Of a stretch of 58,131 bases of DNA, positions 1 to 58,131 are shown piece by piece. Source of the stretch: a virus (Duplodnaviria; Caudoviricetes); the IMG/VR virus record IMGVR_UViG_3300048011_000030, positions 1 to 58,131 of that record; one strand, written 5' to 3'. The notes under the pieces are model-generated. The model saw nothing but the letters and a program-made list of their open reading frames with translations. It did not search any database and had not been told where the DNA came from. The number at the start of each line of letters is the position of its first letter. Within the stretch, counting starts at the first letter, position 1. A program made the position numbers and the translations under genes.

Positions 1-127
1 AACTTAAATTTTTAGGGCGTCCCTCCGGGGACGTCCCGCCTAGTAGGAGATACGAACATGGCAATTAAAATCGCAGGTACTACCGTTATAGACGACAGCC
101 GGAATATTAATATACAAACGGTTCAAG
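1..127 (+). repeat. 127-bp exact repeat of 57357..57483 (circularisation/assembly overlap)
   Basis: Identical base for base with 57357-57483, diverging at 128 (c) vs 57484 (t); 127 is a common assembler k-mer length. Confidence 0.95.
15..36 (+). other. GC-rich intergenic hairpin upstream of tail fibre (copy at 57371..57392)
   Basis: gggcgtccc-tccg-gggacgtcc, 9-bp stem with one G.T; no downstream T-tract, so not clearly an intrinsic terminator. Confidence 0.6.
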
Positions 128-3100
128 CAGAGGGCGGTAGCTTTACTTCAGGCGTAGATACAAACACTACTTCTGCATTAGTTGTCAATAAAGGAGATCA
201 AATCCTTGTTGATGATGGTAACTATTTACGTAACCTAATAAAGCAGGCCACAGGCAGTGACATTGAAATAGGTCAAACTGGTACATCCCTAATCACAGGT
301 ATTAACCTAATTCCAGGTAGTAGTGGCGGTAAAGCAAAGGTAACGGGCGTAGAGATTATTACTAAAGCAGGTAGTGGTCTAACTAAATCAAATGACACAC
401 TATCTCACGCTGACACATCTAGCCAAGCATCTGTGGACAACTCTAATGGCACAGTTATTCAAGATATTACTCTTGATGGGTATGGGCATATTACAAGTCT
501 GGCATCTGTTGACCTAGATAGCCGTTTTGTGAATATCACTGGCGATACTATGACGGGTGATTTGACTATTTCTTCTGCATCTCCTGAGATCAAACTAGTA
601 GATACTAATGGTTTTACTGATTCTGATGACAGAATGATCTTCCGTGCAGCCGATAACAATCTGCTGTGGCAGTGGTTTGATAACAGCGCCTCTTCCACCA
701 CTACATTGATGACACTTAACAATGTAGGTCAGCTTACTTTAGGCTCTAACACAGTATTTCACGATGGCTACCACCCCAATGCTGACGACGCAGATACTCT
801 GGACGGACAACACGGGAGTTACTATACAGGCTATACTGATACAGCTATTGCTAACTTGGTAGACAGTTCTCCTGGCACTCTAAACACTTTAAACGAGTTA
901 GCCGCAGCATTAAATGATGATGCTAACTTCTCTACTACTATAACTGATAGTATTGCGCTTAAACTACCACTAGCTGGCGGTACTATGACAGGTGACTTGA
1001 ATATGGGTGACAACAATGTCGTTGACATTGGTAAACTTAACTTCAACAACCACGAAGGTACTGACTACGGCGTAACTGGCGATGTTATGTTTGACGAGAA
1101 CTTTTATGGTGACACAGAGTATGGTTCTAATACCATCTGGTCTGGTGGTGAAGGTGGCGGTCTAGCTGTTCGTAACGAAGACGGTTGGGGTCGTATTATC
1201 ACTGACCGTAATATGCCATGGCTCACCGCGACCTTTCATGGTCTAAAGGTAGGCTCTAATACAGCCTTCCACGATGGCTACCACCCCAACGCAGACAAAT
1301 GGACTACCTCTAGAACACTGTCACTCTCTGGTGATGCTTCTGGCAGTGTAAGCTGGGATGGTTCAGCCAATGCTACTCTGAGTGTTACGGTTGCTGACAA
1401 CAGTCATGATCACGAATGGATTAACAGGGATAGCCCTAGTGACACGCCTGACTACGCACTTCAATATCTAAACACAAATGGTGTAACAACAGACAGCCCA
1501 ACAACAGACTGGTACAATATTATTCGTATGGGGCATGGTAACCCAAACACGTATTTTAACAATACCTTAGCTATGGCGATGACGGGTTCTAATGTCGGGG
1601 CTTTGTATGGTAGAACCAGAAGTAATGGCTCGGCAGGTTCTTGGAACCGTTTCTTTGCTGACAACTACCACCCTAATGCTGACAAGTGGACTACCGCTAG
1701 AACGCATACGGTGACACTGACGGGCGACGTCACAGGCACGGCGTCTCAGAGCGTTGACGGCACAGGTAACAAAACGTGGTCAATCAGCACAAACGTAGGT
1801 GACGCTGATACCGTTGATGGATACCATGGCAGTCGTTTCTTCCGTAGGCAGACAAAAACTAATGCTACAGTAGGTGCTGGCTGGATGACAGTTGCGACCT
1901 GTACCAGTGGTCGCCATTCAGGCGAGGTTATTGTTACAGACGCAGACAGTGGCGACCACGCCTATATCCGTATTGCTTGGATGCGGTCTTATGTAGACAG
2001 CAACTTCACAGTTATAAACACAGGTGGTCACGCAAACCGCATTACAGGTGCAAGGGTTCTATACCAGACATCTGATAATACATATGGCGTGAAGCTCTTA
2101 CAGGTCTATGTCACCACATCCTCTAACTATGAGGTAAATGTGTATGAGCTTGGCGATATTGCAGACTATGGTGTTCCAACAGCGGTTACTCCTGTAATTG
2201 AGAATTCCAAAACAGGCTATGCGGTGCATGGAAATGAACTCCTAGACCTAGATACTTACGGGTTCTCTGCTGAAGAAGGTGTCCAAGCTGGAGGTTTGAT
2301 AAGATCGGGATCGGGGTTTAAGGTAGGCTCCGACGATGTTTGGCACCAAGGAAACGATGGTTCAGGCTCAGGCTTAGATGCTGACCTGTTGGATGGTGTG
2401 CAGGGTAGTAGCTACCTACGAAGTGATGCAAGTGATAGCCACTCAGGTACTTTGACCCTTGATGTTGTTCAAGTTGGTAACGAGCTTAGACTGCCTAATA
2501 ATACAAGTTTAACAGATGTAAGTTTAACAGGTACATCTGACCAAGACACAGGCTTTAACTGGTCTGGCTCTAATGCTGTTAACTATGTTTCAGGGGGTGT
2601 GTTAAAGTACAACTTAAACGATGTATGGCACTCAGATAATGACGGTTCAGGCTCCGGCCTAGATGCTGATCTGCTGGATGGTGTACAGGGTAGTAGTTAC
2701 TTACGTAGTGATGCTAGTGACACCTTTACTACACTTTCGGGCACACAGCTTAACCTTGGCTCACAGGTACAGTTACAGGAAAGTACTGACCGTGCAGACT
2801 TACTACAGATCACATCGTCAACTTCTGGATGGGCTGGCTTGCAGATACGCAATAGCTCAAACGAGGGCCGCTGGTCATTTATGACTGATGGCGCAACGGC
2901 TGGTTTTTATGATGATGAAAACAACGAATGGGCTGTGCAGATGGCGGAGAACGGTGGAGTTACGCTCTACCACAATAATGTCGCTAACTTCACCACAGGT
3001 GCGACCTACATGGAAATGGCTCGCAACCTAGACATGAATAACTATGACATCCGCGGCGTAGATCAAATCTTCCACCACGGTGACACAAATACATACATGC

Positions 3101-4299
3101 AGTTCCACGCAGCAGACCAGTGGCGAGTTGTAACTGGTGGTTCAGAACGCTTAGAAGTAAACAACTCACAGATTACTTCTACTGAGCCTATTCATGCACC
3201 TAGCTTTCATGGTAGTGGCTCTAGTTTAACAGGTGTCGTGTTAAATTCTGGCGACACTATGACTGGGCCTCTAGTCATTGATACAGACAACAACTCTGGT
3301 GGCGGCTTACGGCTTACGGTAAACCAAACAAGCCCTAACCAAGACTTTTACTTTGCTCAAGAAATAGTTACTAACCTTACGGGCTCAACTGCTACCACTG
3401 GTGACAGAGAGCAAGGAGGTATATATCTAGACCTCAACAGTACAGCTACAGGTGGTGATATTAGCAATGAACACCGTGTTTATGGTGCTTATCTTGACGT
3501 ATATTCTACTGGCGATGCTGATTTAGTGTGTGGCGTTTACGCTCCTACTTACGCTGCACCAACCGAAGGAACTACTGGTCAGGTTATGGGTGGTTACTTT
3601 CTTGCATCAGACTACGGTGGTGCAGGTAATGTTACTTGGGTGAGAGGAATTGACGTAAGGGCACAGGCTGATAACAGCGGTTCTTCCCCTGCTATTGTGG
3701 AAGGTGGAAATTTTGAAGTCAGGGTCCTTAGTGACGCTGATAGTGTAGGTCAAATTTATGGCGTTAAAAGCAAGATTAAGTTTGATAGTGGAGGGGGGAC
3801 AAAACAATCCACCAGCAACCCCAGTTATGCCTTTCATGCTAGATACGAAAACAGCACTGGAGTATCACAAGGGAATAATAGTTACTTGTACTACGGCTCA
3901 GACTCCGGCGTGAGAAGTCCAAATGCTTACGGGGTTTTTATTTCAGGTGATTTAGATAACTACTTTGGGGGTAAAGTAACTGCGAATAGCTTTGTTGGTG
4001 ATGGCTCTGCTTTAACTAATTTGCCTTCAGGCTCAACAACCTACGGTGCTGTCGGGACTTATGCCTATCTTTGGAGAGACAATGCAGGAACAGTGCTTGG
4101 TTCAACACACGCTGGATCAACTTTGTTTTATGCTGTAACTAATGATGATAATACCACTGGCGCGGCAGCTAATGCCTATAAGGGGACTGGGATAGTACGT
4201 TCTTCTATTAGCCCCTCTGGCACTTGGCAAGCTATGGGTAGTGCGGGAACATACTCTACAGCTTACGGGCAAGCAACACTATATGTGAGGATATCATAA
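58..4299 (+). CDS. Long modular tail fibre / receptor-binding protein (1413 aa)
   Basis: RBS aggaga; Gly/Ser/Thr/Asp-rich; repeats FHDGYHPNAD(KWTT), GSGSGLDADLLDG, GDTMTG, TLNTLNELAAAL typical of marine phage fibres; followed by a chaperone-like gene. Confidence 0.88.
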   Translation: MAIKIAGTTVIDDSRNINIQTVQAEGGSFTSGVDTNTTSALVVNKGDQILVDDGNYLRNLIKQATGSDIEIGQTGTSLITGINLIPGSSGGKAKVTGVEIITKAGSGLTKSNDTLSHADTSSQASVDNSNGTVIQDITLDGYGHITSLASVDLDSRFVNITGDTMTGDLTISSASPEIKLVDTNGFTDSDDRMIFRAADNNLLWQWFDNSASSTTTLMTLNNVGQLTLGSNTVFHDGYHPNADDADTLDGQHGSYYTGYTDTAIANLVDSSPGTLNTLNELAAALNDDANFSTTITDSIALKLPLAGGTMTGDLNMGDNNVVDIGKLNFNNHEGTDYGVTGDVMFDENFYGDTEYGSNTIWSGGEGGGLAVRNEDGWGRIITDRNMPWLTATFHGLKVGSNTAFHDGYHPNADKWTTSRTLSLSGDASGSVSWDGSANATLSVTVADNSHDHEWINRDSPSDTPDYALQYLNTNGVTTDSPTTDWYNIIRMGHGNPNTYFNNTLAMAMTGSNVGALYGRTRSNGSAGSWNRFFADNYHPNADKWTTARTHTVTLTGDVTGTASQSVDGTGNKTWSISTNVGDADTVDGYHGSRFFRRQTKTNATVGAGWMTVATCTSGRHSGEVIVTDADSGDHAYIRIAWMRSYVDSNFTVINTGGHANRITGARVLYQTSDNTYGVKLLQVYVTTSSNYEVNVYELGDIADYGVPTAVTPVIENSKTGYAVHGNELLDLDTYGFSAEEGVQAGGLIRSGSGFKVGSDDVWHQGNDGSGSGLDADLLDGVQGSSYLRSDASDSHSGTLTLDVVQVGNELRLPNNTSLTDVSLTGTSDQDTGFNWSGSNAVNYVSGGVLKYNLNDVWHSDNDGSGSGLDADLLDGVQGSSYLRSDASDTFTTLSGTQLNLGSQVQLQESTDRADLLQITSSTSGWAGLQIRNSSNEGRWSFMTDGATAGFYDDENNEWAVQMAENGGVTLYHNNVANFTTGATYMEMARNLDMNNYDIRGVDQIFHHGDTNTYMQFHAADQWRVVTGGSERLEVNNSQITSTEPIHAPSFHGSGSSLTGVVLNSGDTMTGPLVIDTDNNSGGGLRLTVNQTSPNQDFYFAQEIVTNLTGSTATTGDREQGGIYLDLNSTATGGDISNEHRVYGAYLDVYSTGDADLVCGVYAPTYAAPTEGTTGQVMGGYFLASDYGGAGNVTWVRGIDVRAQADNSGSSPAIVEGGNFEVRVLSDADSVGQIYGVKSKIKFDSGGGTKQSTSNPSYAFHARYENSTGVSQGNNSYLYYGSDSGVRSPNAYGVFISGDLDNYFGGKVTANSFVGDGSALTNLPSGSTTYGAVGTYAYLWRDNAGTVLGSTHAGSTLFYAVTNDDNTTGAAANAYKGTGIVRSSISPSGTWQAMGSAGTYSTAYGQATLYVRIS

Positions 4300-4709
4300 T
4301 GAGCATTACAATAATAGAAGCCCGCAATGCGGCATCACTTCAAGCTGACAACCTTCGTATGGATGTAGAGATTAACCACCCACAGCACGGCTGGATACCC
4401 TACACACTAGACTCCGCTGATACGGACACAACCATAGACAACGATGCAGTCATGGCTCTGATTGGTACAGACTTTACAGCATATGTTGCACCTACTCAAG
4501 CAGAGTTAGATGCAGCGGCAGCGGCAGATGTCCGTGCTGATCGAGATGGACGCCTACTTGAAGTAGATGCTATTGCAGGTAATGCACTTCGCTGGGCTGC
4601 ACTTGATGCTGACACACAGGCAGCATGGGCCACATACCGCCAAGCACTCTTAGATGTACCACAGCAAGAGGGCTTTCCTGACAATGTTACGTGGCCTACT
4701 AAACCTTAA
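4299..4709 (+). CDS. Tail fibre assembly chaperone
   Basis: C-terminal WATYRQALLDVPQQEGFPDNVTWPTKP motif; translationally coupled (TAATG) to the fibre gene. Confidence 0.82.
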   Translation: MSITIIEARNAASLQADNLRMDVEINHPQHGWIPYTLDSADTDTTIDNDAVMALIGTDFTAYVAPTQAELDAAAAADVRADRDGRLLEVDAIAGNALRWAALDADTQAAWATYRQALLDVPQQEGFPDNVTWPTKP

Positions 4710-4739
4710 TAACTTAAACAAAACTTAAAGGAGAATAAA

Positions 4740-4961
4740 ATGGAAAAGAAACAAACACAATCCATTACTATTAACGACAAAGAATACACTGCAGACCAAC
4801 TTACAGATAAGCAAAAGGTGCTGATTAGCCACTTATCTGATTTAGATCGTAAGATTGGTTCTACTAAATTTAACTTAGATCAACTACAAGTTGGTCGAGA
4901 TACCTTTGCTAAAATGCTGGAGGAAGATTTAGAGGTTCCTGAAGCAGAAGAGGCGGCATAG
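4740..4961 (+). CDS. Hypothetical small coiled-coil protein (73 aa)
   Basis: RBS aaggag; plausible composition. Confidence 0.75.
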   Translation: MEKKQTQSITINDKEYTADQLTDKQKVLISHLSDLDRKIGSTKFNLDQLQVGRDTFAKMLEEDLEVPEAEEAA

Positions 4962-4987
4962 TCCCCTATTAAAAGGAGAAACCTAAA

Positions 4988-5041
4988 ATGGCTATTCAAA
5001 ATAACATTGCAGAATGCAACAGCCGTTTAACAATTCTCTAA
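4988..5041 (+). pseudogene. Probable truncated gene remnant (MAIQNNIAECNSRLTIL*)
   Basis: Strong RBS aaaaggag plus ATG, but the ORF stops after 17 codons inside the phage promoter motif preceding nrdJ. Confidence 0.45.
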
Positions 5042-5054
5042 GTTCCTTATAGGG
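5033..5054 (+). promoter_or_regulatory. Putative phage RNAP promoter, T7-like class (copy 1, before nrdJ)
   Basis: attctctaagttccttataggg; five near-identical intergenic copies ending TATAG(G/A)G like T7-type promoters. Confidence 0.8.
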
Positions 5055-5071
5055 GGGTCTTCGGATCCCCC
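5052..5071 (+). other. 5' leader hairpin with C(UUCG)G tetraloop
   Basis: ggggggtc-ttcg-gatccccc beginning at the predicted +1 G of the promoter. Confidence 0.65.
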
Positions 5072-5111
5072 TTCGGATTAATTAACACATAACAATATCA
5101 CGAGGATATAC

Positions 5112-6866
5112 ATGCGCAACATTACTTATGAGGGTCCATCTACTCCCTTGTCTCAAGAATTAGATGAAATGAAGTACAGACAAAAGGGAGAGACCTTTGA
5201 TGGTAAAGTTAAGCGCATTGCACGATCATTGTGTGATAGTGTGGAACACCAATGGATTCTAGAAGACATCATTGGTCTACAACGATTCCTTCCAGCTGGT
5301 AGAGTACAGTCTGCGATGGGTGCAGGTAAGCTTGTTACTGCTTACAACTGTTTTGTATCAGGTGATATTAAAGATAGTATGGATTCTATTATGGATCGTG
5401 CTAAAGAAGCAGCAGAAACAATGCGAAGAGGAGGTGGTATAGGTTATGATTTCTCTAAAGTACGCCCTAGAGGTACTCAAATCAAGTCATTGGAGAGCCA
5501 AGCCAGTGGGCCTATCTCTTTTATGTCTATCTTTGACGCAGTATGTCAAACAATTAGTAGTTCCGGTCATAGGCGCGGGGCGCAAATGGGCGTACTCCGT
5601 ATTGACCATCCGGATATCGTTGATTTCATTACTGCTAAACGTAATTCTGATAAGCTTACTGGTTTCAACATATCGCTAGGAATTACTGATAAGTTTATGG
5701 AAGCTCTTACTAAAGAAGATGACAGTTTTGATTTAGTGTTTGATGGCATTGTACATGAAACAGTCTCTGCAAAGGAAATCTGGGATTTAGCAATGGAGTC
5801 TACATGGGATTGGGCTGAGCCTGGTGTTCTATTTGTTGATCGTATTCAAGAGATGAATAATCTATACTACTGTGAGGACATTAGTGCTACTAACCCATGT
5901 GGTGAACAGCCCTTGCCTCCTTATGGTGCTTGCTTACTAGGCTCTTTTAACTGCACTAAATACACAATTAAAAATAAAAATGGTAAATACACATTCGACT
6001 TTGCTCAATTTAAAGAAGACATCCCACACGTTGTTCGTGCTATGGATAACGTTGTTGATCGTACTATCTACCCACTTCGGGAGCAAGAAGATGAAGCAAA
6101 GAATAAGCGGAGAATGGGACTCGGCGTTACAGGTCTTGCTAATGCAGGCGAGATGCTTGGATTCGAGTATGGTTCTAAGCCGTTCCTGCGATGGATGGAA
6201 AAAGTCTTTGCATGTCTTAGAGACAACACTTACTACGCCTCAGCAAAACTTGCAGAAGAAAAAGGAGCATTCCCCCTGTATCGTGAAGATTACCTAAAGG
6301 GTAACTTCATCCGTACACTTCCAGCATTTGTACAAAAGGAGATCCGAAAGCATGGTATTAGGAACAGTCACCTCACGTCTATTGCACCTACTGGGACAAT
6401 CTCCCTTGTGGCGGATAACATCAGTGGTGGAATCGAACCAGTCTTTTCACATTCATATGAGCGTACCATCCAGACTTTTGACGGTCCACGCTATGAGGAC
6501 GTTAAGGACTACGCCTTTGCACGAGGAGTTGAAGGACGAAAGGCAGATGACATTTCAGTTCATGAACACTTAGCTGTCCTTACTTTGGCTCAACACTACG
6601 TTGACAGTGCTTGCTCTAAAACTTGTAATGTGGGAGATGATGTTAGTTACGATGATTTCAAACGTGTTTACGAAACGGCATGGAAAGAGGGAGCCAAGGG
6701 CTGTACCACATTTAGGATCTCTGGAAAACGCTACGGAATCTTCAATGAGACCGTGGAAAAAGAAACGGAGATTGAGGGCCAGGTTGAAGGTATTACAGAG
6801 ACGGACGGAGCGAAAGCGGAGGCGTGTTTTTTTGACCCGAATACTGGGCAGCGCGAGTGCTCGTGA
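5112..6866 (+). CDS. nrdJ: Ribonucleotide reductase, class II (adenosylcobalamin-dependent)
   Basis: YNCFV, RRGAQM, TNPCGEQ, IAPTGTIS, C-terminal Cys pair; no NrdB beta subunit recognised in the genome. Confidence 0.88.
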   Translation: MRNITYEGPSTPLSQELDEMKYRQKGETFDGKVKRIARSLCDSVEHQWILEDIIGLQRFLPAGRVQSAMGAGKLVTAYNCFVSGDIKDSMDSIMDRAKEAAETMRRGGGIGYDFSKVRPRGTQIKSLESQASGPISFMSIFDAVCQTISSSGHRRGAQMGVLRIDHPDIVDFITAKRNSDKLTGFNISLGITDKFMEALTKEDDSFDLVFDGIVHETVSAKEIWDLAMESTWDWAEPGVLFVDRIQEMNNLYYCEDISATNPCGEQPLPPYGACLLGSFNCTKYTIKNKNGKYTFDFAQFKEDIPHVVRAMDNVVDRTIYPLREQEDEAKNKRRMGLGVTGLANAGEMLGFEYGSKPFLRWMEKVFACLRDNTYYASAKLAEEKGAFPLYREDYLKGNFIRTLPAFVQKEIRKHGIRNSHLTSIAPTGTISLVADNISGGIEPVFSHSYERTIQTFDGPRYEDVKDYAFARGVEGRKADDISVHEHLAVLTLAQHYVDSACSKTCNVGDDVSYDDFKRVYETAWKEGAKGCTTFRISGKRYGIFNETVEKETEIEGQVEGITETDGAKAEACFFDPNTGQRECS

Positions 6867-6893
6867 GTTATTAGATTAAAATAGGAGGTAGCG

Positions 6894-8648
6894 ATGCCAC
6901 AACAGATTATACCAATCACAGATCTAGCATCAGCAGGTCTTGTGCAAGATACTCCTGCAGTATCGCTACCACCTAATGTCTTTTCAGATGTACACAATGT
7001 TCGCTTTAGGGATGGGGCTGTTAAACGGTTCCCATCTGATGTTGATAAGCTAACATCACTTACAAACGTTGTGTACGTTGCGTACTGGCCTTCAACACTT
7101 GGAGATCGATATGTAGTTATTACAGACAACGGATCTAATACAGTGTTCACAGTATACAACGATAGTTTCTCTGTTGTATCAGCACAAGGTGGTACTAACA
7201 CTGGGGTAACTGGTGGTAGCTGGCAACATACTTTGTTTAATGGTGGTTATCATATTATTTTTAACAATGGTAACTCTACACCTGTCTTCTTGCAAGATGA
7301 TCTGGTGGGTGTTACACCTTTACCTGGATGGGATTCCTATGCAGTTGAGGAAGAGATTACTTCTTTTGAACATGATGGTTCTTCTGGATCTACTGAGATC
7401 AAGAACACGGTGCTGGTAAATCCAGGTGCGGGTAATACCATCTCAATTAAGATAACTGCAATACCTCGGAACACATCTAGCCCAATCCACACAGAGACAG
7501 TCACTGTTGACTCATCCGGAGTTGTATCACCAGATGCCACATTGGCAGACATTGGAACGATTACACAAGTTGACTTTAGTAATAATAAATTCTTCTTTGT
7601 ACCTGAGACATCTTCAGGAGGTTCTGTATATAAGGTGTCTGTAACTACTATCCCAATCACAGCAGTAACAGCAGGTGTTGTAAGGTCTTATGGAAACCTC
7701 TTAGTTGCAGGTAACCTAAAAGAAACGGGTGGTCGTACACTCACAGGCACCATACGTACCTCTGATGTTGCTGGGCCAGGCGCTATCCCTGAGAATTGGA
7801 ACCCCTTTAAGAATGGTGCTAATACAGCAGATGAGTTTATCTTAGCAGCTACAGGAACTATTAAAGACATGGAGGAGCTTCAAGGAGTTCTCTATGTATA
7901 CACAGATTCTTCTATACACTCTGTTCAACAAACCGGATCACCTTTCGTACCATTCCAAATATCACCAGTAACAAATAACTATGGAGTTAATAATACAGGT
8001 GGTGTTATAGAGGTAGATGGTAAACATATTGTATATGGAAGTAACGACTGCTACGTATTCAGTGGTCATCCAGGATCCATATCTTCAATAGCTGATGGTA
8101 GGGTTAGGGGTTTCTTTAGGAATAACACTAATATTAAAGCTGTTAGATTTAATAAATATGATGAGGTTTGGTTCTGGTCTAGTACAACTGTGTATGTGTG
8201 GAACTATCGTAATAATGTGTGGACTAAACGAGACTTACCTACAGGTACAAACTCGATGTCTGCTATTAGAGGAGACCTTCTTCTTTCAGCACCTACAAAA
8301 CTTGTTGGTGTAGATGGAAGTTCATTCCTATCAGGGGCTGTACTAGAGCGTAAACGCATGGCAATCACCCCTGAGTTTGACACTGAGAGTGTGTCGGGTA
8401 TGGTTCTGTTGTTTGATGGATCTTCTAAAGCCAATATTAAGTATGATGGTGTAGATAAGGTTGGGGAGGCAGTTGATTTTACAACTAGACCTGCAATACC
8501 TTTTGATACTACCCTAGATTATAAAGCGGATGTTAGGATTAATGGTCGCTTCTTAAACTACAGGATTGAAAGCCAGTCAAATGAAACAACCCTTGATTGG
8601 AATCTCACAGGATATCAAATTCAAATAAGTAAGGGAGGTCGCAGGTAA
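6894..8648 (+). CDS. Tail nozzle / tubular protein B (P22 gp10-like stabilisation protein)
   Basis: Beta-rich 584 aa; N-terminal GLVQDTP...HNVRFRDG pattern; position before internal virion genes. Confidence 0.65.
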   Translation: MPQQIIPITDLASAGLVQDTPAVSLPPNVFSDVHNVRFRDGAVKRFPSDVDKLTSLTNVVYVAYWPSTLGDRYVVITDNGSNTVFTVYNDSFSVVSAQGGTNTGVTGGSWQHTLFNGGYHIIFNNGNSTPVFLQDDLVGVTPLPGWDSYAVEEEITSFEHDGSSGSTEIKNTVLVNPGAGNTISIKITAIPRNTSSPIHTETVTVDSSGVVSPDATLADIGTITQVDFSNNKFFFVPETSSGGSVYKVSVTTIPITAVTAGVVRSYGNLLVAGNLKETGGRTLTGTIRTSDVAGPGAIPENWNPFKNGANTADEFILAATGTIKDMEELQGVLYVYTDSSIHSVQQTGSPFVPFQISPVTNNYGVNNTGGVIEVDGKHIVYGSNDCYVFSGHPGSISSIADGRVRGFFRNNTNIKAVRFNKYDEVWFWSSTTVYVWNYRNNVWTKRDLPTGTNSMSAIRGDLLLSAPTKLVGVDGSSFLSGAVLERKRMAITPEFDTESVSGMVLLFDGSSKANIKYDGVDKVGEAVDFTTRPAIPFDTTLDYKADVRINGRFLNYRIESQSNETTLDWNLTGYQIQISKGGRR

Positions 8649-9436
8649 TGTCTATTATCCGACCACCCTATACCGGAGACCCTGTTTTAGATTCTTGGAC
8701 AAATCAAATAACACAAGCCCTTAATATGGGACTCCTACCAGGTGTTAACGCAAGTGGTGCTGGAATAGGTGGGGGTACGGGGTCAGATGGTGCCAATGGT
8801 AACATAACTCTGTTCCTATACAAACGCACAGCTAATGACACTGTTCCACCTGCACCTAGTTTTGTGACTTATGACTACTCCAACTTGGATAATGTAACAA
8901 TAACATCAAACAATGGGTGGACAGGGACTGTACCATCAGATGATGCTAGTTACCTATGGGTTACATTTAGGTATGTGTCTGAAACTGAGGGTACCATAAC
9001 GAGTTCGAACACTTGGCAAACCCCCGTTATTCTTTCACAGGATGGGTCTTCTGCTTTGAGTGTATATATAACTACAGACTCTGGGACGGTGTTTAAGAAT
9101 GCCGTGGGTACCCCAAAGACATTAACGGCTAATGTTAATCTTGGAGGTGTAACCCCAACAACTACAGACTATAATGGTTATGATTATGACTGGACCTATG
9201 AAGGTAATACTGTTTGCCTAACCAATGATGGGAGTAGGACTGTCCTCTCAACCAACGGGGTACCTAATACCGTAAATGGTTCTGGAGTTTGTGCCATTGG
9301 TGTTCCAGCAAACTCAGAAGATTCGGCTGCGATAACTGCATCTTTAAACACAGGAGTTCTTAGACGTATTGTGCTAGGTCCTGAAGATGTAACAACACAA
9401 GTGAGATTAGCAGTTTCTGTTAAAATAGGAGAATAA
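8648..9436 (+). CDS. Virion appendage protein A (C-terminal Ig-like domain)
   Basis: Beta-rich; C-terminal ~130 aa paralogous to the C-terminus of the next ORF (SGTVFKN..G..KTLTANV...EDVTTQ). Confidence 0.7.
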   Translation: MSIIRPPYTGDPVLDSWTNQITQALNMGLLPGVNASGAGIGGGTGSDGANGNITLFLYKRTANDTVPPAPSFVTYDYSNLDNVTITSNNGWTGTVPSDDASYLWVTFRYVSETEGTITSSNTWQTPVILSQDGSSALSVYITTDSGTVFKNAVGTPKTLTANVNLGGVTPTTTDYNGYDYDWTYEGNTVCLTNDGSRTVLSTNGVPNTVNGSGVCAIGVPANSEDSAAITASLNTGVLRRIVLGPEDVTTQVRLAVSVKIGE

Positions 9437-9437
9437 T

Positions 9438-10571
9438 ATGGCACGGGTAGCCTCTAATGAAATTACAATTACCGATATTTCGGACGGTACAAATCCGATT
9501 ACAGCGTTCACAACTAACGCTAACCACACATTTGCTGCTGCAGCTAATGGTACAGTCTCTAACGTTGCTGGATTTACATCTACCTTAATTGTATTCGTAG
9601 GTCAAACACAAGCATCTTATGTCGCTACCATTGGCTCTACACCAGAAACATTTTCAATCACCAATATAGCATACGTAGGTTCATCAACTGGTTGGGGAAC
9701 CCCATCTAACGCTAGTGGTACTATTACAATCCCATCTGTTTCAGCAACAGCTGCAATCAGTGTCACTCTACGACTAACATTCAGTGTGGTGCCAACATCT
9801 ACAACAACACCTGTTACTGGTCTTACACAAGACATTACTTTGTCTGTTGTTAAAGAGGGGGCTGGTGGTCAGGTTATTGAGATTGTACCATCATCACAGA
9901 CCTTCTTTGCGAACTCCTCAGGTACTCTTAATGCTAGTCAGACTAATATTATTTTAGGTATTGAGTCTCAAGGTACTACAGGTAACATCACATTAGCTAC
10001 TTCTATTAACGGTGCTGCATTCACTACTCAAACCACTACGAGCACTGCTCAAGGTGGTATTGCTTTCTACGATGCTGATACTTCGGGTACTGTGGAAACT
10101 ACAGGTACCTTCCCAGTTACACAGAATGGTATTGCTCGCCTAGCTATTGCTCAAACAAACTTAGGGAATACTGGTAATACGTTAACAGTTAAAGTAACAG
10201 GTGCCACTGGTGGTTCAGATGCTCTTACTGTGTTTAAAGTTCAAGAAGGTGCGGCTGGTACTGGTGCTATTATCGTGTCGGTAACATCTAGTGACGGGAC
10301 GGTGTTTAAAAATAGTGCAGGAACAGCTAAGACTTTGACAGCTAATGTAACAGATGTTGATACGGGTGTTGCACCAAGCACAAGTATAACATACACCTGG
10401 ACACGGGCCAATGGTGCAGCAGTTCGTGTTACCTCCATATCTGATCGGACTGTCATTTCAACAGGTGGTGTGTTAGCCTCAGGTACAGGGTTTCCAGACA
10501 TTATTGTAGGGGTTGAAGATGTAACAACACAAGAGCGTTTCGGAGTCTCTGTAAGTGTGGCTGATACTTAA
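9438..10571 (+). CDS. Virion appendage protein B (Ig-like, Thr/Gly/Ser-rich)
   Basis: RBS aggaga; N-terminus shared with the next ORF, C-terminus shared with the previous ORF. Confidence 0.7.
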   Translation: MARVASNEITITDISDGTNPITAFTTNANHTFAAAANGTVSNVAGFTSTLIVFVGQTQASYVATIGSTPETFSITNIAYVGSSTGWGTPSNASGTITIPSVSATAAISVTLRLTFSVVPTSTTTPVTGLTQDITLSVVKEGAGGQVIEIVPSSQTFFANSSGTLNASQTNIILGIESQGTTGNITLATSINGAAFTTQTTTSTAQGGIAFYDADTSGTVETTGTFPVTQNGIARLAIAQTNLGNTGNTLTVKVTGATGGSDALTVFKVQEGAAGTGAIIVSVTSSDGTVFKNSAGTAKTLTANVTDVDTGVAPSTSITYTWTRANGAAVRVTSISDRTVISTGGVLASGTGFPDIIVGVEDVTTQERFGVSVSVADT

Positions 10572-10583
10572 AGGAGAATAGAG

Positions 10584-12551
10584 ATGCCAAGAGTAGGATC
10601 AGATGAAATTACAATAAAAAACATATCAGATGGAGACAGCTCTCGTACAGTCTATCTGTTTCAAAATGGAACAAGCTCCCCAACAGTTCCTTTAAACACT
10701 GCTGGGTTTGTAGCCTCTACGGGTGTTGCTAGTAGTACGGGATCTTGGAGCACAATAGCCACTGTCCCAGCATCTGGTAGTACACTATACGTAGCATCTC
10801 TTAGTCTTCGTCAACCTAACTCTACAGGAAACTGGGAAGCTGTTGGTAATTGGGAAGCTAATCCAGCCTCCTCGTCTGGAGCTGATGGATCCCCAGCCCC
10901 AAGGTTTGTTTCACGTAGGTTATATGCATCCTCATCTACAGGCACACCTGGTGCTCCATCTGCTATACTAACATGGTCAACCCTTGCACTGTCTAGTATC
11001 ACAGCGGGTACCCCATCAGCAACTTGGTCGGAGACTGCACCAACAGCCATTGCTACTTCAACCACTTTGGTTTACTTTTCTGATTTACTATTCATAGATG
11101 TAACAGGTATAGCTACAACCAGTTCAAATACTGGGAGTACTCCTAAAGAGGGGATATCTTTTTCAGGTCTTGTGACATTCAACAATGGTGACTTTGCACT
11201 TGATGGCACTGCTATAACATCTATAGATGGTGGTAATATAACTACAGGTTCTATTTCAGGTAGTCCTTCTGGGGTGAATCCCCCATCAGCAGGTAGTGCA
11301 CCCACTGGTACTGAAGATGGCACGTCTTTAAACCTAACTGATGGTAACCTTACTATTGGTAACTCAACTAACTATATCAGTTGGGATGGAACGGAACTTA
11401 AAGTCCAAGGGGAGATTGTCAACATTACAAAACCGCACTTAGCTGGACTAGCAGGTGATTGGTTTTGTATCTCAGATTCTGTCACAGACCTAAGCACTGT
11501 CCTTCCGTTTAGTCTGAACGGGGCAGGTCTGTACCGTATGATAATGGTAGGTGGTGGTGGTGGTGCCAGTGCAGCCTATACAAACATTTTTGGATACACA
11601 GGTGTTTCTGGTGGTGGTGCAGGTGCGTTAGCAGTGTGGACATTTTTATGGGATGGAACATCAGCTATCCGCGTGATCATCGGTCATGGTGGCGCTGGTA
11701 AAATTCACACCACAGATGGAAGTGGTGGTGGAGCATCGTCTTTTATGGTAGATGGGGTAACCACGATCACTACAAATGGTGGGGGTGGTGGAGACCGAGG
11801 TAACTCTATCTTTACACCAGGTGGTTCTGGCGGAGATATTACATTTGCTACAAACCCTGACCCTGGTATGTATGACCTTGAAACACGGTATGGTGGTCGT
11901 GGTGGTAACTCGACTGTCTCTGGTGGTAGTACATCTCATGGTAGTGCTGGCGGTGGTGGAGTTAACTTCCTTGGAGTTGGCAATAGTACAGACCAGACTA
12001 TTACCCGTGGCGGTGACTTTGTTGCTGCAACCTCAAATGATTCCGCTGCGACTGCTGGTGGTGGTCCACAAGGTAAAGGTGGTGACATCAACAGCATGGG
12101 AGGTGACCGCTTTTCAACCGCAGCTGTATACGCTGCTCAAGGTATTTCAAGTTCGTCTAGTACTAACGCAGGTATAACATATGAGCCTGTTGTGGGGAAT
12201 GTAATTTCTACCCCCTATTTAGGTTCTGCACCACTTGGTCGTACTTATGCTGGAACCACTGATGACGAAGGTGTTGGACCCCCCGATGCTTCAGGTATTT
12301 TGGGTGGTGGTGGTGTTCTCAGAACTACTGTGGGGACTACTGCGCAAGCGTCTAAGCAATCACATGCGCCTAGCGGTTTTTTATTTGGTGGTGGTGGTGG
12401 CGGATCAGCTGTTGCTCAGCTTGGTAATGAAGACCTTGCTGAAATAACAGGTGGTAATGGAGGAATCGGGGCTGGCGGCGGTGGTGGCTTCGGATTAACT
12501 TCACGTGGTGGTAATGGTGGTGGCGGAGCACTATTCGTACTCAGACTTTAG
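10584..12551 (+). CDS. Virion appendage protein C with glycine-rich C-terminal domain
   Basis: RBS aaggag; N-terminal RVGSDEITIKNISDG; many GGGGG runs in the C-terminal half, typical of phage Gly-rich receptor-binding domains. Confidence 0.72.
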   Translation: MPRVGSDEITIKNISDGDSSRTVYLFQNGTSSPTVPLNTAGFVASTGVASSTGSWSTIATVPASGSTLYVASLSLRQPNSTGNWEAVGNWEANPASSSGADGSPAPRFVSRRLYASSSTGTPGAPSAILTWSTLALSSITAGTPSATWSETAPTAIATSTTLVYFSDLLFIDVTGIATTSSNTGSTPKEGISFSGLVTFNNGDFALDGTAITSIDGGNITTGSISGSPSGVNPPSAGSAPTGTEDGTSLNLTDGNLTIGNSTNYISWDGTELKVQGEIVNITKPHLAGLAGDWFCISDSVTDLSTVLPFSLNGAGLYRMIMVGGGGGASAAYTNIFGYTGVSGGGAGALAVWTFLWDGTSAIRVIIGHGGAGKIHTTDGSGGGASSFMVDGVTTITTNGGGGGDRGNSIFTPGGSGGDITFATNPDPGMYDLETRYGGRGGNSTVSGGSTSHGSAGGGGVNFLGVGNSTDQTITRGGDFVAATSNDSAATAGGGPQGKGGDINSMGGDRFSTAAVYAAQGISSSSSTNAGITYEPVVGNVISTPYLGSAPLGRTYAGTTDDEGVGPPDASGILGGGGVLRTTVGTTAQASKQSHAPSGFLFGGGGGGSAVAQLGNEDLAEITGGNGGIGAGGGGGFGLTSRGGNGGGGALFVLRL

Positions 12552-12625
12552 AGGCAGTTGAATCTACTACTCACAAGATACCCTATTCTTTGACAAGTAT
12601 AGGAAGTTATAATGGAAAAACGTAA

Positions 12626-13021
12626 ATGATAAGACTATTAAGTGGCCCGGAGTTGGCAGACAAGTGGCATAAGTTAAGGCCCTTAATCGATCAAGCATTA
12701 GAACATGGAGGAGGAGCTGTGACATCTCACGGACTCTTCCTCCAATGCTTAGGTGCTGTGGGACAATGTTGGATTAGACATGAAGGTGAGGTATGTATTA
12801 CCCGCTTTGAAGAAATAGAAGGTAAGAGACAACTATCCGTCATTGCCTGCACATCACCTGGTTTGTTAGAATTCCTACCAGAGTGCATGAATATATTTGA
12901 GGATTTCGCACGTTTCAATGATTGCAAAAGGACTGTAGTCTATGGGCGCAAAGGTTGGGCACGTGCCCTTAAAGAATACGGATACTGTGAGACGTTCATA
13001 ACGCTCACTAAGGAGGTTTAA
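12626..13021 (+). CDS. Small protein, possible acetyltransferase-fold virion assembly factor
   Basis: GRKGWARAL motif; position just before ejection proteins as in other podoviruses. Confidence 0.5.
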   Translation: MIRLLSGPELADKWHKLRPLIDQALEHGGGAVTSHGLFLQCLGAVGQCWIRHEGEVCITRFEEIEGKRQLSVIACTSPGLLEFLPECMNIFEDFARFNDCKRTVVYGRKGWARALKEYGYCETFITLTKEV

Positions 13022-13022
13022 T

Positions 13023-13697
13023 ATGGCTACGACAACAACAACATCAGGTCTTCCTGACTATGCTCAACCCTATGTAGAGGATGCTTTAGCAAATGCTACT
13101 GATCTTTACAATGTAGGAGCTATGGATAACGTTGCGGCGTTAACACCAGAACAGCTTGCTGCACTAGAGAAACAAAAGACACTTGGGGGTACTGGTGGTA
13201 TCTACGATCAGGTTGCCGCAGACAGTTACGGAGCTACCCAAGCGTACCGAGATGCTGCTGCTGGTACTGGTTTGTTTGGAGCTGATGCTTTAGGTAAGCA
13301 AATGACTTCCATGCAAGGTAGTATTGGAACTGCGGTTGAAGGTTTGCTGGGGCAGCAGAAAGGTCAGTTCTCACGAGGTGGTAACCTTGGTGGTGCTCGT
13401 GCACAACAGTCTATGGATTCAGCTGCTATGAAAGTGGGTGGTGATATGGCAGCAGCTGAGCTTGCCAATCGTCGTGCATCTGCTTTGTCTGGAGCTGGTG
13501 GTGTGTTCGGAGCTGGTGCTGGTCTCCAAAGTCAATTCGGAGCTGGTGCTAATCTACTTGGGCAAGCTGGGTCAGCGATTCAGCAGCAGAATCAGAACGA
13601 AGGTGATGCAGCTTATCAGGGTATCCAACGATTGTTTGGTCTGTATGGATCTCCTGCTTTGGGAAGCAAAAGCACCCAAGTAGGTGGAGGTAAGTGA
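13023..13697 (+). CDS. Internal virion (ejection) protein 1
   Basis: Gly/Ala/Gln-rich, no Cys; LPDYAQPY N-terminus; gene order. Confidence 0.65.
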   Translation: MATTTTTSGLPDYAQPYVEDALANATDLYNVGAMDNVAALTPEQLAALEKQKTLGGTGGIYDQVAADSYGATQAYRDAAAGTGLFGADALGKQMTSMQGSIGTAVEGLLGQQKGQFSRGGNLGGARAQQSMDSAAMKVGGDMAAAELANRRASALSGAGGVFGAGAGLQSQFGAGANLLGQAGSAIQQQNQNEGDAAYQGIQRLFGLYGSPALGSKSTQVGGGK

Positions 13698-15187
13698 TGA
13701 GACGTATAATCCAAAAGTACCAAGAGGGTGGTGTGGTTCAGCCTGCACCTGGCCCTGCGGTGGCAACAGGTATCCCCCAAGGTGGTCATGCAGCTGCAGC
13801 TATTCAAAGTTATCTAAGTGGTCAGGCAGCTGGACCTTTATCTTACACTGCTGGACAGTCTACTGTACCTGATTACAGAGCACTCGCGGCTATAGAGAAA
13901 AAGAGACGGTTAGCGGAACAGGCTGCTGGTACTGCTGGTACCACTGGTGCTAGTGCCGTAGTGGATGGTAATACAGAACATTCGGATATGATGGATGATA
14001 GTTCTGGTCAGATTGAAACTCTTGGTGGTGGTGTTATTAACTATAGCAACGCGGGAGAGAAACAACACGCAGAGAATATTGCTAAGATTATAGCAGACGG
14101 TGGTATCAACGAAAAAACTGGACAACCTAATATTTCCTCTGGTCCTAATGTACTCTCAGCGAGTGATGTTGGTCTGTTTGGGATAGGTGATACTTACGGT
14201 CAACAGTTTCAAGAAAACTATGATGCCCAGTCTGTTCACGCAGCAAACAACCCCGAATTCGGTCAATCCACTGGTACACCTTTGTCTGAGCAAGGGTTTT
14301 ATGATAATTTCATTACGGACTATCTTAACAACAGTATGGTAGGTACAGTAGGTAAGTATTTCACAGGTAACGAAATGTTCCCTGGATTGTTACCTCCCGA
14401 CTCTGAGGTGGGGGAAGGTGAAACCTATATGGAACAACTAGATGCCTTTGGTGGTGCAGGACCAGTTATACAATCTGACAATTCCAAAGTAGATTATACA
14501 CCAACTGTAACCCTCGACACAAGTGGCGGAACTCAAACAGCCAATGGACTCACATTTAACAACACTTACACTGGTGGGTACGTAGATCAAAATATCGGAA
14601 GTGGCGGGAAGGCCCAACAACGTGCGGAGCAAGCTGCCCAAAGAATAAAAAATGCTGAAAAGGCTGCTGGAATTGCATTGTATGGCAGTGAGCAGGCATG
14701 GCTTAACGCTACGAATGGTGGTAGGAATATGGGTGGCCCCATAGGCCCTCGTGTTAAAACCTACAACAATGGAAGTCCAGGTGGTGTATCAGTAGCCAAA
14801 TCAGGTCTACGTGAAGATGAGATACGTCAGCGTCAACTTATGCAGGCACGGATGCCACAGACAGAGGCAAGTCCTCTCTCAGATATCGGATCTAAACTTG
14901 CTATGGGTGCTATCGATAAAGGTATTGGATCTGCAGCTTCTTCTATGGCAGCTAAGGAAGGTCTCGTAGGCACTCTTGGAACCGCTTTAGGTGGGAGTGC
15001 CGCTACTGGTGCCGCCACTGGTGCTGCTGGTACAGGGTTAATGGCAGCCCTTGGACCTATCGGTATTGGTATCGGCCTAGGTAAACTGTTTGGAGTATTT
15101 AACGATGGGGGTAAGGTCCCTTGCTCTTGTGGCAAAACATCTTGCAAATGTGCAAAAGAAATGAAGTCACCACTATCAGGAGAATGA
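13694..15187 (+). CDS. Internal virion protein 2
   Basis: Gly/Ala-rich with a hydrophobic C-terminal helix; Cys only in the terminal CSCGKTSCKC; start may be ATG 13697. Confidence 0.6.
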   Translation: MMRRIIQKYQEGGVVQPAPGPAVATGIPQGGHAAAAIQSYLSGQAAGPLSYTAGQSTVPDYRALAAIEKKRRLAEQAAGTAGTTGASAVVDGNTEHSDMMDDSSGQIETLGGGVINYSNAGEKQHAENIAKIIADGGINEKTGQPNISSGPNVLSASDVGLFGIGDTYGQQFQENYDAQSVHAANNPEFGQSTGTPLSEQGFYDNFITDYLNNSMVGTVGKYFTGNEMFPGLLPPDSEVGEGETYMEQLDAFGGAGPVIQSDNSKVDYTPTVTLDTSGGTQTANGLTFNNTYTGGYVDQNIGSGGKAQQRAEQAAQRIKNAEKAAGIALYGSEQAWLNATNGGRNMGGPIGPRVKTYNNGSPGGVSVAKSGLREDEIRQRQLMQARMPQTEASPLSDIGSKLAMGAIDKGIGSAASSMAAKEGLVGTLGTALGGSAATGAATGAAGTGLMAALGPIGIGIGLGKLFGVFNDGGKVPCSCGKTSCKCAKEMKSPLSGE

Positions 15188-15188
15188 T

Positions 15189-18100
15189 ATGATCGATAAA
15201 ACAGATCCAACTAATAGGGATACTGTACCTGCGATGCTAACACCTGGGGAATTTGTCCTCAACAAGGAAGCATCAACTATGTTTGCTCCTGTGATAGAGC
15301 AAATGAATGCCGCAGGTTTACAGCATCGTGCAATAAAAAACATGGGTGGTGGTATTCCAACTTATAATAAGGGTGGTGATGTTAAACCCTCTCTTCAGCA
15401 AGGTATCGCAGAGGCAGCTGCAGCCCTTGGGGTAGATCCTATAGATCTTGCAACAATTATATCCTATGAAACTGCAGGTACCTTAAGTCCAACTCAAAAA
15501 GGACCTACTACAAAATGGGGGCAGCATCGTGGATATATTCAGTTTGGTGAACCTCAAGCTAAAGAGTATGGGGTAGACTTCTCCTCTGAAGATAGTGCTA
15601 TGTCATCTCAGCTTGGAGCAAATGGTGCTATCGTTAAGTACTTCAAGGCTCATGGGTTTGAACCAGGGATGGGTCTTATGGATCTATACTCTATTGTAAA
15701 TGCTGGTGGTCCTGGGAGGTACAATTGGTCTGATGAAAAGGCTGGTGGTGCTAAGGGTACTGTGGCTGATAAAGTAATTAAACAGATGCCGGCCCATAGG
15801 GATAAGGCAATTAAACTCTTAGGTGTTAACTTTGCACCTGAAACATCTGTTCGTCCACAATCTCGTGGAGATGTTCCTCCCCAAGCAACACCACAACTCA
15901 CAGCCCAAGCAAATCCAATTGCTGTTGAACAGGCAATCATGCAAGCTAGTGTACCACAGGTACAAGCAGCACCCCCAGTACCTACAGACTTCGGTGAAGC
16001 CTTCAAAGACGCACGAGCTGACATGGGAGCGGGAGGTACCTTTACCTTTCGTGGTCGTGATTATACTACTGATTATGTTGAAGAAAAAGATAAGACGATG
16101 ACTGCTAACATGGGTGGTTCTGTTTATCTCAATATGGGAGGTTACCCACAAGAGCACTTAGATAATTATCGTAAAGCTATAATGGCTAACATGGGTCCGG
16201 AGTACTTGGCTAGAATAGCGGAAACGGTAAGCATGGACGCTGCTCGTGAACTACAAGCGCAAGTTCGTCCAGACTATACACCAGGTAATGTAGACTATAC
16301 ACCAGGTAATGTAGAGGGAAACTTTGATTCATCTCAGTATAACGATCCTGCCTTTAAACTTAGATCAGATGGTATGATTGATTTAAGAGGCTCGGGAGGC
16401 TCAGATCGAAGGCTAGATAAAAAATTATATTTATCACAACCTAACACTGGTATGACAACAGAAGAAGCTATGGCTAAGCGTAAGAACCTTGCGTCTAATA
16501 GTTATGTACCGATGCCAGAAGTGAACAGTGATGACCCAGTTACCAACCCTTCTTCTGGATTTGGAAGCAGCCTTGAGTACAACTATGACACTTACTTAAA
16601 AGAGATGGGATATAATGATGTCCCTGCTGTTCGTGAGATGTGGAGGCGTTACCAGGATAAGATGAATGCAAAGTCAGCAGAGGTTCCAATGCCAGAAGTG
16701 AACAGTGATGAGTCATTACTTCAAGGTTCTTCCGGAAGCGTTGCGAGTGCTGCTCGTTCTTTCCCAAGTGACTACCCAATTAATATGGATGTCCCAAGGG
16801 TTGAAGGCTACAACATTCCAGCCCCTATCCCAGCCCCTAGACCAACCATGATCGGTGGTCAGTTGTACTATTTGAATGGTGATGGTCTTGTTACAGATTC
16901 AAATGGTAACCCTGTTCAAGACCCTGAGATTGGTGCTGCTGTTCAAAATAAACTTAACTATAGCCCAGAGGAATCTGCTGCTAATGCACAAGCATACAAC
17001 GAATCTATGGCTGAGCAGGCGGTATTTAATGGTGTTGCTCCACAGTCAGTGAATCCAAGCTATGATTCAATGCGTCAACAGCAAGAGTCTAATGCTGCTG
17101 AGGCAGAAAGGATTAGAGCGGAGGTTGCACAGACTGATATGGAACGTCAGGCTCTTAATGACGAGTTTAACAATAGAGGACCAGTAGTTGATTACAATAT
17201 CCCAGCTTCTATGCAGGATGCTGGTAGGATGATGGCTAACAATGTACCTATGGGGGATGGTGTTCCTAGAACAGCTGCAAGCAGTATACCAAAACCTAGT
17301 ATTAATTACTCTGGTATTTCTTTTGATGCTCTTGTAACACTTGCAAACGATGGTGATGAAAAGGCGCAAGATGAGCTGGTTCAAAGAAACGATCAAGCTA
17401 ATCTGAATGATATAGCGGTAGATGATCGTCGAAGTCGTGGGTATAGTGTGCTTACTGAAACCCCCATTGATCCTAACAGACCTCAAATAACTGGAGATTT
17501 ATCCCCAAGTGTCTACTCCGAATCTCAACAGTTGGGTATCCCTATTCCACAAGGTGTTGATTTTAATTATGAGGGTCCGGCATCTGGTGTAAGTTCACAC
17601 ACACAAGCCCTAGAAGTATTGAAGACTCCTAGCCTCCCAGAAGACGATTACGTTAAAGCAAACGAAGCTCTTAGCACACCTGATACAGTGGTTACTCCAG
17701 TAAGTCCCGACACTTTTGATCCAAGAGGTGAAGGAACTGGTCGGCAAAAATTCGCAGCTGCCTCAAAAGTTGAAGGTATAATTAATAACTTGCCTGAAGA
17801 CGATAAGAAAACCTCTAAGGACCAAGACCTTGCTGCTAAGGAAGCTGCTGCTGCAGAAGAGGCGCGCCTTACCCAAGCAGGTGGTGGTGATGCTAAAAAC
17901 ACACCTGAAGTTAAAGGGGCTATGTCTGCAATTAAAAGCATGTTTGGAGATCTGTTTGACACTAAAGAACTTGCAAGGGCTGCTATCCTATATCTAGGTG
18001 GTCGTGCTACTGGTCTTAATGGTAATCAAGCCCTTGCTTTTGCTGGTAAGAACTACCTGGCTAGGGTTGATGCTAAAGAGGGTACATACCAGAAGATCGC

Positions 18101-18968
18101 TCTTGAAGGTAAGCATACTAAAGATAGTTTAGCTGTCTATAAGAAGACCATGAATCCTGCAGACCTTGTAGCTAAAGGTCAACCTCCCATTGAAACAGGT
18201 GAGTATAAGGATTTGTATCATACCAAGTCAGGTACTCCTGTTAAGTTGATTGAAAAAGAAACATCTACTGGTAGAAAACTGTATTACTATAAAGGTGAGC
18301 AAGTAGATCTTAATGATTTTACAGCCGATGGTAGATACTCTGTTGGATCTAAAGATCATGATATATATGTTGGTCAGCTTGAAAGTGCTGTTATCTCCCA
18401 AGTTAAGGAGCTACAGGGAATCAACATGACCGATAGTGATTCTGATGGTAAAGGCTCTAAACCTATAATCGGCATCACACCAACAGGTGTTGCCACACAA
18501 GCAGCTAAGTATGTTATTAAGAATCAACTCCCTCGTGAAGTAATGCGGGATCTTGTCAGCATTGCATATCAAGATGCTGTGGCAGAGAAAATGTCAACAG
18601 GTAAGACACCCCCTTCTTTGGAACCATTCTTTGAAAGGGCTTATGTTAAAAGTAGAACAAGCAATGTTGTTAATTTTACATTGGGTAATGGTAAACCTGC
18701 ACCCGCTGCAAGTGTGAATCAATTCTTTAGGACTATCAGAGACATGGCAACTGCTGCTGAACAGGTGGAAAACCCTGACTTTAAATTATCTAGTCTTAAT
18801 GACACTCAACTTTCAACTTGGTTGTTGCAGTCCAAAACATACACAAGCTGGAATCAAATTACAGACCCTGAAGAAAAGAAATTCTTTGTTGATAGGGGTG
18901 CTAAGGAAGTTCCACCCCGTAGTGGATTCATGCAGTATGTCTTAGAAGGCTACCCCAAAACATCCTAA
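15189..18968 (+). CDS. Internal virion protein 3 with N-proximal lytic transglycosylase-like domain
   Basis: AAALGVDPIDLATIISYETAG...GYIQF resembles the SLT catalytic Glu and GLxQ motifs; low-complexity Pro/Ser-rich middle. Confidence 0.62.
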   Translation: MIDKTDPTNRDTVPAMLTPGEFVLNKEASTMFAPVIEQMNAAGLQHRAIKNMGGGIPTYNKGGDVKPSLQQGIAEAAAALGVDPIDLATIISYETAGTLSPTQKGPTTKWGQHRGYIQFGEPQAKEYGVDFSSEDSAMSSQLGANGAIVKYFKAHGFEPGMGLMDLYSIVNAGGPGRYNWSDEKAGGAKGTVADKVIKQMPAHRDKAIKLLGVNFAPETSVRPQSRGDVPPQATPQLTAQANPIAVEQAIMQASVPQVQAAPPVPTDFGEAFKDARADMGAGGTFTFRGRDYTTDYVEEKDKTMTANMGGSVYLNMGGYPQEHLDNYRKAIMANMGPEYLARIAETVSMDAARELQAQVRPDYTPGNVDYTPGNVEGNFDSSQYNDPAFKLRSDGMIDLRGSGGSDRRLDKKLYLSQPNTGMTTEEAMAKRKNLASNSYVPMPEVNSDDPVTNPSSGFGSSLEYNYDTYLKEMGYNDVPAVREMWRRYQDKMNAKSAEVPMPEVNSDESLLQGSSGSVASAARSFPSDYPINMDVPRVEGYNIPAPIPAPRPTMIGGQLYYLNGDGLVTDSNGNPVQDPEIGAAVQNKLNYSPEESAANAQAYNESMAEQAVFNGVAPQSVNPSYDSMRQQQESNAAEAERIRAEVAQTDMERQALNDEFNNRGPVVDYNIPASMQDAGRMMANNVPMGDGVPRTAASSIPKPSINYSGISFDALVTLANDGDEKAQDELVQRNDQANLNDIAVDDRRSRGYSVLTETPIDPNRPQITGDLSPSVYSESQQLGIPIPQGVDFNYEGPASGVSSHTQALEVLKTPSLPEDDYVKANEALSTPDTVVTPVSPDTFDPRGEGTGRQKFAAASKVEGIINNLPEDDKKTSKDQDLAAKEAAAAEEARLTQAGGGDAKNTPEVKGAMSAIKSMFGDLFDTKELARAAILYLGGRATGLNGNQALAFAGKNYLARVDAKEGTYQKIALEGKHTKDSLAVYKKTMNPADLVAKGQPPIETGEYKDLYHTKSGTPVKLIEKETSTGRKLYYYKGEQVDLNDFTADGRYSVGSKDHDIYVGQLESAVISQVKELQGINMTDSDSDGKGSKPIIGITPTGVATQAAKYVIKNQLPREVMRDLVSIAYQDAVAEKMSTGKTPPSLEPFFERAYVKSRTSNVVNFTLGNGKPAPAASVNQFFRTIRDMATAAEQVENPDFKLSSLNDTQLSTWLLQSKTYTSWNQITDPEEKKFFVDRGAKEVPPRSGFMQYVLEGYPKTS
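16271..16315 (+). repeat. 21-bp in-frame tandem duplication (DYTPGNV x2)
   Basis: agactatacaccaggtaatgt repeated twice. Confidence 0.9.
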
Positions 18969-19013
18969 GTCAAGTTAAAACAATTGGTATGAATATATAC
19001 AAGGAGATATGTA

Positions 19014-22000
19014 ATGGGAATATTAGATGATATTAATGCTTATAAACCTACTACTCTAGCAGGTACTAATAAACATTTTATCGATGGTGATTCATTGGAT
19101 AACCCAGATGGTCCCAACTATCGTATCGCTGGTTATGATTCCGCTGAGGTTTCTAAGTTGATAGGTAACAGAGTAATTGAAGGTACTGCAGGTGGTAATG
19201 CATCTGCAGAAATAACTGCTCGACTTGCAAACGAACAGGGGTTCACTAATATTGTGCCCCTGTTCAACCCCGATGGGTCTCGTATGATGGACTCAGGTGG
19301 TGGTCGCCAAATGGTTGATCTTGTCAATGAGAATGGGGAAAGTTTTTCAAGATCTATGATATCATCAGGTGCAGGTAATATAACAACCTATGCTACAGAT
19401 TCAGATGTACTTGCTAAGTCTATAGCTGAAGCTGAAAGAAATGAAGCTTTCAGGAAAGGAGATTACGAACCTTCTGCATTTGATCAAGCAGCCTATGCTA
19501 TTAAATCAGCTGAGTTATATGAGGGTGCTAAATCCTTAGGACTTAAGCAGACATTGTTTGATGAACAAGAAAGAGCTTCTTACATTAATTACTTTATGAA
19601 TCAGGGGATGTCTAGGGAAGCTGCTACAAACGAGATGAATAATTACTTTACTCGTGATGTTCAGCTTCGTAAACCAGGTGTATCACTTGACAACAAATCT
19701 CTTAACCCTGTCAGCGACTCTTGGGAACAAGGTTGGATCAGTGTAGGTGAAAGTGCCTATGGTGTTGCTAACTTAGTTGGTTCCTCTACTGGTGCTGAGG
19801 GTCTTGAGAGATGGGGTGAGGATGGTGTACGTAGGCAGCAAGGTAAGCTGGCTGAGTATGGGTACACGATTAACAACTATAAAGATGTTGACAGTATTGG
19901 GTCTGCCCTTGAGTACCTTGGGAGCACAATGGCCCTGTCATTACCCTACATGGCAATCACTGCTGGTTCTGCTATCGCTGGGACTGTAGCTGCCCCTGTC
20001 ATAGGAGCCACTGCTGCTGTCGCAGGTGCTGTAGCTATCCCCTCATTCATGTATGCGGGTCAAACCTGGAACGACATGGAAGGTGATAACGACAGTAAGT
20101 CTGCTACCATTGCTATTGGTTCTGGCATTGCTCAAGCTGTACTTGATCGCTTAGGTCTCAAAGGTATCGGTGGTATTGCTAAAAATCCAATACAAACTAT
20201 TAGAGATGATATTCCAAAAGCACTTGCCAAGGCTCGTAACATAAGCCTGTCAGAAGCTAAGTTGATTGTTAAGCAGGAAGCAGACTTTGCTATTGGGCAG
20301 TTTGCAAATGAAGCACAGAAGATTGCTAAGGCTCAACTGACAGCCAAGCAGACTTCTATGAGAGCCTTAGGAAGTGTGGGTGTTGGCTCAGTGTCTGAGG
20401 GACTGACTGAGGTTGGTCAAGAAGCTATCGGTTATCTTGCTGCTGTTCAAGGTTCGGATAAAGTATTTGACTACGAAGAGTTTCAAGAACGTTTAGCTAA
20501 TGCTGCTGTTGCTGGCACTGCCTTGGGTGGTGCCTTTTCTATTCCTGGTACAGTTAAAGATCAGATAACTTGGATGGATGCAGCTGCTCGTTTCGGAGAA
20601 CCCATACCTCAAGCAGACATTGAAAGATATGTGGAGGAAGAGAAGGCAGCTCACGGCGGGATTGTAAGGACTGTACCCCAACTCTTGACAGATGTTCAGA
20701 AAGAGGTGGATGCCTCTGATGATCTTGGTTTTAACATCAATGAGAGAGAAACTGAACACAAACAAACAACTGGTCAGAAAACATTTATGGAACGTGCATC
20801 TACGTCTGTGATGAATGTGTCTAACCTTTGGCAAGCTGCTGTTACAAATGCAATTCCAAAAGCTACGCTAGATAAGTCTAAGTCTGCTCGTGCATTGGCA
20901 TCTATCTTAGGTGGCACACTGACCCCTTTGCATGGTGGTTCTGGTATTGAAGCTGCACAACACCACCTTGTTACTTACTATAAGAACCAAGTGCATGACC
21001 CAAAAGTTTTCTATAAGAACATGGGGCTGAAGTCTTTAGCTGGTGTGTTTAAGGCTTCTGATAGGGCAAGGATAAGTGACTTAACTTACAAAGCCCTTAG
21101 GGCTGCTATTGATAAGCGTGGTAACTTCAATAAGAATCTTGTACCAAAGGACACCCCTAATAGGCAGATGATTGTTGATTTAGGTAATCAACTCATGGGT
21201 CTTGGTCAGGAGCTTCGTCAAAACCAACTAGATGCTGGTGCTGATTTGGGAAATATTAAAGCTTACCTTCTTAAGTACAAGTCAATTGATAAGACTGCTG
21301 TGTCTAAGAACCCAGAGATGTTTACAAACCTCTTGGTGTCTGAGTATAAGATCAGCCGTGCAGAAGCTTTAAGGATTACAGATGAGATCAGGGACAACCC
21401 AAACGTTTACGATCTAGACTCTGCAGATGCTATCATAAGTAATGTAGGATCTCTCAACCCACCATCACACAAGAGTAGGAAGTTTGGTCTATCTCAAAAT
21501 GAAAAGTTTGATCAGTTCTATGAGAAAGATATCTTCGCTAACGTTGCTAATGCAAGTAAGACTGCAGCTCGTTATGTAACTCAGATGAAGTATGTTGGTA
21601 AGGATGGGGAGATTGTATCTAAACTCTTGAATAACATGCAAGCTGAGGGTGTGTCCAATGAAGAGGTTAATCGTGTAGCTTCTGAGGTTAAGAATATCTT
21701 AGAGGCTGTGTCAGGTAACTACAACAGGCCGACTACTCAAGCTGGTAAGAAGCTTATGCGGTTCCAGAAGAATGTAATGTTCTGGATGACCCTATCTGCA
21801 CTACCACTTGCAACATTCTCCTCATTACCTGAAATGGCTATGACACAGGGTGCCCTTACTCGTGATCAAATCTTTGGTAAGAATGGAAGTATTAAAAACA
21901 TTGCACAAGAAGCAGTGTCTGGTTTACTACCCCAGCTTAGGAAGGTTGAAGCAAGCACTGAAGATAGAATACTCCGACAGAATACTGGGAGTGAGGGTCA

Positions 22001-23027
22001 GAAGTTGCTTCGAGAAACTGGTTTCTACGCTTGGGAAGTAGGTGCTGCAACAACCACAGGTGTCAGTGAGGTTTCAGACAGTCGTAAGAATGTTATGGAA
22101 GCTTTCTTTAGGGCTATTGGTTTGACCCAATGGACTGACTATACTCGTGCTGTTCGTGCAAGTATGGCCTATGACTTCATATCTATTAACTCTAAGATAG
22201 TATTTCAAAGAGACTCAGGATTAACACCTGATACTCGTGAGGCTCAGGAGGCAGAGCAAAAGCTGAGAAGCTTAGGGATACCTGTAGAACAGTTCGTACC
22301 TCTCAATAGTAGAATTGAAAGGGCTGGACCTGAGGGTCTTAGAGATCCTAGGTCTATGGATCTCTGGAATCAAACAATGAAGGAAGCTACCTACAACTTT
22401 ATCAACCAAGCAGTAGCCCTACCAAGTGCAGCCAATCGTCCTTTGATCTATCAGGATCCTAGGTTGGCTTTGTTCACACAGTTCCAAGGTTTTATCTCTA
22501 CCTTTACAGCAAACCATATACCTCGGATGTGGAATGACTACATTAAACGTGGTACTCCAGCAATGAAGTACAACACCTTTGTACTTATGTCTACTATGAT
22601 TGCCCTAGGATTCTTCTCACAGGCAATGAAAGACGAAATCAAGTTTGAAGATGATGATGATGAAGGTACACTGGGTAATCCATATCTGGACACACCTGAG
22701 TATGTTCGTCGTGGTGTCATGGCTTCTGGTTTGTTTGGTACAGGTGAGCGAGTCATTGATATGTTTGCACCTATCTATGGTCAACGTACTGATGGTATTG
22801 GTGGTTGGTTATACAATCAAGCCACAGGCGAAAGCCCCACAGTTGGTTACGTTGGCAGGCTTGGTGATGCAACTTTGAATGTAGCTAAGGGTGACTTTGA
22901 ACGTGCTGTGTATCAGGGTTTGAAATCAGCCCCTGGGATTGGTCCCTTTACAGACACAAACAAAAGCCTAGCTAGTCTTCTAACTGGTGGTGGTTGGAAC
23001 TATAAAGACAATAAGGAGAATCAGTAA
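19014..23027 (+). CDS. Large internal virion protein (T7 gp16-like position) with N-terminal SNase-like domain
   Basis: FIDGDSL..YRIAGYDSAE..GGGR pattern; hydrophobic helices near aa 305-350; no Cys seen. Confidence 0.65.
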   Translation: MGILDDINAYKPTTLAGTNKHFIDGDSLDNPDGPNYRIAGYDSAEVSKLIGNRVIEGTAGGNASAEITARLANEQGFTNIVPLFNPDGSRMMDSGGGRQMVDLVNENGESFSRSMISSGAGNITTYATDSDVLAKSIAEAERNEAFRKGDYEPSAFDQAAYAIKSAELYEGAKSLGLKQTLFDEQERASYINYFMNQGMSREAATNEMNNYFTRDVQLRKPGVSLDNKSLNPVSDSWEQGWISVGESAYGVANLVGSSTGAEGLERWGEDGVRRQQGKLAEYGYTINNYKDVDSIGSALEYLGSTMALSLPYMAITAGSAIAGTVAAPVIGATAAVAGAVAIPSFMYAGQTWNDMEGDNDSKSATIAIGSGIAQAVLDRLGLKGIGGIAKNPIQTIRDDIPKALAKARNISLSEAKLIVKQEADFAIGQFANEAQKIAKAQLTAKQTSMRALGSVGVGSVSEGLTEVGQEAIGYLAAVQGSDKVFDYEEFQERLANAAVAGTALGGAFSIPGTVKDQITWMDAAARFGEPIPQADIERYVEEEKAAHGGIVRTVPQLLTDVQKEVDASDDLGFNINERETEHKQTTGQKTFMERASTSVMNVSNLWQAAVTNAIPKATLDKSKSARALASILGGTLTPLHGGSGIEAAQHHLVTYYKNQVHDPKVFYKNMGLKSLAGVFKASDRARISDLTYKALRAAIDKRGNFNKNLVPKDTPNRQMIVDLGNQLMGLGQELRQNQLDAGADLGNIKAYLLKYKSIDKTAVSKNPEMFTNLLVSEYKISRAEALRITDEIRDNPNVYDLDSADAIISNVGSLNPPSHKSRKFGLSQNEKFDQFYEKDIFANVANASKTAARYVTQMKYVGKDGEIVSKLLNNMQAEGVSNEEVNRVASEVKNILEAVSGNYNRPTTQAGKKLMRFQKNVMFWMTLSALPLATFSSLPEMAMTQGALTRDQIFGKNGSIKNIAQEAVSGLLPQLRKVEASTEDRILRQNTGSEGQKLLRETGFYAWEVGAATTTGVSEVSDSRKNVMEAFFRAIGLTQWTDYTRAVRASMAYDFISINSKIVFQRDSGLTPDTREAQEAEQKLRSLGIPVEQFVPLNSRIERAGPEGLRDPRSMDLWNQTMKEATYNFINQAVALPSAANRPLIYQDPRLALFTQFQGFISTFTANHIPRMWNDYIKRGTPAMKYNTFVLMSTMIALGFFSQAMKDEIKFEDDDDEGTLGNPYLDTPEYVRRGVMASGLFGTGERVIDMFAPIYGQRTDGIGGWLYNQATGESPTVGYVGRLGDATLNVAKGDFERAVYQGLKSAPGIGPFTDTNKSLASLLTGGGWNYKDNKENQ

Positions 23028-26000
23028 TGGCTATACCAGTGATTAAAGGGGGGAGTGCTGAGCTCCCCTCTCAGACTTTAGAAGATCGATTTGCTACAAC
23101 TGAGCAGGTACCCCCACAACAGGAAGAACCTGCACCACAATCAACAGGTATCCTACAGGACATTGCTAACACCACCCCAGAACAGATTGCAGCAATCACA
23201 CAGGTGGATGCATCTGAGTTAACACCTGATTTAATTATCCCAGAACAACAGGGGAATGATAACAGGTTCTTGGTACCTGATATGGCTACTCGTGCTAAGA
23301 CAGACAACCAAAGGTACAATAGGATCACACCTGTTCAACTCCCAAAGGTAACTGTTGCAGCACAATCTGAAGCTGGTGGTAATCTTAGATCTCGTGCAAA
23401 GACTTTGGTTCAGAATGTAAACTCTGGTAATCTTGGGTTAAACCTTACAGGTCTTGGTACCCCAGCCTACGCATTAACCAAAGGTGATTCACCTGTTTCA
23501 GGACCAGCACTTGCGGATGCTATCGCTGAATCTTCTGAAGGTAACATTGTAGCTGCTATCAGTAGGGCTGATGCAATTGTAGAATCTGAGGGTGGTATGA
23601 AGATACCTAACCCAATGTACACACAGATTGCCTCTGCTATCATTGAAGATACTTTTGGTGGTAACTTGGACAACACCCTTGATCCTCTTGCAGAGGCAAT
23701 GGGAGATCCATCTGTCCCTGTGGAAAGCCCAAACAAAACACTCACACACGCTGAGGGTAACGCACAGATAGGTAACAGGATACATCTTGAGTACCAGCGT
23801 AGGAAGAGGCAGGCCATGATAAGTCAGGGTGCTCCTGAGGCTGACCCTCAAGTTCAAGCATTGGCATCTCCAGATAAACTACCACGTAAGGAAGCGGAGA
23901 CACTGGGGGCTGCGTTCAAGCAGTTGTGGGCAGACTCTAACCCAACACTTGTCACACGAGCTGTTGATCCAAAGACCCGTCAGATAGTGTATGGTCTAAC
24001 TGCAGAAGGTGAAGCCGCTATTAAAGAGGGTGAGCTTGATCGTAAACAGATATTTCCCCGTCAGATAGTACGCCCTCAGAAAGTACCTAACCAAATGGCT
24101 GGTACTGATGTTGGTAAGAACGTAGTTCGAGCAGTGTCTGGTGGTAAGTCTGGTCAGAAGATGGGTCGGATAATAAACCAAGCTATTGATAACTTAGGTC
24201 AGGTTGGACATGTAGTCGATAAACAACGCATGAAGATTCTGTACTCTACGGTCTTGGCTACACTAGCAACCAATGATCATGAGACTTGGCAGGCTGAGAT
24301 CAACAATGTTGGTCAGTCTAGGATGGATAGATTCAATGCTGCTGCTAAGATGCAGGAGCGTAAGCTTGCAAATAATCCAGAGCTTAGAGAAGAACTCTAT
24401 AGCCCAAAGGAAAATATCAACAACTTGTTTGATAAACTAGCACAGGAAGTGCAGTCACTAGCACAGGAACGCAATGGTATCAACTACCTTACCTATAATG
24501 TTCAGGGTTTCCAAGGGAGGTTGACACCTCAGCAATCCTACTTTAACCCAGTGACATCTAAGGCTGTTCGGTTTGCCACAAGATCACCTAACCCATCTAT
24601 CATTAGACCTGGGAACAGGCAAGAGAAGAACTTGCGTCAGATGTATGCCATGATCCTGTTGTCTAAAGTTAAAGACTCTCAAGGTAATACAATTACAGAT
24701 GCTGGTGATACCTTCTTACCTGCCCAAAGGGAAGTGTTGCTCAAGGCTAGGGAGTCTGAGCTATATGGTTATGGTAAGCGGCTTGCACAAGCACTGGAGA
24801 TGACTGATGCACAGTATGAAGCTGTGTCTGAGGCTATTGCTAATGGTGTTCCCTTAGACTCTCCACAGTTCCCACAGTTTAATCAACTTAGTCTTGATCC
24901 GAATAGTGATTATGACAGTATGATTATTAAGATGATCAAGGACAAGGGGGAAGATGGTCTACTGCTAATGGATACGTTAATAGACTTCTCTAAGTACGTT
25001 GACTTTAAAAGGAACTACCCTAACGACAAGCAGTTCATTAGCTATGTCAATGCTTACATGGATGGTAAGACTAATGGTCCTGCGAGTCAGGGTATGCAGA
25101 TGGGTGAGATACCAACAGCTTTCTTAACTGGTGTTCTCAGAGCAAAAGGTAACAGGTCAACCCTCTTAGATGATGGTGACATACGCGATAAGCTTATGGG
25201 ATTAGCTAATCAGAGTATAGAAAGTGGTTGGGAAAACATCAGTGAGGATCTATTTCCACAACTGAATGATGTTGCTCGTGCTGTATTCAGTAACAGGGAT
25301 CTAGCTAAGCTGACTATCATGACCTATGGTTATGGTAAGGAGATGGAAAGTTTTGTAACTGACATTGAAGAAGTGTTGGAAGTTTTAAATGAAGAACTAA
25401 TAAAAGACTCTGAAAGTTCTTATGGCCCCAGTCTTTCTATTATAGACTCCACTATGTCACGTAGAGATTTAGCTAAGGTTCTCTTAGAGAAATACAAAGG
25501 ATCTATTGAAGGTGTTATGACCGCTGACTCAATAGAGTCTAGATCTATCATGAGGGCTGCTGCTGCACTTCACGCTGCTATGAATGAGCCTTTCATCATC
25601 AAAGGTCCAACGGGGATGGACATCCATATTGGTGGTGAATCCTCTACAGGTTATGATGCAGCATCTAAAAGTACCTATAAGAGCAGATCTCCTGAGACTG
25701 GTGAGATGGTTAAGACAACTGTTGCACACTATGAGACTGAGACTACGGCTGCTGCTACTCGTAATAGAACAAACCCAGATGGTACCATTGAAGGTACTCC
25801 TGGTGAGTTTGCTTATGGTGGATCTGTTGTTGCCCCTATTCAAGCTGTTGATGCTGCCACCGTAGCAATGACTGCCTCTGGTAAGTCTTGGGACAGGGCA
25901 GGCAAAGCATCCAATGGAAACCCATTCCTCTTAACTATCTACGATGCTTTTAAAGTAGATGCTAATGGTTATGATGTATTCCTAGAGGAGATTAATCTCA

Positions 26001-26527
26001 ACTGGATGGATGCAACCCTTGACTGGAGCTATTTAGAACAAGCACGTAACTCCTTGACTGAGGCGACTAAGCGTTTTGAAGAGAAGATGAAAGGTAGGGC
26101 GCCTGGTGACAAGCTCACAGATAATGAGAAGGTCTATATGGATTGGATGCTTAAGGTATCCCCTGCTGCCAGTGGTAATATGTACATGGCTAATCTTTGG
26201 GGACGCATGAGTAAACTAACAGGTACTGCTGGGAAGGTCAGGACAGAAGAGCAACTCCAAGAAGATCGTGTTCGCATGTCTAGGGTAATGGCTGCGGAGA
26301 TGAAGAAGGTGGGGTATGATCCATATAACCCGCCATCTGAGCCCACTGTCAATCAGCTCAAGACCTTTAAGGGTCTTCTTCGGAATGAGTTAAACTTACA
26401 TTCTAGGTTGCCAGATGTTATTAAAAGAACTAATAGCAACAAGTCAGCCCTTAAAAAAGAGCTGCTTATGAATGGATACAAAACCGAAAGCGGTAGACGT
26501 ATTCCACTGCAATACTACGCACACTAA
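23027..26527 (+). CDS. Putative virion-encapsidated single-subunit RNA polymerase (N4 vRNAP-like)
   Basis: YNVQGFQGRL..FNPVTSKAVR; motif A MDGKTNGP; motif B RDLAKLTIMTYGYG; PIQAVDA; motif C TIYDAF; no Cys in 1166 aa; last gene of the ejection cluster. Confidence 0.8.
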   Translation: MAIPVIKGGSAELPSQTLEDRFATTEQVPPQQEEPAPQSTGILQDIANTTPEQIAAITQVDASELTPDLIIPEQQGNDNRFLVPDMATRAKTDNQRYNRITPVQLPKVTVAAQSEAGGNLRSRAKTLVQNVNSGNLGLNLTGLGTPAYALTKGDSPVSGPALADAIAESSEGNIVAAISRADAIVESEGGMKIPNPMYTQIASAIIEDTFGGNLDNTLDPLAEAMGDPSVPVESPNKTLTHAEGNAQIGNRIHLEYQRRKRQAMISQGAPEADPQVQALASPDKLPRKEAETLGAAFKQLWADSNPTLVTRAVDPKTRQIVYGLTAEGEAAIKEGELDRKQIFPRQIVRPQKVPNQMAGTDVGKNVVRAVSGGKSGQKMGRIINQAIDNLGQVGHVVDKQRMKILYSTVLATLATNDHETWQAEINNVGQSRMDRFNAAAKMQERKLANNPELREELYSPKENINNLFDKLAQEVQSLAQERNGINYLTYNVQGFQGRLTPQQSYFNPVTSKAVRFATRSPNPSIIRPGNRQEKNLRQMYAMILLSKVKDSQGNTITDAGDTFLPAQREVLLKARESELYGYGKRLAQALEMTDAQYEAVSEAIANGVPLDSPQFPQFNQLSLDPNSDYDSMIIKMIKDKGEDGLLLMDTLIDFSKYVDFKRNYPNDKQFISYVNAYMDGKTNGPASQGMQMGEIPTAFLTGVLRAKGNRSTLLDDGDIRDKLMGLANQSIESGWENISEDLFPQLNDVARAVFSNRDLAKLTIMTYGYGKEMESFVTDIEEVLEVLNEELIKDSESSYGPSLSIIDSTMSRRDLAKVLLEKYKGSIEGVMTADSIESRSIMRAAAALHAAMNEPFIIKGPTGMDIHIGGESSTGYDAASKSTYKSRSPETGEMVKTTVAHYETETTAAATRNRTNPDGTIEGTPGEFAYGGSVVAPIQAVDAATVAMTASGKSWDRAGKASNGNPFLLTIYDAFKVDANGYDVFLEEINLNWMDATLDWSYLEQARNSLTEATKRFEEKMKGRAPGDKLTDNEKVYMDWMLKVSPAASGNMYMANLWGRMSKLTGTAGKVRTEEQLQEDRVRMSRVMAAEMKKVGYDPYNPPSEPTVNQLKTFKGLLRNELNLHSRLPDVIKRTNSNKSALKKELLMNGYKTESGRRIPLQYYAH

Positions 26528-26588
26528 AAAAAAATAAGGCCCCCAAGAGAACCATTACGGTTTTCCTGGGGGCCTTTTAATTTTATTT
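26526..26588. terminator. Bidirectional intrinsic terminator between the converging arms
   Basis: A-tract, aaggcccccaagagaacc-attac-ggttttcctgggggcctt stem, then T-rich tract. Confidence 0.88.
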
Positions 26589-26873
26589 AAGCATACCTTT
26601 CTTTGCAAGGAGCTCTCGGTACTCCTTCATTTGGTCTTGCTTACGCTGTCGTGCTTCTTTATCATTGATCACACCACCCTCTAGATCTTCTGCAATACCA
26701 ATGTCCATGACACGTGGCATAAGATCCTTTGTATAAGCCAGCTCTAAATCTAAAGATGTCTTTGTTAGTGGGTTAGTGTTCCAATCAGAGATGAACTCAT
26801 CGTCATCTACTTGAACACCTCGTAGTGCTAAATGATTATATGATTTACGCGAAGAAGTAGTCACTGTTTTCAA
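26583..26873 (-). CDS. Hypothetical protein (96 aa) between the two RNAP genes
   Basis: RBS aaggag; overlaps the RNAP 3' end. Confidence 0.7.
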   Translation of the reverse strand: MKTVTTSSRKSYNHLALRGVQVDDDEFISDWNTNPLTKTSLDLELAYTKDLMPRVMDIGIAEDLEGGVINDKEARQRKQDQMKEYRELLAKKGMLK

Positions 26874-29139
26874 TCTCCTTTATATCTAAGCTGCCCAATG
26901 TAGGTTGTTCCACATCATCTTCAGCATCTGTAATGAAGTTACGTATAACCTCAAAGTAATTATCGTAGTCGTACATGCGTATGAATACTTGTTTGGTTAG
27001 GTCGAGTAGTTTATCTACATCACAGGCATGAGTACTGAAGCTATCATGCACAGCTGCAAAGGAACCATCCCACTCAGAGATAACCAAAGCCATATGACTA
27101 GCATCCATAGAGTGTATGTAGTTAGGTGACATACCACAGATGAAACCTCTCCTGTCTGGCATACGTGTAGGTACAAGGGCTACGTGTGTAACCTGACCTG
27201 TCTTATTTCCATAGCCTTTGATGCGTCCCCTAGCTTTTCTATCTTGCATAATCCATTTCTCATAGATCACATGGAACCCTGATGGTGTACTCCATTCAAC
27301 CTTATCCTTACCCTTACCATGCTTTAGACTTGTGGTGAACTGTTTAAGTTTAACCACAACATCGTTAAGCTCATAGAGATCTTCATCAGTCTTGAAGTTC
27401 TTCTTCATTAATGTATCACGTATCTTAGACAGGCTACGATATTCAGTGTTGGCTTCGTATCCATCTGAGTCTACCTTTATGTGTGTACCTAATTGATACA
27501 TAGCTAGGTTCTGTAGGTAACTCATAGTAGATAGTGGGCCTGGACATACCTTATCAATTGCTTTGATCAGTAGTTTAGATAGCTTAGTACAGTCGTCCTG
27601 TGTGATATCATACTCTGTGTGGTAGTCCTCTGACTTACAATCGAAGAACATGTTCTCAGCGATCTTCTTAGAGCCTGCTGAGTATGCCCTAGTCATGGAG
27701 CCACGCTTAGATATACCCTTACGTATACTCTTCATAGGCATACTAGACAGTATCCCATTAAGTCTATCATCTTTACACAGATTAATCATTTCTTTAGCTG
27801 TTTGCACATAGAAGTCTTTCTGTATCTCTGAGGGTATTAGACCAACCAACTCACCAGTTTGTTCGTCCTTAGAGATTGCTCCTAGGTGTTGCCAACCATT
27901 GTTACTCCCATCAATAGGGATAGGTAGGCTAGTCATGTGGATACGATTGTCTCTGTAAGCACAATCAAATTCATACCACTCAACACAAGCAGCAAGGAAG
28001 GATACTTTCTTCTCAGCTTGACCAGAGAACTGTGAGTTCTTACCAGCCTCTATGATCTCATCCATGTACTCATTGGTCCAGATGATACGATCTTCTAGGG
28101 TCATCTTGTCAACAGAGATGTTGTCTAACCCTTCACTCTCAAGGTGTTCTTTGTAATCAGATGTACACCAATCAGGTATCTCATCGATGTTGTAGGACAT
28201 GTTGAAGACAGACGCTGTGTGTATAGCTAACCACTGTAACCCACTTTCAGTCATGGGCTTTGAGTGTTGGAACTTAAACAAGCCCCTAGCTAGATCAGAT
28301 CCTTGGAAGTTCATAAAGCTCTCACAGTAGTAGAACCTACCACGATAGTCTACATCCAGGTACTGATAGAAAGCATCTAGCTCTGATAGCTTACGTGCCT
28401 TCTCTGATATGAATGCCCACTCAACCATCTTACTCCTACGCTTGAGTTCTTTAGCATCATTGTCCTTGATAGGATCAGTAGATAGGAACAACTCTTTGTT
28501 CTCAATCATTGCATTGTAGACTGGTTTGTTTATCTTCCAAGCAGTCTGCTGAAGTTTGTTAAGGGCTTGTACCCAAGGTGCATAGGGGTCTATTGGATCA
28601 CCCTCCACCCTACCTTTGATCACTGGCCTGTGTACTCCATTGATCTGTTGTATCATACCAGATATATCTTTCGGTCGTATGATACTGGTAGAGGCTAAGG
28701 GGAAACTCCCACCTCTCTCAGGTATCACACCTAACTCATACCATCTATGAGATGCAGACACCACATGGCAGCTGTTACGGGTCTTAGCATAGGACAAGTC
28801 GATAAACCCCAGGTTGTATAGGGCTTCTATGAACAGGTCTCCTATGGACACTACAGAGCCCCAGGGAAGGGGCTCTCTATCTAGTTCTTTACCCACACTC
28901 TGACCTATCTTACTAGATGCATTAGTGAGTGTGGTTGTACCAGCTGGGCTTGAGCTGGTATCCTTAGTGAATTGCATTTGAAGTATGGAGATACTCTTAA
29001 CAACGTACCCTTCCATACGTTCATTATAGTTTCCAGACAATCTCATCAAGAGCCCAGCAAGGTGGGGTCTTCGACGTGCGGGACTCACACCATCTACCCT
29101 TTCGACAAGGTAATCAACTATCTCTTGGAGTGCTGACAT
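26845..29139 (-). CDS. T7-type single-subunit DNA-dependent RNA polymerase (764 aa)
   Basis: DYRGRFY, NFQGSD, DGSNNGWQH, RKGISKRGSMTRAY, PNYIHSMDASH, VHDSF. Confidence 0.95.
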   Translation of the reverse strand: MSALQEIVDYLVERVDGVSPARRRPHLAGLLMRLSGNYNERMEGYVVKSISILQMQFTKDTSSSPAGTTTLTNASSKIGQSVGKELDREPLPWGSVVSIGDLFIEALYNLGFIDLSYAKTRNSCHVVSASHRWYELGVIPERGGSFPLASTSIIRPKDISGMIQQINGVHRPVIKGRVEGDPIDPYAPWVQALNKLQQTAWKINKPVYNAMIENKELFLSTDPIKDNDAKELKRRSKMVEWAFISEKARKLSELDAFYQYLDVDYRGRFYYCESFMNFQGSDLARGLFKFQHSKPMTESGLQWLAIHTASVFNMSYNIDEIPDWCTSDYKEHLESEGLDNISVDKMTLEDRIIWTNEYMDEIIEAGKNSQFSGQAEKKVSFLAACVEWYEFDCAYRDNRIHMTSLPIPIDGSNNGWQHLGAISKDEQTGELVGLIPSEIQKDFYVQTAKEMINLCKDDRLNGILSSMPMKSIRKGISKRGSMTRAYSAGSKKIAENMFFDCKSEDYHTEYDITQDDCTKLSKLLIKAIDKVCPGPLSTMSYLQNLAMYQLGTHIKVDSDGYEANTEYRSLSKIRDTLMKKNFKTDEDLYELNDVVVKLKQFTTSLKHGKGKDKVEWSTPSGFHVIYEKWIMQDRKARGRIKGYGNKTGQVTHVALVPTRMPDRRGFICGMSPNYIHSMDASHMALVISEWDGSFAAVHDSFSTHACDVDKLLDLTKQVFIRMYDYDNYFEVIRNFITDAEDDVEQPTLGSLDIKEIENSDYFFA

Positions 29140-29147
29140 GTATTCTC

Positions 29148-30770
29148 CTATGTAGTTATGTAATCAAAACCAACCTCTTTATTCTGAAGTCGGGTAGTCT
29201 GTGCATCATATGTTGCAGCACCAGCATCACCCGTCTTACCTGTGAACCTAGACTTAAGAACCCTGAAGTTAACAGTGTTACGTTCGTATTCATCAGATGC
29301 TGTGAGGTTCCTAGAGAATGCAATGATGTCAAAGGATATCTGTTTGATAGAACCAGAGCCCTTGATGTCATCGATGGATGCAATGTTACCATCCTCGAAC
29401 GCCTTACCACCTTGTGCTTTACGAAGGTGAGAGATCAAACCTAGCCAGATGTTGTGTCGCTTGACGATTTTGAGGAGGTCGGACATGAACTTGTCGATGG
29501 CTTCGTTACCTGATAGACCGTCACTTCCTTCTGACACTGCGATTGTGATGTGGTCGAGGACCAGATATTTACAACCCATGAGGGCCATGTATTCGATCTT
29601 ATCAATGAGGCTGTCATCTCCAACTGATCCTTGGTGGTCGAGGAGGACGAGTCTCTCATCTCCAAACACTTGTTCAAAGCCCTGTCTAAGTTCATCTTCA
29701 GCCGGAGGTGTGTTTTCATTAAGCGACTTCTTGAGTACCATGCCAATGAACTTCTCTGCCGTATCTCCAACGCTCTCTTCCAGACTGATAAGCCCCACCC
29801 GATCTTCCGTTTTGTGGAGAAGATCCAGGATAATTTCTTTGATAATAGTAGACTTACCACTGCCAGTTCCAGAAGTGAATAGAGTAATCTCACCATGTCT
29901 AATTCCTTTTAGCTTATTATTTAAACCACTCAAACAATCAGGGTAGGGTACACACTCTACGTTCTGTCGTTGAATAAATTGATCCCAGATAGGTTTACCT
30001 GTAACGATACCTGAGGGGTTCCAACTCTGTGCATTCCACACACACTCTAGTAAAGTCTTCCAACCATGCTTAAGTAATGTAGCATTAGCGTCATTCTCTG
30101 GTAGCTTTGCGACTTTAGCTTTACCTGGTTTAATCATCTTACCCAGGAAGTCAGACATTTTCTTACCAGCTTCATCCTGATCCATCATAATCACGACAGT
30201 CTTGAAGGAGTTTATCCAATCCCTTTGAGCAAGAGCACAAGAGGTAGAAGATGAAGAAGGTACAGCAACCACAGAATAGGTTCTACCGTACTTTTCTTTG
30301 TACGCTTGGGCGACACTGAGTGCGTCGACTTCTCCTTCACATATGACCAACGTAAATCCTGATGTTGATTGTTGTTGTCCGAATAGTTCGACATTCTTAA
30401 AGTCTCCATGAGTACGAAACTCTTTAGGGAGCTTACGCTCTTTGTATGCAGACAGTTCTCCATTGATAGTGTAAGGGTAGAAGTGTGATTGAGGTTTGCC
30501 ATTAACATCTACAGACATCTTGACATTGTAATGATCAACCACATCCTGAGAGATCCCACGACTAGACATTGGATAGCTTCTGTATGTACTAATCTCATCG
30601 ATTATGGATGAGTTCATAAGGAAGTCTGTGTCTTCTATAAGTTCCATTGGTTCTCTTTCATTCATAAATATAGTTGTACCACATGAGAAGCAGTGGCTTC
30701 TTGGGTTGTCATCATTATATACATGGTTAGCATCAGAGCTTCCACATTTTTCACAATTAGTTTTCACCAA
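29148..30770 (-). CDS. Primase-helicase (T7 gp4-like)
   Basis: N-terminal CEKC..CFSC Zn finger, TOPRIM CEGEVD/DQD, Walker A SGTGSGKST, LDHI, KSRFTG. Confidence 0.95.
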   Translation of the reverse strand: MVKTNCEKCGSSDANHVYNDDNPRSHCFSCGTTIFMNEREPMELIEDTDFLMNSSIIDEISTYRSYPMSSRGISQDVVDHYNVKMSVDVNGKPQSHFYPYTINGELSAYKERKLPKEFRTHGDFKNVELFGQQQSTSGFTLVICEGEVDALSVAQAYKEKYGRTYSVVAVPSSSSTSCALAQRDWINSFKTVVIMMDQDEAGKKMSDFLGKMIKPGKAKVAKLPENDANATLLKHGWKTLLECVWNAQSWNPSGIVTGKPIWDQFIQRQNVECVPYPDCLSGLNNKLKGIRHGEITLFTSGTGSGKSTIIKEIILDLLHKTEDRVGLISLEESVGDTAEKFIGMVLKKSLNENTPPAEDELRQGFEQVFGDERLVLLDHQGSVGDDSLIDKIEYMALMGCKYLVLDHITIAVSEGSDGLSGNEAIDKFMSDLLKIVKRHNIWLGLISHLRKAQGGKAFEDGNIASIDDIKGSGSIKQISFDIIAFSRNLTASDEYERNTVNFRVLKSRFTGKTGDAGAATYDAQTTRLQNKEVGFDYITT

Positions 30771-30797
30771 TAATCCCTTTCGGTTTTTATGTCACGA

Positions 30798-31196
30798 TTA
30801 AGATTCTTTTTCATCCGAGTCTTTGAATGCTTCGAGGCCCACTTCAAGTTCTTCTGCTTTTGTAACTCGAACCCAGAGGTACTCTCTTCCTCGTTTAACT
30901 CTGTCTCTTTGAAGGATAATTCCTTGTACGGTTTTATCATTGAACTCCTCGAATATATTTTGATAGGTATCAAGTAAAGGTTTAATTATATTATCTAAGT
31001 CAGAGGCTTTGTTAGAGAGACCAGCATACACAATGAAGTGGACAGGGCTATCTTTAAAAGCCCATGTCTCACCCATTAGTATCATTGCCATCTCCTCTTG
31101 GAACCTCTTGTAGTCAGCTGTTTTGTAGGTTGTCCTGCCCTTCCTGACAAACATCCTGTTTGCCGATAGTGGTTTCATTTGGAATAGGTTTTCCAT
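30798..31196 (-). CDS. rusA: RusA-like Holliday junction resolvase
   Basis: PLSAN, DLDNIIKPLLD, FNDKTV motifs; start moved to the ATG after RBS ggagagg. Confidence 0.75.
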   Translation of the reverse strand: MENLFQMKPLSANRMFVRKGRTTYKTADYKRFQEEMAMILMGETWAFKDSPVHFIVYAGLSNKASDLDNIIKPLLDTYQNIFEEFNDKTVQGIILQRDRVKRGREYLWVRVTKAEELEVGLEAFKDSDEKES

Positions 31197-31467
31197 TACG
31201 CCTCTCCGCTGTTCGGATAGCATGACAGTTATGACACACCACTTCTGTTTTAAATACTTCATTAAGTATATCACCGATATCTTTATCACAAGAGATCATT
31301 CGAGATACGTTGTGAAGCTTCTCATACTTAGGTAGATGGTCAAAGCCTAGGGCATCTGGGTGTTTATTATAACCACAATCAGTACACCCTATGTCAGTCT
31401 TCAGTATGCCTATGAACTGACGCTTGCTCTTTCGACTTATACTCTTCAATTTGTTTCTTAATGTCAT
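31114..31467 (-). CDS. HNH-type endonuclease
   Basis: CTDC...FDH...VCHNCH. Confidence 0.75.
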   Translation of the reverse strand: MTLRNKLKSISRKSKRQFIGILKTDIGCTDCGYNKHPDALGFDHLPKYEKLHNVSRMISCDKDIGDILNEVFKTEVVCHNCHAIRTAERRNGKPIPNETTIGKQDVCQEGQDNLQNS

Positions 31468-32143
31468 CTAGTTCTTCCCAAGATGTTAGCATTGTTAATA
31501 GACGCTTGGAAGTGTCCGGATTACCGGCCCCATTTGTTCTCCAAGCAGCTCGCACCCTATTCCACCTGCGGTGCATAGGAACTCCGTGTAGTATCTTCTC
31601 TGCTTTCTTAGGTCCAATTCCCTTAATTCCAGGGATATTATCAGACCTATCACCAGTAAGACATTGGAGCATAAGCTTAAGATTAGCAGTGTCTTCATCA
31701 ACTTCTGTAATTTCTTTCTTAACGAAGTTGTAATGTGTTCCAGGAATCTGGAGAAGATCTTTGTCAATCCCAACTACTGTATACTCCTGATCAACAGACC
31801 TACACTCAGCAGCCCATATGGCAACAAGGTCATCTGCTTCCATATCATTTGCCTCAACAGCAGAATACTTCTCAACCATGTACTTGTGCCCATAGTTCAG
31901 TGCTTTTTTAACGTCAGGTTCTATCTCCTTTCGGGTTTCTTTGTAGGCAGGGTAGATCTCCTTTCGGAAATTACCCTTACCTTTAATTGCTACGAGGAAA
32001 CTATCAGACCCACAGTTACGTTGGATCTCTCTCATAGTATTGTCAATTCCCACACGTATCTCTTTCTGTTTGGTTGTTACACAAGCCATCCGAAAGTAGA
32101 TTGAGTCTGAGTCTACCAGTATTACTGCATTATCAGTGAACAT
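31394..32143 (-). CDS. 5'-3' exonuclease (T7 gp6/FEN-like)
   Basis: DSD, NFRKEIYPAYK, EADD, DKD, GDRSDNIPGIKGIGPKKA. Confidence 0.92.
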   Translation of the reverse strand: MFTDNAVILVDSDSIYFRMACVTTKQKEIRVGIDNTMREIQRNCGSDSFLVAIKGKGNFRKEIYPAYKETRKEIEPDVKKALNYGHKYMVEKYSAVEANDMEADDLVAIWAAECRSVDQEYTVVGIDKDLLQIPGTHYNFVKKEITEVDEDTANLKLMLQCLTGDRSDNIPGIKGIGPKKAEKILHGVPMHRRWNRVRAAWRTNGAGNPDTSKRLLTMLTSWEELDDIKKQIEEYKSKEQASVHRHTED

Positions 32144-33971
32144 CTGCGTAGCTTTCTCCTATTACATAATCACCACCATTCATACATGTTACACCGAACA
32201 TCTCTGGACCAGCAGCAAAGGACTCTGTTAGAATTTCCCCAACACGTTTAGCATCGTCGGGGTGTGATTGGAATGCCATCTCATCATGGTAGAACAAACG
32301 AGGTTCAGCACGTAGTTTCTCTTCACGTATCTTATCCCATGCCCACATAAGTGAAGCCTTACAGGTCACACCTTCAGCAGCTTGGAGTAAGTAGTTAAGA
32401 GTTTGATGACCAGACCCACAGAATACAGGGCGTCCATCAAGAGCAGGGAACCATCCATCACCTTGTTGGTTAGATGTTTTGTTCCAGATGTTTAGAAGTT
32501 TCTTCTTGAGTTCTTCCAAACCTTTGATACCTTTAGCAAAATCAGCACGAGACTTACGCCCTACTTCGCTGTTTGATTTGCCTGATAGAACTTGTCCCAG
32601 CTTAGCATCACCAGCACCAAAGAGATAAGCATATAGATACCCTTTGGCGACACCCCTTGAGCATCCAAGAGCATCAGCATTTCTTTGGTGTTGATCCCCA
32701 TAACGGACCTCATTAGTGAAATCGTCATTCCCCACATAATGACAAAGACCACGTAGCTGGTTACCAGCACTATCGGCACCAACAATAACGTACCCTGGAT
32801 CAGGTTTAAGCATCCCACGTATCTCTTTACCCCAAGGTGTTTCAATACCTGGGAGGTTTGCGATAACTTCGTGACGTACTCTGAAGGTAGGAGTACCAAT
32901 AGTCCACATGTTACCATGAAGTCGTTTATCATCTGAGCTCTCTACCTTTTCTACCCAGCCCTCCATAAGAGAAGCTTTGTGACGCAATACATAGTACTCG
33001 TCTACCATCATACCAATTTCCCCAAGCTTAGCTAATGAGGATGTTGTGAGTTTAGGTCCAGTGGTTACCCATTCTCTTCCGATTTTCTTTCGGTTGTATT
33101 CATCTGGTTTCCATCCGATAGTGGCAAGCCAATCCTTAACCGCTTCTTGTGATCCCAGTTTAGCTTGTTCCTTAGTTGTTCGTTGGAATTTGAAATCTGG
33201 TCCCGCGAGATGGGTGTCTGTGACCGAGACTTCCGTTCCAAAATATTCAGTAAGCAGCTTGGCAGTCGTCGCATTATATTTTCCATTCTTATTGTACTTA
33301 GGTGACTTAGGTTCTTTGTCAATGTAGACAACCTTAGTACCCATCTGAGGCTCAATGATGTCAGAGATCTCAGCCATACGTTGTTGCATTGTACCTAATA
33401 GGGTTTTAGCTTCTTCCATATCAAAGTACCAGCCCCTGCTCTTGCAGAATGCATTGAACTTAGCTGTCTCATGTTCTGCTTGCATACCCAATTTAATCTT
33501 AGGATTATACGCAGCAACCTTCTTGTACTCTGAGAGTAATTCATTGTACACATCGACATTCACACGAACATCTTGCACACAATAACGTAGCATTTCACGT
33601 GAGTAAGCATCCCAACCACCTTCATATGTGATCTTGCTGTTGCCAAGGTGTTCACCCCAACCTGCAAGACCATGCTTATGTGGACGCTTGTAACGTAGAA
33701 CCTGAGACATAACCCACGTATCGTGCAAGCGTTTCTCATTAAGTGTAGTGCCACACAGCTTGTCCATGACCATATTATCAAAACCTATAATGTTATGGCC
33801 TACTAGTAGCTCTGCGTTCTGTAGTAGTGCAGCACCATCAGCGATAGAACCATGTAGGTTATCGTGATCAGAGAACTTATAGATCTGATTGGTGTCTAAG
33901 TTCTGTGCAACAATCATCCATATAGTATCCGGAGTAAGACCATTACATTCTATATCATAACATAAACGCAT
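32133..33971 (-). CDS. DNA polymerase family A (T7 gp5-like) with 3'-5' exonuclease
   Basis: YDIE, GHNIIGFD, YCVQD; motif A DSAGNQLR; motif B RGVAKGYLYAYLFG; YHDE. Confidence 0.95.
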   Translation of the reverse strand: MRLCYDIECNGLTPDTIWMIVAQNLDTNQIYKFSDHDNLHGSIADGAALLQNAELLVGHNIIGFDNMVMDKLCGTTLNEKRLHDTWVMSQVLRYKRPHKHGLAGWGEHLGNSKITYEGGWDAYSREMLRYCVQDVRVNVDVYNELLSEYKKVAAYNPKIKLGMQAEHETAKFNAFCKSRGWYFDMEEAKTLLGTMQQRMAEISDIIEPQMGTKVVYIDKEPKSPKYNKNGKYNATTAKLLTEYFGTEVSVTDTHLAGPDFKFQRTTKEQAKLGSQEAVKDWLATIGWKPDEYNRKKIGREWVTTGPKLTTSSLAKLGEIGMMVDEYYVLRHKASLMEGWVEKVESSDDKRLHGNMWTIGTPTFRVRHEVIANLPGIETPWGKEIRGMLKPDPGYVIVGADSAGNQLRGLCHYVGNDDFTNEVRYGDQHQRNADALGCSRGVAKGYLYAYLFGAGDAKLGQVLSGKSNSEVGRKSRADFAKGIKGLEELKKKLLNIWNKTSNQQGDGWFPALDGRPVFCGSGHQTLNYLLQAAEGVTCKASLMWAWDKIREEKLRAEPRLFYHDEMAFQSHPDDAKRVGEILTESFAAGPEMFGVTCMNGGDYVIGESYADVH

Positions 33972-33985
33972 GTTGCGTCCTTTCT

Positions 33986-34207
33986 TTACTTGTTTAAGTA
34001 CATCTTAAGATCATTATACCCACCAATAAATACATTCTTGTGGTAGATAATTGGTACAGTATTCATCATAGATCTCTCCATGATTGATTTACCTAATTCT
34101 TTTTGAATATCAATAGCATATTCAGTAAAACCTTCTCCGGTTTCTCGTAGTAATTCCTTAGCCTTGTCACAGAATGGACAATTGGATATACTATACACCT
34201 CATACAT
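33986..34207 (-). CDS. Glutaredoxin
   Basis: CPFC, TVP, IGGY. Confidence 0.92.
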   Translation of the reverse strand: MYEVYSISNCPFCDKAKELLRETGEGFTEYAIDIQKELGKSIMERSMMNTVPIIYHKNVFIGGYNDLKMYLNK

Positions 34208-34412
34208 TTTGTTTATCCTCCAAGGATTTCATAATATTCTTACGTTTATCTTCAGAGTAGTCACGCCAATCTTGGATGTCTTTAAGAGACCTTCCACAAC
34301 TTAGACAATGATCTTCTCCTACTTTACACTCCTTAACACAAGGTGAGCTTGCGGTTGTTATTAGAGTAGTATCACTAAAGTCTGCCTCTAAAGGCCACTC
34401 ATTGTCTGTCAC
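34200..34412 (-). CDS. DUF1289-like Cys-rich protein
   Basis: [21 protein letters not shown]; GTG start after RBS gaggagg. Confidence 0.75.
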
Positions 34413-34611
34413 GAAGCACCTCCTCATACTTGTTGAACAACTGCTCAAACTTCCACTGGTACACTTGCTGCATACCAAGAAGGGCGTTCATCAGTTCATC
34501 TTGTGTAGGGTCACGCTCACCATCACCTATCTGCTTGAAGACAACCTCAAGGTCATTGCATACCTGCCAGCAATCCATTATCATTGGTTCTAAGTCATAT
34601 AGTTTAGGCAT
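34399..34611 (-). CDS. Hypothetical protein
   Basis: Coupled ORF within the operon. Confidence 0.7.
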
Positions 34612-34759
34612 CCTCACCCTCCCAGTGTAGGCCAGTTTTAATTAACGACACAAAGCCCACGTTAAAGATGGCTGCGAATGTCTTTGGGTCACACTCTACC
34701 TGCAACGTAGCACTGCCATCCTCATGCTCAGTTATTTCAGTTATCTTTACTTTACTCAT
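34604..34759 (-). CDS. Hypothetical protein (51 aa, [15 protein letters not shown]...), not in ORF track
   Basis: Fills the gap exactly, overlapping both neighbours. Confidence 0.65.
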
Positions 34760-35417
34760 CGTCATTCTCCGTCAGTGCATCCCAGCTGACAGGGAATAAC
34801 TCAATCATCTTGTGGTCTATCTGCTTTGCTACCTCTCGTGTCTCTACCTGTGTGTCAGGCTTGCAGCGCAGGTTACACATATCAGCGAAGGCATCCAAGC
34901 TGCCTGACCAGTACCACTCAGTCATAGTAGACTGTGGCAGTACCATCCGTGCTTGCTCAGGGGCTACACCTGCATCTAGTAAGGCATTGTACGCACAGAG
35001 TGCCTCATGTGGGCTGTCCGATACTATAGTATCATCCAGTGTTCCAAGTTTAACCTCACCCTCAGAACCCTGCTTCTTGTCAGCACTTCGCCCACGCCAC
35101 ACTTCAGGTACATAGAACTCAGGCTCATCATCTACATACCGCCTAGAAATCTCGTTCCATCTTAAGAACTTATGCTTGACTAGCTGTCGTGCTACAAATA
35201 TCGGAGCCTTAACGTGGAAGGATGCGAAGCAATGCCCAAATGGACTGATGTGGTTATGCTTGGCTAGGTAACGAATGAGCTTATCATCCTTAGCCTTTAG
35301 CTTAGGTGGTCCCCACGGGTCGTCTTCCATCTCAGATGTCTTACCGAATGACACACGGGCTGCGTTAGCTACAGTCAAGTCATTACCCATGTGGTCAATG
35401 TACGTTGCTTTAATCAT
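34752..35417 (-). CDS. thyX: Flavin-dependent thymidylate synthase
   Basis: ANAARVSF, HISPF, RQLVKHK..NEISRRY, EQARMVLP. Confidence 0.95.
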   Translation of the reverse strand: MIKATYIDHMGNDLTVANAARVSFGKTSEMEDDPWGPPKLKAKDDKLIRYLAKHNHISPFGHCFASFHVKAPIFVARQLVKHKFLRWNEISRRYVDDEPEFYVPEVWRGRSADKKQGSEGEVKLGTLDDTIVSDSPHEALCAYNALLDAGVAPEQARMVLPQSTMTEWYWSGSLDAFADMCNLRCKPDTQVETREVAKQIDHKMIELFPVSWDALTENDDE

Positions 35418-35619
35418 TCTTTTTACTTTCCTGCTCAGTGATGTTACGTACAGTTCGGTGAAAGTCTATAACACTACGTGCTACTTCGTCAATCTGAGTA
35501 CGATGTATACCCACATCACGAAGCTCTAGGTCATTAAGTTGATGGAGTGCTTTAATAGTTTCATTCATATTACGTCTGCGTCTTAGTGTTTCTCGTATCT
35601 CTTTAATCTTATCAAACAT
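35410..35619 (-). CDS. DUF1127 (YjiS-like) small protein
   Basis: RRRNMNETIKALHQLNDLELRDVGIHRTQI. Confidence 0.8.
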   Translation of the reverse strand: MFDKIKEIRETLRRRRNMNETIKALHQLNDLELRDVGIHRTQIDEVARSVIDFHRTVRNITEQESKKND

Positions 35620-35797
35620 TTAAAGCTTCCTTTATTTTTTTATCAGTGTAGTCCATATACTTACTAGGTATACCATCTTCGTAACAACGTTTATACACCA
35701 TCTCTGTGAATGTTTTCTCAGTAGAGAAATCACCGAACATGTAGACATTCCGTATGATTTCTTCAATGTCCGTTGCTATTTTATTAAAGCCACCCAT
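35612..35797 (-). CDS. Hypothetical protein
   Basis: Coupled ORF. Confidence 0.65.
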   Translation of the reverse strand: MGGFNKIATDIEEIIRNVYMFGDFSTEKTFTEMVYKRCYEDGIPSKYMDYTDKKIKEALNV

Positions 35798-36042
35798 TAG
35801 ATGTAATCCCGCATATTCTTATCAAGCTGCTCTATACGCATCTCTGCGTACCGGATGACTTTACGTAGGTCTGTTATCTCTGACCCAATACCATCTTCAC
35901 CCTCATACATCTTATGACCAGCCCTCATGGAGTATTTAATAATGTTACCAACATGAAATGGTAAGTCATTCTCCATGATGAATGTAATAGGTTCTATTTT
36001 ATAACGTGTGTAGTGTGAAGGTTTGTTAACAATATCTGACAT
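35797..36042 (-). CDS. DUF3310 family (T7 gp1.7-like nucleotide kinase)
   Basis: DIVNKPSHY..FHVGNIIKY.MRAGHK..DLRK. Confidence 0.78.
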   Translation of the reverse strand: MSDIVNKPSHYTRYKIEPITFIMENDLPFHVGNIIKYSMRAGHKMYEGEDGIGSEITDLRKVIRYAEMRIEQLDKNMRDYI

Positions 36043-36051
36043 TTTATGCCC

Positions 36052-36073
36052 TTTCTTTAAGTTCCTTATAGAG
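36052..36073 (+). promoter_or_regulatory. Putative T7-like phage promoter (copy 2, before the terS candidate)
   Basis: tttctttaagttccttatagag. Confidence 0.75.
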
Positions 36074-36084
36074 AAGAGAGTTGT

Positions 36085-36118
36085 CTCTCTTTTAAAATCC
36101 GACCCCCGTGGTCGGATT
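36085..36118 (-). promoter_or_regulatory. Putative hairpin promoter H1 (before replication operon)
   Basis: + strand ctctc-ttttaa-aatccgacc-cccgt-ggtcggatt; one of four conserved hairpins. Confidence 0.6.
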
Positions 36119-36145
36119 CATAAAGTATTATAAGAGGTAATCACT

Positions 36146-36538
36146 ATGACTAGAGAGGTTCATCCAAACAGCCTTAAGAATTTAGCACCTTCATTCACCA
36201 AAGACAATGCTCGTGAGATGCAATTAAAATCTGCAGCTTCCCGTAAGGCAGCTAGAGATGCTAGAGAAGCTTTGAAGATGAGTATGAAAGATTGGCGTCA
36301 GTACAAGGAAGATGTGCTAGATCATATTGATATGAACTCTCTTGATGTCTTGAAGATCCTTATGTTCAAAGCTTTGGACAAAGAAGATTTTGATACAGCT
36401 AGTGATCTCGCAGCAAAAGTTGCAGAGTATGAGCAACCCAAACTACAGCGCAGGGAACTCCAAATTGAGGAGATAGGTGCTGAGAGTTTGTCTGATGAAG
36501 AACTCGACGATAAGATACGAGCACTGCGGATAGTGTGA
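36146..36538 (+). CDS. Putative terminase small subunit
   Basis: HPNSLKNL N-terminus, helical body, QPKL..ELQI..LSDEEL C-terminus; only + strand gene in the minus arm, with its own promoter and terminator. Confidence 0.55.
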   Translation: MTREVHPNSLKNLAPSFTKDNAREMQLKSAASRKAARDAREALKMSMKDWRQYKEDVLDHIDMNSLDVLKILMFKALDKEDFDTASDLAAKVAEYEQPKLQRRELQIEEIGAESLSDEELDDKIRALRIV

Positions 36539-36568
36539 GGTTCTAGTAGAACCTGAAAGAAAATGCCT

Positions 36569-36627
36569 GTGCGCTTTGTCGGTTATCTAAAAAAACAAGT
36601 AAGTGCGCTTTGTCGGTTATCTAAAAA
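36569..36627. repeat. 25-bp perfect direct repeat x2 (34-nt period)
   Basis: gtgcgctttgtcggttatctaaaaa at 36569-36593 and 36603-36627. Confidence 0.9.
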
Positions 36628-36631
36628 TTAT

Positions 36632-36676
36632 AAGAACCCAAAGATTCTCTGTGAGAGTCTCTGGGTTCTTTTTTTT
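36632..36676 (+). terminator. Intrinsic terminator after the terS candidate (possibly bidirectional)
   Basis: aagaaccca-a-agattctc-tgt-gagagtct-c-tgggttctt followed by a T-run. Confidence 0.8.
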
Positions 36677-36920
36677 ATTTCCATAGGAGTCCGTGGAATC
36701 CCTCTGTAGAGTCAAAGGATTTTATAAGATCCTTAAACATCCTGGGTGACATAGTTACTACATCGTATCCCTCAATGTCTTGATTGAATTGTCTCATAGA
36801 TACATAGCCTTCGTATTCTCCAGCGTTTTCTATGATTACCCCAAGGTCAAGATCATCTCCTGAATCATCCATAATAACTATCTCAGTCGTCCAGGGTTTT
36901 TCTTCGATTGTGAATGGCAT
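36675..36920 (-). CDS. Hypothetical protein
   Basis: Coupled ORF (TAATG). Confidence 0.7.
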   Translation of the reverse strand: MPFTIEEKPWTTEIVIMDDSGDDLDLGVIIENAGEYEGYVSMRQFNQDIEGYDVVTMSPRMFKDLIKSFDSTEGFHGLLWK

Positions 36921-37174
36921 TACATTTTACTTACGCCAAGGACACCACCGTTCTCCCACTCTGCATAGAGACCATGATCATTAAGAATATCATTGATTTT
37001 ATGGTTAACACCGAAGTCATCTAGTGATGCATTGTTTTCGGCATAGTAGTCAGCCCATACAGTTTCATAGTTTTCCTCTGCTGAGATTACAAAGTCATCT
37101 TCACCATAGTCTTTTACAGGTACCCCGATCTTACGAAGCTTGTTGAATGCTGTGCGATATTCTCTTTTCATCAC
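36920..37174 (-). CDS. Hypothetical protein
   Basis: RBS gaggag; GLYAEWEN motif. Confidence 0.7.
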   Translation of the reverse strand: MMKREYRTAFNKLRKIGVPVKDYGEDDFVISAEENYETVWADYYAENNASLDDFGVNHKINDILNDHGLYAEWENGGVLGVSKM

Positions 37175-37350
37175 GCCATCTCCTCTGTCTCTTCTACACC
37201 CATTTGCTGAATAAACTCATCAATAATTTCACTGTCAGCTACATGATAACACTGTGTCAAGTCATGTGTGACGTAATCAATCAGACCTTCGATGTCTAAT
37301 GATTCTACATACTTATCAATAGCTGCTTCTAATTTGTCTGCTTTATACAT
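37171..37350 (-). CDS. Hypothetical acidic protein (59 aa, MYKADKLEAA...), not in ORF track
   Basis: RBS gaggag; fills the gap. Confidence 0.65.
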   Translation of the reverse strand: MYKADKLEAAIDKYVESLDIEGLIDYVTHDLTQCYHVADSEIIDEFIQQMGVEETEEMA

Positions 37351-37362
37351 TACGCCGTCTCC

Positions 37363-37677
37363 TCAACGATCATCACCAGAGCCACTGAGAGTACCTTTAG
37401 AAGCACGATTGTGTAGTTTAAGTAGGTTATCTGCTGCCAGGGTGTCAAGGTCTTCTCCGAGGTAGTGTGCGAGTACTGCTACATACCATAGGACATCTCC
37501 TAGCTCTGCTGCAATACCATCATAAGATGCACCATCACGAATACATTTCTTGATTTTGTTTGCAACTTCCCCAGCTTCTCCACATAGACCCAATGCTAAG
37601 TAGGGAATTGCTTCTGACTCTGGGAAGATTGCAGTTTCTCTAGCTTTAGTTTGATATTGATTCATATAGATTGTCAT
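37363..37677 (-). CDS. mazG: MazG-like nucleotide pyrophosphohydrolase
   Basis: LGLCGEAGEVANKIKK..ELGDVLWY..GSGDDR; start moved to MTIYMNQYQ. Confidence 0.9.
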   Translation of the reverse strand: MTIYMNQYQTKARETAIFPESEAIPYLALGLCGEAGEVANKIKKCIRDGASYDGIAAELGDVLWYVAVLAHYLGEDLDTLAADNLLKLHNRASKGTLSGSGDDR

Positions 37678-37712
37678 GTTAGGAAGTTCCTTTTTAGTGA
37701 GCCAGTATGATA

Positions 37713-37946
37713 TCACTCTGTGCGGAAAGCTTCGTAGAGTTTCCACTGTGCTTCTGCTAGTTTGTTAACATCTGAGACATACAGATCATTACATTCTTGT
37801 AACATCTCTACCGCGTTTTTCATAGTTTGTTGTGCTGATTTGATTGCATCTTGTTGAATTTCAGTTAGTAACTCAAAGTTCTTTTTGTTTTCTTCAAGAC
37901 GTTTATTGAACTTTATTTTCCATTCTGGGATTTCATCAGTTTTCAT
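37713..37946 (-). CDS. Hypothetical protein
   Basis: Coupled ORF. Confidence 0.7.
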   Translation of the reverse strand: MKTDEIPEWKIKFNKRLEENKKNFELLTEIQQDAIKSAQQTMKNAVEMLQECNDLYVSDVNKLAEAQWKLYEAFRTE

Positions 37947-38575
37947 CAGTATCTCTTTACTTTTTCTATAATTGTATCCACATCATTGACCTCATAGCAT
38001 AACCGACAGTCCTGACACTTTTGACCAGTGCAGTTCTGCTGCTCTACAAACTCATGGGTTAATACATTGTTGAATGTTTTATCAAAGTACCTAGGAGGCT
38101 TTGACATTACTACGCTTTTCTTAGGGTTGCTGTAGATAAGGTTTAGGTTTTTTGGTTTGTTGTTTGTTTTCATCCAACGAAACACAAGGTCTGTTCGTTT
38201 AGTCCAGAGGGCGAATTGGCACCAAGGGTTATCGACAACAATTAGCATCAAGTTGTTTAGGTGTTGCATGTTTATTAGCTCACCATGTGCATTGAATCTG
38301 AATATGCTATCGATAATCCTTGGGACTTCTTGTGGTTCTAATGGTCTTGAAGACAGTAAGTCACTATTCCGTTGTAGTGCTGGAGCCATGTTTTTTCGGA
38401 AACCGTCCAGCATTTTATGGCTGTAGCAGTCCCCGCAGATATTGTCTGTCTTGTTTTCTATGGCTTTCTTGTGTTGATCTATGCAATACTTGTTAGTCTT
38501 AGTGTTAGTACTGATTGATTTTAGACCTTGAAGTTTACCTGTCATTACAGATATGTGTACTGCGGGTTTAGTCAT
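37946..38575 (-). CDS. Cys-rich Gp88-like (radical-SAM-like) protein
   Basis: C..CGDCY, FRFNAHGE, LWTKR, CTGQKCQDCRLCY. Confidence 0.6.
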   Translation of the reverse strand: MTKPAVHISVMTGKLQGLKSISTNTKTNKYCIDQHKKAIENKTDNICGDCYSHKMLDGFRKNMAPALQRNSDLLSSRPLEPQEVPRIIDSIFRFNAHGELINMQHLNNLMLIVVDNPWCQFALWTKRTDLVFRWMKTNNKPKNLNLIYSNPKKSVVMSKPPRYFDKTFNNVLTHEFVEQQNCTGQKCQDCRLCYEVNDVDTIIEKVKRY

Positions 38576-38585
38576 AAGGGGTCCT

Positions 38586-38828
38586 TTATGTGTCTATTTC
38601 TTCTACACCATCATCATCTATAGATATGAAGTCATTCTCTATACCATACGTTGCATAGAGAGCACCAATTGCTGTGAAGATCTCATGTTCTGTGTAGTCT
38701 TCATGGCTTTGCATATCTATTTCATACTCATTGTTTGTACCAATCCACATCGTCACATGGAATAGTTCATCAATTCTCCTGAATGTATCTTCTTTAGGTT
38801 TAGGCTTGAACTGGATTATTTCAGACAT
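38586..38828 (-). CDS. Hypothetical protein
   Basis: MSEIIQFKPK start; coupled. Confidence 0.65.
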   Translation of the reverse strand: MSEIIQFKPKPKEDTFRRIDELFHVTMWIGTNNEYEIDMQSHEDYTEHEIFTAIGALYATYGIENDFISIDDDGVEEIDT

Positions 38829-39006
38829 GAGGTTGTTCACCCATGTCCTCTGCGTAGTTATCCATACAATCGTGCATGTCTCTTAAGGTATGCCCTAAGT
38901 CTGTGAAGAGTGTTTCTGCTTCTACACGAGATAGGATGAGTGCTCGTTCTGCAATTTCGATAACCACTTCTCCTTCTGCTGTCCAGAATACATTTGATTT
39001 ATCCAT
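38821..39006 (-). CDS. Hypothetical protein
   Basis: RBS gagga. Confidence 0.65.
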   Translation of the reverse strand: MDKSNVFWTAEGEVVIEIAERALILSRVEAETLFTDLGHTLRDMHDCMDNYAEDMGEQPHV

Positions 39007-39032
39007 TTGAAGCTTTTCCTCACGATAAGTTA

Positions 39033-39245
39033 TTAGTTGAAGCCACGTAGTTTGATTACGTTGCGGATGCGATCTACAGTTGATGCTGAAAGTTTAGAAC
39101 GAGATACAAACCGACCTGTTTCAACATCCCGTGCTACAGATAAATATCCTTGGTGGCCGGAGAATGAACCTACTGGTTTACCATAGCGATTTGTTACACG
39201 ACGAAATTGCAGGTTTTGGCGACCGATTGGGTTTACTGTTGTCAT
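39033..39245 (-). CDS. Small basic hypothetical protein
   Basis: RBS gaaagg; RDVETGRFV motif. Confidence 0.7.
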   Translation of the reverse strand: MTTVNPIGRQNLQFRRVTNRYGKPVGSFSGHQGYLSVARDVETGRFVSRSKLSASTVDRIRNVIKLRGFN

Positions 39246-39395
39246 AGTGTTAGCCTTTCATGACTAATTTAAGTTAAGATCTTTTTCTAGTAGTTGCAAC
39301 CATAATGTAACCAACTACCCATACTCCAAATAAAATTGATATATTAAAATGCCTCTTGTTGGAATTGAGCTTTGTCGGACTCTCCAAAAATCAGA

Positions 39396-39710
39396 GTGAC
39401 CCCTATGGGTCACGAAGGATTCTGAAGGAATCCTATAGAGATCTAAAAGATCTCTCTGAGGAATCTTGAAAACCTTTAGGTTTTTGAGACTCCGATTAAA
39501 AACAGGATCCCGTAAGGGATTCTATTTAAAAACTATGAACCCTGACCGGAGACCTCAGCGCAGCATTACTACGGGGTCTCAACAGTCAGGGGTACAGGGA
39601 CCTCAACGAGAACTTCAACAAGGAGTTCGTATCGGAGTCACCTGTATTAGTTGTCCCAACTGGAGTTTGAGCTTGAAAGGATTAAAGAACCCATACTCAA
39701 CAGTTGGAAC
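39396..39710. ncRNA. Candidate structured non-coding element (RNA or ssDNA origin)
   Basis: At least six consecutive stems in a ~530-nt intergenic gap; G.T pairs favour + strand folding. Confidence 0.35.
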
Positions 39711-39775
39711 AGACAACACGGGAGGTGTGTTGTATTAAATTGTATCAGCAGTTTATTGAGATGCTTAGCTCATTA

Positions 39776-39807
39776 CTCTTTTTAAATCCGGTCCCTGTGG
39801 CCGGATT
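39776..39807 (-). promoter_or_regulatory. Putative hairpin promoter H2
   Basis: + strand ctc-ttttta-aatccggtc-cctgt-ggccggatt. Confidence 0.6.
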
Positions 39808-39819
39808 CATAGAGGATGT

Positions 39820-40317
39820 TTAGAACATTGCTTCTAGGTCTTCTTCTTTAGCTACACCTGTAGAAGATGTAGCAGGAGAAACATCACCAACAACATCAAA
39901 GTCGATGGAGTTAGAACCATTGTATTCTACAAGATCAGTTACTTGAATAGCAGTAAGTGAGCTCATAATACCTTGGCGTCCAGCTTTATCGTATGGGAAC
40001 TGAAACAAGATTACGTTACCACGAGATCCATTGCCTATTGTGGAGGCGTCAATTGGTTGTTTTGTGTTATCAACAACACGAACTTTACCATTGCTTTCAC
40101 CATTAGCTTTGAACTCTTTACGCTTAAGAGACGCTACCCACTTGCCATCTTTTTCTTTCATAGCAATGTGATTAGCAATGAGATTTTTAGCTACATCAGA
40201 ATTATCTGTTGCAATTTGGATCTCATACTGTGAAGTACCGAAAGGTGATTGTGGTGTTACCAGACGAGCCCAATTAAGTTCAATGTCTGAGATTAGATAG
40301 TTACGTGGCTTTTCCAT
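39820..40317 (-). CDS. ssb: Single-stranded DNA-binding protein (T7 gp2.5-like)
   Basis: WARL..P, IGNGSRG, LTAIQVTDLVEY, acidic tail ending in Phe. Confidence 0.8.
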   Translation of the reverse strand: MEKPRNYLISDIELNWARLVTPQSPFGTSQYEIQIATDNSDVAKNLIANHIAMKEKDGKWVASLKRKEFKANGESNGKVRVVDNTKQPIDASTIGNGSRGNVILFQFPYDKAGRQGIMSSLTAIQVTDLVEYNGSNSIDFDVVGDVSPATSSTGVAKEEDLEAMF

Positions 40318-40350
40318 AGGTTTTCCTTTACATGGATTGTGAGAGGATAT

Positions 40351-40385
40351 CTCTCTTTTTAAATCGATCCCCCTGTGGGTCGATT
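40351..40385 (-). promoter_or_regulatory. Putative hairpin promoter H3 (before ssb)
   Basis: + strand ctctc-ttttta-aatcgatcc-ccctgt-gggtcgatt. Confidence 0.6.
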
Positions 40386-40386
40386 A

Positions 40387-40494
40387 CTATTGGTTACTGT
40401 TAGAATCTTCTTTGAGAATAATCCTAATCCAGCCATAAGCATACCAGATACAGAAGATCAGCCATGCTGCTATTAGACCTGAGAGTAATAACAT
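40387..40494 (-). CDS. Small membrane protein (35 aa), not in ORF track
   Basis: MLLLSGLIAAWLIFCIWYAYGW...; coupled TAATG. Confidence 0.55.
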   Translation of the reverse strand: MLLLSGLIAAWLIFCIWYAYGWIRIILKEDSNSNQ

Positions 40495-40685
40495 TAGTTA
40501 CTTCCTTTGTTTAGATCTTTGAGCCTGGCTTCAACATGTCTCAATCTATCGTATAGGTTTTCAAGTTCATCAAGAACCCATGAGGGTCTGACACCATGAC
40601 CATACTTGTTGTGTAAGTTATAGATCTCATTTTTATACATTGAGGCACTGGTTTGAGCCAGCTCTATTTCTCCAGACATACTCAT
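40494..40685 (-). CDS. Hypothetical early protein
   Basis: Coupled ORF. Confidence 0.65.
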   Translation of the reverse strand: MSMSGEIELAQTSASMYKNEIYNLHNKYGHGVRPSWVLDELENLYDRLRHVEARLKDLNKGSN

Positions 40686-40852
40686 TGGCTATTCCTGTAA
40701 GGTTGACATGATAGGTATCCGATTGATTCTTGTAGCACATAGAAATCATCTATACGTTTAAGACAATCCTCACCTGTTAAGTTGTAATCAAGGATGTGAT
40801 CTACACCACACCCTTGGTACATTGTTAGAACTAGGATGAATACCTTAGTCAT
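40682..40852 (-). CDS. Hypothetical early protein (56 aa, MTKVFILVL...), not in ORF track
   Basis: Coupled at both ends. Confidence 0.6.
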   Translation of the reverse strand: MTKVFILVLTMYQGCGVDHILDYNLTGEDCLKRIDDFYVLQESIGYLSCQPYRNSQ

Positions 40853-40962
40853 TATGTATACCCCAAGATTTCTTCAACATAGTACTTAGCTTTCACTTCA
40901 GTCATAAGAGGATACTTCTCTATGGTTGCTTTGATAGCCTGTTCTTTTGTTAGCTTAGTCAT
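40852..40962 (-). CDS. Hypothetical early protein (36 aa, MTKLTKEQAI...), not in ORF track
   Basis: RBS gagga; coupled. Confidence 0.55.
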   Translation of the reverse strand: MTKLTKEQAIKATIEKYPLMTEVKAKYYVEEILGYT

Positions 40963-41341
40963 TTGATACATCCTCATGTGTTAAAAGTGATAGTAGTTCT
41001 CTAACTGACCAACCAGACCTACGAGACAACTCTTTCAATGTAAGATTGGGAGATGAATCGTATGTGTCTATTATGTCATCGACATCCCAGACTTTAGGGA
41101 CACCATGTGCAAGGTCTTCTTGCTTTTCAATTAGAGTACGAATATTCTGAAGAGTTTCTATGAGACTATCCAGAGTATCATCATACTTCATAATAACCCA
41201 ATCATCAGATCCTGAAGGTAAGATGGCAACCTCTTGAACTGAGGTCACTTCACTCACACCCGCTTCAAACTCTTGATGTTGTGCTATAGAGATGTTTCTG
41301 TTGAGGTGTTTTACTTTTATGTTGTTTGTATCCATTGACAT
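40955..41341 (-). CDS. Hypothetical early protein with possible C-terminal HTH
   Basis: Start moved to MSMDTNN; PNLTLKELSRRSGWSVRELLSLL resembles an HTH. Confidence 0.6.
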   Translation of the reverse strand: MSMDTNNIKVKHLNRNISIAQHQEFEAGVSEVTSVQEVAILPSGSDDWVIMKYDDTLDSLIETLQNIRTLIEKQEDLAHGVPKVWDVDDIIDTYDSSPNLTLKELSRRSGWSVRELLSLLTHEDVSND

Positions 41342-41502
41342 TATTTGACTGTCCTTTCGATAGGTGATACTTCGATGAACTCTATATGATATCCACCGAA
41401 TTCTTTTACGTGTACACCCATACCATTGGCATCGATGTAGAATACTTTGATTACTGCCCATGTTAGGATAGCAGCAAAGAGGAGCATAGAGAGTTTAGGC
41501 AT
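41341..41502 (-). CDS. Small signal-peptide/membrane protein (53 aa), not in ORF track
   Basis: MPKLSMLLFAAILTWAVIK...; coupled. Confidence 0.55.
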   Translation of the reverse strand: MPKLSMLLFAAILTWAVIKVFYIDANGMGVHVKEFGGYHIEFIEVSPIERTVK

Positions 41503-41737
41503 TAGTAACTAACCCCTCTATTTCACTATCATCACCGAATAGCATAAACCAGTCTTCAGGTGTAAGACCAGTCTTTATGAACTCACGTTGATCTGCATCA
41601 AGCATTGGGAAGGCATCTTGTATATTAGCACCTTCTGACCATGCAACATAACAATCATTGAATACCGTTTGAAGCATGTCGAATTCCATTGTGTTGTTTT
41701 TCCCAGTGATGGGTGATCTGTTTGTGTAGTGTATCAT
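41495..41737 (-). CDS. First early gene, hypothetical
   Basis: Start MIHYTNRSP after RBS gaaagga; IQDAFPML..QREFIKTG..PEDW motif. Confidence 0.7.
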   Translation of the reverse strand: MIHYTNRSPITGKNNTMEFDMLQTVFNDCYVAWSEGANIQDAFPMLDADQREFIKTGLTPEDWFMLFGDDSEIEGLVTNA

Positions 41738-41785
41738 GGTATATCCTTTCAAGATATATTCAGTACAGGGACAACCCCTATGTTT

Positions 41786-41815
41786 CTTCTTAGATCTGGC
41801 CCCTGTGGACAGATC
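41786..41815 (-). promoter_or_regulatory. Putative hairpin promoter H4 (before the first early gene)
   Basis: + strand c-ttctta-gatctggcc-cctgt-ggacagatc; same loop, different stem sequence. Confidence 0.55.
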
Positions 41816-41892
41816 ACATACTATCGGAACCAATCAGGTAGAGTATCGATAGATCTATAAGAACCCAAGAGATACACATAGCTTGGTCTTAT

Positions 41893-42325
41893 CTGAGAGT
41901 ATGCTGAGAGATACTGAGAGAGTATTGAGAGATGCTGAGAGATCTATAAGAGACTGAGAGATCTTATAGTATAGGTATATATATAGTAACCTAAGGGAGG
42001 GACTGGATAGCTTCTCCCTATAAGGAACTTAGAGAATGTTACACCATCCCCCCACAGTCTCTCACAGAATCCCACACAATCCCACAGTCCCGCTAGATCC
42101 TATGCCACAAGAGACTCTCAGAGAGCCTCACAGAACCTATAGAGGGCTCAGAGTACTCACAGTACCTAAGAGATAGACACCTACCTGAGAGAGCCTCTGA
42201 GAGATCTAGGGGGGTACTAAAAAACTATGAGGGTACCTGATAAAAAAAGTACTTATTAGGCTCTCTTTCTCAAAGACCCTCTATAAACCTCACAGGGGTA
42301 CCTCAATCTCTCACAGAACCCCCAC
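41893..42325. repeat. Short-repeat non-coding region, probable genome termini / packaging junction
   Basis: About six (c)tgagag units at 41893-41961 and many c(t/c)cacag units at 42051-42325; lies between the divergent arms. Confidence 0.65.
42016..42037 (-). promoter_or_regulatory. Putative T7-like phage promoter (copy 3, pointing into the early arm)
   Basis: Reverse complement is attctctaagttccttataggg, identical to copy 1. Confidence 0.78.
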
Positions 42326-42348
42326 ATAATCTAAAAATAATATAGATA

Positions 42349-42370
42349 TATTTCTAAGTTCCTTATAGGG
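42349..42370 (+). promoter_or_regulatory. Putative T7-like phage promoter (copy 4, before terL)
   Basis: tatttctaagttccttataggg. Confidence 0.78.
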
Positions 42371-42394
42371 ACAATGTGACATAGAGGATACACC

Positions 42395-44047
42395 ATGAAT
42401 AACAAAGAGGTTATGACTCTTCTTAAAGAAAAGGAGAAGAGGGTTAAGCTAAAGGAGTATGAGAATAACTTCACTTCTTTTGCTGAAGAACAAATACAGA
42501 TTATAACTAAGGATACATCCAAAGGTTTCATACCCTTTAAGTTCAATGAGTGTCAGCAACGTATAACAGATGCCCTCACAGAACAACAAAAGAAGACTGG
42601 TATGGTTAGGGCTATTATACTTAAGGCTAGACAACAAGGTATTAGTACGTACTGTGCTGGTAGGGTCTTTTGGAAATCATACTTCTCACCCCATTCCAGA
42701 TCAGTAGTTATGGCTCATGACTCTGCTACATCAGATGCATTGTTTAGCATGTCTAAGAACTTGATTAGGAATATGCAAGGAGACTTAGTACCTAAGGAGA
42801 TTACATCTAATGCTAAAGAGATTAAGATACAGTCTCCTGCTTACAATGATAAAGATGCTATTGGATCTTATCGTCTCTATACAGCGGGTTCTCCGGAGGC
42901 TGGTCGTGGTACTACACCAACAATTGCTCACCTATCAGAAGTAGCCTTCTGGACCCATGATGAGAAGATCTTGGCTGGTTTGTTCCAAGGTATCTCCCAA
43001 GCACCAGGCACTGAGGTTATCTTAGAGTCTACAGCTAATGGTGCTCAAGGGGAGTTCTACAGGCTCTGGAAGGGTGCTGTTGCAGGAGAGAATGAGTATC
43101 TACCTATCTTCCTACCTTGGTTTATAACTCCTGAGTATAGGCGTACAGCCCCTGAGGGTATGGAGTTGTCAATTGAAGAGGAGACCCTCGTAGAAAACTA
43201 TGGGTTAGATAATGATCAACTCTATTGGCGTAGATTAAAAATAGCAGAAGGTGGTAAGTTAAAGTTTCAACAGGAGTACCCTGCTACAGCGGATGAGGCA
43301 TTCATTGTGTCCGGTGCTAATGTCTTTGACATTGATAAACTAAACTCCCTTATCCCTCGCCCAGAACAAAAGCGTAGTGATTGGGATCCATCCAGTAAGA
43401 TGTTTGATGATAATAGGGAAGGTAACTTGTCTATCTATGGTTATCCTAAGTGGGAGGAGCCTTATGTAATTGGGGCTGATGTCTCTTTAGGGGTAGGTCA
43501 AGACTACAGTGCTGCTGTCGTTATGAATAATAAATATGAAATTGTAGCTGTATATCGTAACAATCGTATTGATCCTAGTATGTGGGGTGAGTTGTTATTC
43601 TACTTAGGTAGATATTATAACAATGCTTTCTTAGCAGTTGAGTCTAACTCTATGGGTATTGCCACACTGCAGAAGCTAGAACAGATGGGTTATCTCAATC
43701 TGTACAAACAAACAAAGATGGCTAATGTGTCTAATGAGGAAGGTTTACGTCTAGGTTTCAGAACAACATCTGCATCTAAACCTGTAATCATTGGGAACCT
43801 AAAGAATCTAATAGACAATGAGGATATTATGATACCCTCACCTATTGTCATTAGAGAACTCAAGGACTACATCTCTACAGCTAGTGGTAAGACAGAAGCA
43901 GCCCCTGGTTGCTATGATGATACTGTTATCTCTCTTGCGATATGCGCTGAAGTTCTGCGTACACATTGGGATAAGTTGAACACGAGGAATGTGTCATGGA
44001 AAGAAAGGATCTCGGACTGGGAAGAGGACAATACCCAGTGGATTTAG
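42395..44047 (+). CDS. terL: Terminase large subunit
   Basis: LKARQQGIST Walker A, AHLSE Walker B, ESTANG, FQQEYP, GADVSLG, YDDTVISLAI. Confidence 0.95.
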   Translation: MNNKEVMTLLKEKEKRVKLKEYENNFTSFAEEQIQIITKDTSKGFIPFKFNECQQRITDALTEQQKKTGMVRAIILKARQQGISTYCAGRVFWKSYFSPHSRSVVMAHDSATSDALFSMSKNLIRNMQGDLVPKEITSNAKEIKIQSPAYNDKDAIGSYRLYTAGSPEAGRGTTPTIAHLSEVAFWTHDEKILAGLFQGISQAPGTEVILESTANGAQGEFYRLWKGAVAGENEYLPIFLPWFITPEYRRTAPEGMELSIEEETLVENYGLDNDQLYWRRLKIAEGGKLKFQQEYPATADEAFIVSGANVFDIDKLNSLIPRPEQKRSDWDPSSKMFDDNREGNLSIYGYPKWEEPYVIGADVSLGVGQDYSAAVVMNNKYEIVAVYRNNRIDPSMWGELLFYLGRYYNNAFLAVESNSMGIATLQKLEQMGYLNLYKQTKMANVSNEEGLRLGFRTTSASKPVIIGNLKNLIDNEDIMIPSPIVIRELKDYISTASGKTEAAPGCYDDTVISLAICAEVLRTHWDKLNTRNVSWKERISDWEEDNTQWI

Positions 44048-44163
44048 AAGAAGAGTTTAACAATAAAGTATTAGAGTACTGGATAGAAGGTAAGATACCA
44101 CACGACATGGTAAATGTTAACAGTTCTGAGAGATGTCTTGAAATATACTATGGTTATGCGTAA
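44038..44163 (+). CDS. Hypothetical protein (41 aa, GTG start), not in ORF track
   Basis: RBS gagga; MDLEEEFNNKVLEYW... Confidence 0.45.
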   Translation: MDLEEEFNNKVLEYWIEGKIPHDMVNVNSSERCLEIYYGYA

Positions 44164-44164
44164 G

Positions 44165-44186
44165 ATTCTCTAAGTTCCTTATAGAG
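44165..44186 (+). promoter_or_regulatory. Putative T7-like phage promoter (copy 5, before the portal/head operon)
   Basis: attctctaagttccttatagag. Confidence 0.8.
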
Positions 44187-44269
44187 AATAGAGATTCCTG
44201 CATTGTCCTCATAACGCGCTGGTGGTCGCGGCAGGTAAACCACCAACTAATTTTTGAGGAGTATTTAAA

Positions 44270-44536
44270 ATGAATATTATTATCGGGTTAATCTTAGCCC
44301 TTGCGGTTACTGGAAATGTAGCACCCCAAACTAAAGACGTAGTAGATCCAATGATTATCGGTCTTTCGGTAGGGGCTATCGCTGCACCACTTGCCACATC
44401 GGCTGGAGTTACTGGTAATGCATCTATCTTAGGAACCACATACACAAATGCCAGTGTCGTTGGGACTGGTGCGGGTGTTGTTGCAAGCTCTGCAGTTGCT
44501 GTAGATGGTCTTTTAGATGAAGAAACAGAAAAGTAA
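44270..44536 (+). CDS. Hydrophobic membrane/secreted small protein
   Basis: RBS gaggag; signal-like N-terminus; Gly/Ala/Val-rich. Confidence 0.65.
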   Translation: MNIIIGLILALAVTGNVAPQTKDVVDPMIIGLSVGAIAAPLATSAGVTGNASILGTTYTNASVVGTGAGVVASSAVAVDGLLDEETEK

Positions 44537-44543
44537 TATACAG

Positions 44544-44726
44544 TTCGTCTGGCACTAACGCAAAGTGCTACGCCACGAGGTTACACAACCTCACTCGTTA
44601 CGTTGTTTTGCAGATGGAATTCGCTACCGTATAGTTTGGGTATCAACCAACTATAGCTGAACACTGGGCAGGCGTCATCCTAGTCATGATATAAAACTGA
44701 CTACATAAAACCATAGGGCATAGCCC
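44544..44726 (+). ncRNA. Candidate multi-stem structured RNA
   Basis: Six stems in a ~220-nt intergenic gap. Confidence 0.35.
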
Positions 44727-44758
44727 CAAGTTTGTTAGTTAGACCCACGGAGGGAGCT

Positions 44759-44905
44759 ATGCGATTTAATGAAACACAAGTTGAACCAAAGAAAGAGCCT
44801 AAACCTAAAAAAGAAAAGGTTGTTATCAAGGCTGGTAGTAAGGATTATGACTACGCTGAGTTAGCTAAGACTAAGAAGATTCTTACAGGAAGGGGTTCAT
44901 TCTAA
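44759..44905 (+). CDS. Small Lys-rich protein (48 aa), not in ORF track
   Basis: RBS ggagggag; coupled TAATG to portal. Confidence 0.65.
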   Translation: MRFNETQVEPKKEPKPKKEKVVIKAGSKDYDYAELAKTKKILTGRGSF

Positions 44906-47061
44906 TGGCTGGTAATAAGTATAAAGAAAAGGTGTCTGATGATAGTCTAATCAATTTGATTGAGACTGGTATTCAGAACTCTACAGGGGAATGGTTAAAC
45001 TCCTCTGATATGACACGGGAACGTCAACGATCTACGTATGAATTTGCAGGTATTGCTGCAGATCACTTAGCACCACAAGGTGTATCTAGTATTGTTGACA
45101 CATCTACTACAGAAACAGTAGAAGCATACACTTCAATCTTGTCTGATTTGTTCTTAAACAATGGTAAATTGGCTAGATTCGTACCATATGACAACTCCCC
45201 AGGCTCTTTTAAGAGTGCTAGGGATGCCTCTATGATTACTAATTATGCTATCTTTAAGCAGAATAATGGGTGGGAACTTATCCAAACCTGGATAAAAAGT
45301 GCCCTATTGTGGAAGAATGGTATCATTCGGTGGGACTATGTAGAGGGTTACGACTACGAGTTTGAAGAATACGAGAAAATCTCTCAAGGCCAGTTGGATA
45401 TCCTCCTTGCTGAAGAAGGAGTTGAGATCATTGGTAACCTAAATTATGAAAATGAATTAGGTGAGTTGAACATGGAGACCGGACAGCAAGATGCTGAGTT
45501 GGTTTATGTTGATGTGCGTATTCGTCGTAAGAATGATAACTCTCGTGTTAAGATAGAAAACATCCCACCAGAATCTTTTAGGATCTCTCGTGATGCTAAG
45601 TCTATTGATGATGCTAGTTTCGTAGGTATCCAGACAATCTTAACTCGCTCAGAGATCCGTAAGATGTGGCCTGATGTTGCAGACAACATTGGTGAAGATG
45701 AATGGGATGAGCTTGGAGATGATACGACTTGGGATGGCAATGGTAGCTATGCAGAGGATATTGCAGCTCGTAAGCTAGTGACAGGTCAGAGTTACCTACA
45801 AGGTCGTATGGCTGATGACATTACAGCATTAGAAGCCAATCGGGAAGTTACCATAACAGAGTGTTGGATTAACGTTGACCGTGATGGTGATGGGGTTGCT
45901 GAACTTAAGCACTTCATTATTGCAGGTGATACAGTCTTGTACGAAAAAGACATAGATATGATTCCAATCGCTTGTCTATCACCTATAGATATCCCATATG
46001 AGTTTTATGGTTTATCTATTGCTGACTTTACACGTTCGTCTACACTAGCATCTACTGCAATCCTTCGTGGGTTTGTTGAGAATACATATCTTACAAACTA
46101 TTCACCAAAGCTTGCTGATCCAAACGTTGTTGATTTCTCTGCTCTCCAAAACATGAGACCAAAACAAATCATTCCAACCAATGGTAATCCTAATGGTGCT
46201 GTGTCATCACTACCACCAGAGGCAATTAGCTCAGGCACTGTACCACTACTCTCACACTTACAGACAATTAAAGAACAAGCAACTGGTATGTCAAAGGCTG
46301 CTCAAGGTCTTAATGATTCCTTGTACGTGTCTGGTAATAGTGAATCAAAGGTGGCTGCAGTTCAATCTGCATCTCAGAAACGTATCCAACACATTGCCCG
46401 TAGGTTTGCAGAGACAGGTATGAAGCGGCTATGTACAGGTGTGTATAAGACAATGCGGAAATGCTTGAAGACTCACTCCAAGTTTAGTTACCAAGGTGTG
46501 TTTGCTGAAATAGATATTATGTCCCTTCCATCCCGTATGGATGTGGAGGTGTTCCTGGATATCGGTGAGAACTCAAATTCAAACATGATTAAAAAGTTTG
46601 AGATGGTTGGTAGTCAAATACTGCCAGCACTGAACAGCCAGGGTCAGGGTGTTGTTATTCGTCCAGAAGCTCCTGCTATCTTAGCTACAAAACTTATAGA
46701 GTCTATGGGTATTGATAGTAATGATTACTTGGAAGACTATACAACGGATGAGTTTAAACAGAAAGCTATGGAAACTGTTAAACAACAAACTGAAAAAGCA
46801 CAGAAGGATGGTGCTATTGCACAACGTAAGATGGAAGCTGATGCATCACTCGCTGAGGCCAATGTTACATTTACCAACGCACAATCTAAGAACACTGTGG
46901 ATGACAACACTAAACAGTTGGCTATCTCTATTGATAAGCATTTCCAAGAGTGGGCAGAAATTGATATCAAGGCTCGTAAAGAAGGTATTGAACCTCCAAT
47001 GCGTCCTGATTTTAATCAGATAACAACTCTTGCAAGGGCTATGATTGCAGGAGAAGCATAA
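44905..47061 (+). CDS. Portal protein (P22-like)
   Basis: 718 aa after terL; P22-type portal motifs (FYGLSIAD, TGMSKAAQG, IARRFAETG) and C-terminal coiled coil. Confidence 0.88.
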   Translation: MAGNKYKEKVSDDSLINLIETGIQNSTGEWLNSSDMTRERQRSTYEFAGIAADHLAPQGVSSIVDTSTTETVEAYTSILSDLFLNNGKLARFVPYDNSPGSFKSARDASMITNYAIFKQNNGWELIQTWIKSALLWKNGIIRWDYVEGYDYEFEEYEKISQGQLDILLAEEGVEIIGNLNYENELGELNMETGQQDAELVYVDVRIRRKNDNSRVKIENIPPESFRISRDAKSIDDASFVGIQTILTRSEIRKMWPDVADNIGEDEWDELGDDTTWDGNGSYAEDIAARKLVTGQSYLQGRMADDITALEANREVTITECWINVDRDGDGVAELKHFIIAGDTVLYEKDIDMIPIACLSPIDIPYEFYGLSIADFTRSSTLASTAILRGFVENTYLTNYSPKLADPNVVDFSALQNMRPKQIIPTNGNPNGAVSSLPPEAISSGTVPLLSHLQTIKEQATGMSKAAQGLNDSLYVSGNSESKVAAVQSASQKRIQHIARRFAETGMKRLCTGVYKTMRKCLKTHSKFSYQGVFAEIDIMSLPSRMDVEVFLDIGENSNSNMIKKFEMVGSQILPALNSQGQGVVIRPEAPAILATKLIESMGIDSNDYLEDYTTDEFKQKAMETVKQQTEKAQKDGAIAQRKMEADASLAEANVTFTNAQSKNTVDDNTKQLAISIDKHFQEWAEIDIKARKEGIEPPMRPDFNQITTLARAMIAGEA

Positions 47062-47080
47062 ATACCAAGGAGGTGGGGGA

Positions 47081-47503
47081 ATGTTTGGATTACCTTTAGA
47101 ACTAATCACGATGCTTTTCTCCACCATACTTGGTGCAGTTATGTCTATCTGGGGGCAGAACACAAAGAATAAGAATGAACAGCAGAAGATGATGATAAGT
47201 GGTATGCAGCAGGCTAGGGATCATGGTAAGAAAGATGTTCACTTCGCGTGGACAAGAAGGATCATAGCCCTCTCTGCTGTATTCTCTATCATCGTGTTAC
47301 CAAAAGCGGTAGCAGTCTTTTACCCAGAAGTAAGTGTTATAGTAGGTTATACCGAAGTACATGGTGGTATAATTAATTGGATATTTGGTGGTGATGGAAC
47401 AGTGAAGTGGCAGTCAGCTACAGGATTTGTTATTACTCCGTTAGATACACACATAGTGTCAGCAATTGTTGGCCTATACTTTGGAGCGGGGTTTACTAAA
47501 TGA
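47081..47503 (+). CDS. Putative holin-like multi-pass membrane protein
   Basis: Three hydrophobic segments, ends IVGLYFG; start moved to MFGLPLE. Confidence 0.5.
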   Translation: MFGLPLELITMLFSTILGAVMSIWGQNTKNKNEQQKMMISGMQQARDHGKKDVHFAWTRRIIALSAVFSIIVLPKAVAVFYPEVSVIVGYTEVHGGIINWIFGGDGTVKWQSATGFVITPLDTHIVSAIVGLYFGAGFTK

Positions 47504-47775
47504 ATCAAGATCAAGAATGGCACCTATCTAAGTCAGTGCCACTGACCTTTGTTGTAGCTATCTTCATACAAACCGTATCATTGGTTTGGTATGTATCTTC
47601 TTTAGACAACAGCATTAAGAACAATGCAAGAGAAATAGTAAGGCATGATGTACGTATTCAATCCTTAGAGACTGTGGTGCAAACTCAAGCCCTTACATTA
47701 GCTCGTATCGATGAGAACATTAAGTCTATCAGGATGATGATGGAGAAGTCAGCTCCTAGTAGAGATCCAAGGTAA
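47500..47775 (+). CDS. Membrane-anchored coiled-coil protein
   Basis: One TM segment followed by a heptad region. Confidence 0.65.
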   Translation: MNQDQEWHLSKSVPLTFVVAIFIQTVSLVWYVSSLDNSIKNNAREIVRHDVRIQSLETVVQTQALTLARIDENIKSIRMMMEKSAPSRDPR

Positions 47776-47948
47776 TGTTATGTGTACTGGTATTTGTTGG
47801 GTGGGGTCACGCATGGATTGATGGTACAAACCAGCTGGCAAAGCAATGCTACTATGATTGCGGGTTGACAAAGAATGGGAGTTGGTATGACAGGATTTAT
47901 AGGGTACACCCAAATTACGTTTGTCCAAGAAGGTTGGTGTTCACATGA
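47775..47948 (+). CDS. Small Cys-containing protein (57 aa), not in ORF track
   Basis: Coupled TAATG and ATGA at both ends. Confidence 0.6.
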   Translation: MLCVLVFVGWGHAWIDGTNQLAKQCYYDCGLTKNGSWYDRIYRVHPNYVCPRRLVFT

Positions 47949-48412
47949 TTGATCCGATTACAGCCATATCGATTGCGGCAAGCGCCGTAAGTAATATGAA
48001 ATCTTTGATGCTTGCAGGTCGTGATGCTTCCTCCGCTCTCTCTAAGTTTGCAGGGGCTGTGTCAGATGTGAACTACGCGGCAGATAAGGCCAAGAATCCT
48101 GGAATCTTTGCGACTCTAACTGGTTCAGCTGAACAGCAAGCGATTGATGCGTTCTCAGCACACAAGAAGATGCAGGCTATGAGGAAGGAAGTTGAGACGC
48201 TGGTGCAGTTTACTTATGGGATGGATGGTCTTGAAGAATATAAAGACACGCTTCGCAAAGTACGCGCTCAACGCAAGAAGACTGCCTATCGACGTGCAGA
48301 ACTAAAACAAGCCCTAATCACTTGGTTCTTTGGTGGGGTAATAGTACTGGCTGGAATTTTTGGATTGGGAGCTGTTCTTTATCTGATCGGTAAACAGCAG
48401 GGGAAATGGTAA
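47945..48412 (+). CDS. Hypothetical protein with C-terminal TM helix
   Basis: Start MIDPITAISIA; ATGA coupling. Confidence 0.7.
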   Translation: MIDPITAISIAASAVSNMKSLMLAGRDASSALSKFAGAVSDVNYAADKAKNPGIFATLTGSAEQQAIDAFSAHKKMQAMRKEVETLVQFTYGMDGLEEYKDTLRKVRAQRKKTAYRRAELKQALITWFFGGVIVLAGIFGLGAVLYLIGKQQGKW

Positions 48413-48425
48413 ATAGGGGATTAAA

Positions 48426-48716
48426 ATGCCAAAGAAAAAAGATTCAAGACTAGTTAATGCTGGGGTGTCAGGTTACAACAAACCTAAGCGTACCCCATCA
48501 CACCCTACTAAATCACACGTGGTGGTTGCAAAAGAAGGTGATAAGATAAAGACAATCCGTTTTGGAGAACAAGGTGCATCAACAGCTGGTGCCCCTAAGT
48601 CTGGTGAGTCTGATAAGATGAAAGCCAAACGTGCAAGCTTTAAAGCCCGTCATGGGAAGAATATCTCAAAGGGTAAGATGTCTGCTGCATATTGGGCAGA
48701 TAAAGAAAAATGGTAG
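48426..48716 (+). CDS. Small highly basic protein 1
   Basis: MPKKK start; SFKARH..SAAYWA. Confidence 0.75.
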   Translation: MPKKKDSRLVNAGVSGYNKPKRTPSHPTKSHVVVAKEGDKIKTIRFGEQGASTAGAPKSGESDKMKAKRASFKARHGKNISKGKMSAAYWADKEKW

Positions 48717-48922
48717 TGGTTGGGTATTTAGGTGTAATACTAATCTGTATGAGTTCTCTAGCTGAACATTGTAACGTTATCACTAGCCCATACATATTCA
48801 TTACGGAAGAAGAGTGTCAGGTAGCCGTTTTAAATGAATCAATAAAGATTAAGAATAAGTACAGCCATGCAAACATAAACCCTAACTGCGTTGGGTTAAA
48901 GTATAATGGAGAACCTGCTTAA
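48710..48922 (+). CDS. Small secreted/membrane Cys-containing protein
   Basis: Hydrophobic N-terminus, four Cys; coupled. Confidence 0.6.
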   Translation: MVVVGYLGVILICMSSLAEHCNVITSPYIFITEEECQVAVLNESIKIKNKYSHANINPNCVGLKYNGEPA

Positions 48923-49104
48923 TGCCAAAGAAAAAATCAACTGTTAATGAAGCAGGTAACTACACTAAACCAACAATGCGTAAAAACCTATTTAACAAAA
49001 TCAAGTCTGGATCTAAGGGTGGTAGTGCAGGTCAATGGTCTGCACGTAAGGCACAACTGTTAGCTAGGGAGTACAAGAAAGCTGGAGGTGGTTATCGTGC
49101 CTAA
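48922..49104 (+). CDS. Small highly basic protein 2 (DUF5872 N-part-like)
   Basis: MPKKK; NYTKPTMR..GQWSARKAQLLAREYKKAGGGY. Confidence 0.72.
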   Translation: MPKKKSTVNEAGNYTKPTMRKNLFNKIKSGSKGGSAGQWSARKAQLLAREYKKAGGGYRA

Positions 49105-49354
49105 GAAAAAATCCCAAACAAGCTTAGACAAGTGGACTAGTGAGAAGTGGGGCACTAAGAGTGGCAAGAACTCCACTCAAGGTAAAGGGGCTACAGGAGA
49201 ACGTTACCTCCCAAAAAAGGCTAGGGACTCCCTGACCTCAAAGGAATACTCTGCGACAAGTGCGGCTAAACGTAAGGGTACTAAACAGGGTAAGCAATAC
49301 GTTGCTCAACCTAAAAAGATAGCCGCTAAGACCTCTAAGTATAGGTCTAAATAA
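49097..49354 (+). CDS. Small highly basic protein 3 (DUF5872 C-part-like)
   Basis: GTG start giving MPKKK; QTSLDKWTSEKW..ERYLPKKA..KQYV. Confidence 0.72.
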   Translation: MPKKKSQTSLDKWTSEKWGTKSGKNSTQGKGATGERYLPKKARDSLTSKEYSATSAAKRKGTKQGKQYVAQPKKIAAKTSKYRSK

Positions 49355-49376
49355 TTATAACCAATAAGGAAACAAG

Positions 49377-49682
49377 ATGGAAAAGTATAAAGTTGCAGCA
49401 GAGAAGATGCTGAAAGGAAATACACATCCGGATCTGATAGCGAAGGAAGCACTTGTACGTGCGCAATTTTCTTCTCAACAACGGGAAGGTTTCTTCAATG
49501 AAGCCTATGGGGAGTTGCTGGTGCAATACTTTACTGCCTGGTTGGGCACAGATCCACACGAAGTTAAAACACGTGAGTTCATATATAACTCAGCCCTTGC
49601 GCTGGGAGATGTTAAACAGAAGTTGATTAACTTTGAAACATACGGAAAAAACGTACCATACATTGAGGACAACGCACAATGA
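49377..49682 (+). CDS. Hypothetical head-module protein
   Basis: RBS aagga; lies before the scaffold gene. Confidence 0.7.
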   Translation: MEKYKVAAEKMLKGNTHPDLIAKEALVRAQFSSQQREGFFNEAYGELLVQYFTAWLGTDPHEVKTREFIYNSALALGDVKQKLINFETYGKNVPYIEDNAQ

Positions 49683-49885
49683 ATAATATCGATTACGAGC
49701 AGTTGATAGCTAATATTAAAAATATGATTAACCTGTTAGAGTACGACTCTATGCGATCTCCAGGTAAAGCTAAACTGAATTGCAATCAACTTGGAGCTAT
49801 GTACGGTCTATTAGATCGATACACCTCTAAGCAAGAAACATCCGTACCAAAGGCAACCAAGCCTGCGGCTAAAAAAGAAGGATAA
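49679..49885 (+). CDS. Hypothetical protein
   Basis: ATGA-coupled. Confidence 0.65.
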   Translation: MNNIDYEQLIANIKNMINLLEYDSMRSPGKAKLNCNQLGAMYGLLDRYTSKQETSVPKATKPAAKKEG

Positions 49886-49891
49886 TATAAC

Positions 49892-50983
49892 ATGTCAGAA
49901 CAAAATGAATCTCTACCCGCAATGGATGATGTTCCCAGTTCTGCTGGTCCAAGCGAACAAGAACTCCTAGATGCCGTACTATCTAATACCGAATTTCTTC
50001 GGGATGATGATGTGCCGCTACCAGAAGAGGAGATCGAGTACGAGGATCCGGAAGCAACTGCTGAGGAAGACCCAGATGTAGCAGATGCCGCCGTTAGCGA
50101 TGAAGAGTCTGAGGAAGATACAGAAGAGACAGAAGATGAGGATGGCGCGGAAGCCCCTACCCAAGAAGCTACTGTGTTTACTGTTGATGATCTAGACTTA
50201 GATGCAAAAGTCTCTGTCAAAATTGACGGGGAGGAAATGGAAGTCTCATTTGCTGATCTGCTTAAAGGCTATCAGACAGATGCTTCACTCTCTAAAAAGG
50301 GTCGTGAACTCGGAGAGGCGCGTAAAGCCATTGATGAAGAACGTGTTGCTAAGCTATCTGAAATCACAAAGATGTCAGAGGCTACTAATGCAATGCTAAC
50401 AATGGACGAACAAAAACTGGCTAAGGAATACCATGATGTTGAAGCCAAGATTAAAGAAGCTAGGGATAGTGGGGACACTTATGAACTAAGTGATCTCAAG
50501 GATCAACGTGAACAAGCACAGCAGAAATACTGGGCTGCACGTAGTACTCGTGAGAATCTTTTAAAGAATGTTGAACAACAGAGAACAAAACTTCAGGAAG
50601 AGAAGTTTGAATCCCAAATGCAACACTTCCAAGAGGTAATCCCACAGATGATCCCTGACTTTAATGAAAAGGTTGCAGTTGAAATTCGAGACTTTGCTCT
50701 TGAGAATGGTATTGCAGACGAACTTTTAAATTCGGTTATGGACCCCAATGTTGTAAAATTCATTGATGACTATCGCAGATTAAAGAATGGAATTACGAAA
50801 GGCGCTGCAAAGCGTAAAGATATTCCAACTAAGAAGGTTCCGACTAAGAAACCAGCGGCTGCTAATAAAAAAGCAGCTGATAAAGAAAAAATGGTGAAGG
50901 CCCGTGCATTTAAAGAAGGTGCATCTAAAGATGACCAAATGGAATTCCTTCGCCAATACGCCTCCAACTCTCTAACTAAATAA
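49892..50983 (+). CDS. Capsid scaffolding protein
   Basis: Very acidic N-terminus, VKIDGEEMEV..LLKGYQ, coiled coil, basic C-terminus; directly before the MCP. Confidence 0.85.
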   Translation: MSEQNESLPAMDDVPSSAGPSEQELLDAVLSNTEFLRDDDVPLPEEEIEYEDPEATAEEDPDVADAAVSDEESEEDTEETEDEDGAEAPTQEATVFTVDDLDLDAKVSVKIDGEEMEVSFADLLKGYQTDASLSKKGRELGEARKAIDEERVAKLSEITKMSEATNAMLTMDEQKLAKEYHDVEAKIKEARDSGDTYELSDLKDQREQAQQKYWAARSTRENLLKNVEQQRTKLQEEKFESQMQHFQEVIPQMIPDFNEKVAVEIRDFALENGIADELLNSVMDPNVVKFIDDYRRLKNGITKGAAKRKDIPTKKVPTKKPAAANKKAADKEKMVKARAFKEGASKDDQMEFLRQYASNSLTK

Positions 50984-51004
50984 TATCCTAGGAGGATTAA
51001 TAAA

Positions 51005-52075
51005 ATGGCAACTACAGGTGGGCGTAATATCGCCACAGCTCGTGGAGCAACAGGCACTGGTAAAGACGTTTCAAACCGTGAGGATCTAGCGAATTTCATT
51101 TCGATGATCACACGTGATGAGACTCCTTTCTTGTCTTCAATCGGTAAATCTAAAGCAACCAACATCTATCACGAATGGCAAACCGACGAGCTCACAGCTC
51201 CAGGCAACTCTCGTGTAGCTGAAGGCGCAGACTTCTTGGCAGCTGGTGCTACACCTGCTTCTGGCGATGGTTCAGCTTCTACAGCAATTGGTCCAATGCG
51301 TACACGCTTGGGTAACTACACACAAATCAACAGCAAAACAATTTCTGTATCAGGTAGCCGCCGTGCAATCGATCAAGCTGGTGTTGCTGATGAGTATGCA
51401 TATCAGCTGAAAAAGCGTGGCACAGAAATGCGCCGTGATATGGAGTTTGACATTGTAAACACATACAACAAGCAGACTACTTCTGGCGCTCGTCAGACTG
51501 GTGGTTATCAGTCGTTTGTAAACAGTGGTGATACTTGTGTATTTAAAGGTGACTTTACTGCACCCTCAACAGCTAATGCTGGTACTGAAGTTATCACAGT
51601 TGCCGCTGGTGGTGCTAAAGCTGCTTTGGCTCTTACAGACATTGATTCAGTTATGCAGAAGATCTATGAGAGTGGTGGTTCAGCTACTCGTATCATGGTT
51701 TCTCCAAAACTTCGCCGTGATTTCTCTGACCTTATGGTTAATGACACAGGCGTTCGTCGTAACATCGACGAAGATGGTAAGCTCCGCCAGTCGGTAGACG
51801 TTTACATGTCAGACTTTGGTGACTTGATGGTAGTTCCAAACTACATCATGGGCCTTGCCCACACAACTACTGACGCAACCACAACACAGTTCGACGCTGC
51901 AGACTCTGCCGCATTGATCTATGATCCACAGTGGTTTGCAATGGCGACATTGCGTCCAATGCAGGAAGTTGAAGTTGGTCAGAAAGGTGACTCAACTGTT
52001 GGCATGTTTATCGAGGAATGGTCTTTGGAAGTTAAAAATCCAAAAGGCTGTGGCGCGGTTTACGGTCTAGAGTAA
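51005..52075 (+). CDS. Major capsid protein (SU10/DUF5309-like)
   Basis: NREDL..I...ETPFLS.IGK..HEWQTD..RLGNYTQI..QLKKR..EMRRDME; strong RBS and biased codons. Confidence 0.9.
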   Translation: MATTGGRNIATARGATGTGKDVSNREDLANFISMITRDETPFLSSIGKSKATNIYHEWQTDELTAPGNSRVAEGADFLAAGATPASGDGSASTAIGPMRTRLGNYTQINSKTISVSGSRRAIDQAGVADEYAYQLKKRGTEMRRDMEFDIVNTYNKQTTSGARQTGGYQSFVNSGDTCVFKGDFTAPSTANAGTEVITVAAGGAKAALALTDIDSVMQKIYESGGSATRIMVSPKLRRDFSDLMVNDTGVRRNIDEDGKLRQSVDVYMSDFGDLMVVPNYIMGLAHTTTDATTTQFDAADSAALIYDPQWFAMATLRPMQEVEVGQKGDSTVGMFIEEWSLEVKNPKGCGAVYGLE

Positions 52076-52083
52076 CTATAATA

Positions 52084-52120
52084 AGGGGAGGGAGATTATT
52101 TCTCCTTCCCTATTTTTATT
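52084..52120 (+). terminator. Intrinsic terminator after the capsid gene
   Basis: aggggagggaga-ttatt-tctccttccct followed by atttttatt. Confidence 0.78.
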
Positions 52121-52139
52121 CTATTAGGAGGTATAGAAC

Positions 52140-52376
52140 ATGATGGTAATCAAAGGGACAATCCCAGCAGATACACTTGGAAATAACTTAGTAACAGACC
52201 TACTACACTTACCAGCAGACACTTGTGCTTGGACATCTTCACCACGATCCGGTGGTGGATATCAAATTGATAAAGCATTTTTTATTTACCCACATGGAAC
52301 TGGGAGTGTAATAATCACTAACCCAACCTTGGGATACATTGGTAAGTCTGGTCGATTCGTAGAGATGGCAACTTAA
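52140..52376 (+). CDS. Hypothetical virion protein
   Basis: RBS ggaggt. Confidence 0.65.
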   Translation: MMVIKGTIPADTLGNNLVTDLLHLPADTCAWTSSPRSGGGYQIDKAFFIYPHGTGSVIITNPTLGYIGKSGRFVEMAT

Positions 52377-52391
52377 TAAGAGGAAGAGGAC

Positions 52392-52727
52392 ATGGCACGT
52401 TGGGATGTAATACCTAGCACAGAGAACAGTACGATTAAGGGTACTATCCAGTGCGATGAGGATGGGTCGAGTCACTGGCAGGTGTATCAGGATGAGAAAC
52501 CTTTCCTAGAGCAGGCTAAAAAGGATCGTGATCTTTCGGACAGTGGGTTTAATAAGAAAGACCTAGGGTTTAAAAAGTTCGCTACAGTTCCTGATATCGT
52601 AGCCATTGAAATAAAAAACAAGTGGGGCATTGATTTGCATGATTCGGCAACGATGAAAGATAAAGACATGATGGCTAAGTTCATGGTTATCTTCAAGCAA
52701 AACTACCCCCACCTCATGTCTTATTAA
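52392..52727 (+). CDS. Hypothetical protein
   Basis: RBS gagga; KKFATVPDIVAIEI motif. Confidence 0.7.
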   Translation: MARWDVIPSTENSTIKGTIQCDEDGSSHWQVYQDEKPFLEQAKKDRDLSDSGFNKKDLGFKKFATVPDIVAIEIKNKWGIDLHDSATMKDKDMMAKFMVIFKQNYPHLMSY

Positions 52728-52738
52728 GGAGATTTAAG

Positions 52739-53632
52739 ATGGCAACATACGTAGAATTTGTAGGATCTGGTGACTTCACTGGTGATAACGCAGGGTTGAT
52801 TAGATCCTGGGCAAACAGAGATGTTTCTGTATTGTCTAACTCAGTGGTGACGCGGTGTTTTAATTACGCAGCAGATAAAGCTTACAGAACTCTACGTGTG
52901 CCACCACTAGAAATTACTAGGCTTTATGATGTAAATGGTACGCAAGAAGAAATTGATGCAGCAGGAGCATCAGGAGATTTACCAGATATTGGGCCAAGTG
53001 CTTATCAAGGTGGCAATGTACTCACTATGCCAACCCCCAAAGATTTAATTGATATTGTATTTATACGTAATGCTAACACAACAATTAAAAACCAAGGCAT
53101 TGTATATAACGAAAAAGTAGACGTTAGAACCTTTAATGATGGTTATAGTCAAACTAAAGATTTCAACTTTTATACCAGAATAGGAGACGAAATAAAACTT
53201 CACGGTAAGTTTGCTAGAGGAGATGTACTAGAAATTCATTACTACAGACGTTTACCCGCACTAGATGCTACTTACTCTGCTACTTACAATAACTGGAAAG
53301 CAGGACTAGGTACTTTAGATATCAGTGGCGTAGCAACAACTTACTCCGCTGCCGTAGATAAAACAGAAGCTTCTTTTGACACAAGGCTGGCAGAAGATTC
53401 TTCTTATTGGGTAGGTAATGAAGCAGCTCATTGGTTAAGAGATGAAAATGAAAGGATCGTTTTGTTTGGGGCACTGTTAGAGGTATCTATATATTTAAAT
53501 GATAATGAAGAAATACAAAAGTATCAAATATTATTTGATCAAGAGATATCAGAATTAAACAAAGAAGAGCTGATTCGTAAAACAAAAGGCGGCAACTTAG
53601 CAATGTCATTCGCATACGATAACTTGCTGTAG
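52739..53632 (+). CDS. Head-tail adaptor / tail tubular protein A
   Basis: IRSWANR..AYRTLRVP..EIHYYRRLPAL..HWLRD..VLFGAL pattern; position after the MCP. Confidence 0.7.
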   Translation: MATYVEFVGSGDFTGDNAGLIRSWANRDVSVLSNSVVTRCFNYAADKAYRTLRVPPLEITRLYDVNGTQEEIDAAGASGDLPDIGPSAYQGGNVLTMPTPKDLIDIVFIRNANTTIKNQGIVYNEKVDVRTFNDGYSQTKDFNFYTRIGDEIKLHGKFARGDVLEIHYYRRLPALDATYSATYNNWKAGLGTLDISGVATTYSAAVDKTEASFDTRLAEDSSYWVGNEAAHWLRDENERIVLFGALLEVSIYLNDNEEIQKYQILFDQEISELNKEELIRKTKGGNLAMSFAYDNLL

Positions 53633-53643
53633 AGGAGTGTACG

Positions 53644-56600
53644 ATGGGATTTAGAGATTCAGATAATATAATTGAACCTGTTGACAACGGCAATGTCTTT
53701 GATCTGGCAGAACCTATTGATGATGGTAACGTTTTTGATACAGACACCGGAGCTACTGCTATATCTTCTACCAGCGAAGCTGCTGCCAGTGCCTTCGCTG
53801 CAGCAAACGCCGCAGATGGGGTTACTTTAAGTGAAACCAATGCTGCTGCAAGTGCCGCGGCGGCTGCAATAAGCGAAGCTAATGCTTCCACCTCGGAAAA
53901 CAATTCATCAACCTCAGAGAGCAATGCAGCTACTTCAGAGACAAACGCGGCTACTTCTGCAGCCAATGCTTCAACTTCAGAGACTAATTCTGCCAGCTCT
54001 GCTTTAGCTGCAGCTAGTTCTGAGAGTAACGCGGCTACTTCTGCTACAGCTTCCGCTAACTCTGCTACTGCCTCTGCCAACTCTGCTTCTTTAGCTTCAA
54101 CTTCAGAATCTAACGCAGCTACTTCTGAATCTAACGCTAGCTCTTTTGCACAAAGCGCTTTATCTTCTTTAACTTCTGTTACAAATATATTTGATAGCTT
54201 TGACGACAGGTACTTAGGATCTAAAACAAGTGACCCCACATTAGATAACGATGGTAACACCTTAATTATTGGAACTATTTACTGGAACTCTACTGAAGGG
54301 GAACTTAAATTTTATAATGGTACTATTTGGGAAGCCCCCAGTGCAGCTGCTGCTACCAGTGCAACTAACGCTGCTACGTCAGAATCTAACGCAGCTACTT
54401 CAGCTACCGCTTCTGCTACCAGCGCTACTGCCTCTGAGACATCTAACGTTGCCAGTAATACTGCTAAACTAGCTGCTCAAGCGGCACAAACCGCAGCAGA
54501 GTTAGCGGAGACTAATGCTGAAACAGCTGAGACTAATGCTTCTACTCAAGCAACTAATGCTTCCACTTCAGCAAATAACGCTGCTACGTCAGAATCTAAC
54601 GCAGCTACTTCAGCTACAGCTTCTCAAACATCTGCTACAGCATCTCAGGTTTCTCGCTTGGCTGCTGAGACAGCTGAAACTAACGCTGAAACAGCTGAAA
54701 CTAATGCTGCCGCAAGTGAAACTGCTGCTAGCACAAGTGAGACTAATGCAGCAACAAGTGCATCGACTGCTTCTACAGGTGCAACAACAGCTACAACTAA
54801 GGCTAGTGAAGCGGCTACTAGTGCAACCAATGCAGCTACGTCAGAAACTAACGCTGAGACAGCTGAGACCAATGCTGAAACAGCGGAGACTAATGCTTCT
54901 ATCTATGCAACTAACGCTGCTACTTCTGCAACTAACTCAGCAACAAGTGCAACATCTTCTGATACTGCTAGAGCAGCTAGTGTAGTAGCTAAAGTCGCTG
55001 CAGAAACAGCGGAAACTAATGCAGAAACAGCAGAAGCTAATGCTCTTGCTTCTAAAAACGCAGCAGCTACTTCAGCTACGAACTCTGCTAACTCTGCAGC
55101 AGAAGCTTCTACTTCAGAAAATAATGCTGCTGTATCTGCAGCCACTGCTACAACTAAGGCCAGCGAGTCTTCTACTTCAGCTACAGCAGCTGCGGCTTCT
55201 GCTACCTCTGCTTCTGCTTCCAAGGATGCGGCTCTTGCAGCTCTAGACAGTTTTGATGACAGATATCTTGGTCAAAAAAGCTCTGACCCTACAGTAGACA
55301 ATGATGGCGATGCTCTTGTGGCAGGTGCTTTGTATTTTAATACCACTGACTCTGTAATGAAAGTTTACGAAGGTAGTGTTTGGGTTTCAGCTTACACCTC
55401 TTTGTCTGAAGCCTTGTTAATTTCTCAAAACTTATCTGATTTAAATGATATAGCTACTGCAAGAACTAACCTGGGGGTAGAAATTGGAACTGATGTACAA
55501 GCGTACTCCAGTGTACTTGCAGCCACAACTGCATCTTATACTACTGCGATCAATACAAAAATAAATAACATAGAAACTAACGCAGATGTAACTGATGTTA
55601 CTAACGTCACTGCTGCTGGTGCACTGATGGATAGCGAGGTAACTAACCTTGATCAAGTAAAAGCCTTTAATTCCTCAGATTATGTTTCAGTATCTGGCGA
55701 TTCTATAACAGGTAACTTGTCCTTCGGCGACAACGACAAAGCCATCTTCGGCGCTGGGTCTGATTTGCAGATTTACCATGATGGATCGAATAGTTATATC
55801 AAAGATAACGGGACAGGAAACCTCCGAATAAATGCTGGTGAGCTGACACTTACGAATGCAGCCGACAATCAAAATAGAATTGTTACCACGTCTGATGGCA
55901 CTGTTTATCTTTACAACGGGGGTTCAATCAAACTCGCCACCACCAGCACAGGCGTAGACATCACGGGTACTTTGACCAGCGATGGGCTGACTGTGGATGG
56001 GTCAGGGGTGGAAGTTATTTCTGTCAACTCAACACAAAATGGTGCGCAAATTAACTTTGACAGCGCATCAACTTCAGTAGACTGGTCTATTGGTGTATCA
56101 AACAGCGCCGATGGTGACTTTTTAATTTATCAAAGTGGTTCAGGCAGCGGTGACATAAACCTTTACACAGGCGGTTTAAAACGCCAAGAAATAAACCGAA
56201 ACGGCGACATCAGCTTCTACGAGGCCACAGGCACCACGCCAAAGTTCTTCTGGGATGCGGATGCTGAGAGCTTGGGCATTGGGGTTTCTTCTATTAGTAA
56301 TATAGTAGGGACTGGTTATCCACAGCTACAAGTTGGCGGTTCAGTTTCAGGAATTATTGATATAACTTCTGGTTCAAATCTTGGCATAAGAATGTCTGCT
56401 GATGGAAACCTTCCTACTATTGCGTCAAGAACTCAAGGGTGGCCTTTACGCTTCAGCACAACACCAACTGGTGGCTCCGCCACAGAACGTATGCGCATCG
56501 ACAGCAGCGGTAATGTCGGGATTGGGGTGGCTCCTTATAGCTGGTCTAATTTAACAGCACTTCAACTTGAGAGAGCTAGTGTATCAGGCGGTGACCCTGA

Positions 56601-57363
56601 CACATACTTTACGTCTAATGGATATTATTCAACAACTGCACCTTCTGGTTGGAAATATGGGTCAGCGACTACCGCAACGCAGATGTATATGAACGCATCA
56701 GGTGGGGAGTTTGTGTTTAGGAATGCCACCTCTGGTACGACTAATGCTTCAATCTCTTGGTCAGAAGCCATGCGCATCGACAGCAGCGGTAACTTGCTGG
56801 TGGGTAAGACGAGTGCTAACAATACAACTGCTGGAACAACAATATACGGTTCGGCCCCAGGCAATATGTCTTTAGTAAGAGATAGTGGTAGTTCTATTGT
56901 AATGAACCGTCTAAACTCTGACGGCGACATTGCAGTGTTCCGCAAAAACGGCACCACTGTGGGGAGTATTGGGTCTGAGGTTGCTGATACAACTTTACAG
57001 ACCGATCTCTATATTCACGGACGCAGCACTGTTGGTGGTTCAAGCGCAAACAACTCTCGCCTTTGGTTATTAGGCGGCGACAGTGGAATTGTGTTAGATG
57101 GTCATACAAACGCCATCTTACCTACAGACGAAAACAGCTACGAAGATGCTCGTACAGATATTGGCTCTGCGGATTACCGCTTCAAAGACCTCTACCTGTC
57201 TGGCACAGTCAATGCTAACTCAGTAGACCTCGGCAGCTTTGTCGTAACAGAAACAAATGGACACTTGTACTTTTCAGTAGGAGGTGTCAACAAAATGAAA
57301 CTAGATTCCTCTGGAAACCTACAGGTAGTAGGGAACGTTGACTCTAACGCAACCATAACTTAA
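53644..57363 (+). CDS. Tail fibre with Ala/Ser/Thr coiled-coil repeats and modular C-terminus
   Basis: SETNAA repeats (lambda Stf-like), duplicated FDDRYLG.K.SDPT module, MRIDSSGN repeats, YRFKDLYLSG. Confidence 0.85.
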   Translation: MGFRDSDNIIEPVDNGNVFDLAEPIDDGNVFDTDTGATAISSTSEAAASAFAAANAADGVTLSETNAAASAAAAAISEANASTSENNSSTSESNAATSETNAATSAANASTSETNSASSALAAASSESNAATSATASANSATASANSASLASTSESNAATSESNASSFAQSALSSLTSVTNIFDSFDDRYLGSKTSDPTLDNDGNTLIIGTIYWNSTEGELKFYNGTIWEAPSAAAATSATNAATSESNAATSATASATSATASETSNVASNTAKLAAQAAQTAAELAETNAETAETNASTQATNASTSANNAATSESNAATSATASQTSATASQVSRLAAETAETNAETAETNAAASETAASTSETNAATSASTASTGATTATTKASEAATSATNAATSETNAETAETNAETAETNASIYATNAATSATNSATSATSSDTARAASVVAKVAAETAETNAETAEANALASKNAAATSATNSANSAAEASTSENNAAVSAATATTKASESSTSATAAAASATSASASKDAALAALDSFDDRYLGQKSSDPTVDNDGDALVAGALYFNTTDSVMKVYEGSVWVSAYTSLSEALLISQNLSDLNDIATARTNLGVEIGTDVQAYSSVLAATTASYTTAINTKINNIETNADVTDVTNVTAAGALMDSEVTNLDQVKAFNSSDYVSVSGDSITGNLSFGDNDKAIFGAGSDLQIYHDGSNSYIKDNGTGNLRINAGELTLTNAADNQNRIVTTSDGTVYLYNGGSIKLATTSTGVDITGTLTSDGLTVDGSGVEVISVNSTQNGAQINFDSASTSVDWSIGVSNSADGDFLIYQSGSGSGDINLYTGGLKRQEINRNGDISFYEATGTTPKFFWDADAESLGIGVSSISNIVGTGYPQLQVGGSVSGIIDITSGSNLGIRMSADGNLPTIASRTQGWPLRFSTTPTGGSATERMRIDSSGNVGIGVAPYSWSNLTALQLERASVSGGDPDTYFTSNGYYSTTAPSGWKYGSATTATQMYMNASGGEFVFRNATSGTTNASISWSEAMRIDSSGNLLVGKTSANNTTAGTTIYGSAPGNMSLVRDSGSSIVMNRLNSDGDIAVFRKNGTTVGSIGSEVADTTLQTDLYIHGRSTVGGSSANNSRLWLLGGDSGIVLDGHTNAILPTDENSYEDARTDIGSADYRFKDLYLSGTVNANSVDLGSFVVTETNGHLYFSVGGVNKMKLDSSGNLQVVGNVDSNATIT

Positions 57364-57483
57364 ATTTTTAGGGCGTCCCTCCGGGGACGTCCCGCCTAGT
57401 AGGAGATACGAACATGGCAATTAAAATCGCAGGTACTACCGTTATAGACGACAGCCGGAATATTAATATACAAACGGTTCAAG
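57357..57483 (+). repeat. Second copy of the 127-bp repeat
   Basis: Identical to 1..127. Confidence 0.95.
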
Positions 57484-58131
57484 TTGGAACCAACACCGTT
57501 ACTACAGCTTCTGACATTGCTCTCAGTGCTAACGTAGCAATCAACGCAGAAAACAGTTTGTCATTTGGCATGACTGATGGCACATCTGGGTATTACAGAT
57601 GGATGTTTGGCAATAACTCTAAAACCGGCGGCACAGCTGGCGGCGTTGAAAAGATGCGCCTTGATAAGGATGGCAATTTAACACTAGCCGGCACAGTAGA
57701 CGGAGTAAATATACAGACCCTTAATACTACAGCTGGTGCCGCCTTACCTAAAGCTGGCGGTACTATGAGTGGTAACTTAACAGTTAGCAAGACAAACCCT
57801 CTCATAAGGCTGTATGATAGCAACACTGGCACTGACACATTCCCTGCGATTGAATTTGACACTGCTAACACCCAAGGCGTAGCTATAGAGTTTAACGAGT
57901 TTGACACTGAACTTCCTGTTTCTGGTTACGGTCTTGTAGTCAAAGGAAGTAGTACAAACACACAATTCCCTGGCACAGGTACGTTATCTTTTAATGTCTT
58001 AGGTAATATCTATGCGGGTGCTACATCTTTAGGTTCTCTTAACAAAGTATTCCACGATGGCTACCACCCCAATGCTGACGACGCAGACACTCTGGACGGA
58101 CAACACGGGAGTTACTATACAGGCTATACTG
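57414..58131 (+). CDS. Alternative 5' allele of the long tail fibre (partial, runs off the end; not in ORF track)
   Basis: Open frame MAIKIAGTTVIDDSRNINIQTVQ-VGTNTVTT...SLNK-VFHDGYHPNADDADTLDGQHGSYYTGYT, sharing both flanks with ORF 58..4299. Confidence 0.85.
   Translation, partial: MAIKIAGTTVIDDSRNINIQTVQVGTNTVTTASDIALSANVAINAENSLSFGMTDGTSGYYRWMFGNNSKTGGTAGGVEKMRLDKDGNLTLAGTVDGVNIQTLNTTAGAALPKAGGTMSGNLTVSKTNPLIRLYDSNTGTDTFPAIEFDTANTQGVAIEFNEFDTELPVSGYGLVVKGSSTNTQFPGTGTLSFNVLGNIYAGATSLGSLNKVFHDGYHPNADDADTLDGQHGSYYTGYT

Follow-up and report, generated by a model that had tools for sequence, protein, structure and literature searches.

Three consecutive genes of a virus, here called A, B and C, raise the question of how the parts of a fibre might be held together when each is made from its own gene: A and B end in the same domain, B and C begin with the same peptide, and every one of the three is closed by its own stop. 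The window analysed is the whole stretch of 58,131 nucleotides (IMGVR_UViG_3300048011_000030:1-58131). In the following the shared C-terminal domain is called the socket and the shared N-terminal peptide the plug. The features of the region, in coordinates of the window, are these:

6894..8648, + strand: virion structural protein of 584 aa upstream of A (phrog_3287, E 3.9e-46)
8648..9436, + strand: gene A, 262 aa, putative proximal fibre segment with a socket and no plug; own ATG, N-terminus without the donor motif
9038..9433, + strand: socket domain of A (residues 131-262; dom3 HMM E 2e-14; aligned in alignment A4)
9438..10571, + strand: gene B, 377 aa, putative middle segment with a plug, two complete Ig-like domains and a socket (from homologues and fold model); own ATG
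9438..9488, + strand: plug of B (residues 1-17, MARVASNEITITDISDG), conserved in 15 aligned homologues
10251..10568, + strand: socket domain of B, or dom3 (residues 272-377), ending in ...ERFGVSVSVADT and then the stop
10584..12551, + strand: gene C, 655 aa, putative distal segment with a plug, then two beta domains of the W...P type, a motif of fibre shafts and a tip rich in glycine
10584..10646, + strand: plug of C (residues 1-17, MPRVGSDEITIKNISDG) and four codons, the conserved block ahead of the recombination break
11255..12622, + strand: distal part of C that may be exchanged as a tip, and the spacer behind it (comparison with locus L003)

The ATG of A overlaps the preceding stop (TAATG), and its ribosome-binding site, AAGGGAGG, lies about 9 nt ahead of it; AGGAG is found about 6 nt upstream of the ATG of B and AAGGAG about 7 nt upstream of that of C, all read from the sequence. 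The original prediction of a separate start for each ORF, with clear ribosome-binding sites for B and C, was correct, and the site of A, absent from it, is clear too. A and B are spaced by a single base, with a frame shift of +1 from A to B, and B is followed in its own frame by TAA, four codons and the start of C. Distant tblastn matches of the upstream 584-aa protein are "particle proteins" of Pseudomonas podoviruses; a homologue lies before the A-like gene in loci L013, L034 and L035, and it may be the tail part that bears A. In C, residues 15-103 match the tail protein phrog_23593 and residues 321-460 match phrog_863. Another fibre gene of the window (58-4299) contains a Phage_T4_gp36 motif. 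Pfam at E up to 0.1 gave no family for A, B or C, including no Ig family at threshold, and neither Pfam nor PHROG gave matches to gp34, gp35, gp36 or gp37. Searches of the region and of B by blastn and tblastn against 50,697 phage records gave no match, and a profile search of genome contigs with alignment A1 did not find relatives. Judged by its capsid protein, Roseobacter phage CRP-7 is the nearest phage in culture (56%); a literature search found no virion proteomics for it.

Both shared elements had been proposed from the sequence and both are confirmed. The socket, identified in A 133-262 and B 274-376, aligns by BLASTP with E 3e-14 and 38% identity, and the stop codons of A and B lie 3-4 residues past ...VSV and the last strand; that both ORFs stop right behind the domain had been noticed from the sequence. 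The plug is a 17-residue match in which B and C differ at only 5 positions; over residues 1-24 they are identical at 13 of 24 (E 2e-4, single comparison). M1, R3, D13, D16 and G17 are invariant in the 15 of 24 B homologues that were aligned with B, all of which end just past the last strand. In the B model the plug is strand E3-14 (pLDDT of the first block, 85). Ig matches to the first domain (dom1) begin at residues 16-20, so the plug strand is outside dom1. Its pattern is that of the last strands of the internal domains of B, LTQDITLSVVKEG and SDALTVFKVQEG (strands 126-139 and 260-269).

The socket of A is Ig-like and terminates behind the F-like strand ...VRLAVSVKIGE. That of B, modelled alone, comprises six strands and no A' strand (pLDDT 85.2, pTM 0.76); in the AF2 model of full-length B (pLDDT 85.7, pTM 0.41) a strand forms at residues 289-291 and the last strand extends further than in the isolated domain. 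The best fold matches of dom3 are Ig domains with Z at most 6.2, a middling value in the range that the search tool calls common, and domain 1 of RB49 Hoc is the second (Z 6.1, rmsd 2.5, 75 aligned, 29% identity). In single-domain Ig targets about 9-15 C-terminal residues stay unaligned (2le9, 5..78 of 93; 9kvu, 2..81 of 94). Dom3 is predicted to be an Ig-like fold without the C-terminal G strand; dom1 and dom2 match Ig-like folds with Z 7-8.5, again middling values, and are complete Ig-like domains in the model. The acceptor was expected to be an incomplete Ig-like domain; it stops behind its F-like strand, and the six strands of the isolated domain agree with the expectation: since dom3 is predicted confidently but as an incomplete sandwich, the C-terminal domains do not appear to be complete Ig domains alone. 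The same confidence means that the socket may be stable without a partner, in which case the peptide might be an edge addition instead of a core-completing strand. A sequence search of the PDB with alignments A1 and A4 gave chance-level matches only. Foldseek matched the model of full-length B to generic multi-Ig chains at low TM; a chain of the SU10 virion and a fusion of the CfaB pilin came first and second and were given no weight.

The position of the socket was followed in 177 fetched proteins. The envelope of dom3 ends at most 12 aa from the C-terminus in 86 of 91 matches, and three more are partial alignments of proteins also ending there. Proteins of more than 1000 aa (n = 53) lack dom3 in 48 cases and have a single match in 5, four of them at the very C-terminus and the fifth (P0113) inside a tandem where a second copy ends the protein; in proteins of this size dom1 and dom2 are found at internal positions, up to 14 times. 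The socket is a terminal module. P0070 is an exception with about 160 further residues behind the socket domain. In P0113 a short loop, ...YTDTYTFQDKTD... and the next dom3 come behind the internal dom3, the F-like strand preceding YTDTYTFQDKTD as read by eye; judged by this order, P0113 is a natural continuous form of socket and plug.

The joint between B and C was modelled with B 268-377 and C 1-105 in three runs and three controls. Insertion of the N-terminal strand into an incomplete Ig groove, the outcome that the original prediction had named for this check, was obtained with ipSAE 0.82, 0.81 and 0.79 (median 0.81; best of the three controls, 0.00). In the benchmark of the tool, which is only roughly valid with own alignments, the mark was reached by 116 of 157 solved complexes and 2 of 215 mismatched pairs. 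At least 96% of the contacts are common to the runs and partner pLDDT is at least 79. Contacts to B come from C 1-16 only, and the B:C pairs 366:11, 368:9-10, 370:7, 371:6 and 373:4 set an antiparallel register with the last strand of B; B 289-290 touch C 11-13. The interface of the B socket in this model comprises residues 276-284, 288-293, 298, 300, 302, 313, 357, 359 and 361-376. Residues 1-16 of C are thus modelled in the canonical G-strand position. Recall of a solved complex is unlikely because there is no solved sequence homologue; the structural evidence is all predicted, and a predictor may close an Ig sandwich because it knows the fold in general.

A B gene was identified in 44 sources, the window and 43 loci (three contigs occur twice), with identities to B from 99% down to about 32%. 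The following ORF starts with the plug in all 42 readable cases (loosened regex) and the preceding ORF ends in the socket domain in 43 of 44. The stricter plug regex has a background of 2 in 703 ORFs from an unrelated set of 95 gpJ-type loci, and by these counts the pattern is far beyond chance. The set also gave an independent check: only one ORF among the 703 contains a socket, a 1474-aa protein with Phage-tail_3 in L072, and the next ORF (773 aa) starts with MARKGIGSITISDISDG. Here a lambda-J-like tail tip protein bears the socket and the fibre behind it the plug. Each locus has exactly one B gene, of 368-405 aa. A near-length search (207-660 aa) gave 24 homologues of 45-98% identity and 368-398 aa, and end-to-end matches in a length-unbounded search were likewise of about 350-410 aa; among 73 B-sized proteins, 12 have no detectable plug, socket or both at the thresholds used. 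The domain layout agrees with the division proposed earlier into A with an acceptor only, B with donor and acceptor and C with a donor only. The claim that the split into separate ORFs is genuine stands as well, since the stops of A and B are conserved in homologues and loci.

Plug and terminal socket occur together across gene boundaries in three tail types: the module is widespread among uncultured marine phages whose tail genes resemble those of podoviruses, myoviruses or lambda. The A-like protein of the myovirus-type relatives has a T4 gp9/10-like N-domain and lies beside gp6- and gp8-like baseplate genes. In L013 a collagen repeat is found in C directly behind the plug, and Peptidase_S74 (PF13884) was identified in two C homologues. 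The collagen repeat, the gp9/10-like domain and Peptidase_S74 hint at three-chain fibres and not at single-file, pilus-like polymers.

The plug of C is also the place where related genomes part. DNA identity to L002 (99%) and to L005 and L006 (about 89%) stops at 10646, right behind the plug codons; L003 is 99% identical up to 11254, does not align over 11255-12622 and aligns again from 12623. Breakpoints right behind the plug suggest the way in which these phages swap their host-recognition tips.

The reading favoured here, with a probability of about 0.65, is that a marine podovirus of about 58 kb builds one tail fibre from A, B and C as proximal, middle and distal segments, joined non-covalently by beta-strand complementation between subunits. 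The sockets of A and B would be Ig-like domains missing the G strand, which B and C would each supply to the socket upstream with roughly their first 16 residues. As the plug would run antiparallel to the last strand of the socket, beside the A' region, the sandwich would be completed in trans. For the joint between A and B, the plug of B is predicted to fill the socket of A by homology to the modelled B-C joint. The order A-B-C with one B per chain, that is 1:1:1, is the probable one, although nothing in the sequences fixes order or stoichiometry. The joint would be a portable module boundary, at which the plug block is kept and the distal receptor-binding part swapped by recombination; the same socket terminates unrelated anchor proteins in relatives. 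The sequences themselves show the pattern, its conservation, the rule of position and the mosaicism, and the geometry of the B-C joint comes from the model; a fibre of three chains and the part played in tip exchange are probable.

Other readings differ in what they make of B and of the peptide. B might be, as the original prediction had it, a self-polymerising spacer whose plug fits its own socket, giving C-capped A-(B)n-C fibres of variable length as in chaperone-usher pili. B alone bears both elements, the plugs of B and C are nearly alike in this phage, and the monomer model of B shows an A' strand absent from the isolated dom3, so the model may dock the plug of B in the socket of B; closure of B on itself was rejected as a general rule, the socket of A and the plug of C being left unpaired by it. 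The sockets of A and B give no clear discriminator, with 21 of 37 modelled interface positions in common as against 30 of 71 elsewhere, too weak a difference to speak for or against pair specificity. Against polymers stand the single B gene of conserved length in each locus, the trimer hints in relatives and the defined lengths of phage fibres in general. The myovirus-type relatives argue the same way, for there the sockets of A and B and the plugs of B and C consistently differ (...LQLTINDKQED with MALRTATAAITLTDLADG as against ...ISIRCNVTVTTP with MATIRASQSITFTDLYDA), so that specific pairs would fit. Variable-length polymers are therefore given little credence. A promiscuous portable connector, in which B adds onto itself and any plug-bearing tip, even one brought in by a second phage with a different tail type during co-infection, fits any socket, is given just as little.

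Somewhat less improbable, though still unlikely, is that the peptide is kept for another reason, as a recombination or translation-initiation block or as a chaperone tag, and that the segments are joined otherwise or not at all. With its DNA conservation does end and the variable part begin, like at a recombination site, and the socket is predicted confidently alone; yet it is conserved as protein even where B is only about 32-38% identical, it repeats the pattern of the last strands of the internal domains of B, it occurs together with terminal sockets across gene boundaries in the three tail types, and the complex model uses exactly its residues. Almost no weight falls on a single protein whose stops are sequencing errors or are bypassed by read-through (B-C) or +1 frameshifting (A-B). 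The short spacings noted above would allow it, but stops, ATGs and Shine-Dalgarno sites are kept in 44 of 44 sources and all 24 near-length homologues have the length of B alone. By the coordinates C continues the frame of B in L012, L015, L019, L021 and L035 but not in L013, L026, L042 and L043; on these inconsistent frames and the conserved starts, read-through and frameshift were rejected.

A fibre joined by strand complementation would have counterparts among known systems. In chaperone-usher pili (Pap, Fim, Caf1) an Ig-like subunit without a G strand receives it, antiparallel to F, from the N-terminal extension of the next subunit, and the pilus has a base that only accepts, a tip that only donates and, between them, a unit that does both. 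The major subunit makes a homopolymer there, and the genes of a PapD-like periplasmic chaperone and of an usher in the outer membrane accompany those of the subunits. The predicted fold and donor of A, B and C, and their layout of base, middle and tip, are alike. They differ in that no sequence relationship is visible, that assembly would take place in the cytoplasm of the infected cell, that the socket makes up just the end domain of a protein with several domains whereas the pilus acceptor is the whole subunit, that homopolymers are no more than a possibility for B, and that the fibre probably has three chains. Pfam and PHROG scans of 8 + 19 + 9 ORFs of the window, in which small ORFs were partly covered, identified neither a PapD-like chaperone nor an usher.

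The long tail fibre of T4, gp34-gp35-gp36-gp37 docking on gp9, is likewise encoded by consecutive genes for proximal-to-distal segments held end to end without covalent bonds. The gene order of A, B and C and the model of their joint would fit such an arrangement, and the myovirus-type A-like protein has the gp9/10-like N-domain; unlike the T4 segments, A, B and C have no gp34-37 homology and their joint would be a split Ig domain. RB49 Hoc (PDB 3shs), one of the Ig-like decoration and fibre proteins of phages, resembles the socket in domain 1 and has complete domains as dom1 and dom2 are, but the Hoc domains are covalently linked, whereas the sockets of A and B would receive the last strand from the next gene. 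Exchangeable receptor-binding proteins with adaptors (T7 gp17 N-domain, SP6/K1-5 adaptors, G7C gp63.1-gp66, CBA120 tailspikes) also have a conserved N-terminal attachment part, an exchanged distal part and a recombination break behind the former; they attach by folded N-terminal domains, and B and C would do so by a single strand of about 16 residues. In the contractile sheath, also a phage-related assembly with donated strands, subunits are tied by N- and C-terminal strands, and they are protomers of a helical lattice, neither fibres nor G-strand-less Ig folds (PMC13266070).

A full-text literature search did not find a published split-Ig-domain joint between phage fibre segments. That pili are built by strand complementation and phage fibres from several segments is textbook knowledge; a fibre joint made of a split Ig domain would combine the two. 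The promiscuous connector, if true, would mean a pilus-like, chaperone-free polymerising appendage on a virus. A plug of about 16 residues and a socket of about 105 would be a compact tool for fitting phage tails with new receptor-binding parts.

Genes A, B and C, proposed as the proximal, middle and distal segments of the fibre, are consecutive in the window according to the ORF listing:

8648-9436, + strand, ORF A, 262 aa
9438-10571, + strand, ORF B, 377 aa
10584-12551, + strand, ORF C, 655 aa

The stop of the upstream gene overlaps the ATG of A (TAATG), a single base separates the TAA of A from the ATG of B, and four in-frame codons lie between the TAA of B and the ATG of C. As read from the DNA, all three have their own ATG and a Shine-Dalgarno-like site, which bears out the separate starts of the original prediction and the RBSs it gave to B and C; the clear site at A was absent from its description. 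The two shared ends it had described were recovered by BLASTP: A 133-262 matches B 274-376 (E 3e-14, 38% identity), a common end domain, and B 1-24 matches C 1-24 (13/24 identical, E 2e-4), a common starting peptide. The end domain, predicted to be Ig-like and without the last (G) strand, is referred to as the socket, and residues 1-17 of B and C, proposed to supply that strand, as the plug. A and C share no sequence detectable by BLASTP. None of the three has a Pfam family, their PHROG matches are weak and to 'tail' only, and no match was identified among 50,697 phage records or in 185,579 prokaryote species, represented by one genome each.

The split into A, B and C is real and conserved. 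The 24 homologues of B (45-98% identity) are all 368-398 aa long, and in the 15 of them that were aligned with B the residues M1, R3, D13, D16 and G17 of the N-terminal peptide are invariant (B included) and the C-terminus lies a few residues past the last strand. With a profile, 1.84 billion representatives were searched and 417 matched at E up to 0.001, including end-to-end matches to stand-alone B-like proteins and giant proteins of 1000-5100 aa where the first two B domains are internal, in up to 14 stretches. The scan of viral contigs identified 47 loci, and 43 of them plus the window formed the 44 sources of B genes (identical contigs being L001/L008, L002/L009 and L005/L010). With a loosened regular expression, the ORF after B starts with the plug peptide in 42 of 42 readable cases, two loci stopping too early to read it. 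An ORF ending in the domain directly precedes B in 43 of the 44 sources, with the sole exception of L012, which starts near its contig end. The frame relation of B to C, taken from coordinates, differs between loci, so read-through or frameshifting is not a conserved feature. Locus L051 contains a single ORF of 3491 aa (2159-12634) with internal B-like domains: the same domains in one uninterrupted giant fibre.

In the AF2 model (pLDDT 85.7, pTM 0.41), B comprises three beta domains on a string and an N-terminal strand at residues 3-14. Domains 1 and 2 present Ig-like fold matches (Z 7-8.5); those of domain 1 begin at residues 16-20, which places the N-terminal strand outside it. The last strands of these internal domains are LTQDITLSVVKEG (strand 126-139) and SDALTVFKVQEG (strand 260-269), each running directly into the next domain, and the N-terminal peptide SNEITITDISDG shows the same pattern. 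The third domain lacks such a closing strand, the stop codon coming after ERFGVSVSVADT. Modelled by itself on an alignment of 19 such domains, this domain has six strands (pLDDT 85.2, pTM 0.76); residues 289-291 form a strand in the full-length model and not in the isolated domain. Its fold matches are Ig domains throughout, with middling Z values (up to 6.2) that are common according to the fold-search tool, among them RB49 Hoc domain 1 (Z 6.1, rmsd 2.5, 75 aligned, 29% identity), and several single-domain Ig targets leave about 9-15 C-terminal residues unaligned.

The HMM of the third domain gave 91 matches in 177 fetched proteins. The envelope ends at most 12 residues from the C-terminus in 86 of them, and another three are partial alignments in proteins likewise ending there. 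The true exceptions are two, P0070 and P0113. The latter contains a tandem of the end domain where the final copy again closes the protein, and between the internal copy and this one stand a short loop and then ...YTDTYTFQDKTD...; read by eye, this segment may be a covalent form of the missing strand. By these models and positions, the end domain is predicted to be a terminal, incomplete Ig-like module. Two proteins from the profile search are variants of B: P0070 (502 aa) has about 160 residues past the socket with a leucine-rich-repeat look, and P0089 (1123 aa) presents the plug and domains 1-2, but where a socket would follow it has repeats of collagen type and an extended distal region.

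The complex was modelled with B 268-377 and C 1-105 using their own alignments, the C side being 14 C-like N-termini from the loci. The ipSAE values were 0.82, 0.81 and 0.79, and the median of 0.81, compared with 0.00 for the best of three controls, agrees with the predicted insertion of a donor strand of C into the groove of the end domain of B. For comparison, the tool gives this mark for 116 of 157 solved complexes against 2 of 215 mismatched pairs, counts only roughly valid with own alignments. At least 96% of contacts are common to the runs, with a partner pLDDT of 79 or more. On the C side the contacts with B are confined to residues 1-16; the closest B:C pairs (366:11, 368:9-10, 370:7, 371:6 and 373:4) give an antiparallel register with the last strand of B, and C residues 11-13 also contact B 289-290. 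In the model, the plug of C is read as the canonical G strand, adjoining F and A'. PDB sequence searches found no solved sequence homologue, which makes it unlikely that a solved complex was being reproduced. A structure predictor can still supply the missing piece of an Ig fold out of what it has learned of such folds in general, and by the tool's own verdict the model backs binding without demonstrating it.

The number of subunits can be read in more than one way. As a minority reading, B would self-polymerise into a putative pilus-like polymer: the plugs of B and C differ at just 5 of 17 positions, and the sockets of A and B, with 21 of 37 modelled interface positions in common versus 30 of 71 elsewhere, contain no clear discriminator, so that nothing in the sequences evidently prevents B from binding B. 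Against polymerisation, every locus has one B gene, and in the myovirus-type clade plugs and sockets differ pairwise and consistently. For a fibre of three chains rather than one there are hints: a collagen repeat at residues 17-67 of the C of L013, directly behind the plug; the collagen-like repeats after domain 2 of P0089; a gp9/10-like domain in an A-like protein; and Peptidase_S74, a marker of trimeric fibres, in two C homologues.

The distal part of C is exchanged between close relatives. The window and L002 are 99% identical over 6894 to 10646, and identity returns at 11157. The alignments with L005 and L006 (about 89%) also end at 10646; this position falls in codon 21 of C, just past the plug. 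Identity to L003 is 99% up to 11254 and returns at 12623, the glycine-rich distal part of C being replaced by unrelated sequence in this near-identical contig. Among C homologues that share this N-terminal part, the distal parts vary. The glycine-rich stretch 11255-12548 (C residues about 225-655) has no family except a weak phrog_863 match.

The window appears to be an almost complete podovirus genome, encoding a single-subunit RNA polymerase, primase/helicase, DNA polymerase, terminase, portal, scaffold protein and major head protein; by capsid protein the nearest cultured phage is Roseobacter phage CRP-7 (56%), whose relatives have Rhodobacteraceae as hosts. A second fibre system occupies 58-4709. 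An exact 127-bp direct repeat has one copy opening the contig (1-127) and the other close to its far end (57357-57483). It takes in a hairpin-like sequence, an RBS and the 23 starting codons (MAIKIAGTTVIDDSRNINIQTVQ) that two different fibre genes have in common:

58-4299, fibre gene, 1413 aa
57414 to the window end, fibre gene, open

The repeat may reflect an assembly that broke off in a variable fibre gene, or else a common N-terminal attachment peptide in two fibre cassettes. The 1413-aa protein matches long-tail-fibre distal-subunit PHROGs and has a Phage_T4_gp36 motif, and after it comes a tail assembly chaperone of 136 aa (Phage_tail_APC). Between two blocks of fibre genes lies a ribonucleotide reductase large-subunit gene (5112-6866), an odd site for a gene of nucleotide metabolism. 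A 297-aa product (52739-53632) weakly matches the SU10 adaptor family (E 9.8e-5, 23.3 bits, below the Pfam cut-off of 27).

The socket was also identified on other tail types. A separate set comprised 95 loci around relatives of two long domain-ending proteins resembling lambda-J-type tail tip proteins, where one of 703 ORFs of at least 100 aa ends in the domain:

4980-9404 of locus L072, socket-ending protein, 1474 aa, Pfam Phage-tail_3

Upstream are Phage_min_tail, Phage_tail_L and JAB+NlpC/P60 genes, and the following ORF (773 aa) begins MARKGIGSITISDISDG; the only other match of the plug expression in the 703 ORFs is an unrelated minor tail protein. In myovirus-type loci the N-terminal domain of the A-like protein resembles T4 gp9/10 (E 1.8e-6), and the gene sits among gp6-, wedge- and gp8-like genes. 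An example is L016, with the A-like socket gene (5308-6189) between gp6/wedge-like and gp8-like baseplate genes.

The donor-acceptor reading of the joint draws its support from the logic of the sequences, the rule of position, a genomic test on an independent set of loci and one complex model run with controls. Full-text searches, which leave out about 1.7 million PMC articles and most subscription journals, found no paper on a strand-complemented fibre joint in a phage, and a precedent may exist. PMC13266070 describes strand exchange between sheath protomers. The proposed A/B/C joint would combine known kinds, strand complementation and segmented phage fibres, and, with the tail-tip protein of L072 and the A-like protein of the myovirus-type loci, the same socket closes anchor proteins of different kinds in three types of tail.

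Follow-up and report, generated by a model that had tools for sequence, protein, structure and literature searches.

Four small hairpins in the early and replication block of the window, the 58,131-nt stretch of a Caudoviricetes genome analysed here (IMG/VR record IMGVR_UViG_3300048011_000030), are real, positioned as given below and far beyond chance. We judge it about as likely as not that they are promoters in the form of a hairpin on the template strand, read by an injected RNA polymerase, N4-like but with a 9-bp stem and a 5-6-nt loop, and outside Schitoviridae. To our knowledge, hairpin promoters combined with a virion-encoded polymerase have so far been described for N4-like phages only. 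A marine phage carries a second, previously unrecognised RNA polymerase among its virion genes, and, if the reading is correct, the hairpins are its start signals.

The four hairpins and their genomic setting

The hairpins occupy positions 36096-36118 (site 1), 39785-39807 (site 2), 40362-40385 (site 3) and 41793-41815 (site 4), all in minus-strand orientation. Each stem has nine positions, and the loops are 5 nt long except at site 3, which can be drawn equally well with a 6-nt loop (40371-40376) or a bulged T. Direct inspection bears out the four stem coordinates of the first-pass annotation, along with the plus-strand C that it placed exactly 7 nt 5' of every stem (36089, 39778, 40355 and 41786, the predicted +1 positions), across a 6-nt A/T spacer. 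Its description of 9-bp stems applies without exception at site 1 only; sites 2 and 3 each have one T.G on the plus strand, and site 4 has one G.A that pairs on neither strand. Within the window the shared core CCCYGTGGNNNGAT has four exact matches, which are the four sites, all on the plus strand, and a fifth elsewhere with one mismatch. Shuffled sequence gives 1.00 ± 0.83 matches, and five were reached in 0/100 shuffles. Single-stranded DNA fold z-scores for the plus strand are -5.75, -4.68, -4.22 and -3.37 at sites 1 to 4.

Site 1 heads an operon that runs from a kinase-like gene through ThyX, DNA polymerase and primase/helicase to a T7-like RNA polymerase. A strong hairpin at 36632-36672, with a T8 run on the plus strand and a T-rich tail on the minus strand, is a bidirectional terminator; it separates the upstream early genes, and an embedded plus-strand gene (36146-36538), from site 1. 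Site 1 lies just downstream, and no other conserved signal precedes the ~9.5 kb of replication genes. Sites 3 and 2 flank a Gp2.5-like single-stranded DNA-binding protein (SSB) gene (39820-40317, minus strand; phrog_112, 1.6e-15), and site 4 is the first hairpin in the early block, ahead of ORF 41495-41737. The statement that all four lie upstream of minus-strand genes stands for sites 1, 3 and 4, where the predicted +1 precedes the start codon by 47, 38 and ~49 nt, respectively. Site 2 departs from it: it lies 12 nt past the SSB stop codon, and the ~530 nt beyond it are ORF-poor, with no minus-strand ORF of at least 50 aa. The spacing from +1 to start codon is constant across relatives despite differing stems: 47 nt for site 1 in the window and five relatives (L020, L028, L035, L003, L048), and 38 nt for the SSB site in the window and five relatives (L012, L020, L028, L035, L048), with 37 nt in L037. 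The hairpins often lie 1-13 nt past an upstream stop codon.

The four sites do not fit intrinsic (rho-independent) terminators, which combine a G+C-rich stem with an immediately adjoining T/U run in the transcribed strand: a scan of the gene strand listed none of them, the tails after sites 1, 2 and 4 having too few T, and site 3 was listed on the opposite strand only. The same scan does list, on the gene strand, a weak look-alike at 39396-39413 (minus strand), which has a 7-bp stem around a 4-nt loop and, on that strand, a T-rich tail. This element has no match to the covariance model described below at E ≤ 1 and does not belong to the family; it is more probably a terminator than another copy.

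Covariation in relatives and the question of strand

We built a covariance model on sites 1 to 4, which themselves score 60.7, 59.5, 57.2 and 55.3 bits in order, and searched it against 712,804 bases comprising the window and 65 DNA-polymerase loci. It returned 52 matches at E ≤ 3e-4, all on the gene strand and all upstream of the DNA polymerase gene. Relatives carry ~4 copies per genome in the early/replication block, in gene orientation; four complete relatives have 4, 3 (plus one weak), 4 and 4, all in the early block and zero in the late block. Covariation extends to these related genomes, where the first-pass annotation had proposed to look for it. Among 27 distinct hairpins, both sides change in 7/9 pairs, and the covariation score is 0.529 vs 0.191 ± 0.023 for shuffled alignments, a value reached in 0/500 shuffles; slid controls show at most 52% pairing. 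Stem sequence varies between copies with pairing retained, and the loop, its closing bases and the G 7 nt after the stem are invariant in the window and its relatives. Conservation takes in the 3' flank as far as this fixed purine and ends just beyond it. A linear promoter of the T7 group was rejected as a description of the hairpins, given that contiguous sequence is not conserved and the stems differ with pairing kept.

The nearest cultured phage, CRP-7, has no hairpins of this kind. Bacterial genomes yielded 63 pattern matches, the best at 34.9 bits vs 37-64 bits for almost every phage copy (33 bits for the weakest of the strong ones); 21 reach E ≤ 0.01, only 4 of these align over the whole model, and the full motif was not found in bacterial genomes.

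On which strand does the hairpin act? G.T pairs had been said to work only on the plus strand, the template for the minus-strand genes. Once relatives are added this holds as a trend: the 13 inner-pair cells that depart from Watson-Crick pairing but form a wobble on one strand read, without exception, G.T on the template strand and A.C on the other (by our reading, about 8-9 separate events), and of 243 cells 96.7% can pair when read in template orientation vs 93.4% in gene-strand orientation. The pattern is not clean. The terminal pair has three G.T on the gene strand, and position 14:25 tolerates true mismatches (five cells in all). Within the window the argument is weak because both strands have almost the same DNA fold energy at sites 1-3 (-10.1/-10.2, -8.1/-8.2 and -6.6/-6.5 kcal/mol); site 4 alone differs between strands (-7.1 vs -4.8 kcal/mol). 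Mutational bias could mimic such an asymmetry, and the G.T argument for a plus-strand hairpin, drawn from sequence, is only suggestive.

In a sister clade (SSB 53-59% identical) the hairpins belong to another family, with 8-bp AT-rich covarying stems and the loop CCAAGA or CCAAGC. The 31 occurrences of the loop word divide into 22 with perfect 8-bp stems and 9 with 0-1 bp, and both sides change in 6/8 pairs. As in the window, a 6-nt spacer leads to a conserved purine, and both families conserve a purine 7 nt after the stem; there are 2-5 copies per record, on one strand only. In one sister-clade record, G014, a hairpin lies 12 nt downstream of a copy of a linear motif (described below) in the same orientation, an arrangement that suits tandem promoters and not a terminator.

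Two RNA polymerases and two classes of signal

ORF 23027-26527 (plus strand, 1166 aa), which closes the structural block behind two giant ORFs, has no Pfam, PHROG or PDB sequence match (no Pfam family at E ≤ 0.1). Its AlphaFold model (pLDDT 83, pTM 0.83) retrieves yeast mitochondrial RNA polymerase (E 1.1e-15) and the N4 mini-vRNAP-promoter complex (3.3e-12) in Foldseek. VIA Z values are 22.4 for 6ymv_A, 22.0 for T7 (8dh1_E) and 19.8 for N4 (3c46_A), the last giving the longest alignment (768 residues; aligned range ~550-770). Across 40 homologues, G497 R498, D679, K761, Y769 G770 and D973 are invariant and R757 occurs in at least 90%; we take these residues to be the T/DxxGR, A, B and C catalytic motifs of single-subunit polymerases. 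A homologue in genome G009 matches PF00940 at 19.1 bits, below the 22-bit cut-off, and PF00940 occurs in 88-91% of members of related Atlas clusters. Judged from its model and these residues, ORF 23027-26527, which the first-pass annotation had singled out for run-off assays, is a single-subunit RNA polymerase of the T7/N4/mitochondrial type, with the right-hand fold. Gene position, and the match of its neighbour to the PHROG 'virion structural protein', make its product a candidate virion (injected) polymerase.

The other polymerase, of 764 aa and T7-like (26845-29139, minus strand), is recognised directly by PF00940 (8.6e-56), also matches phrog_2166 ('N4-like RNA polymerase', 4.4e-27) and is encoded near the end of the early/replication block. 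The linear motif AAGTTCCTTATAGGGA precedes late genes and has its own consensus, distinct from the hairpins. A copy at 42015-42030 on the minus strand points into the early block, and a motif scan places others on the plus strand at 5040-5055, 36059-36074, 42356-42371 and 44172-44187. These five copies at ≤1 mismatch compare with 0.62 expected (reached in 0/100 shuffles), and ~5 copies occur in each of G001-G004. From its sequence and placement, AAGTTCCTTATAGGGA is plausibly the promoter of the 764-aa polymerase. With a second motif class before late genes, the genome therefore has two polymerases and two signal classes.

Rates of change can be compared between the two clades. Identity between them is 57% for the T7-like polymerase, with the core of the linear motif, TCCTTATAGG, retained, and 31% for the 1166-aa polymerase, with differences in the loop and flank of the hairpins. 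Two longer sister-clade records both encode the 1166-aa-type polymerase and a PF00940 protein.

A third clade (G006, G008 and G009) also has the 1166-aa polymerase type. Its early region shows ACCGACATCCCAG, a motif of the linear kind, but no family of hairpins, an observation that counts against the hairpin-promoter reading, as does the lack of such hairpins in CRP-7.

Possible roles of the hairpins and known systems

So, are the hairpins promoters? The first-pass annotation proposed a new hairpin-promoter type, and that proposal is partly supported: the elements are conserved, covarying, restricted to the early block, orientation-specific and at a fixed distance from start codons, with a sister family of the same geometry and placement. 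What we infer is transcription initiation at these elements, the +1 position, the identity and packaging of the reader, and extrusion of the hairpins from duplex DNA. As we envisage it, the early and replication genes would have the four elements as their promoters, each recognised in hairpin form on the template (plus) strand that may be extruded from double-stranded DNA. Each element has an 8-9-bp stem in which the middle pairs may vary provided that they still pair, and a conserved 5-6-nt loop with its closing C-G pairs; beyond the stem, a 6-nt A/T spacer leads to the conserved G, taken as +1. The 1166-aa polymerase is the most likely reader. It would be made late with the virion proteins, packaged and injected in the manner of N4 vRNAP, and would transcribe the early block, including the genes for the SSB and the 764-aa polymerase; the 764-aa enzyme would next express late genes from AAGTTCCTTATAGGGA. 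In four RNA-labelled runs (assembled contigs), depth is flat and does not set early genes apart from late ones.

The hairpins may instead act in gene-strand RNA, as processing or stabilising sites or as leaky terminators or attenuators between early cistrons, perhaps bound by a loop-reading phage protein. We regard this as unlikely, and it accounts for several features: the sites are intergenic and close behind stop codons, as RNA 3'-end or processing signals are, with A/U at the stem base and 1-3 more U after it; the early RNA of T7 has intergenic processing hairpins; and by DNA parameters the gene-strand folds at sites 1-3 match those of the opposite strand in stability. It fares poorly with the inner pairs, where departures on the gene strand take the form A.C in 13 cells and G.U in none, and with the weak, AT-rich 8-bp stems of the sister family. 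Nine base pairs are short for an RNase III substrate, the tails of sites 1, 2 and 4 fail the terminator scan, and a genuine terminator already precedes site 1. The purine that both families keep at 7 nt past the stem and the position of the G014 hairpin after a linear-motif copy also speak against it. Very unlikely, in our estimation, is a DNA signal unrelated to transcription start, such as a plus-strand priming or replication-origin site, a recombination or packaging signal, or an operator for a host or phage DNA-binding protein or host RNA polymerase. Strand-specific wobble would fit any single-stranded function of the plus strand, and primase/helicase and SSB genes are nearby, but the fixed start-codon distances and an orientation always that of the genes sit badly with such roles. 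A dimeric operator would conserve its half-site sequence rather than covary, no sigma-70-like hexamers are common to the four sites, and the search of bacterial genomes did not find the full motif.

If the hairpins are promoters, the 764-aa polymerase might be their reader, leaving the linear motif to the 1166-aa enzyme or another factor. Either polymerase is tied to either motif by inference, phrog_2166 is labelled N4-like, and, from the excerpted account, the T7-like RNAPII of LUZ7 seems to read GC-rich hairpins, so the assignment could be reversed (PMC9163698). We consider this distinctly unlikely. The gene for the 764-aa enzyme is itself downstream of site 1, so that the cycle would need a different enzyme to begin; if a polymerase that is made late, and possibly injected, read the motif that precedes late genes, the early/late distinction would be lost; and between clades the retained linear core tracks the 764-aa enzyme and the changed hairpins the 1166-aa enzyme.

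As far as the excerpted descriptions go, N4 and LUZ7 have hairpin promoters in which the start is a G, 11-15 nt away from the centre of the hairpin (PMC4496689, PMC9163698). Those of N4 have a 5-7-bp stem and a 3-nt loop centred near -11 (PMC4496689), and the middle promoters of LUZ7 are GC-rich, with a stem of at least 6 bp and a 3-4-nt loop ~15 nt upstream of the G start (PMC9163698). Read as promoters, the hairpins of the window resemble the N4-like system (Schitoviridae, gp50), within the same excerpts, in having a hairpin ahead of the start, here putatively on the template strand, whose loop and closing bases are conserved (PMC4496689, PMC9163698, PMC13434306), stem positions that need only pair, and a short A/T spacer as a ruler to a purine start. 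Early-region copies are few (3 in N4, 9 in LUZ7 and 4 here; PMC4496689, PMC9163698, PMC13434306), they would drive genes that include a second, T7-like polymerase, and a single-subunit polymerase gene lies among late/virion genes. Compared with N4 as there described, the stem is longer (9 bp vs 5-7 bp; at least 4 bp in LUZ7), as are the loop (5-6 nt vs 3 nt), the spacer (6 nt vs ~4 nt) and the distance from hairpin centre to predicted start (~17-18 nt vs 11-14 nt). The polymerase is free-standing at 1166 aa, not the central domain of a ~3500-aa protein, and late-gene expression appears to rely on a phage polymerase motif, not on host polymerase. The window comes from a phage outside Schitoviridae, whose portal is nearest CRP-7 and then LUZ24/phiEco32-type phages. 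With LUZ7 middle promoters, as excerpted, the hairpins share a GC-rich stem of at least 6 bp, a position ~15 nt upstream of a G start and, possibly, a T7-like reader; the 3-4-nt loop, the middle phase and a heterodimeric enzyme helped by a single-stranded DNA-binding protein set those promoters apart (PMC9163698). T7 RNA polymerase reads -17 to +6, by the excerpted account (PMC4496689). It is AAGTTCCTTATAGGGA that recalls the linear promoters of the T7 group, being short, of double-strand type, with a G-rich start at its end and before late genes, whereas the hairpins have stems that vary freely, with pairing alone kept.

Hairpins ahead of the minus-strand genes

A first-pass annotation had placed four hairpins with 9-bp stems (36096-36118, 39785-39807, 40362-40385 and 41793-41815; sites 1 to 4) upstream of minus-strand genes, whose template is the plus strand, and had taken them for candidate promoters with transcript starts at 36089, 39778, 40355 and 41786. 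The sequence bears out all four positions. The stem is perfect at site 1, sites 2 and 3 each contain one T.G pair on the plus strand, and site 4 has a G.A mismatch, which is T.C on the minus strand, so that this pair forms on neither. The T.G pairs had been read as assigning the structure to the template strand; they do lie on that strand, but folding at sites 1-3 is about as good on one strand as on the other. As single-stranded DNA, all four sites fold better than shuffles, and 20 of 47 columns are invariant across them. The core CCCYGTGGNNNGAT has four exact occurrences, at sites 1-4 only, and shuffled sequences give ~1 match at ≤ 1 mismatch.

The placement of the elements relative to genes is also regular. 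The conserved G lies 38 nt ahead of the SSB start and 47 nt ahead of the first replication-operon gene, distances that are kept in relatives with different stems. A stop codon often lies 1-13 nt before the hairpin, and the intergenic spaces are therefore tight. Site 1 occurs just past a strong hairpin (36632-36672) that carries T runs on either strand and ends an embedded plus-strand gene (36146-36538), and no other conserved signal was found ahead of the ~9.5 kb that follow site 1.

Several features near the sites were recorded separately. The embedded gene within the minus-strand block has a weak small-terminase-like PHROG match (E 1.8e-4), its own linear-motif copy and, in the 36632-36672 hairpin, a strong bidirectional terminator; a 24-nt direct repeat, TGCGCTTTGTCGGTTATCTAAAAA, occurs beside it in two copies (36568-36627). 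The ~530 nt downstream of site 2 (39246-39778) contain no minus-strand ORF of ≥ 50 aa, differ in length among relatives and include three adjacent stem-loops (39396-39455); this is possibly a small RNA or tiny-ORF region. The predicted transcripts of sites 1 and 3 would open with a short 5' stem-loop (GAGAG...CTCTC; 36071-36089 and 40341-40355), which at site 1 coincides in part with the region where the divergent plus-strand transcript starts.

Could the elements be host signals or terminators? A sigma-70 scan of 26000-45000 returned 35 sites, fewer than the 45.8 in shuffles, and none is common to sites 1-4. The gene-strand tails of sites 1, 2 and 4 are too T-poor for the terminator scan. A host repeat or terminator was rejected after a search of 185,579 species genomes: there were 63 single matches, in unrelated taxa, relative to ~35 expected by a rough estimate from the information content of the pattern, and the full motif occurs in none. 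Terminator-like character on the gene strand is instead seen in the look-alike at 39396-39413, which is missed by the covariance model and which we do not regard as a weaker copy. Among 19 matched runs, the four best RNA-labelled ones (public assemblies, one study; 26001-46000) consist of assembled contigs with flat depth, equal across early and late genes. These contigs break exactly at hairpins (36095/36117 and 39782/39806), probably an assembler effect of the inverted repeat.

Conservation, covariation and linear motifs in relatives

Covariation in related genomes had been named beforehand as a check. A covariance model built from sites 1-4 was searched on the window and 65 loci of relatives fetched by DNA polymerase, and gave 79 matches at E ≤ 1. 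Strong matches number 52, and each lies upstream of the polymerase gene in gene-strand orientation; the other 27 comprise three forward matches, weak or truncated, and 24 low-scoring echoes of the palindrome on the opposite strand. No model match falls in the 12 loci whose polymerase identity is ≤ 61%. In four complete relatives the forward copies number 4, 3 (with a further weak one), 4 and 4, all of them within the early block, and SSB-based loci contributed further hairpin variants. With one representative per distinct hairpin (n = 27), seven of the nine pairs change on both sides, in alignments that lean towards structure because they descend from model hits.

Pairing in both orientations is far above shuffled and slid controls, with 96.7% of cells pairing in the template orientation versus 93.4% in the gene orientation across the 27 hairpins. 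Among inner-pair departures from Watson-Crick, 13 cells, or about 8-9 separate events, are A.C on the gene strand and hence G.T on the template, and the reverse kind does not occur; in one lineage, one pair follows the path A-T to A.C to G-C. Contrary to this lean, the terminal pair has three gene-strand G.T and there are true mismatches at position 14:25. Taken together, the departures suggest a real but modest lean to the template strand.

A sister clade (SSB 53-59% identical; loci L098-L104 and genome records G013 and G014, equal to L105-L108) has a different hairpin family in the same positions. Its 8-bp, AT-rich stems, in which six of eight pairs covary, enclose the loop CCAAGA or CCAAGC and are followed by a 6-nt spacer and a conserved A. 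A perfect 8-bp stem surrounds 22 of the 31 occurrences of the loop word, and there is no stem around the rest. A model of this family finds 2-5 copies per sister-clade record, always on one strand, that of the early genes, and the hairpins lie 12-19 kb from the gene for the 1166-aa-type polymerase, as in the window. The two longer sister-clade records encode both polymerases; identity between the window clade and the sister clade is 57% for the T7-like enzyme and 31% for the 1166-aa type.

A second class of signal is linear. The motif AAGTTCCTTATAGGGA has five copies in the window at ≤ 1 mismatch (5040-5055 +, 36059-36074 +, 42015-42030 -, 42356-42371 + and 44172-44187 +) versus 0.62 expected. 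The motif precedes the late genes, with copies before the RNR gene, the embedded plus-strand gene, the large terminase and the portal region and one copy directed into the early block, and each of four relatives has ~5 copies. The motif's end resembles what we take to be the initiation region of T7-group promoters, and the motif is likely a promoter of the 764-aa T7-like polymerase (ORF 26845-29139, minus strand). Its core is kept in the sister clade, where one copy precedes a like-oriented hairpin by 12 nt.

A third clade encodes both polymerases and has an early region with the linear motif ACCGACATCCCAG after a T-rich stretch. ACCGACATCCCAG is often found just behind a terminator-like hairpin (L050-L060, e.g., L051:4412 and L060:7602); no hairpin family, only the linear motif, was found in the distant DNA-polymerase loci L050-L062. 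In Roseobacter phage CRP-7 (L066, L085), motifs of the type TAGTCCCCTATTAAAAGGAG precede both early and late genes (record positions 2031 +, 14769 +, 38259 - and 57209 -). The window's hairpin model has no real match in the first 30 kb of CRP-7, and a perfect-stem scan of its whole genome found no repeated hairpin. Because the third clade and CRP-7 show linear motifs and no hairpin family, hairpin reading is not universal in the group.

Genome layout and a candidate virion RNA polymerase

The window, the whole 58,131-bp IMG/VR record, is rated 100% complete. Structural genes run on the plus strand from 42395 to the record end and then from 1 to 26527, and three giant ORFs (1259, 1337 and 1166 aa) close the block. 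The minus-strand block, from ~42000 down to 26583, encodes small early genes, a Gp2.5-like SSB, MazG, ThyX, DNA polymerase, exonuclease and primase/helicase, with the 764-aa polymerase gene near its end. The phage is not a schitovirus; its nearest cultured relative is CRP-7, with the same gene order, a 36% identical RNAP and a 54% identical portal. The available text of the CRP-7 description treats the phage as a new group, reports a single RNA polymerase and does not contain the word 'promoter' (PMC6918029).

Other observations concern repeats. A tail-fibre-like gene is cut by the record end, and its start repeats the record's first gene (1-127 and 57357-57483, 100% over 127 nt; 747-838 and 58040-58131, 97% over 92 nt), reflecting paralogy of two fibre genes or, alternatively, strain variants that overlap in the assembly. 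Long 21-nt-periodic, Ala/Ser/Thr-rich repeat arrays occupy 53770-55220 within a 1239-aa tail-fibre-like gene. Where the early and late blocks diverge, the intergenic region (41880-42330) is dense in short CTGAGAGAT-type and CTCACAG-type repeats, and could contain an origin, regulatory sites or genome ends. Searches for Rfam families (at gathering score) and for tRNAs were both negative.

ORF 23027-26527 (plus strand, 1166 aa), a candidate virion RNA polymerase, came to notice in a motif scan of the giant ORFs. At E ≤ 0.001 there are at least 254 relatives, and no Pfam domain is recorded for any of them. A 40-sequence alignment shows no variation at G497 R498, D679, K761, Y769 G770 and D973, and has R757 in ≥ 90% of its members; we match these residues to the four catalytic motifs that characterise single-subunit polymerases. 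The AlphaFold model (pLDDT 83, pTM 0.83) retrieves by Foldseek the yeast mitochondrial RNAP (E 1.1e-15), T7 RNAP (~1e-14 to 1e-13) and the N4 mini-vRNAP-promoter complex (E 3.3e-12), the last with the highest query TM-score (0.45). VIA Z-scores of the model (22.4, 22.0 and 19.8) are near-ties, and we therefore name no nearest polymerase branch. Language-model neighbours include clusters with PF00940 in 88-91% of members. The ORF is missed by PHROGs, Pfam and phmmer, by a search of PDB sequences with the 40-sequence profile, by tblastn on cultured phages and by hhalign to the 764-aa polymerase; hhalign of its profile against CRP-7 gp33 and gp34 is not significant, and the best gp33 stretch falls on the motif-B region. 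Its position as the last gene of the late operon would make sense for an enzyme that, we infer, is packaged for the next infection.

Interpretation and comparison with N4-type systems

The hairpin-promoter reading of the first-pass annotation is the best supported, by comparative inference, with conservation and covariation of the element in its favor. That the hairpins are promoters of some phage polymerase seems probable to us. The full statement, that they would be template-strand promoters read by an injected 1166-aa polymerase, we regard as an even bet on sequence comparison. Somewhat more tentatively, non-Schitoviridae marine podoviruses (CRP-7-type and allies) may widely use an N4-like programme based on a compact injected polymerase, template-strand hairpins of new geometry and polymerase/hairpin co-evolution. 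The polymerase would be free-standing, of ~1,150-1,290 aa, and would read an 8-9-bp stem, a 5-6-nt loop and a 6-nt ruler on the template strand. Co-evolution is proposed because at least two hairpin families occur in sister clades, and one lineage has seemingly switched to a linear signal.

If this is so, hairpin-reading virion polymerases would be an old and diverse solution and not an N4 peculiarity, an abundant marine phage group would begin infection without the host polymerase, and a hidden family of polymerases would gain a function. Several new orthogonal polymerase/hairpin-promoter pairs would be on offer, as natural pairings of a compact polymerase with a short ssDNA hairpin promoter for testing how DNA structure is read. 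If this reading is wrong, the elements would still be a clear-cut example of an intergenic signal, in DNA or RNA, that covaries and is strand-specific, from an uncultured clade of phages.

As described in the available excerpts, N4 early promoters have a 5-7-bp stem, a 3-nt loop centred near -11, conservation from -17 to +1 and a four-A ruler, and require gyrase and host SSB (PMC4496689); N4 vRNAP transcribes the genes for RNAPII and its cofactors (PMC13434306). In comparable excerpts on LUZ7, early promoters start at a G 13-14 nt from the hairpin centre, and middle promoters have hairpins ~15 nt upstream of the start (PMC9163698). The literature searched offered no example of hairpin promoters beyond the N4-like phages, and the listed papers on the topic from 2015 onwards either concern N4-type phages or refer to them incidentally; according to the accessible part of one article, a putative vRNAP was suggested earlier, on weak grounds, for another non-N4 podophage (PMC10747016). 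The window hairpins are like the N4 and LUZ7 promoters in every respect examined, but lie outside the defining stem and loop dimensions. Given these dimensions, and a phage outside the schitoviruses, we class them as a variant, not a member, of the N4-type promoters.
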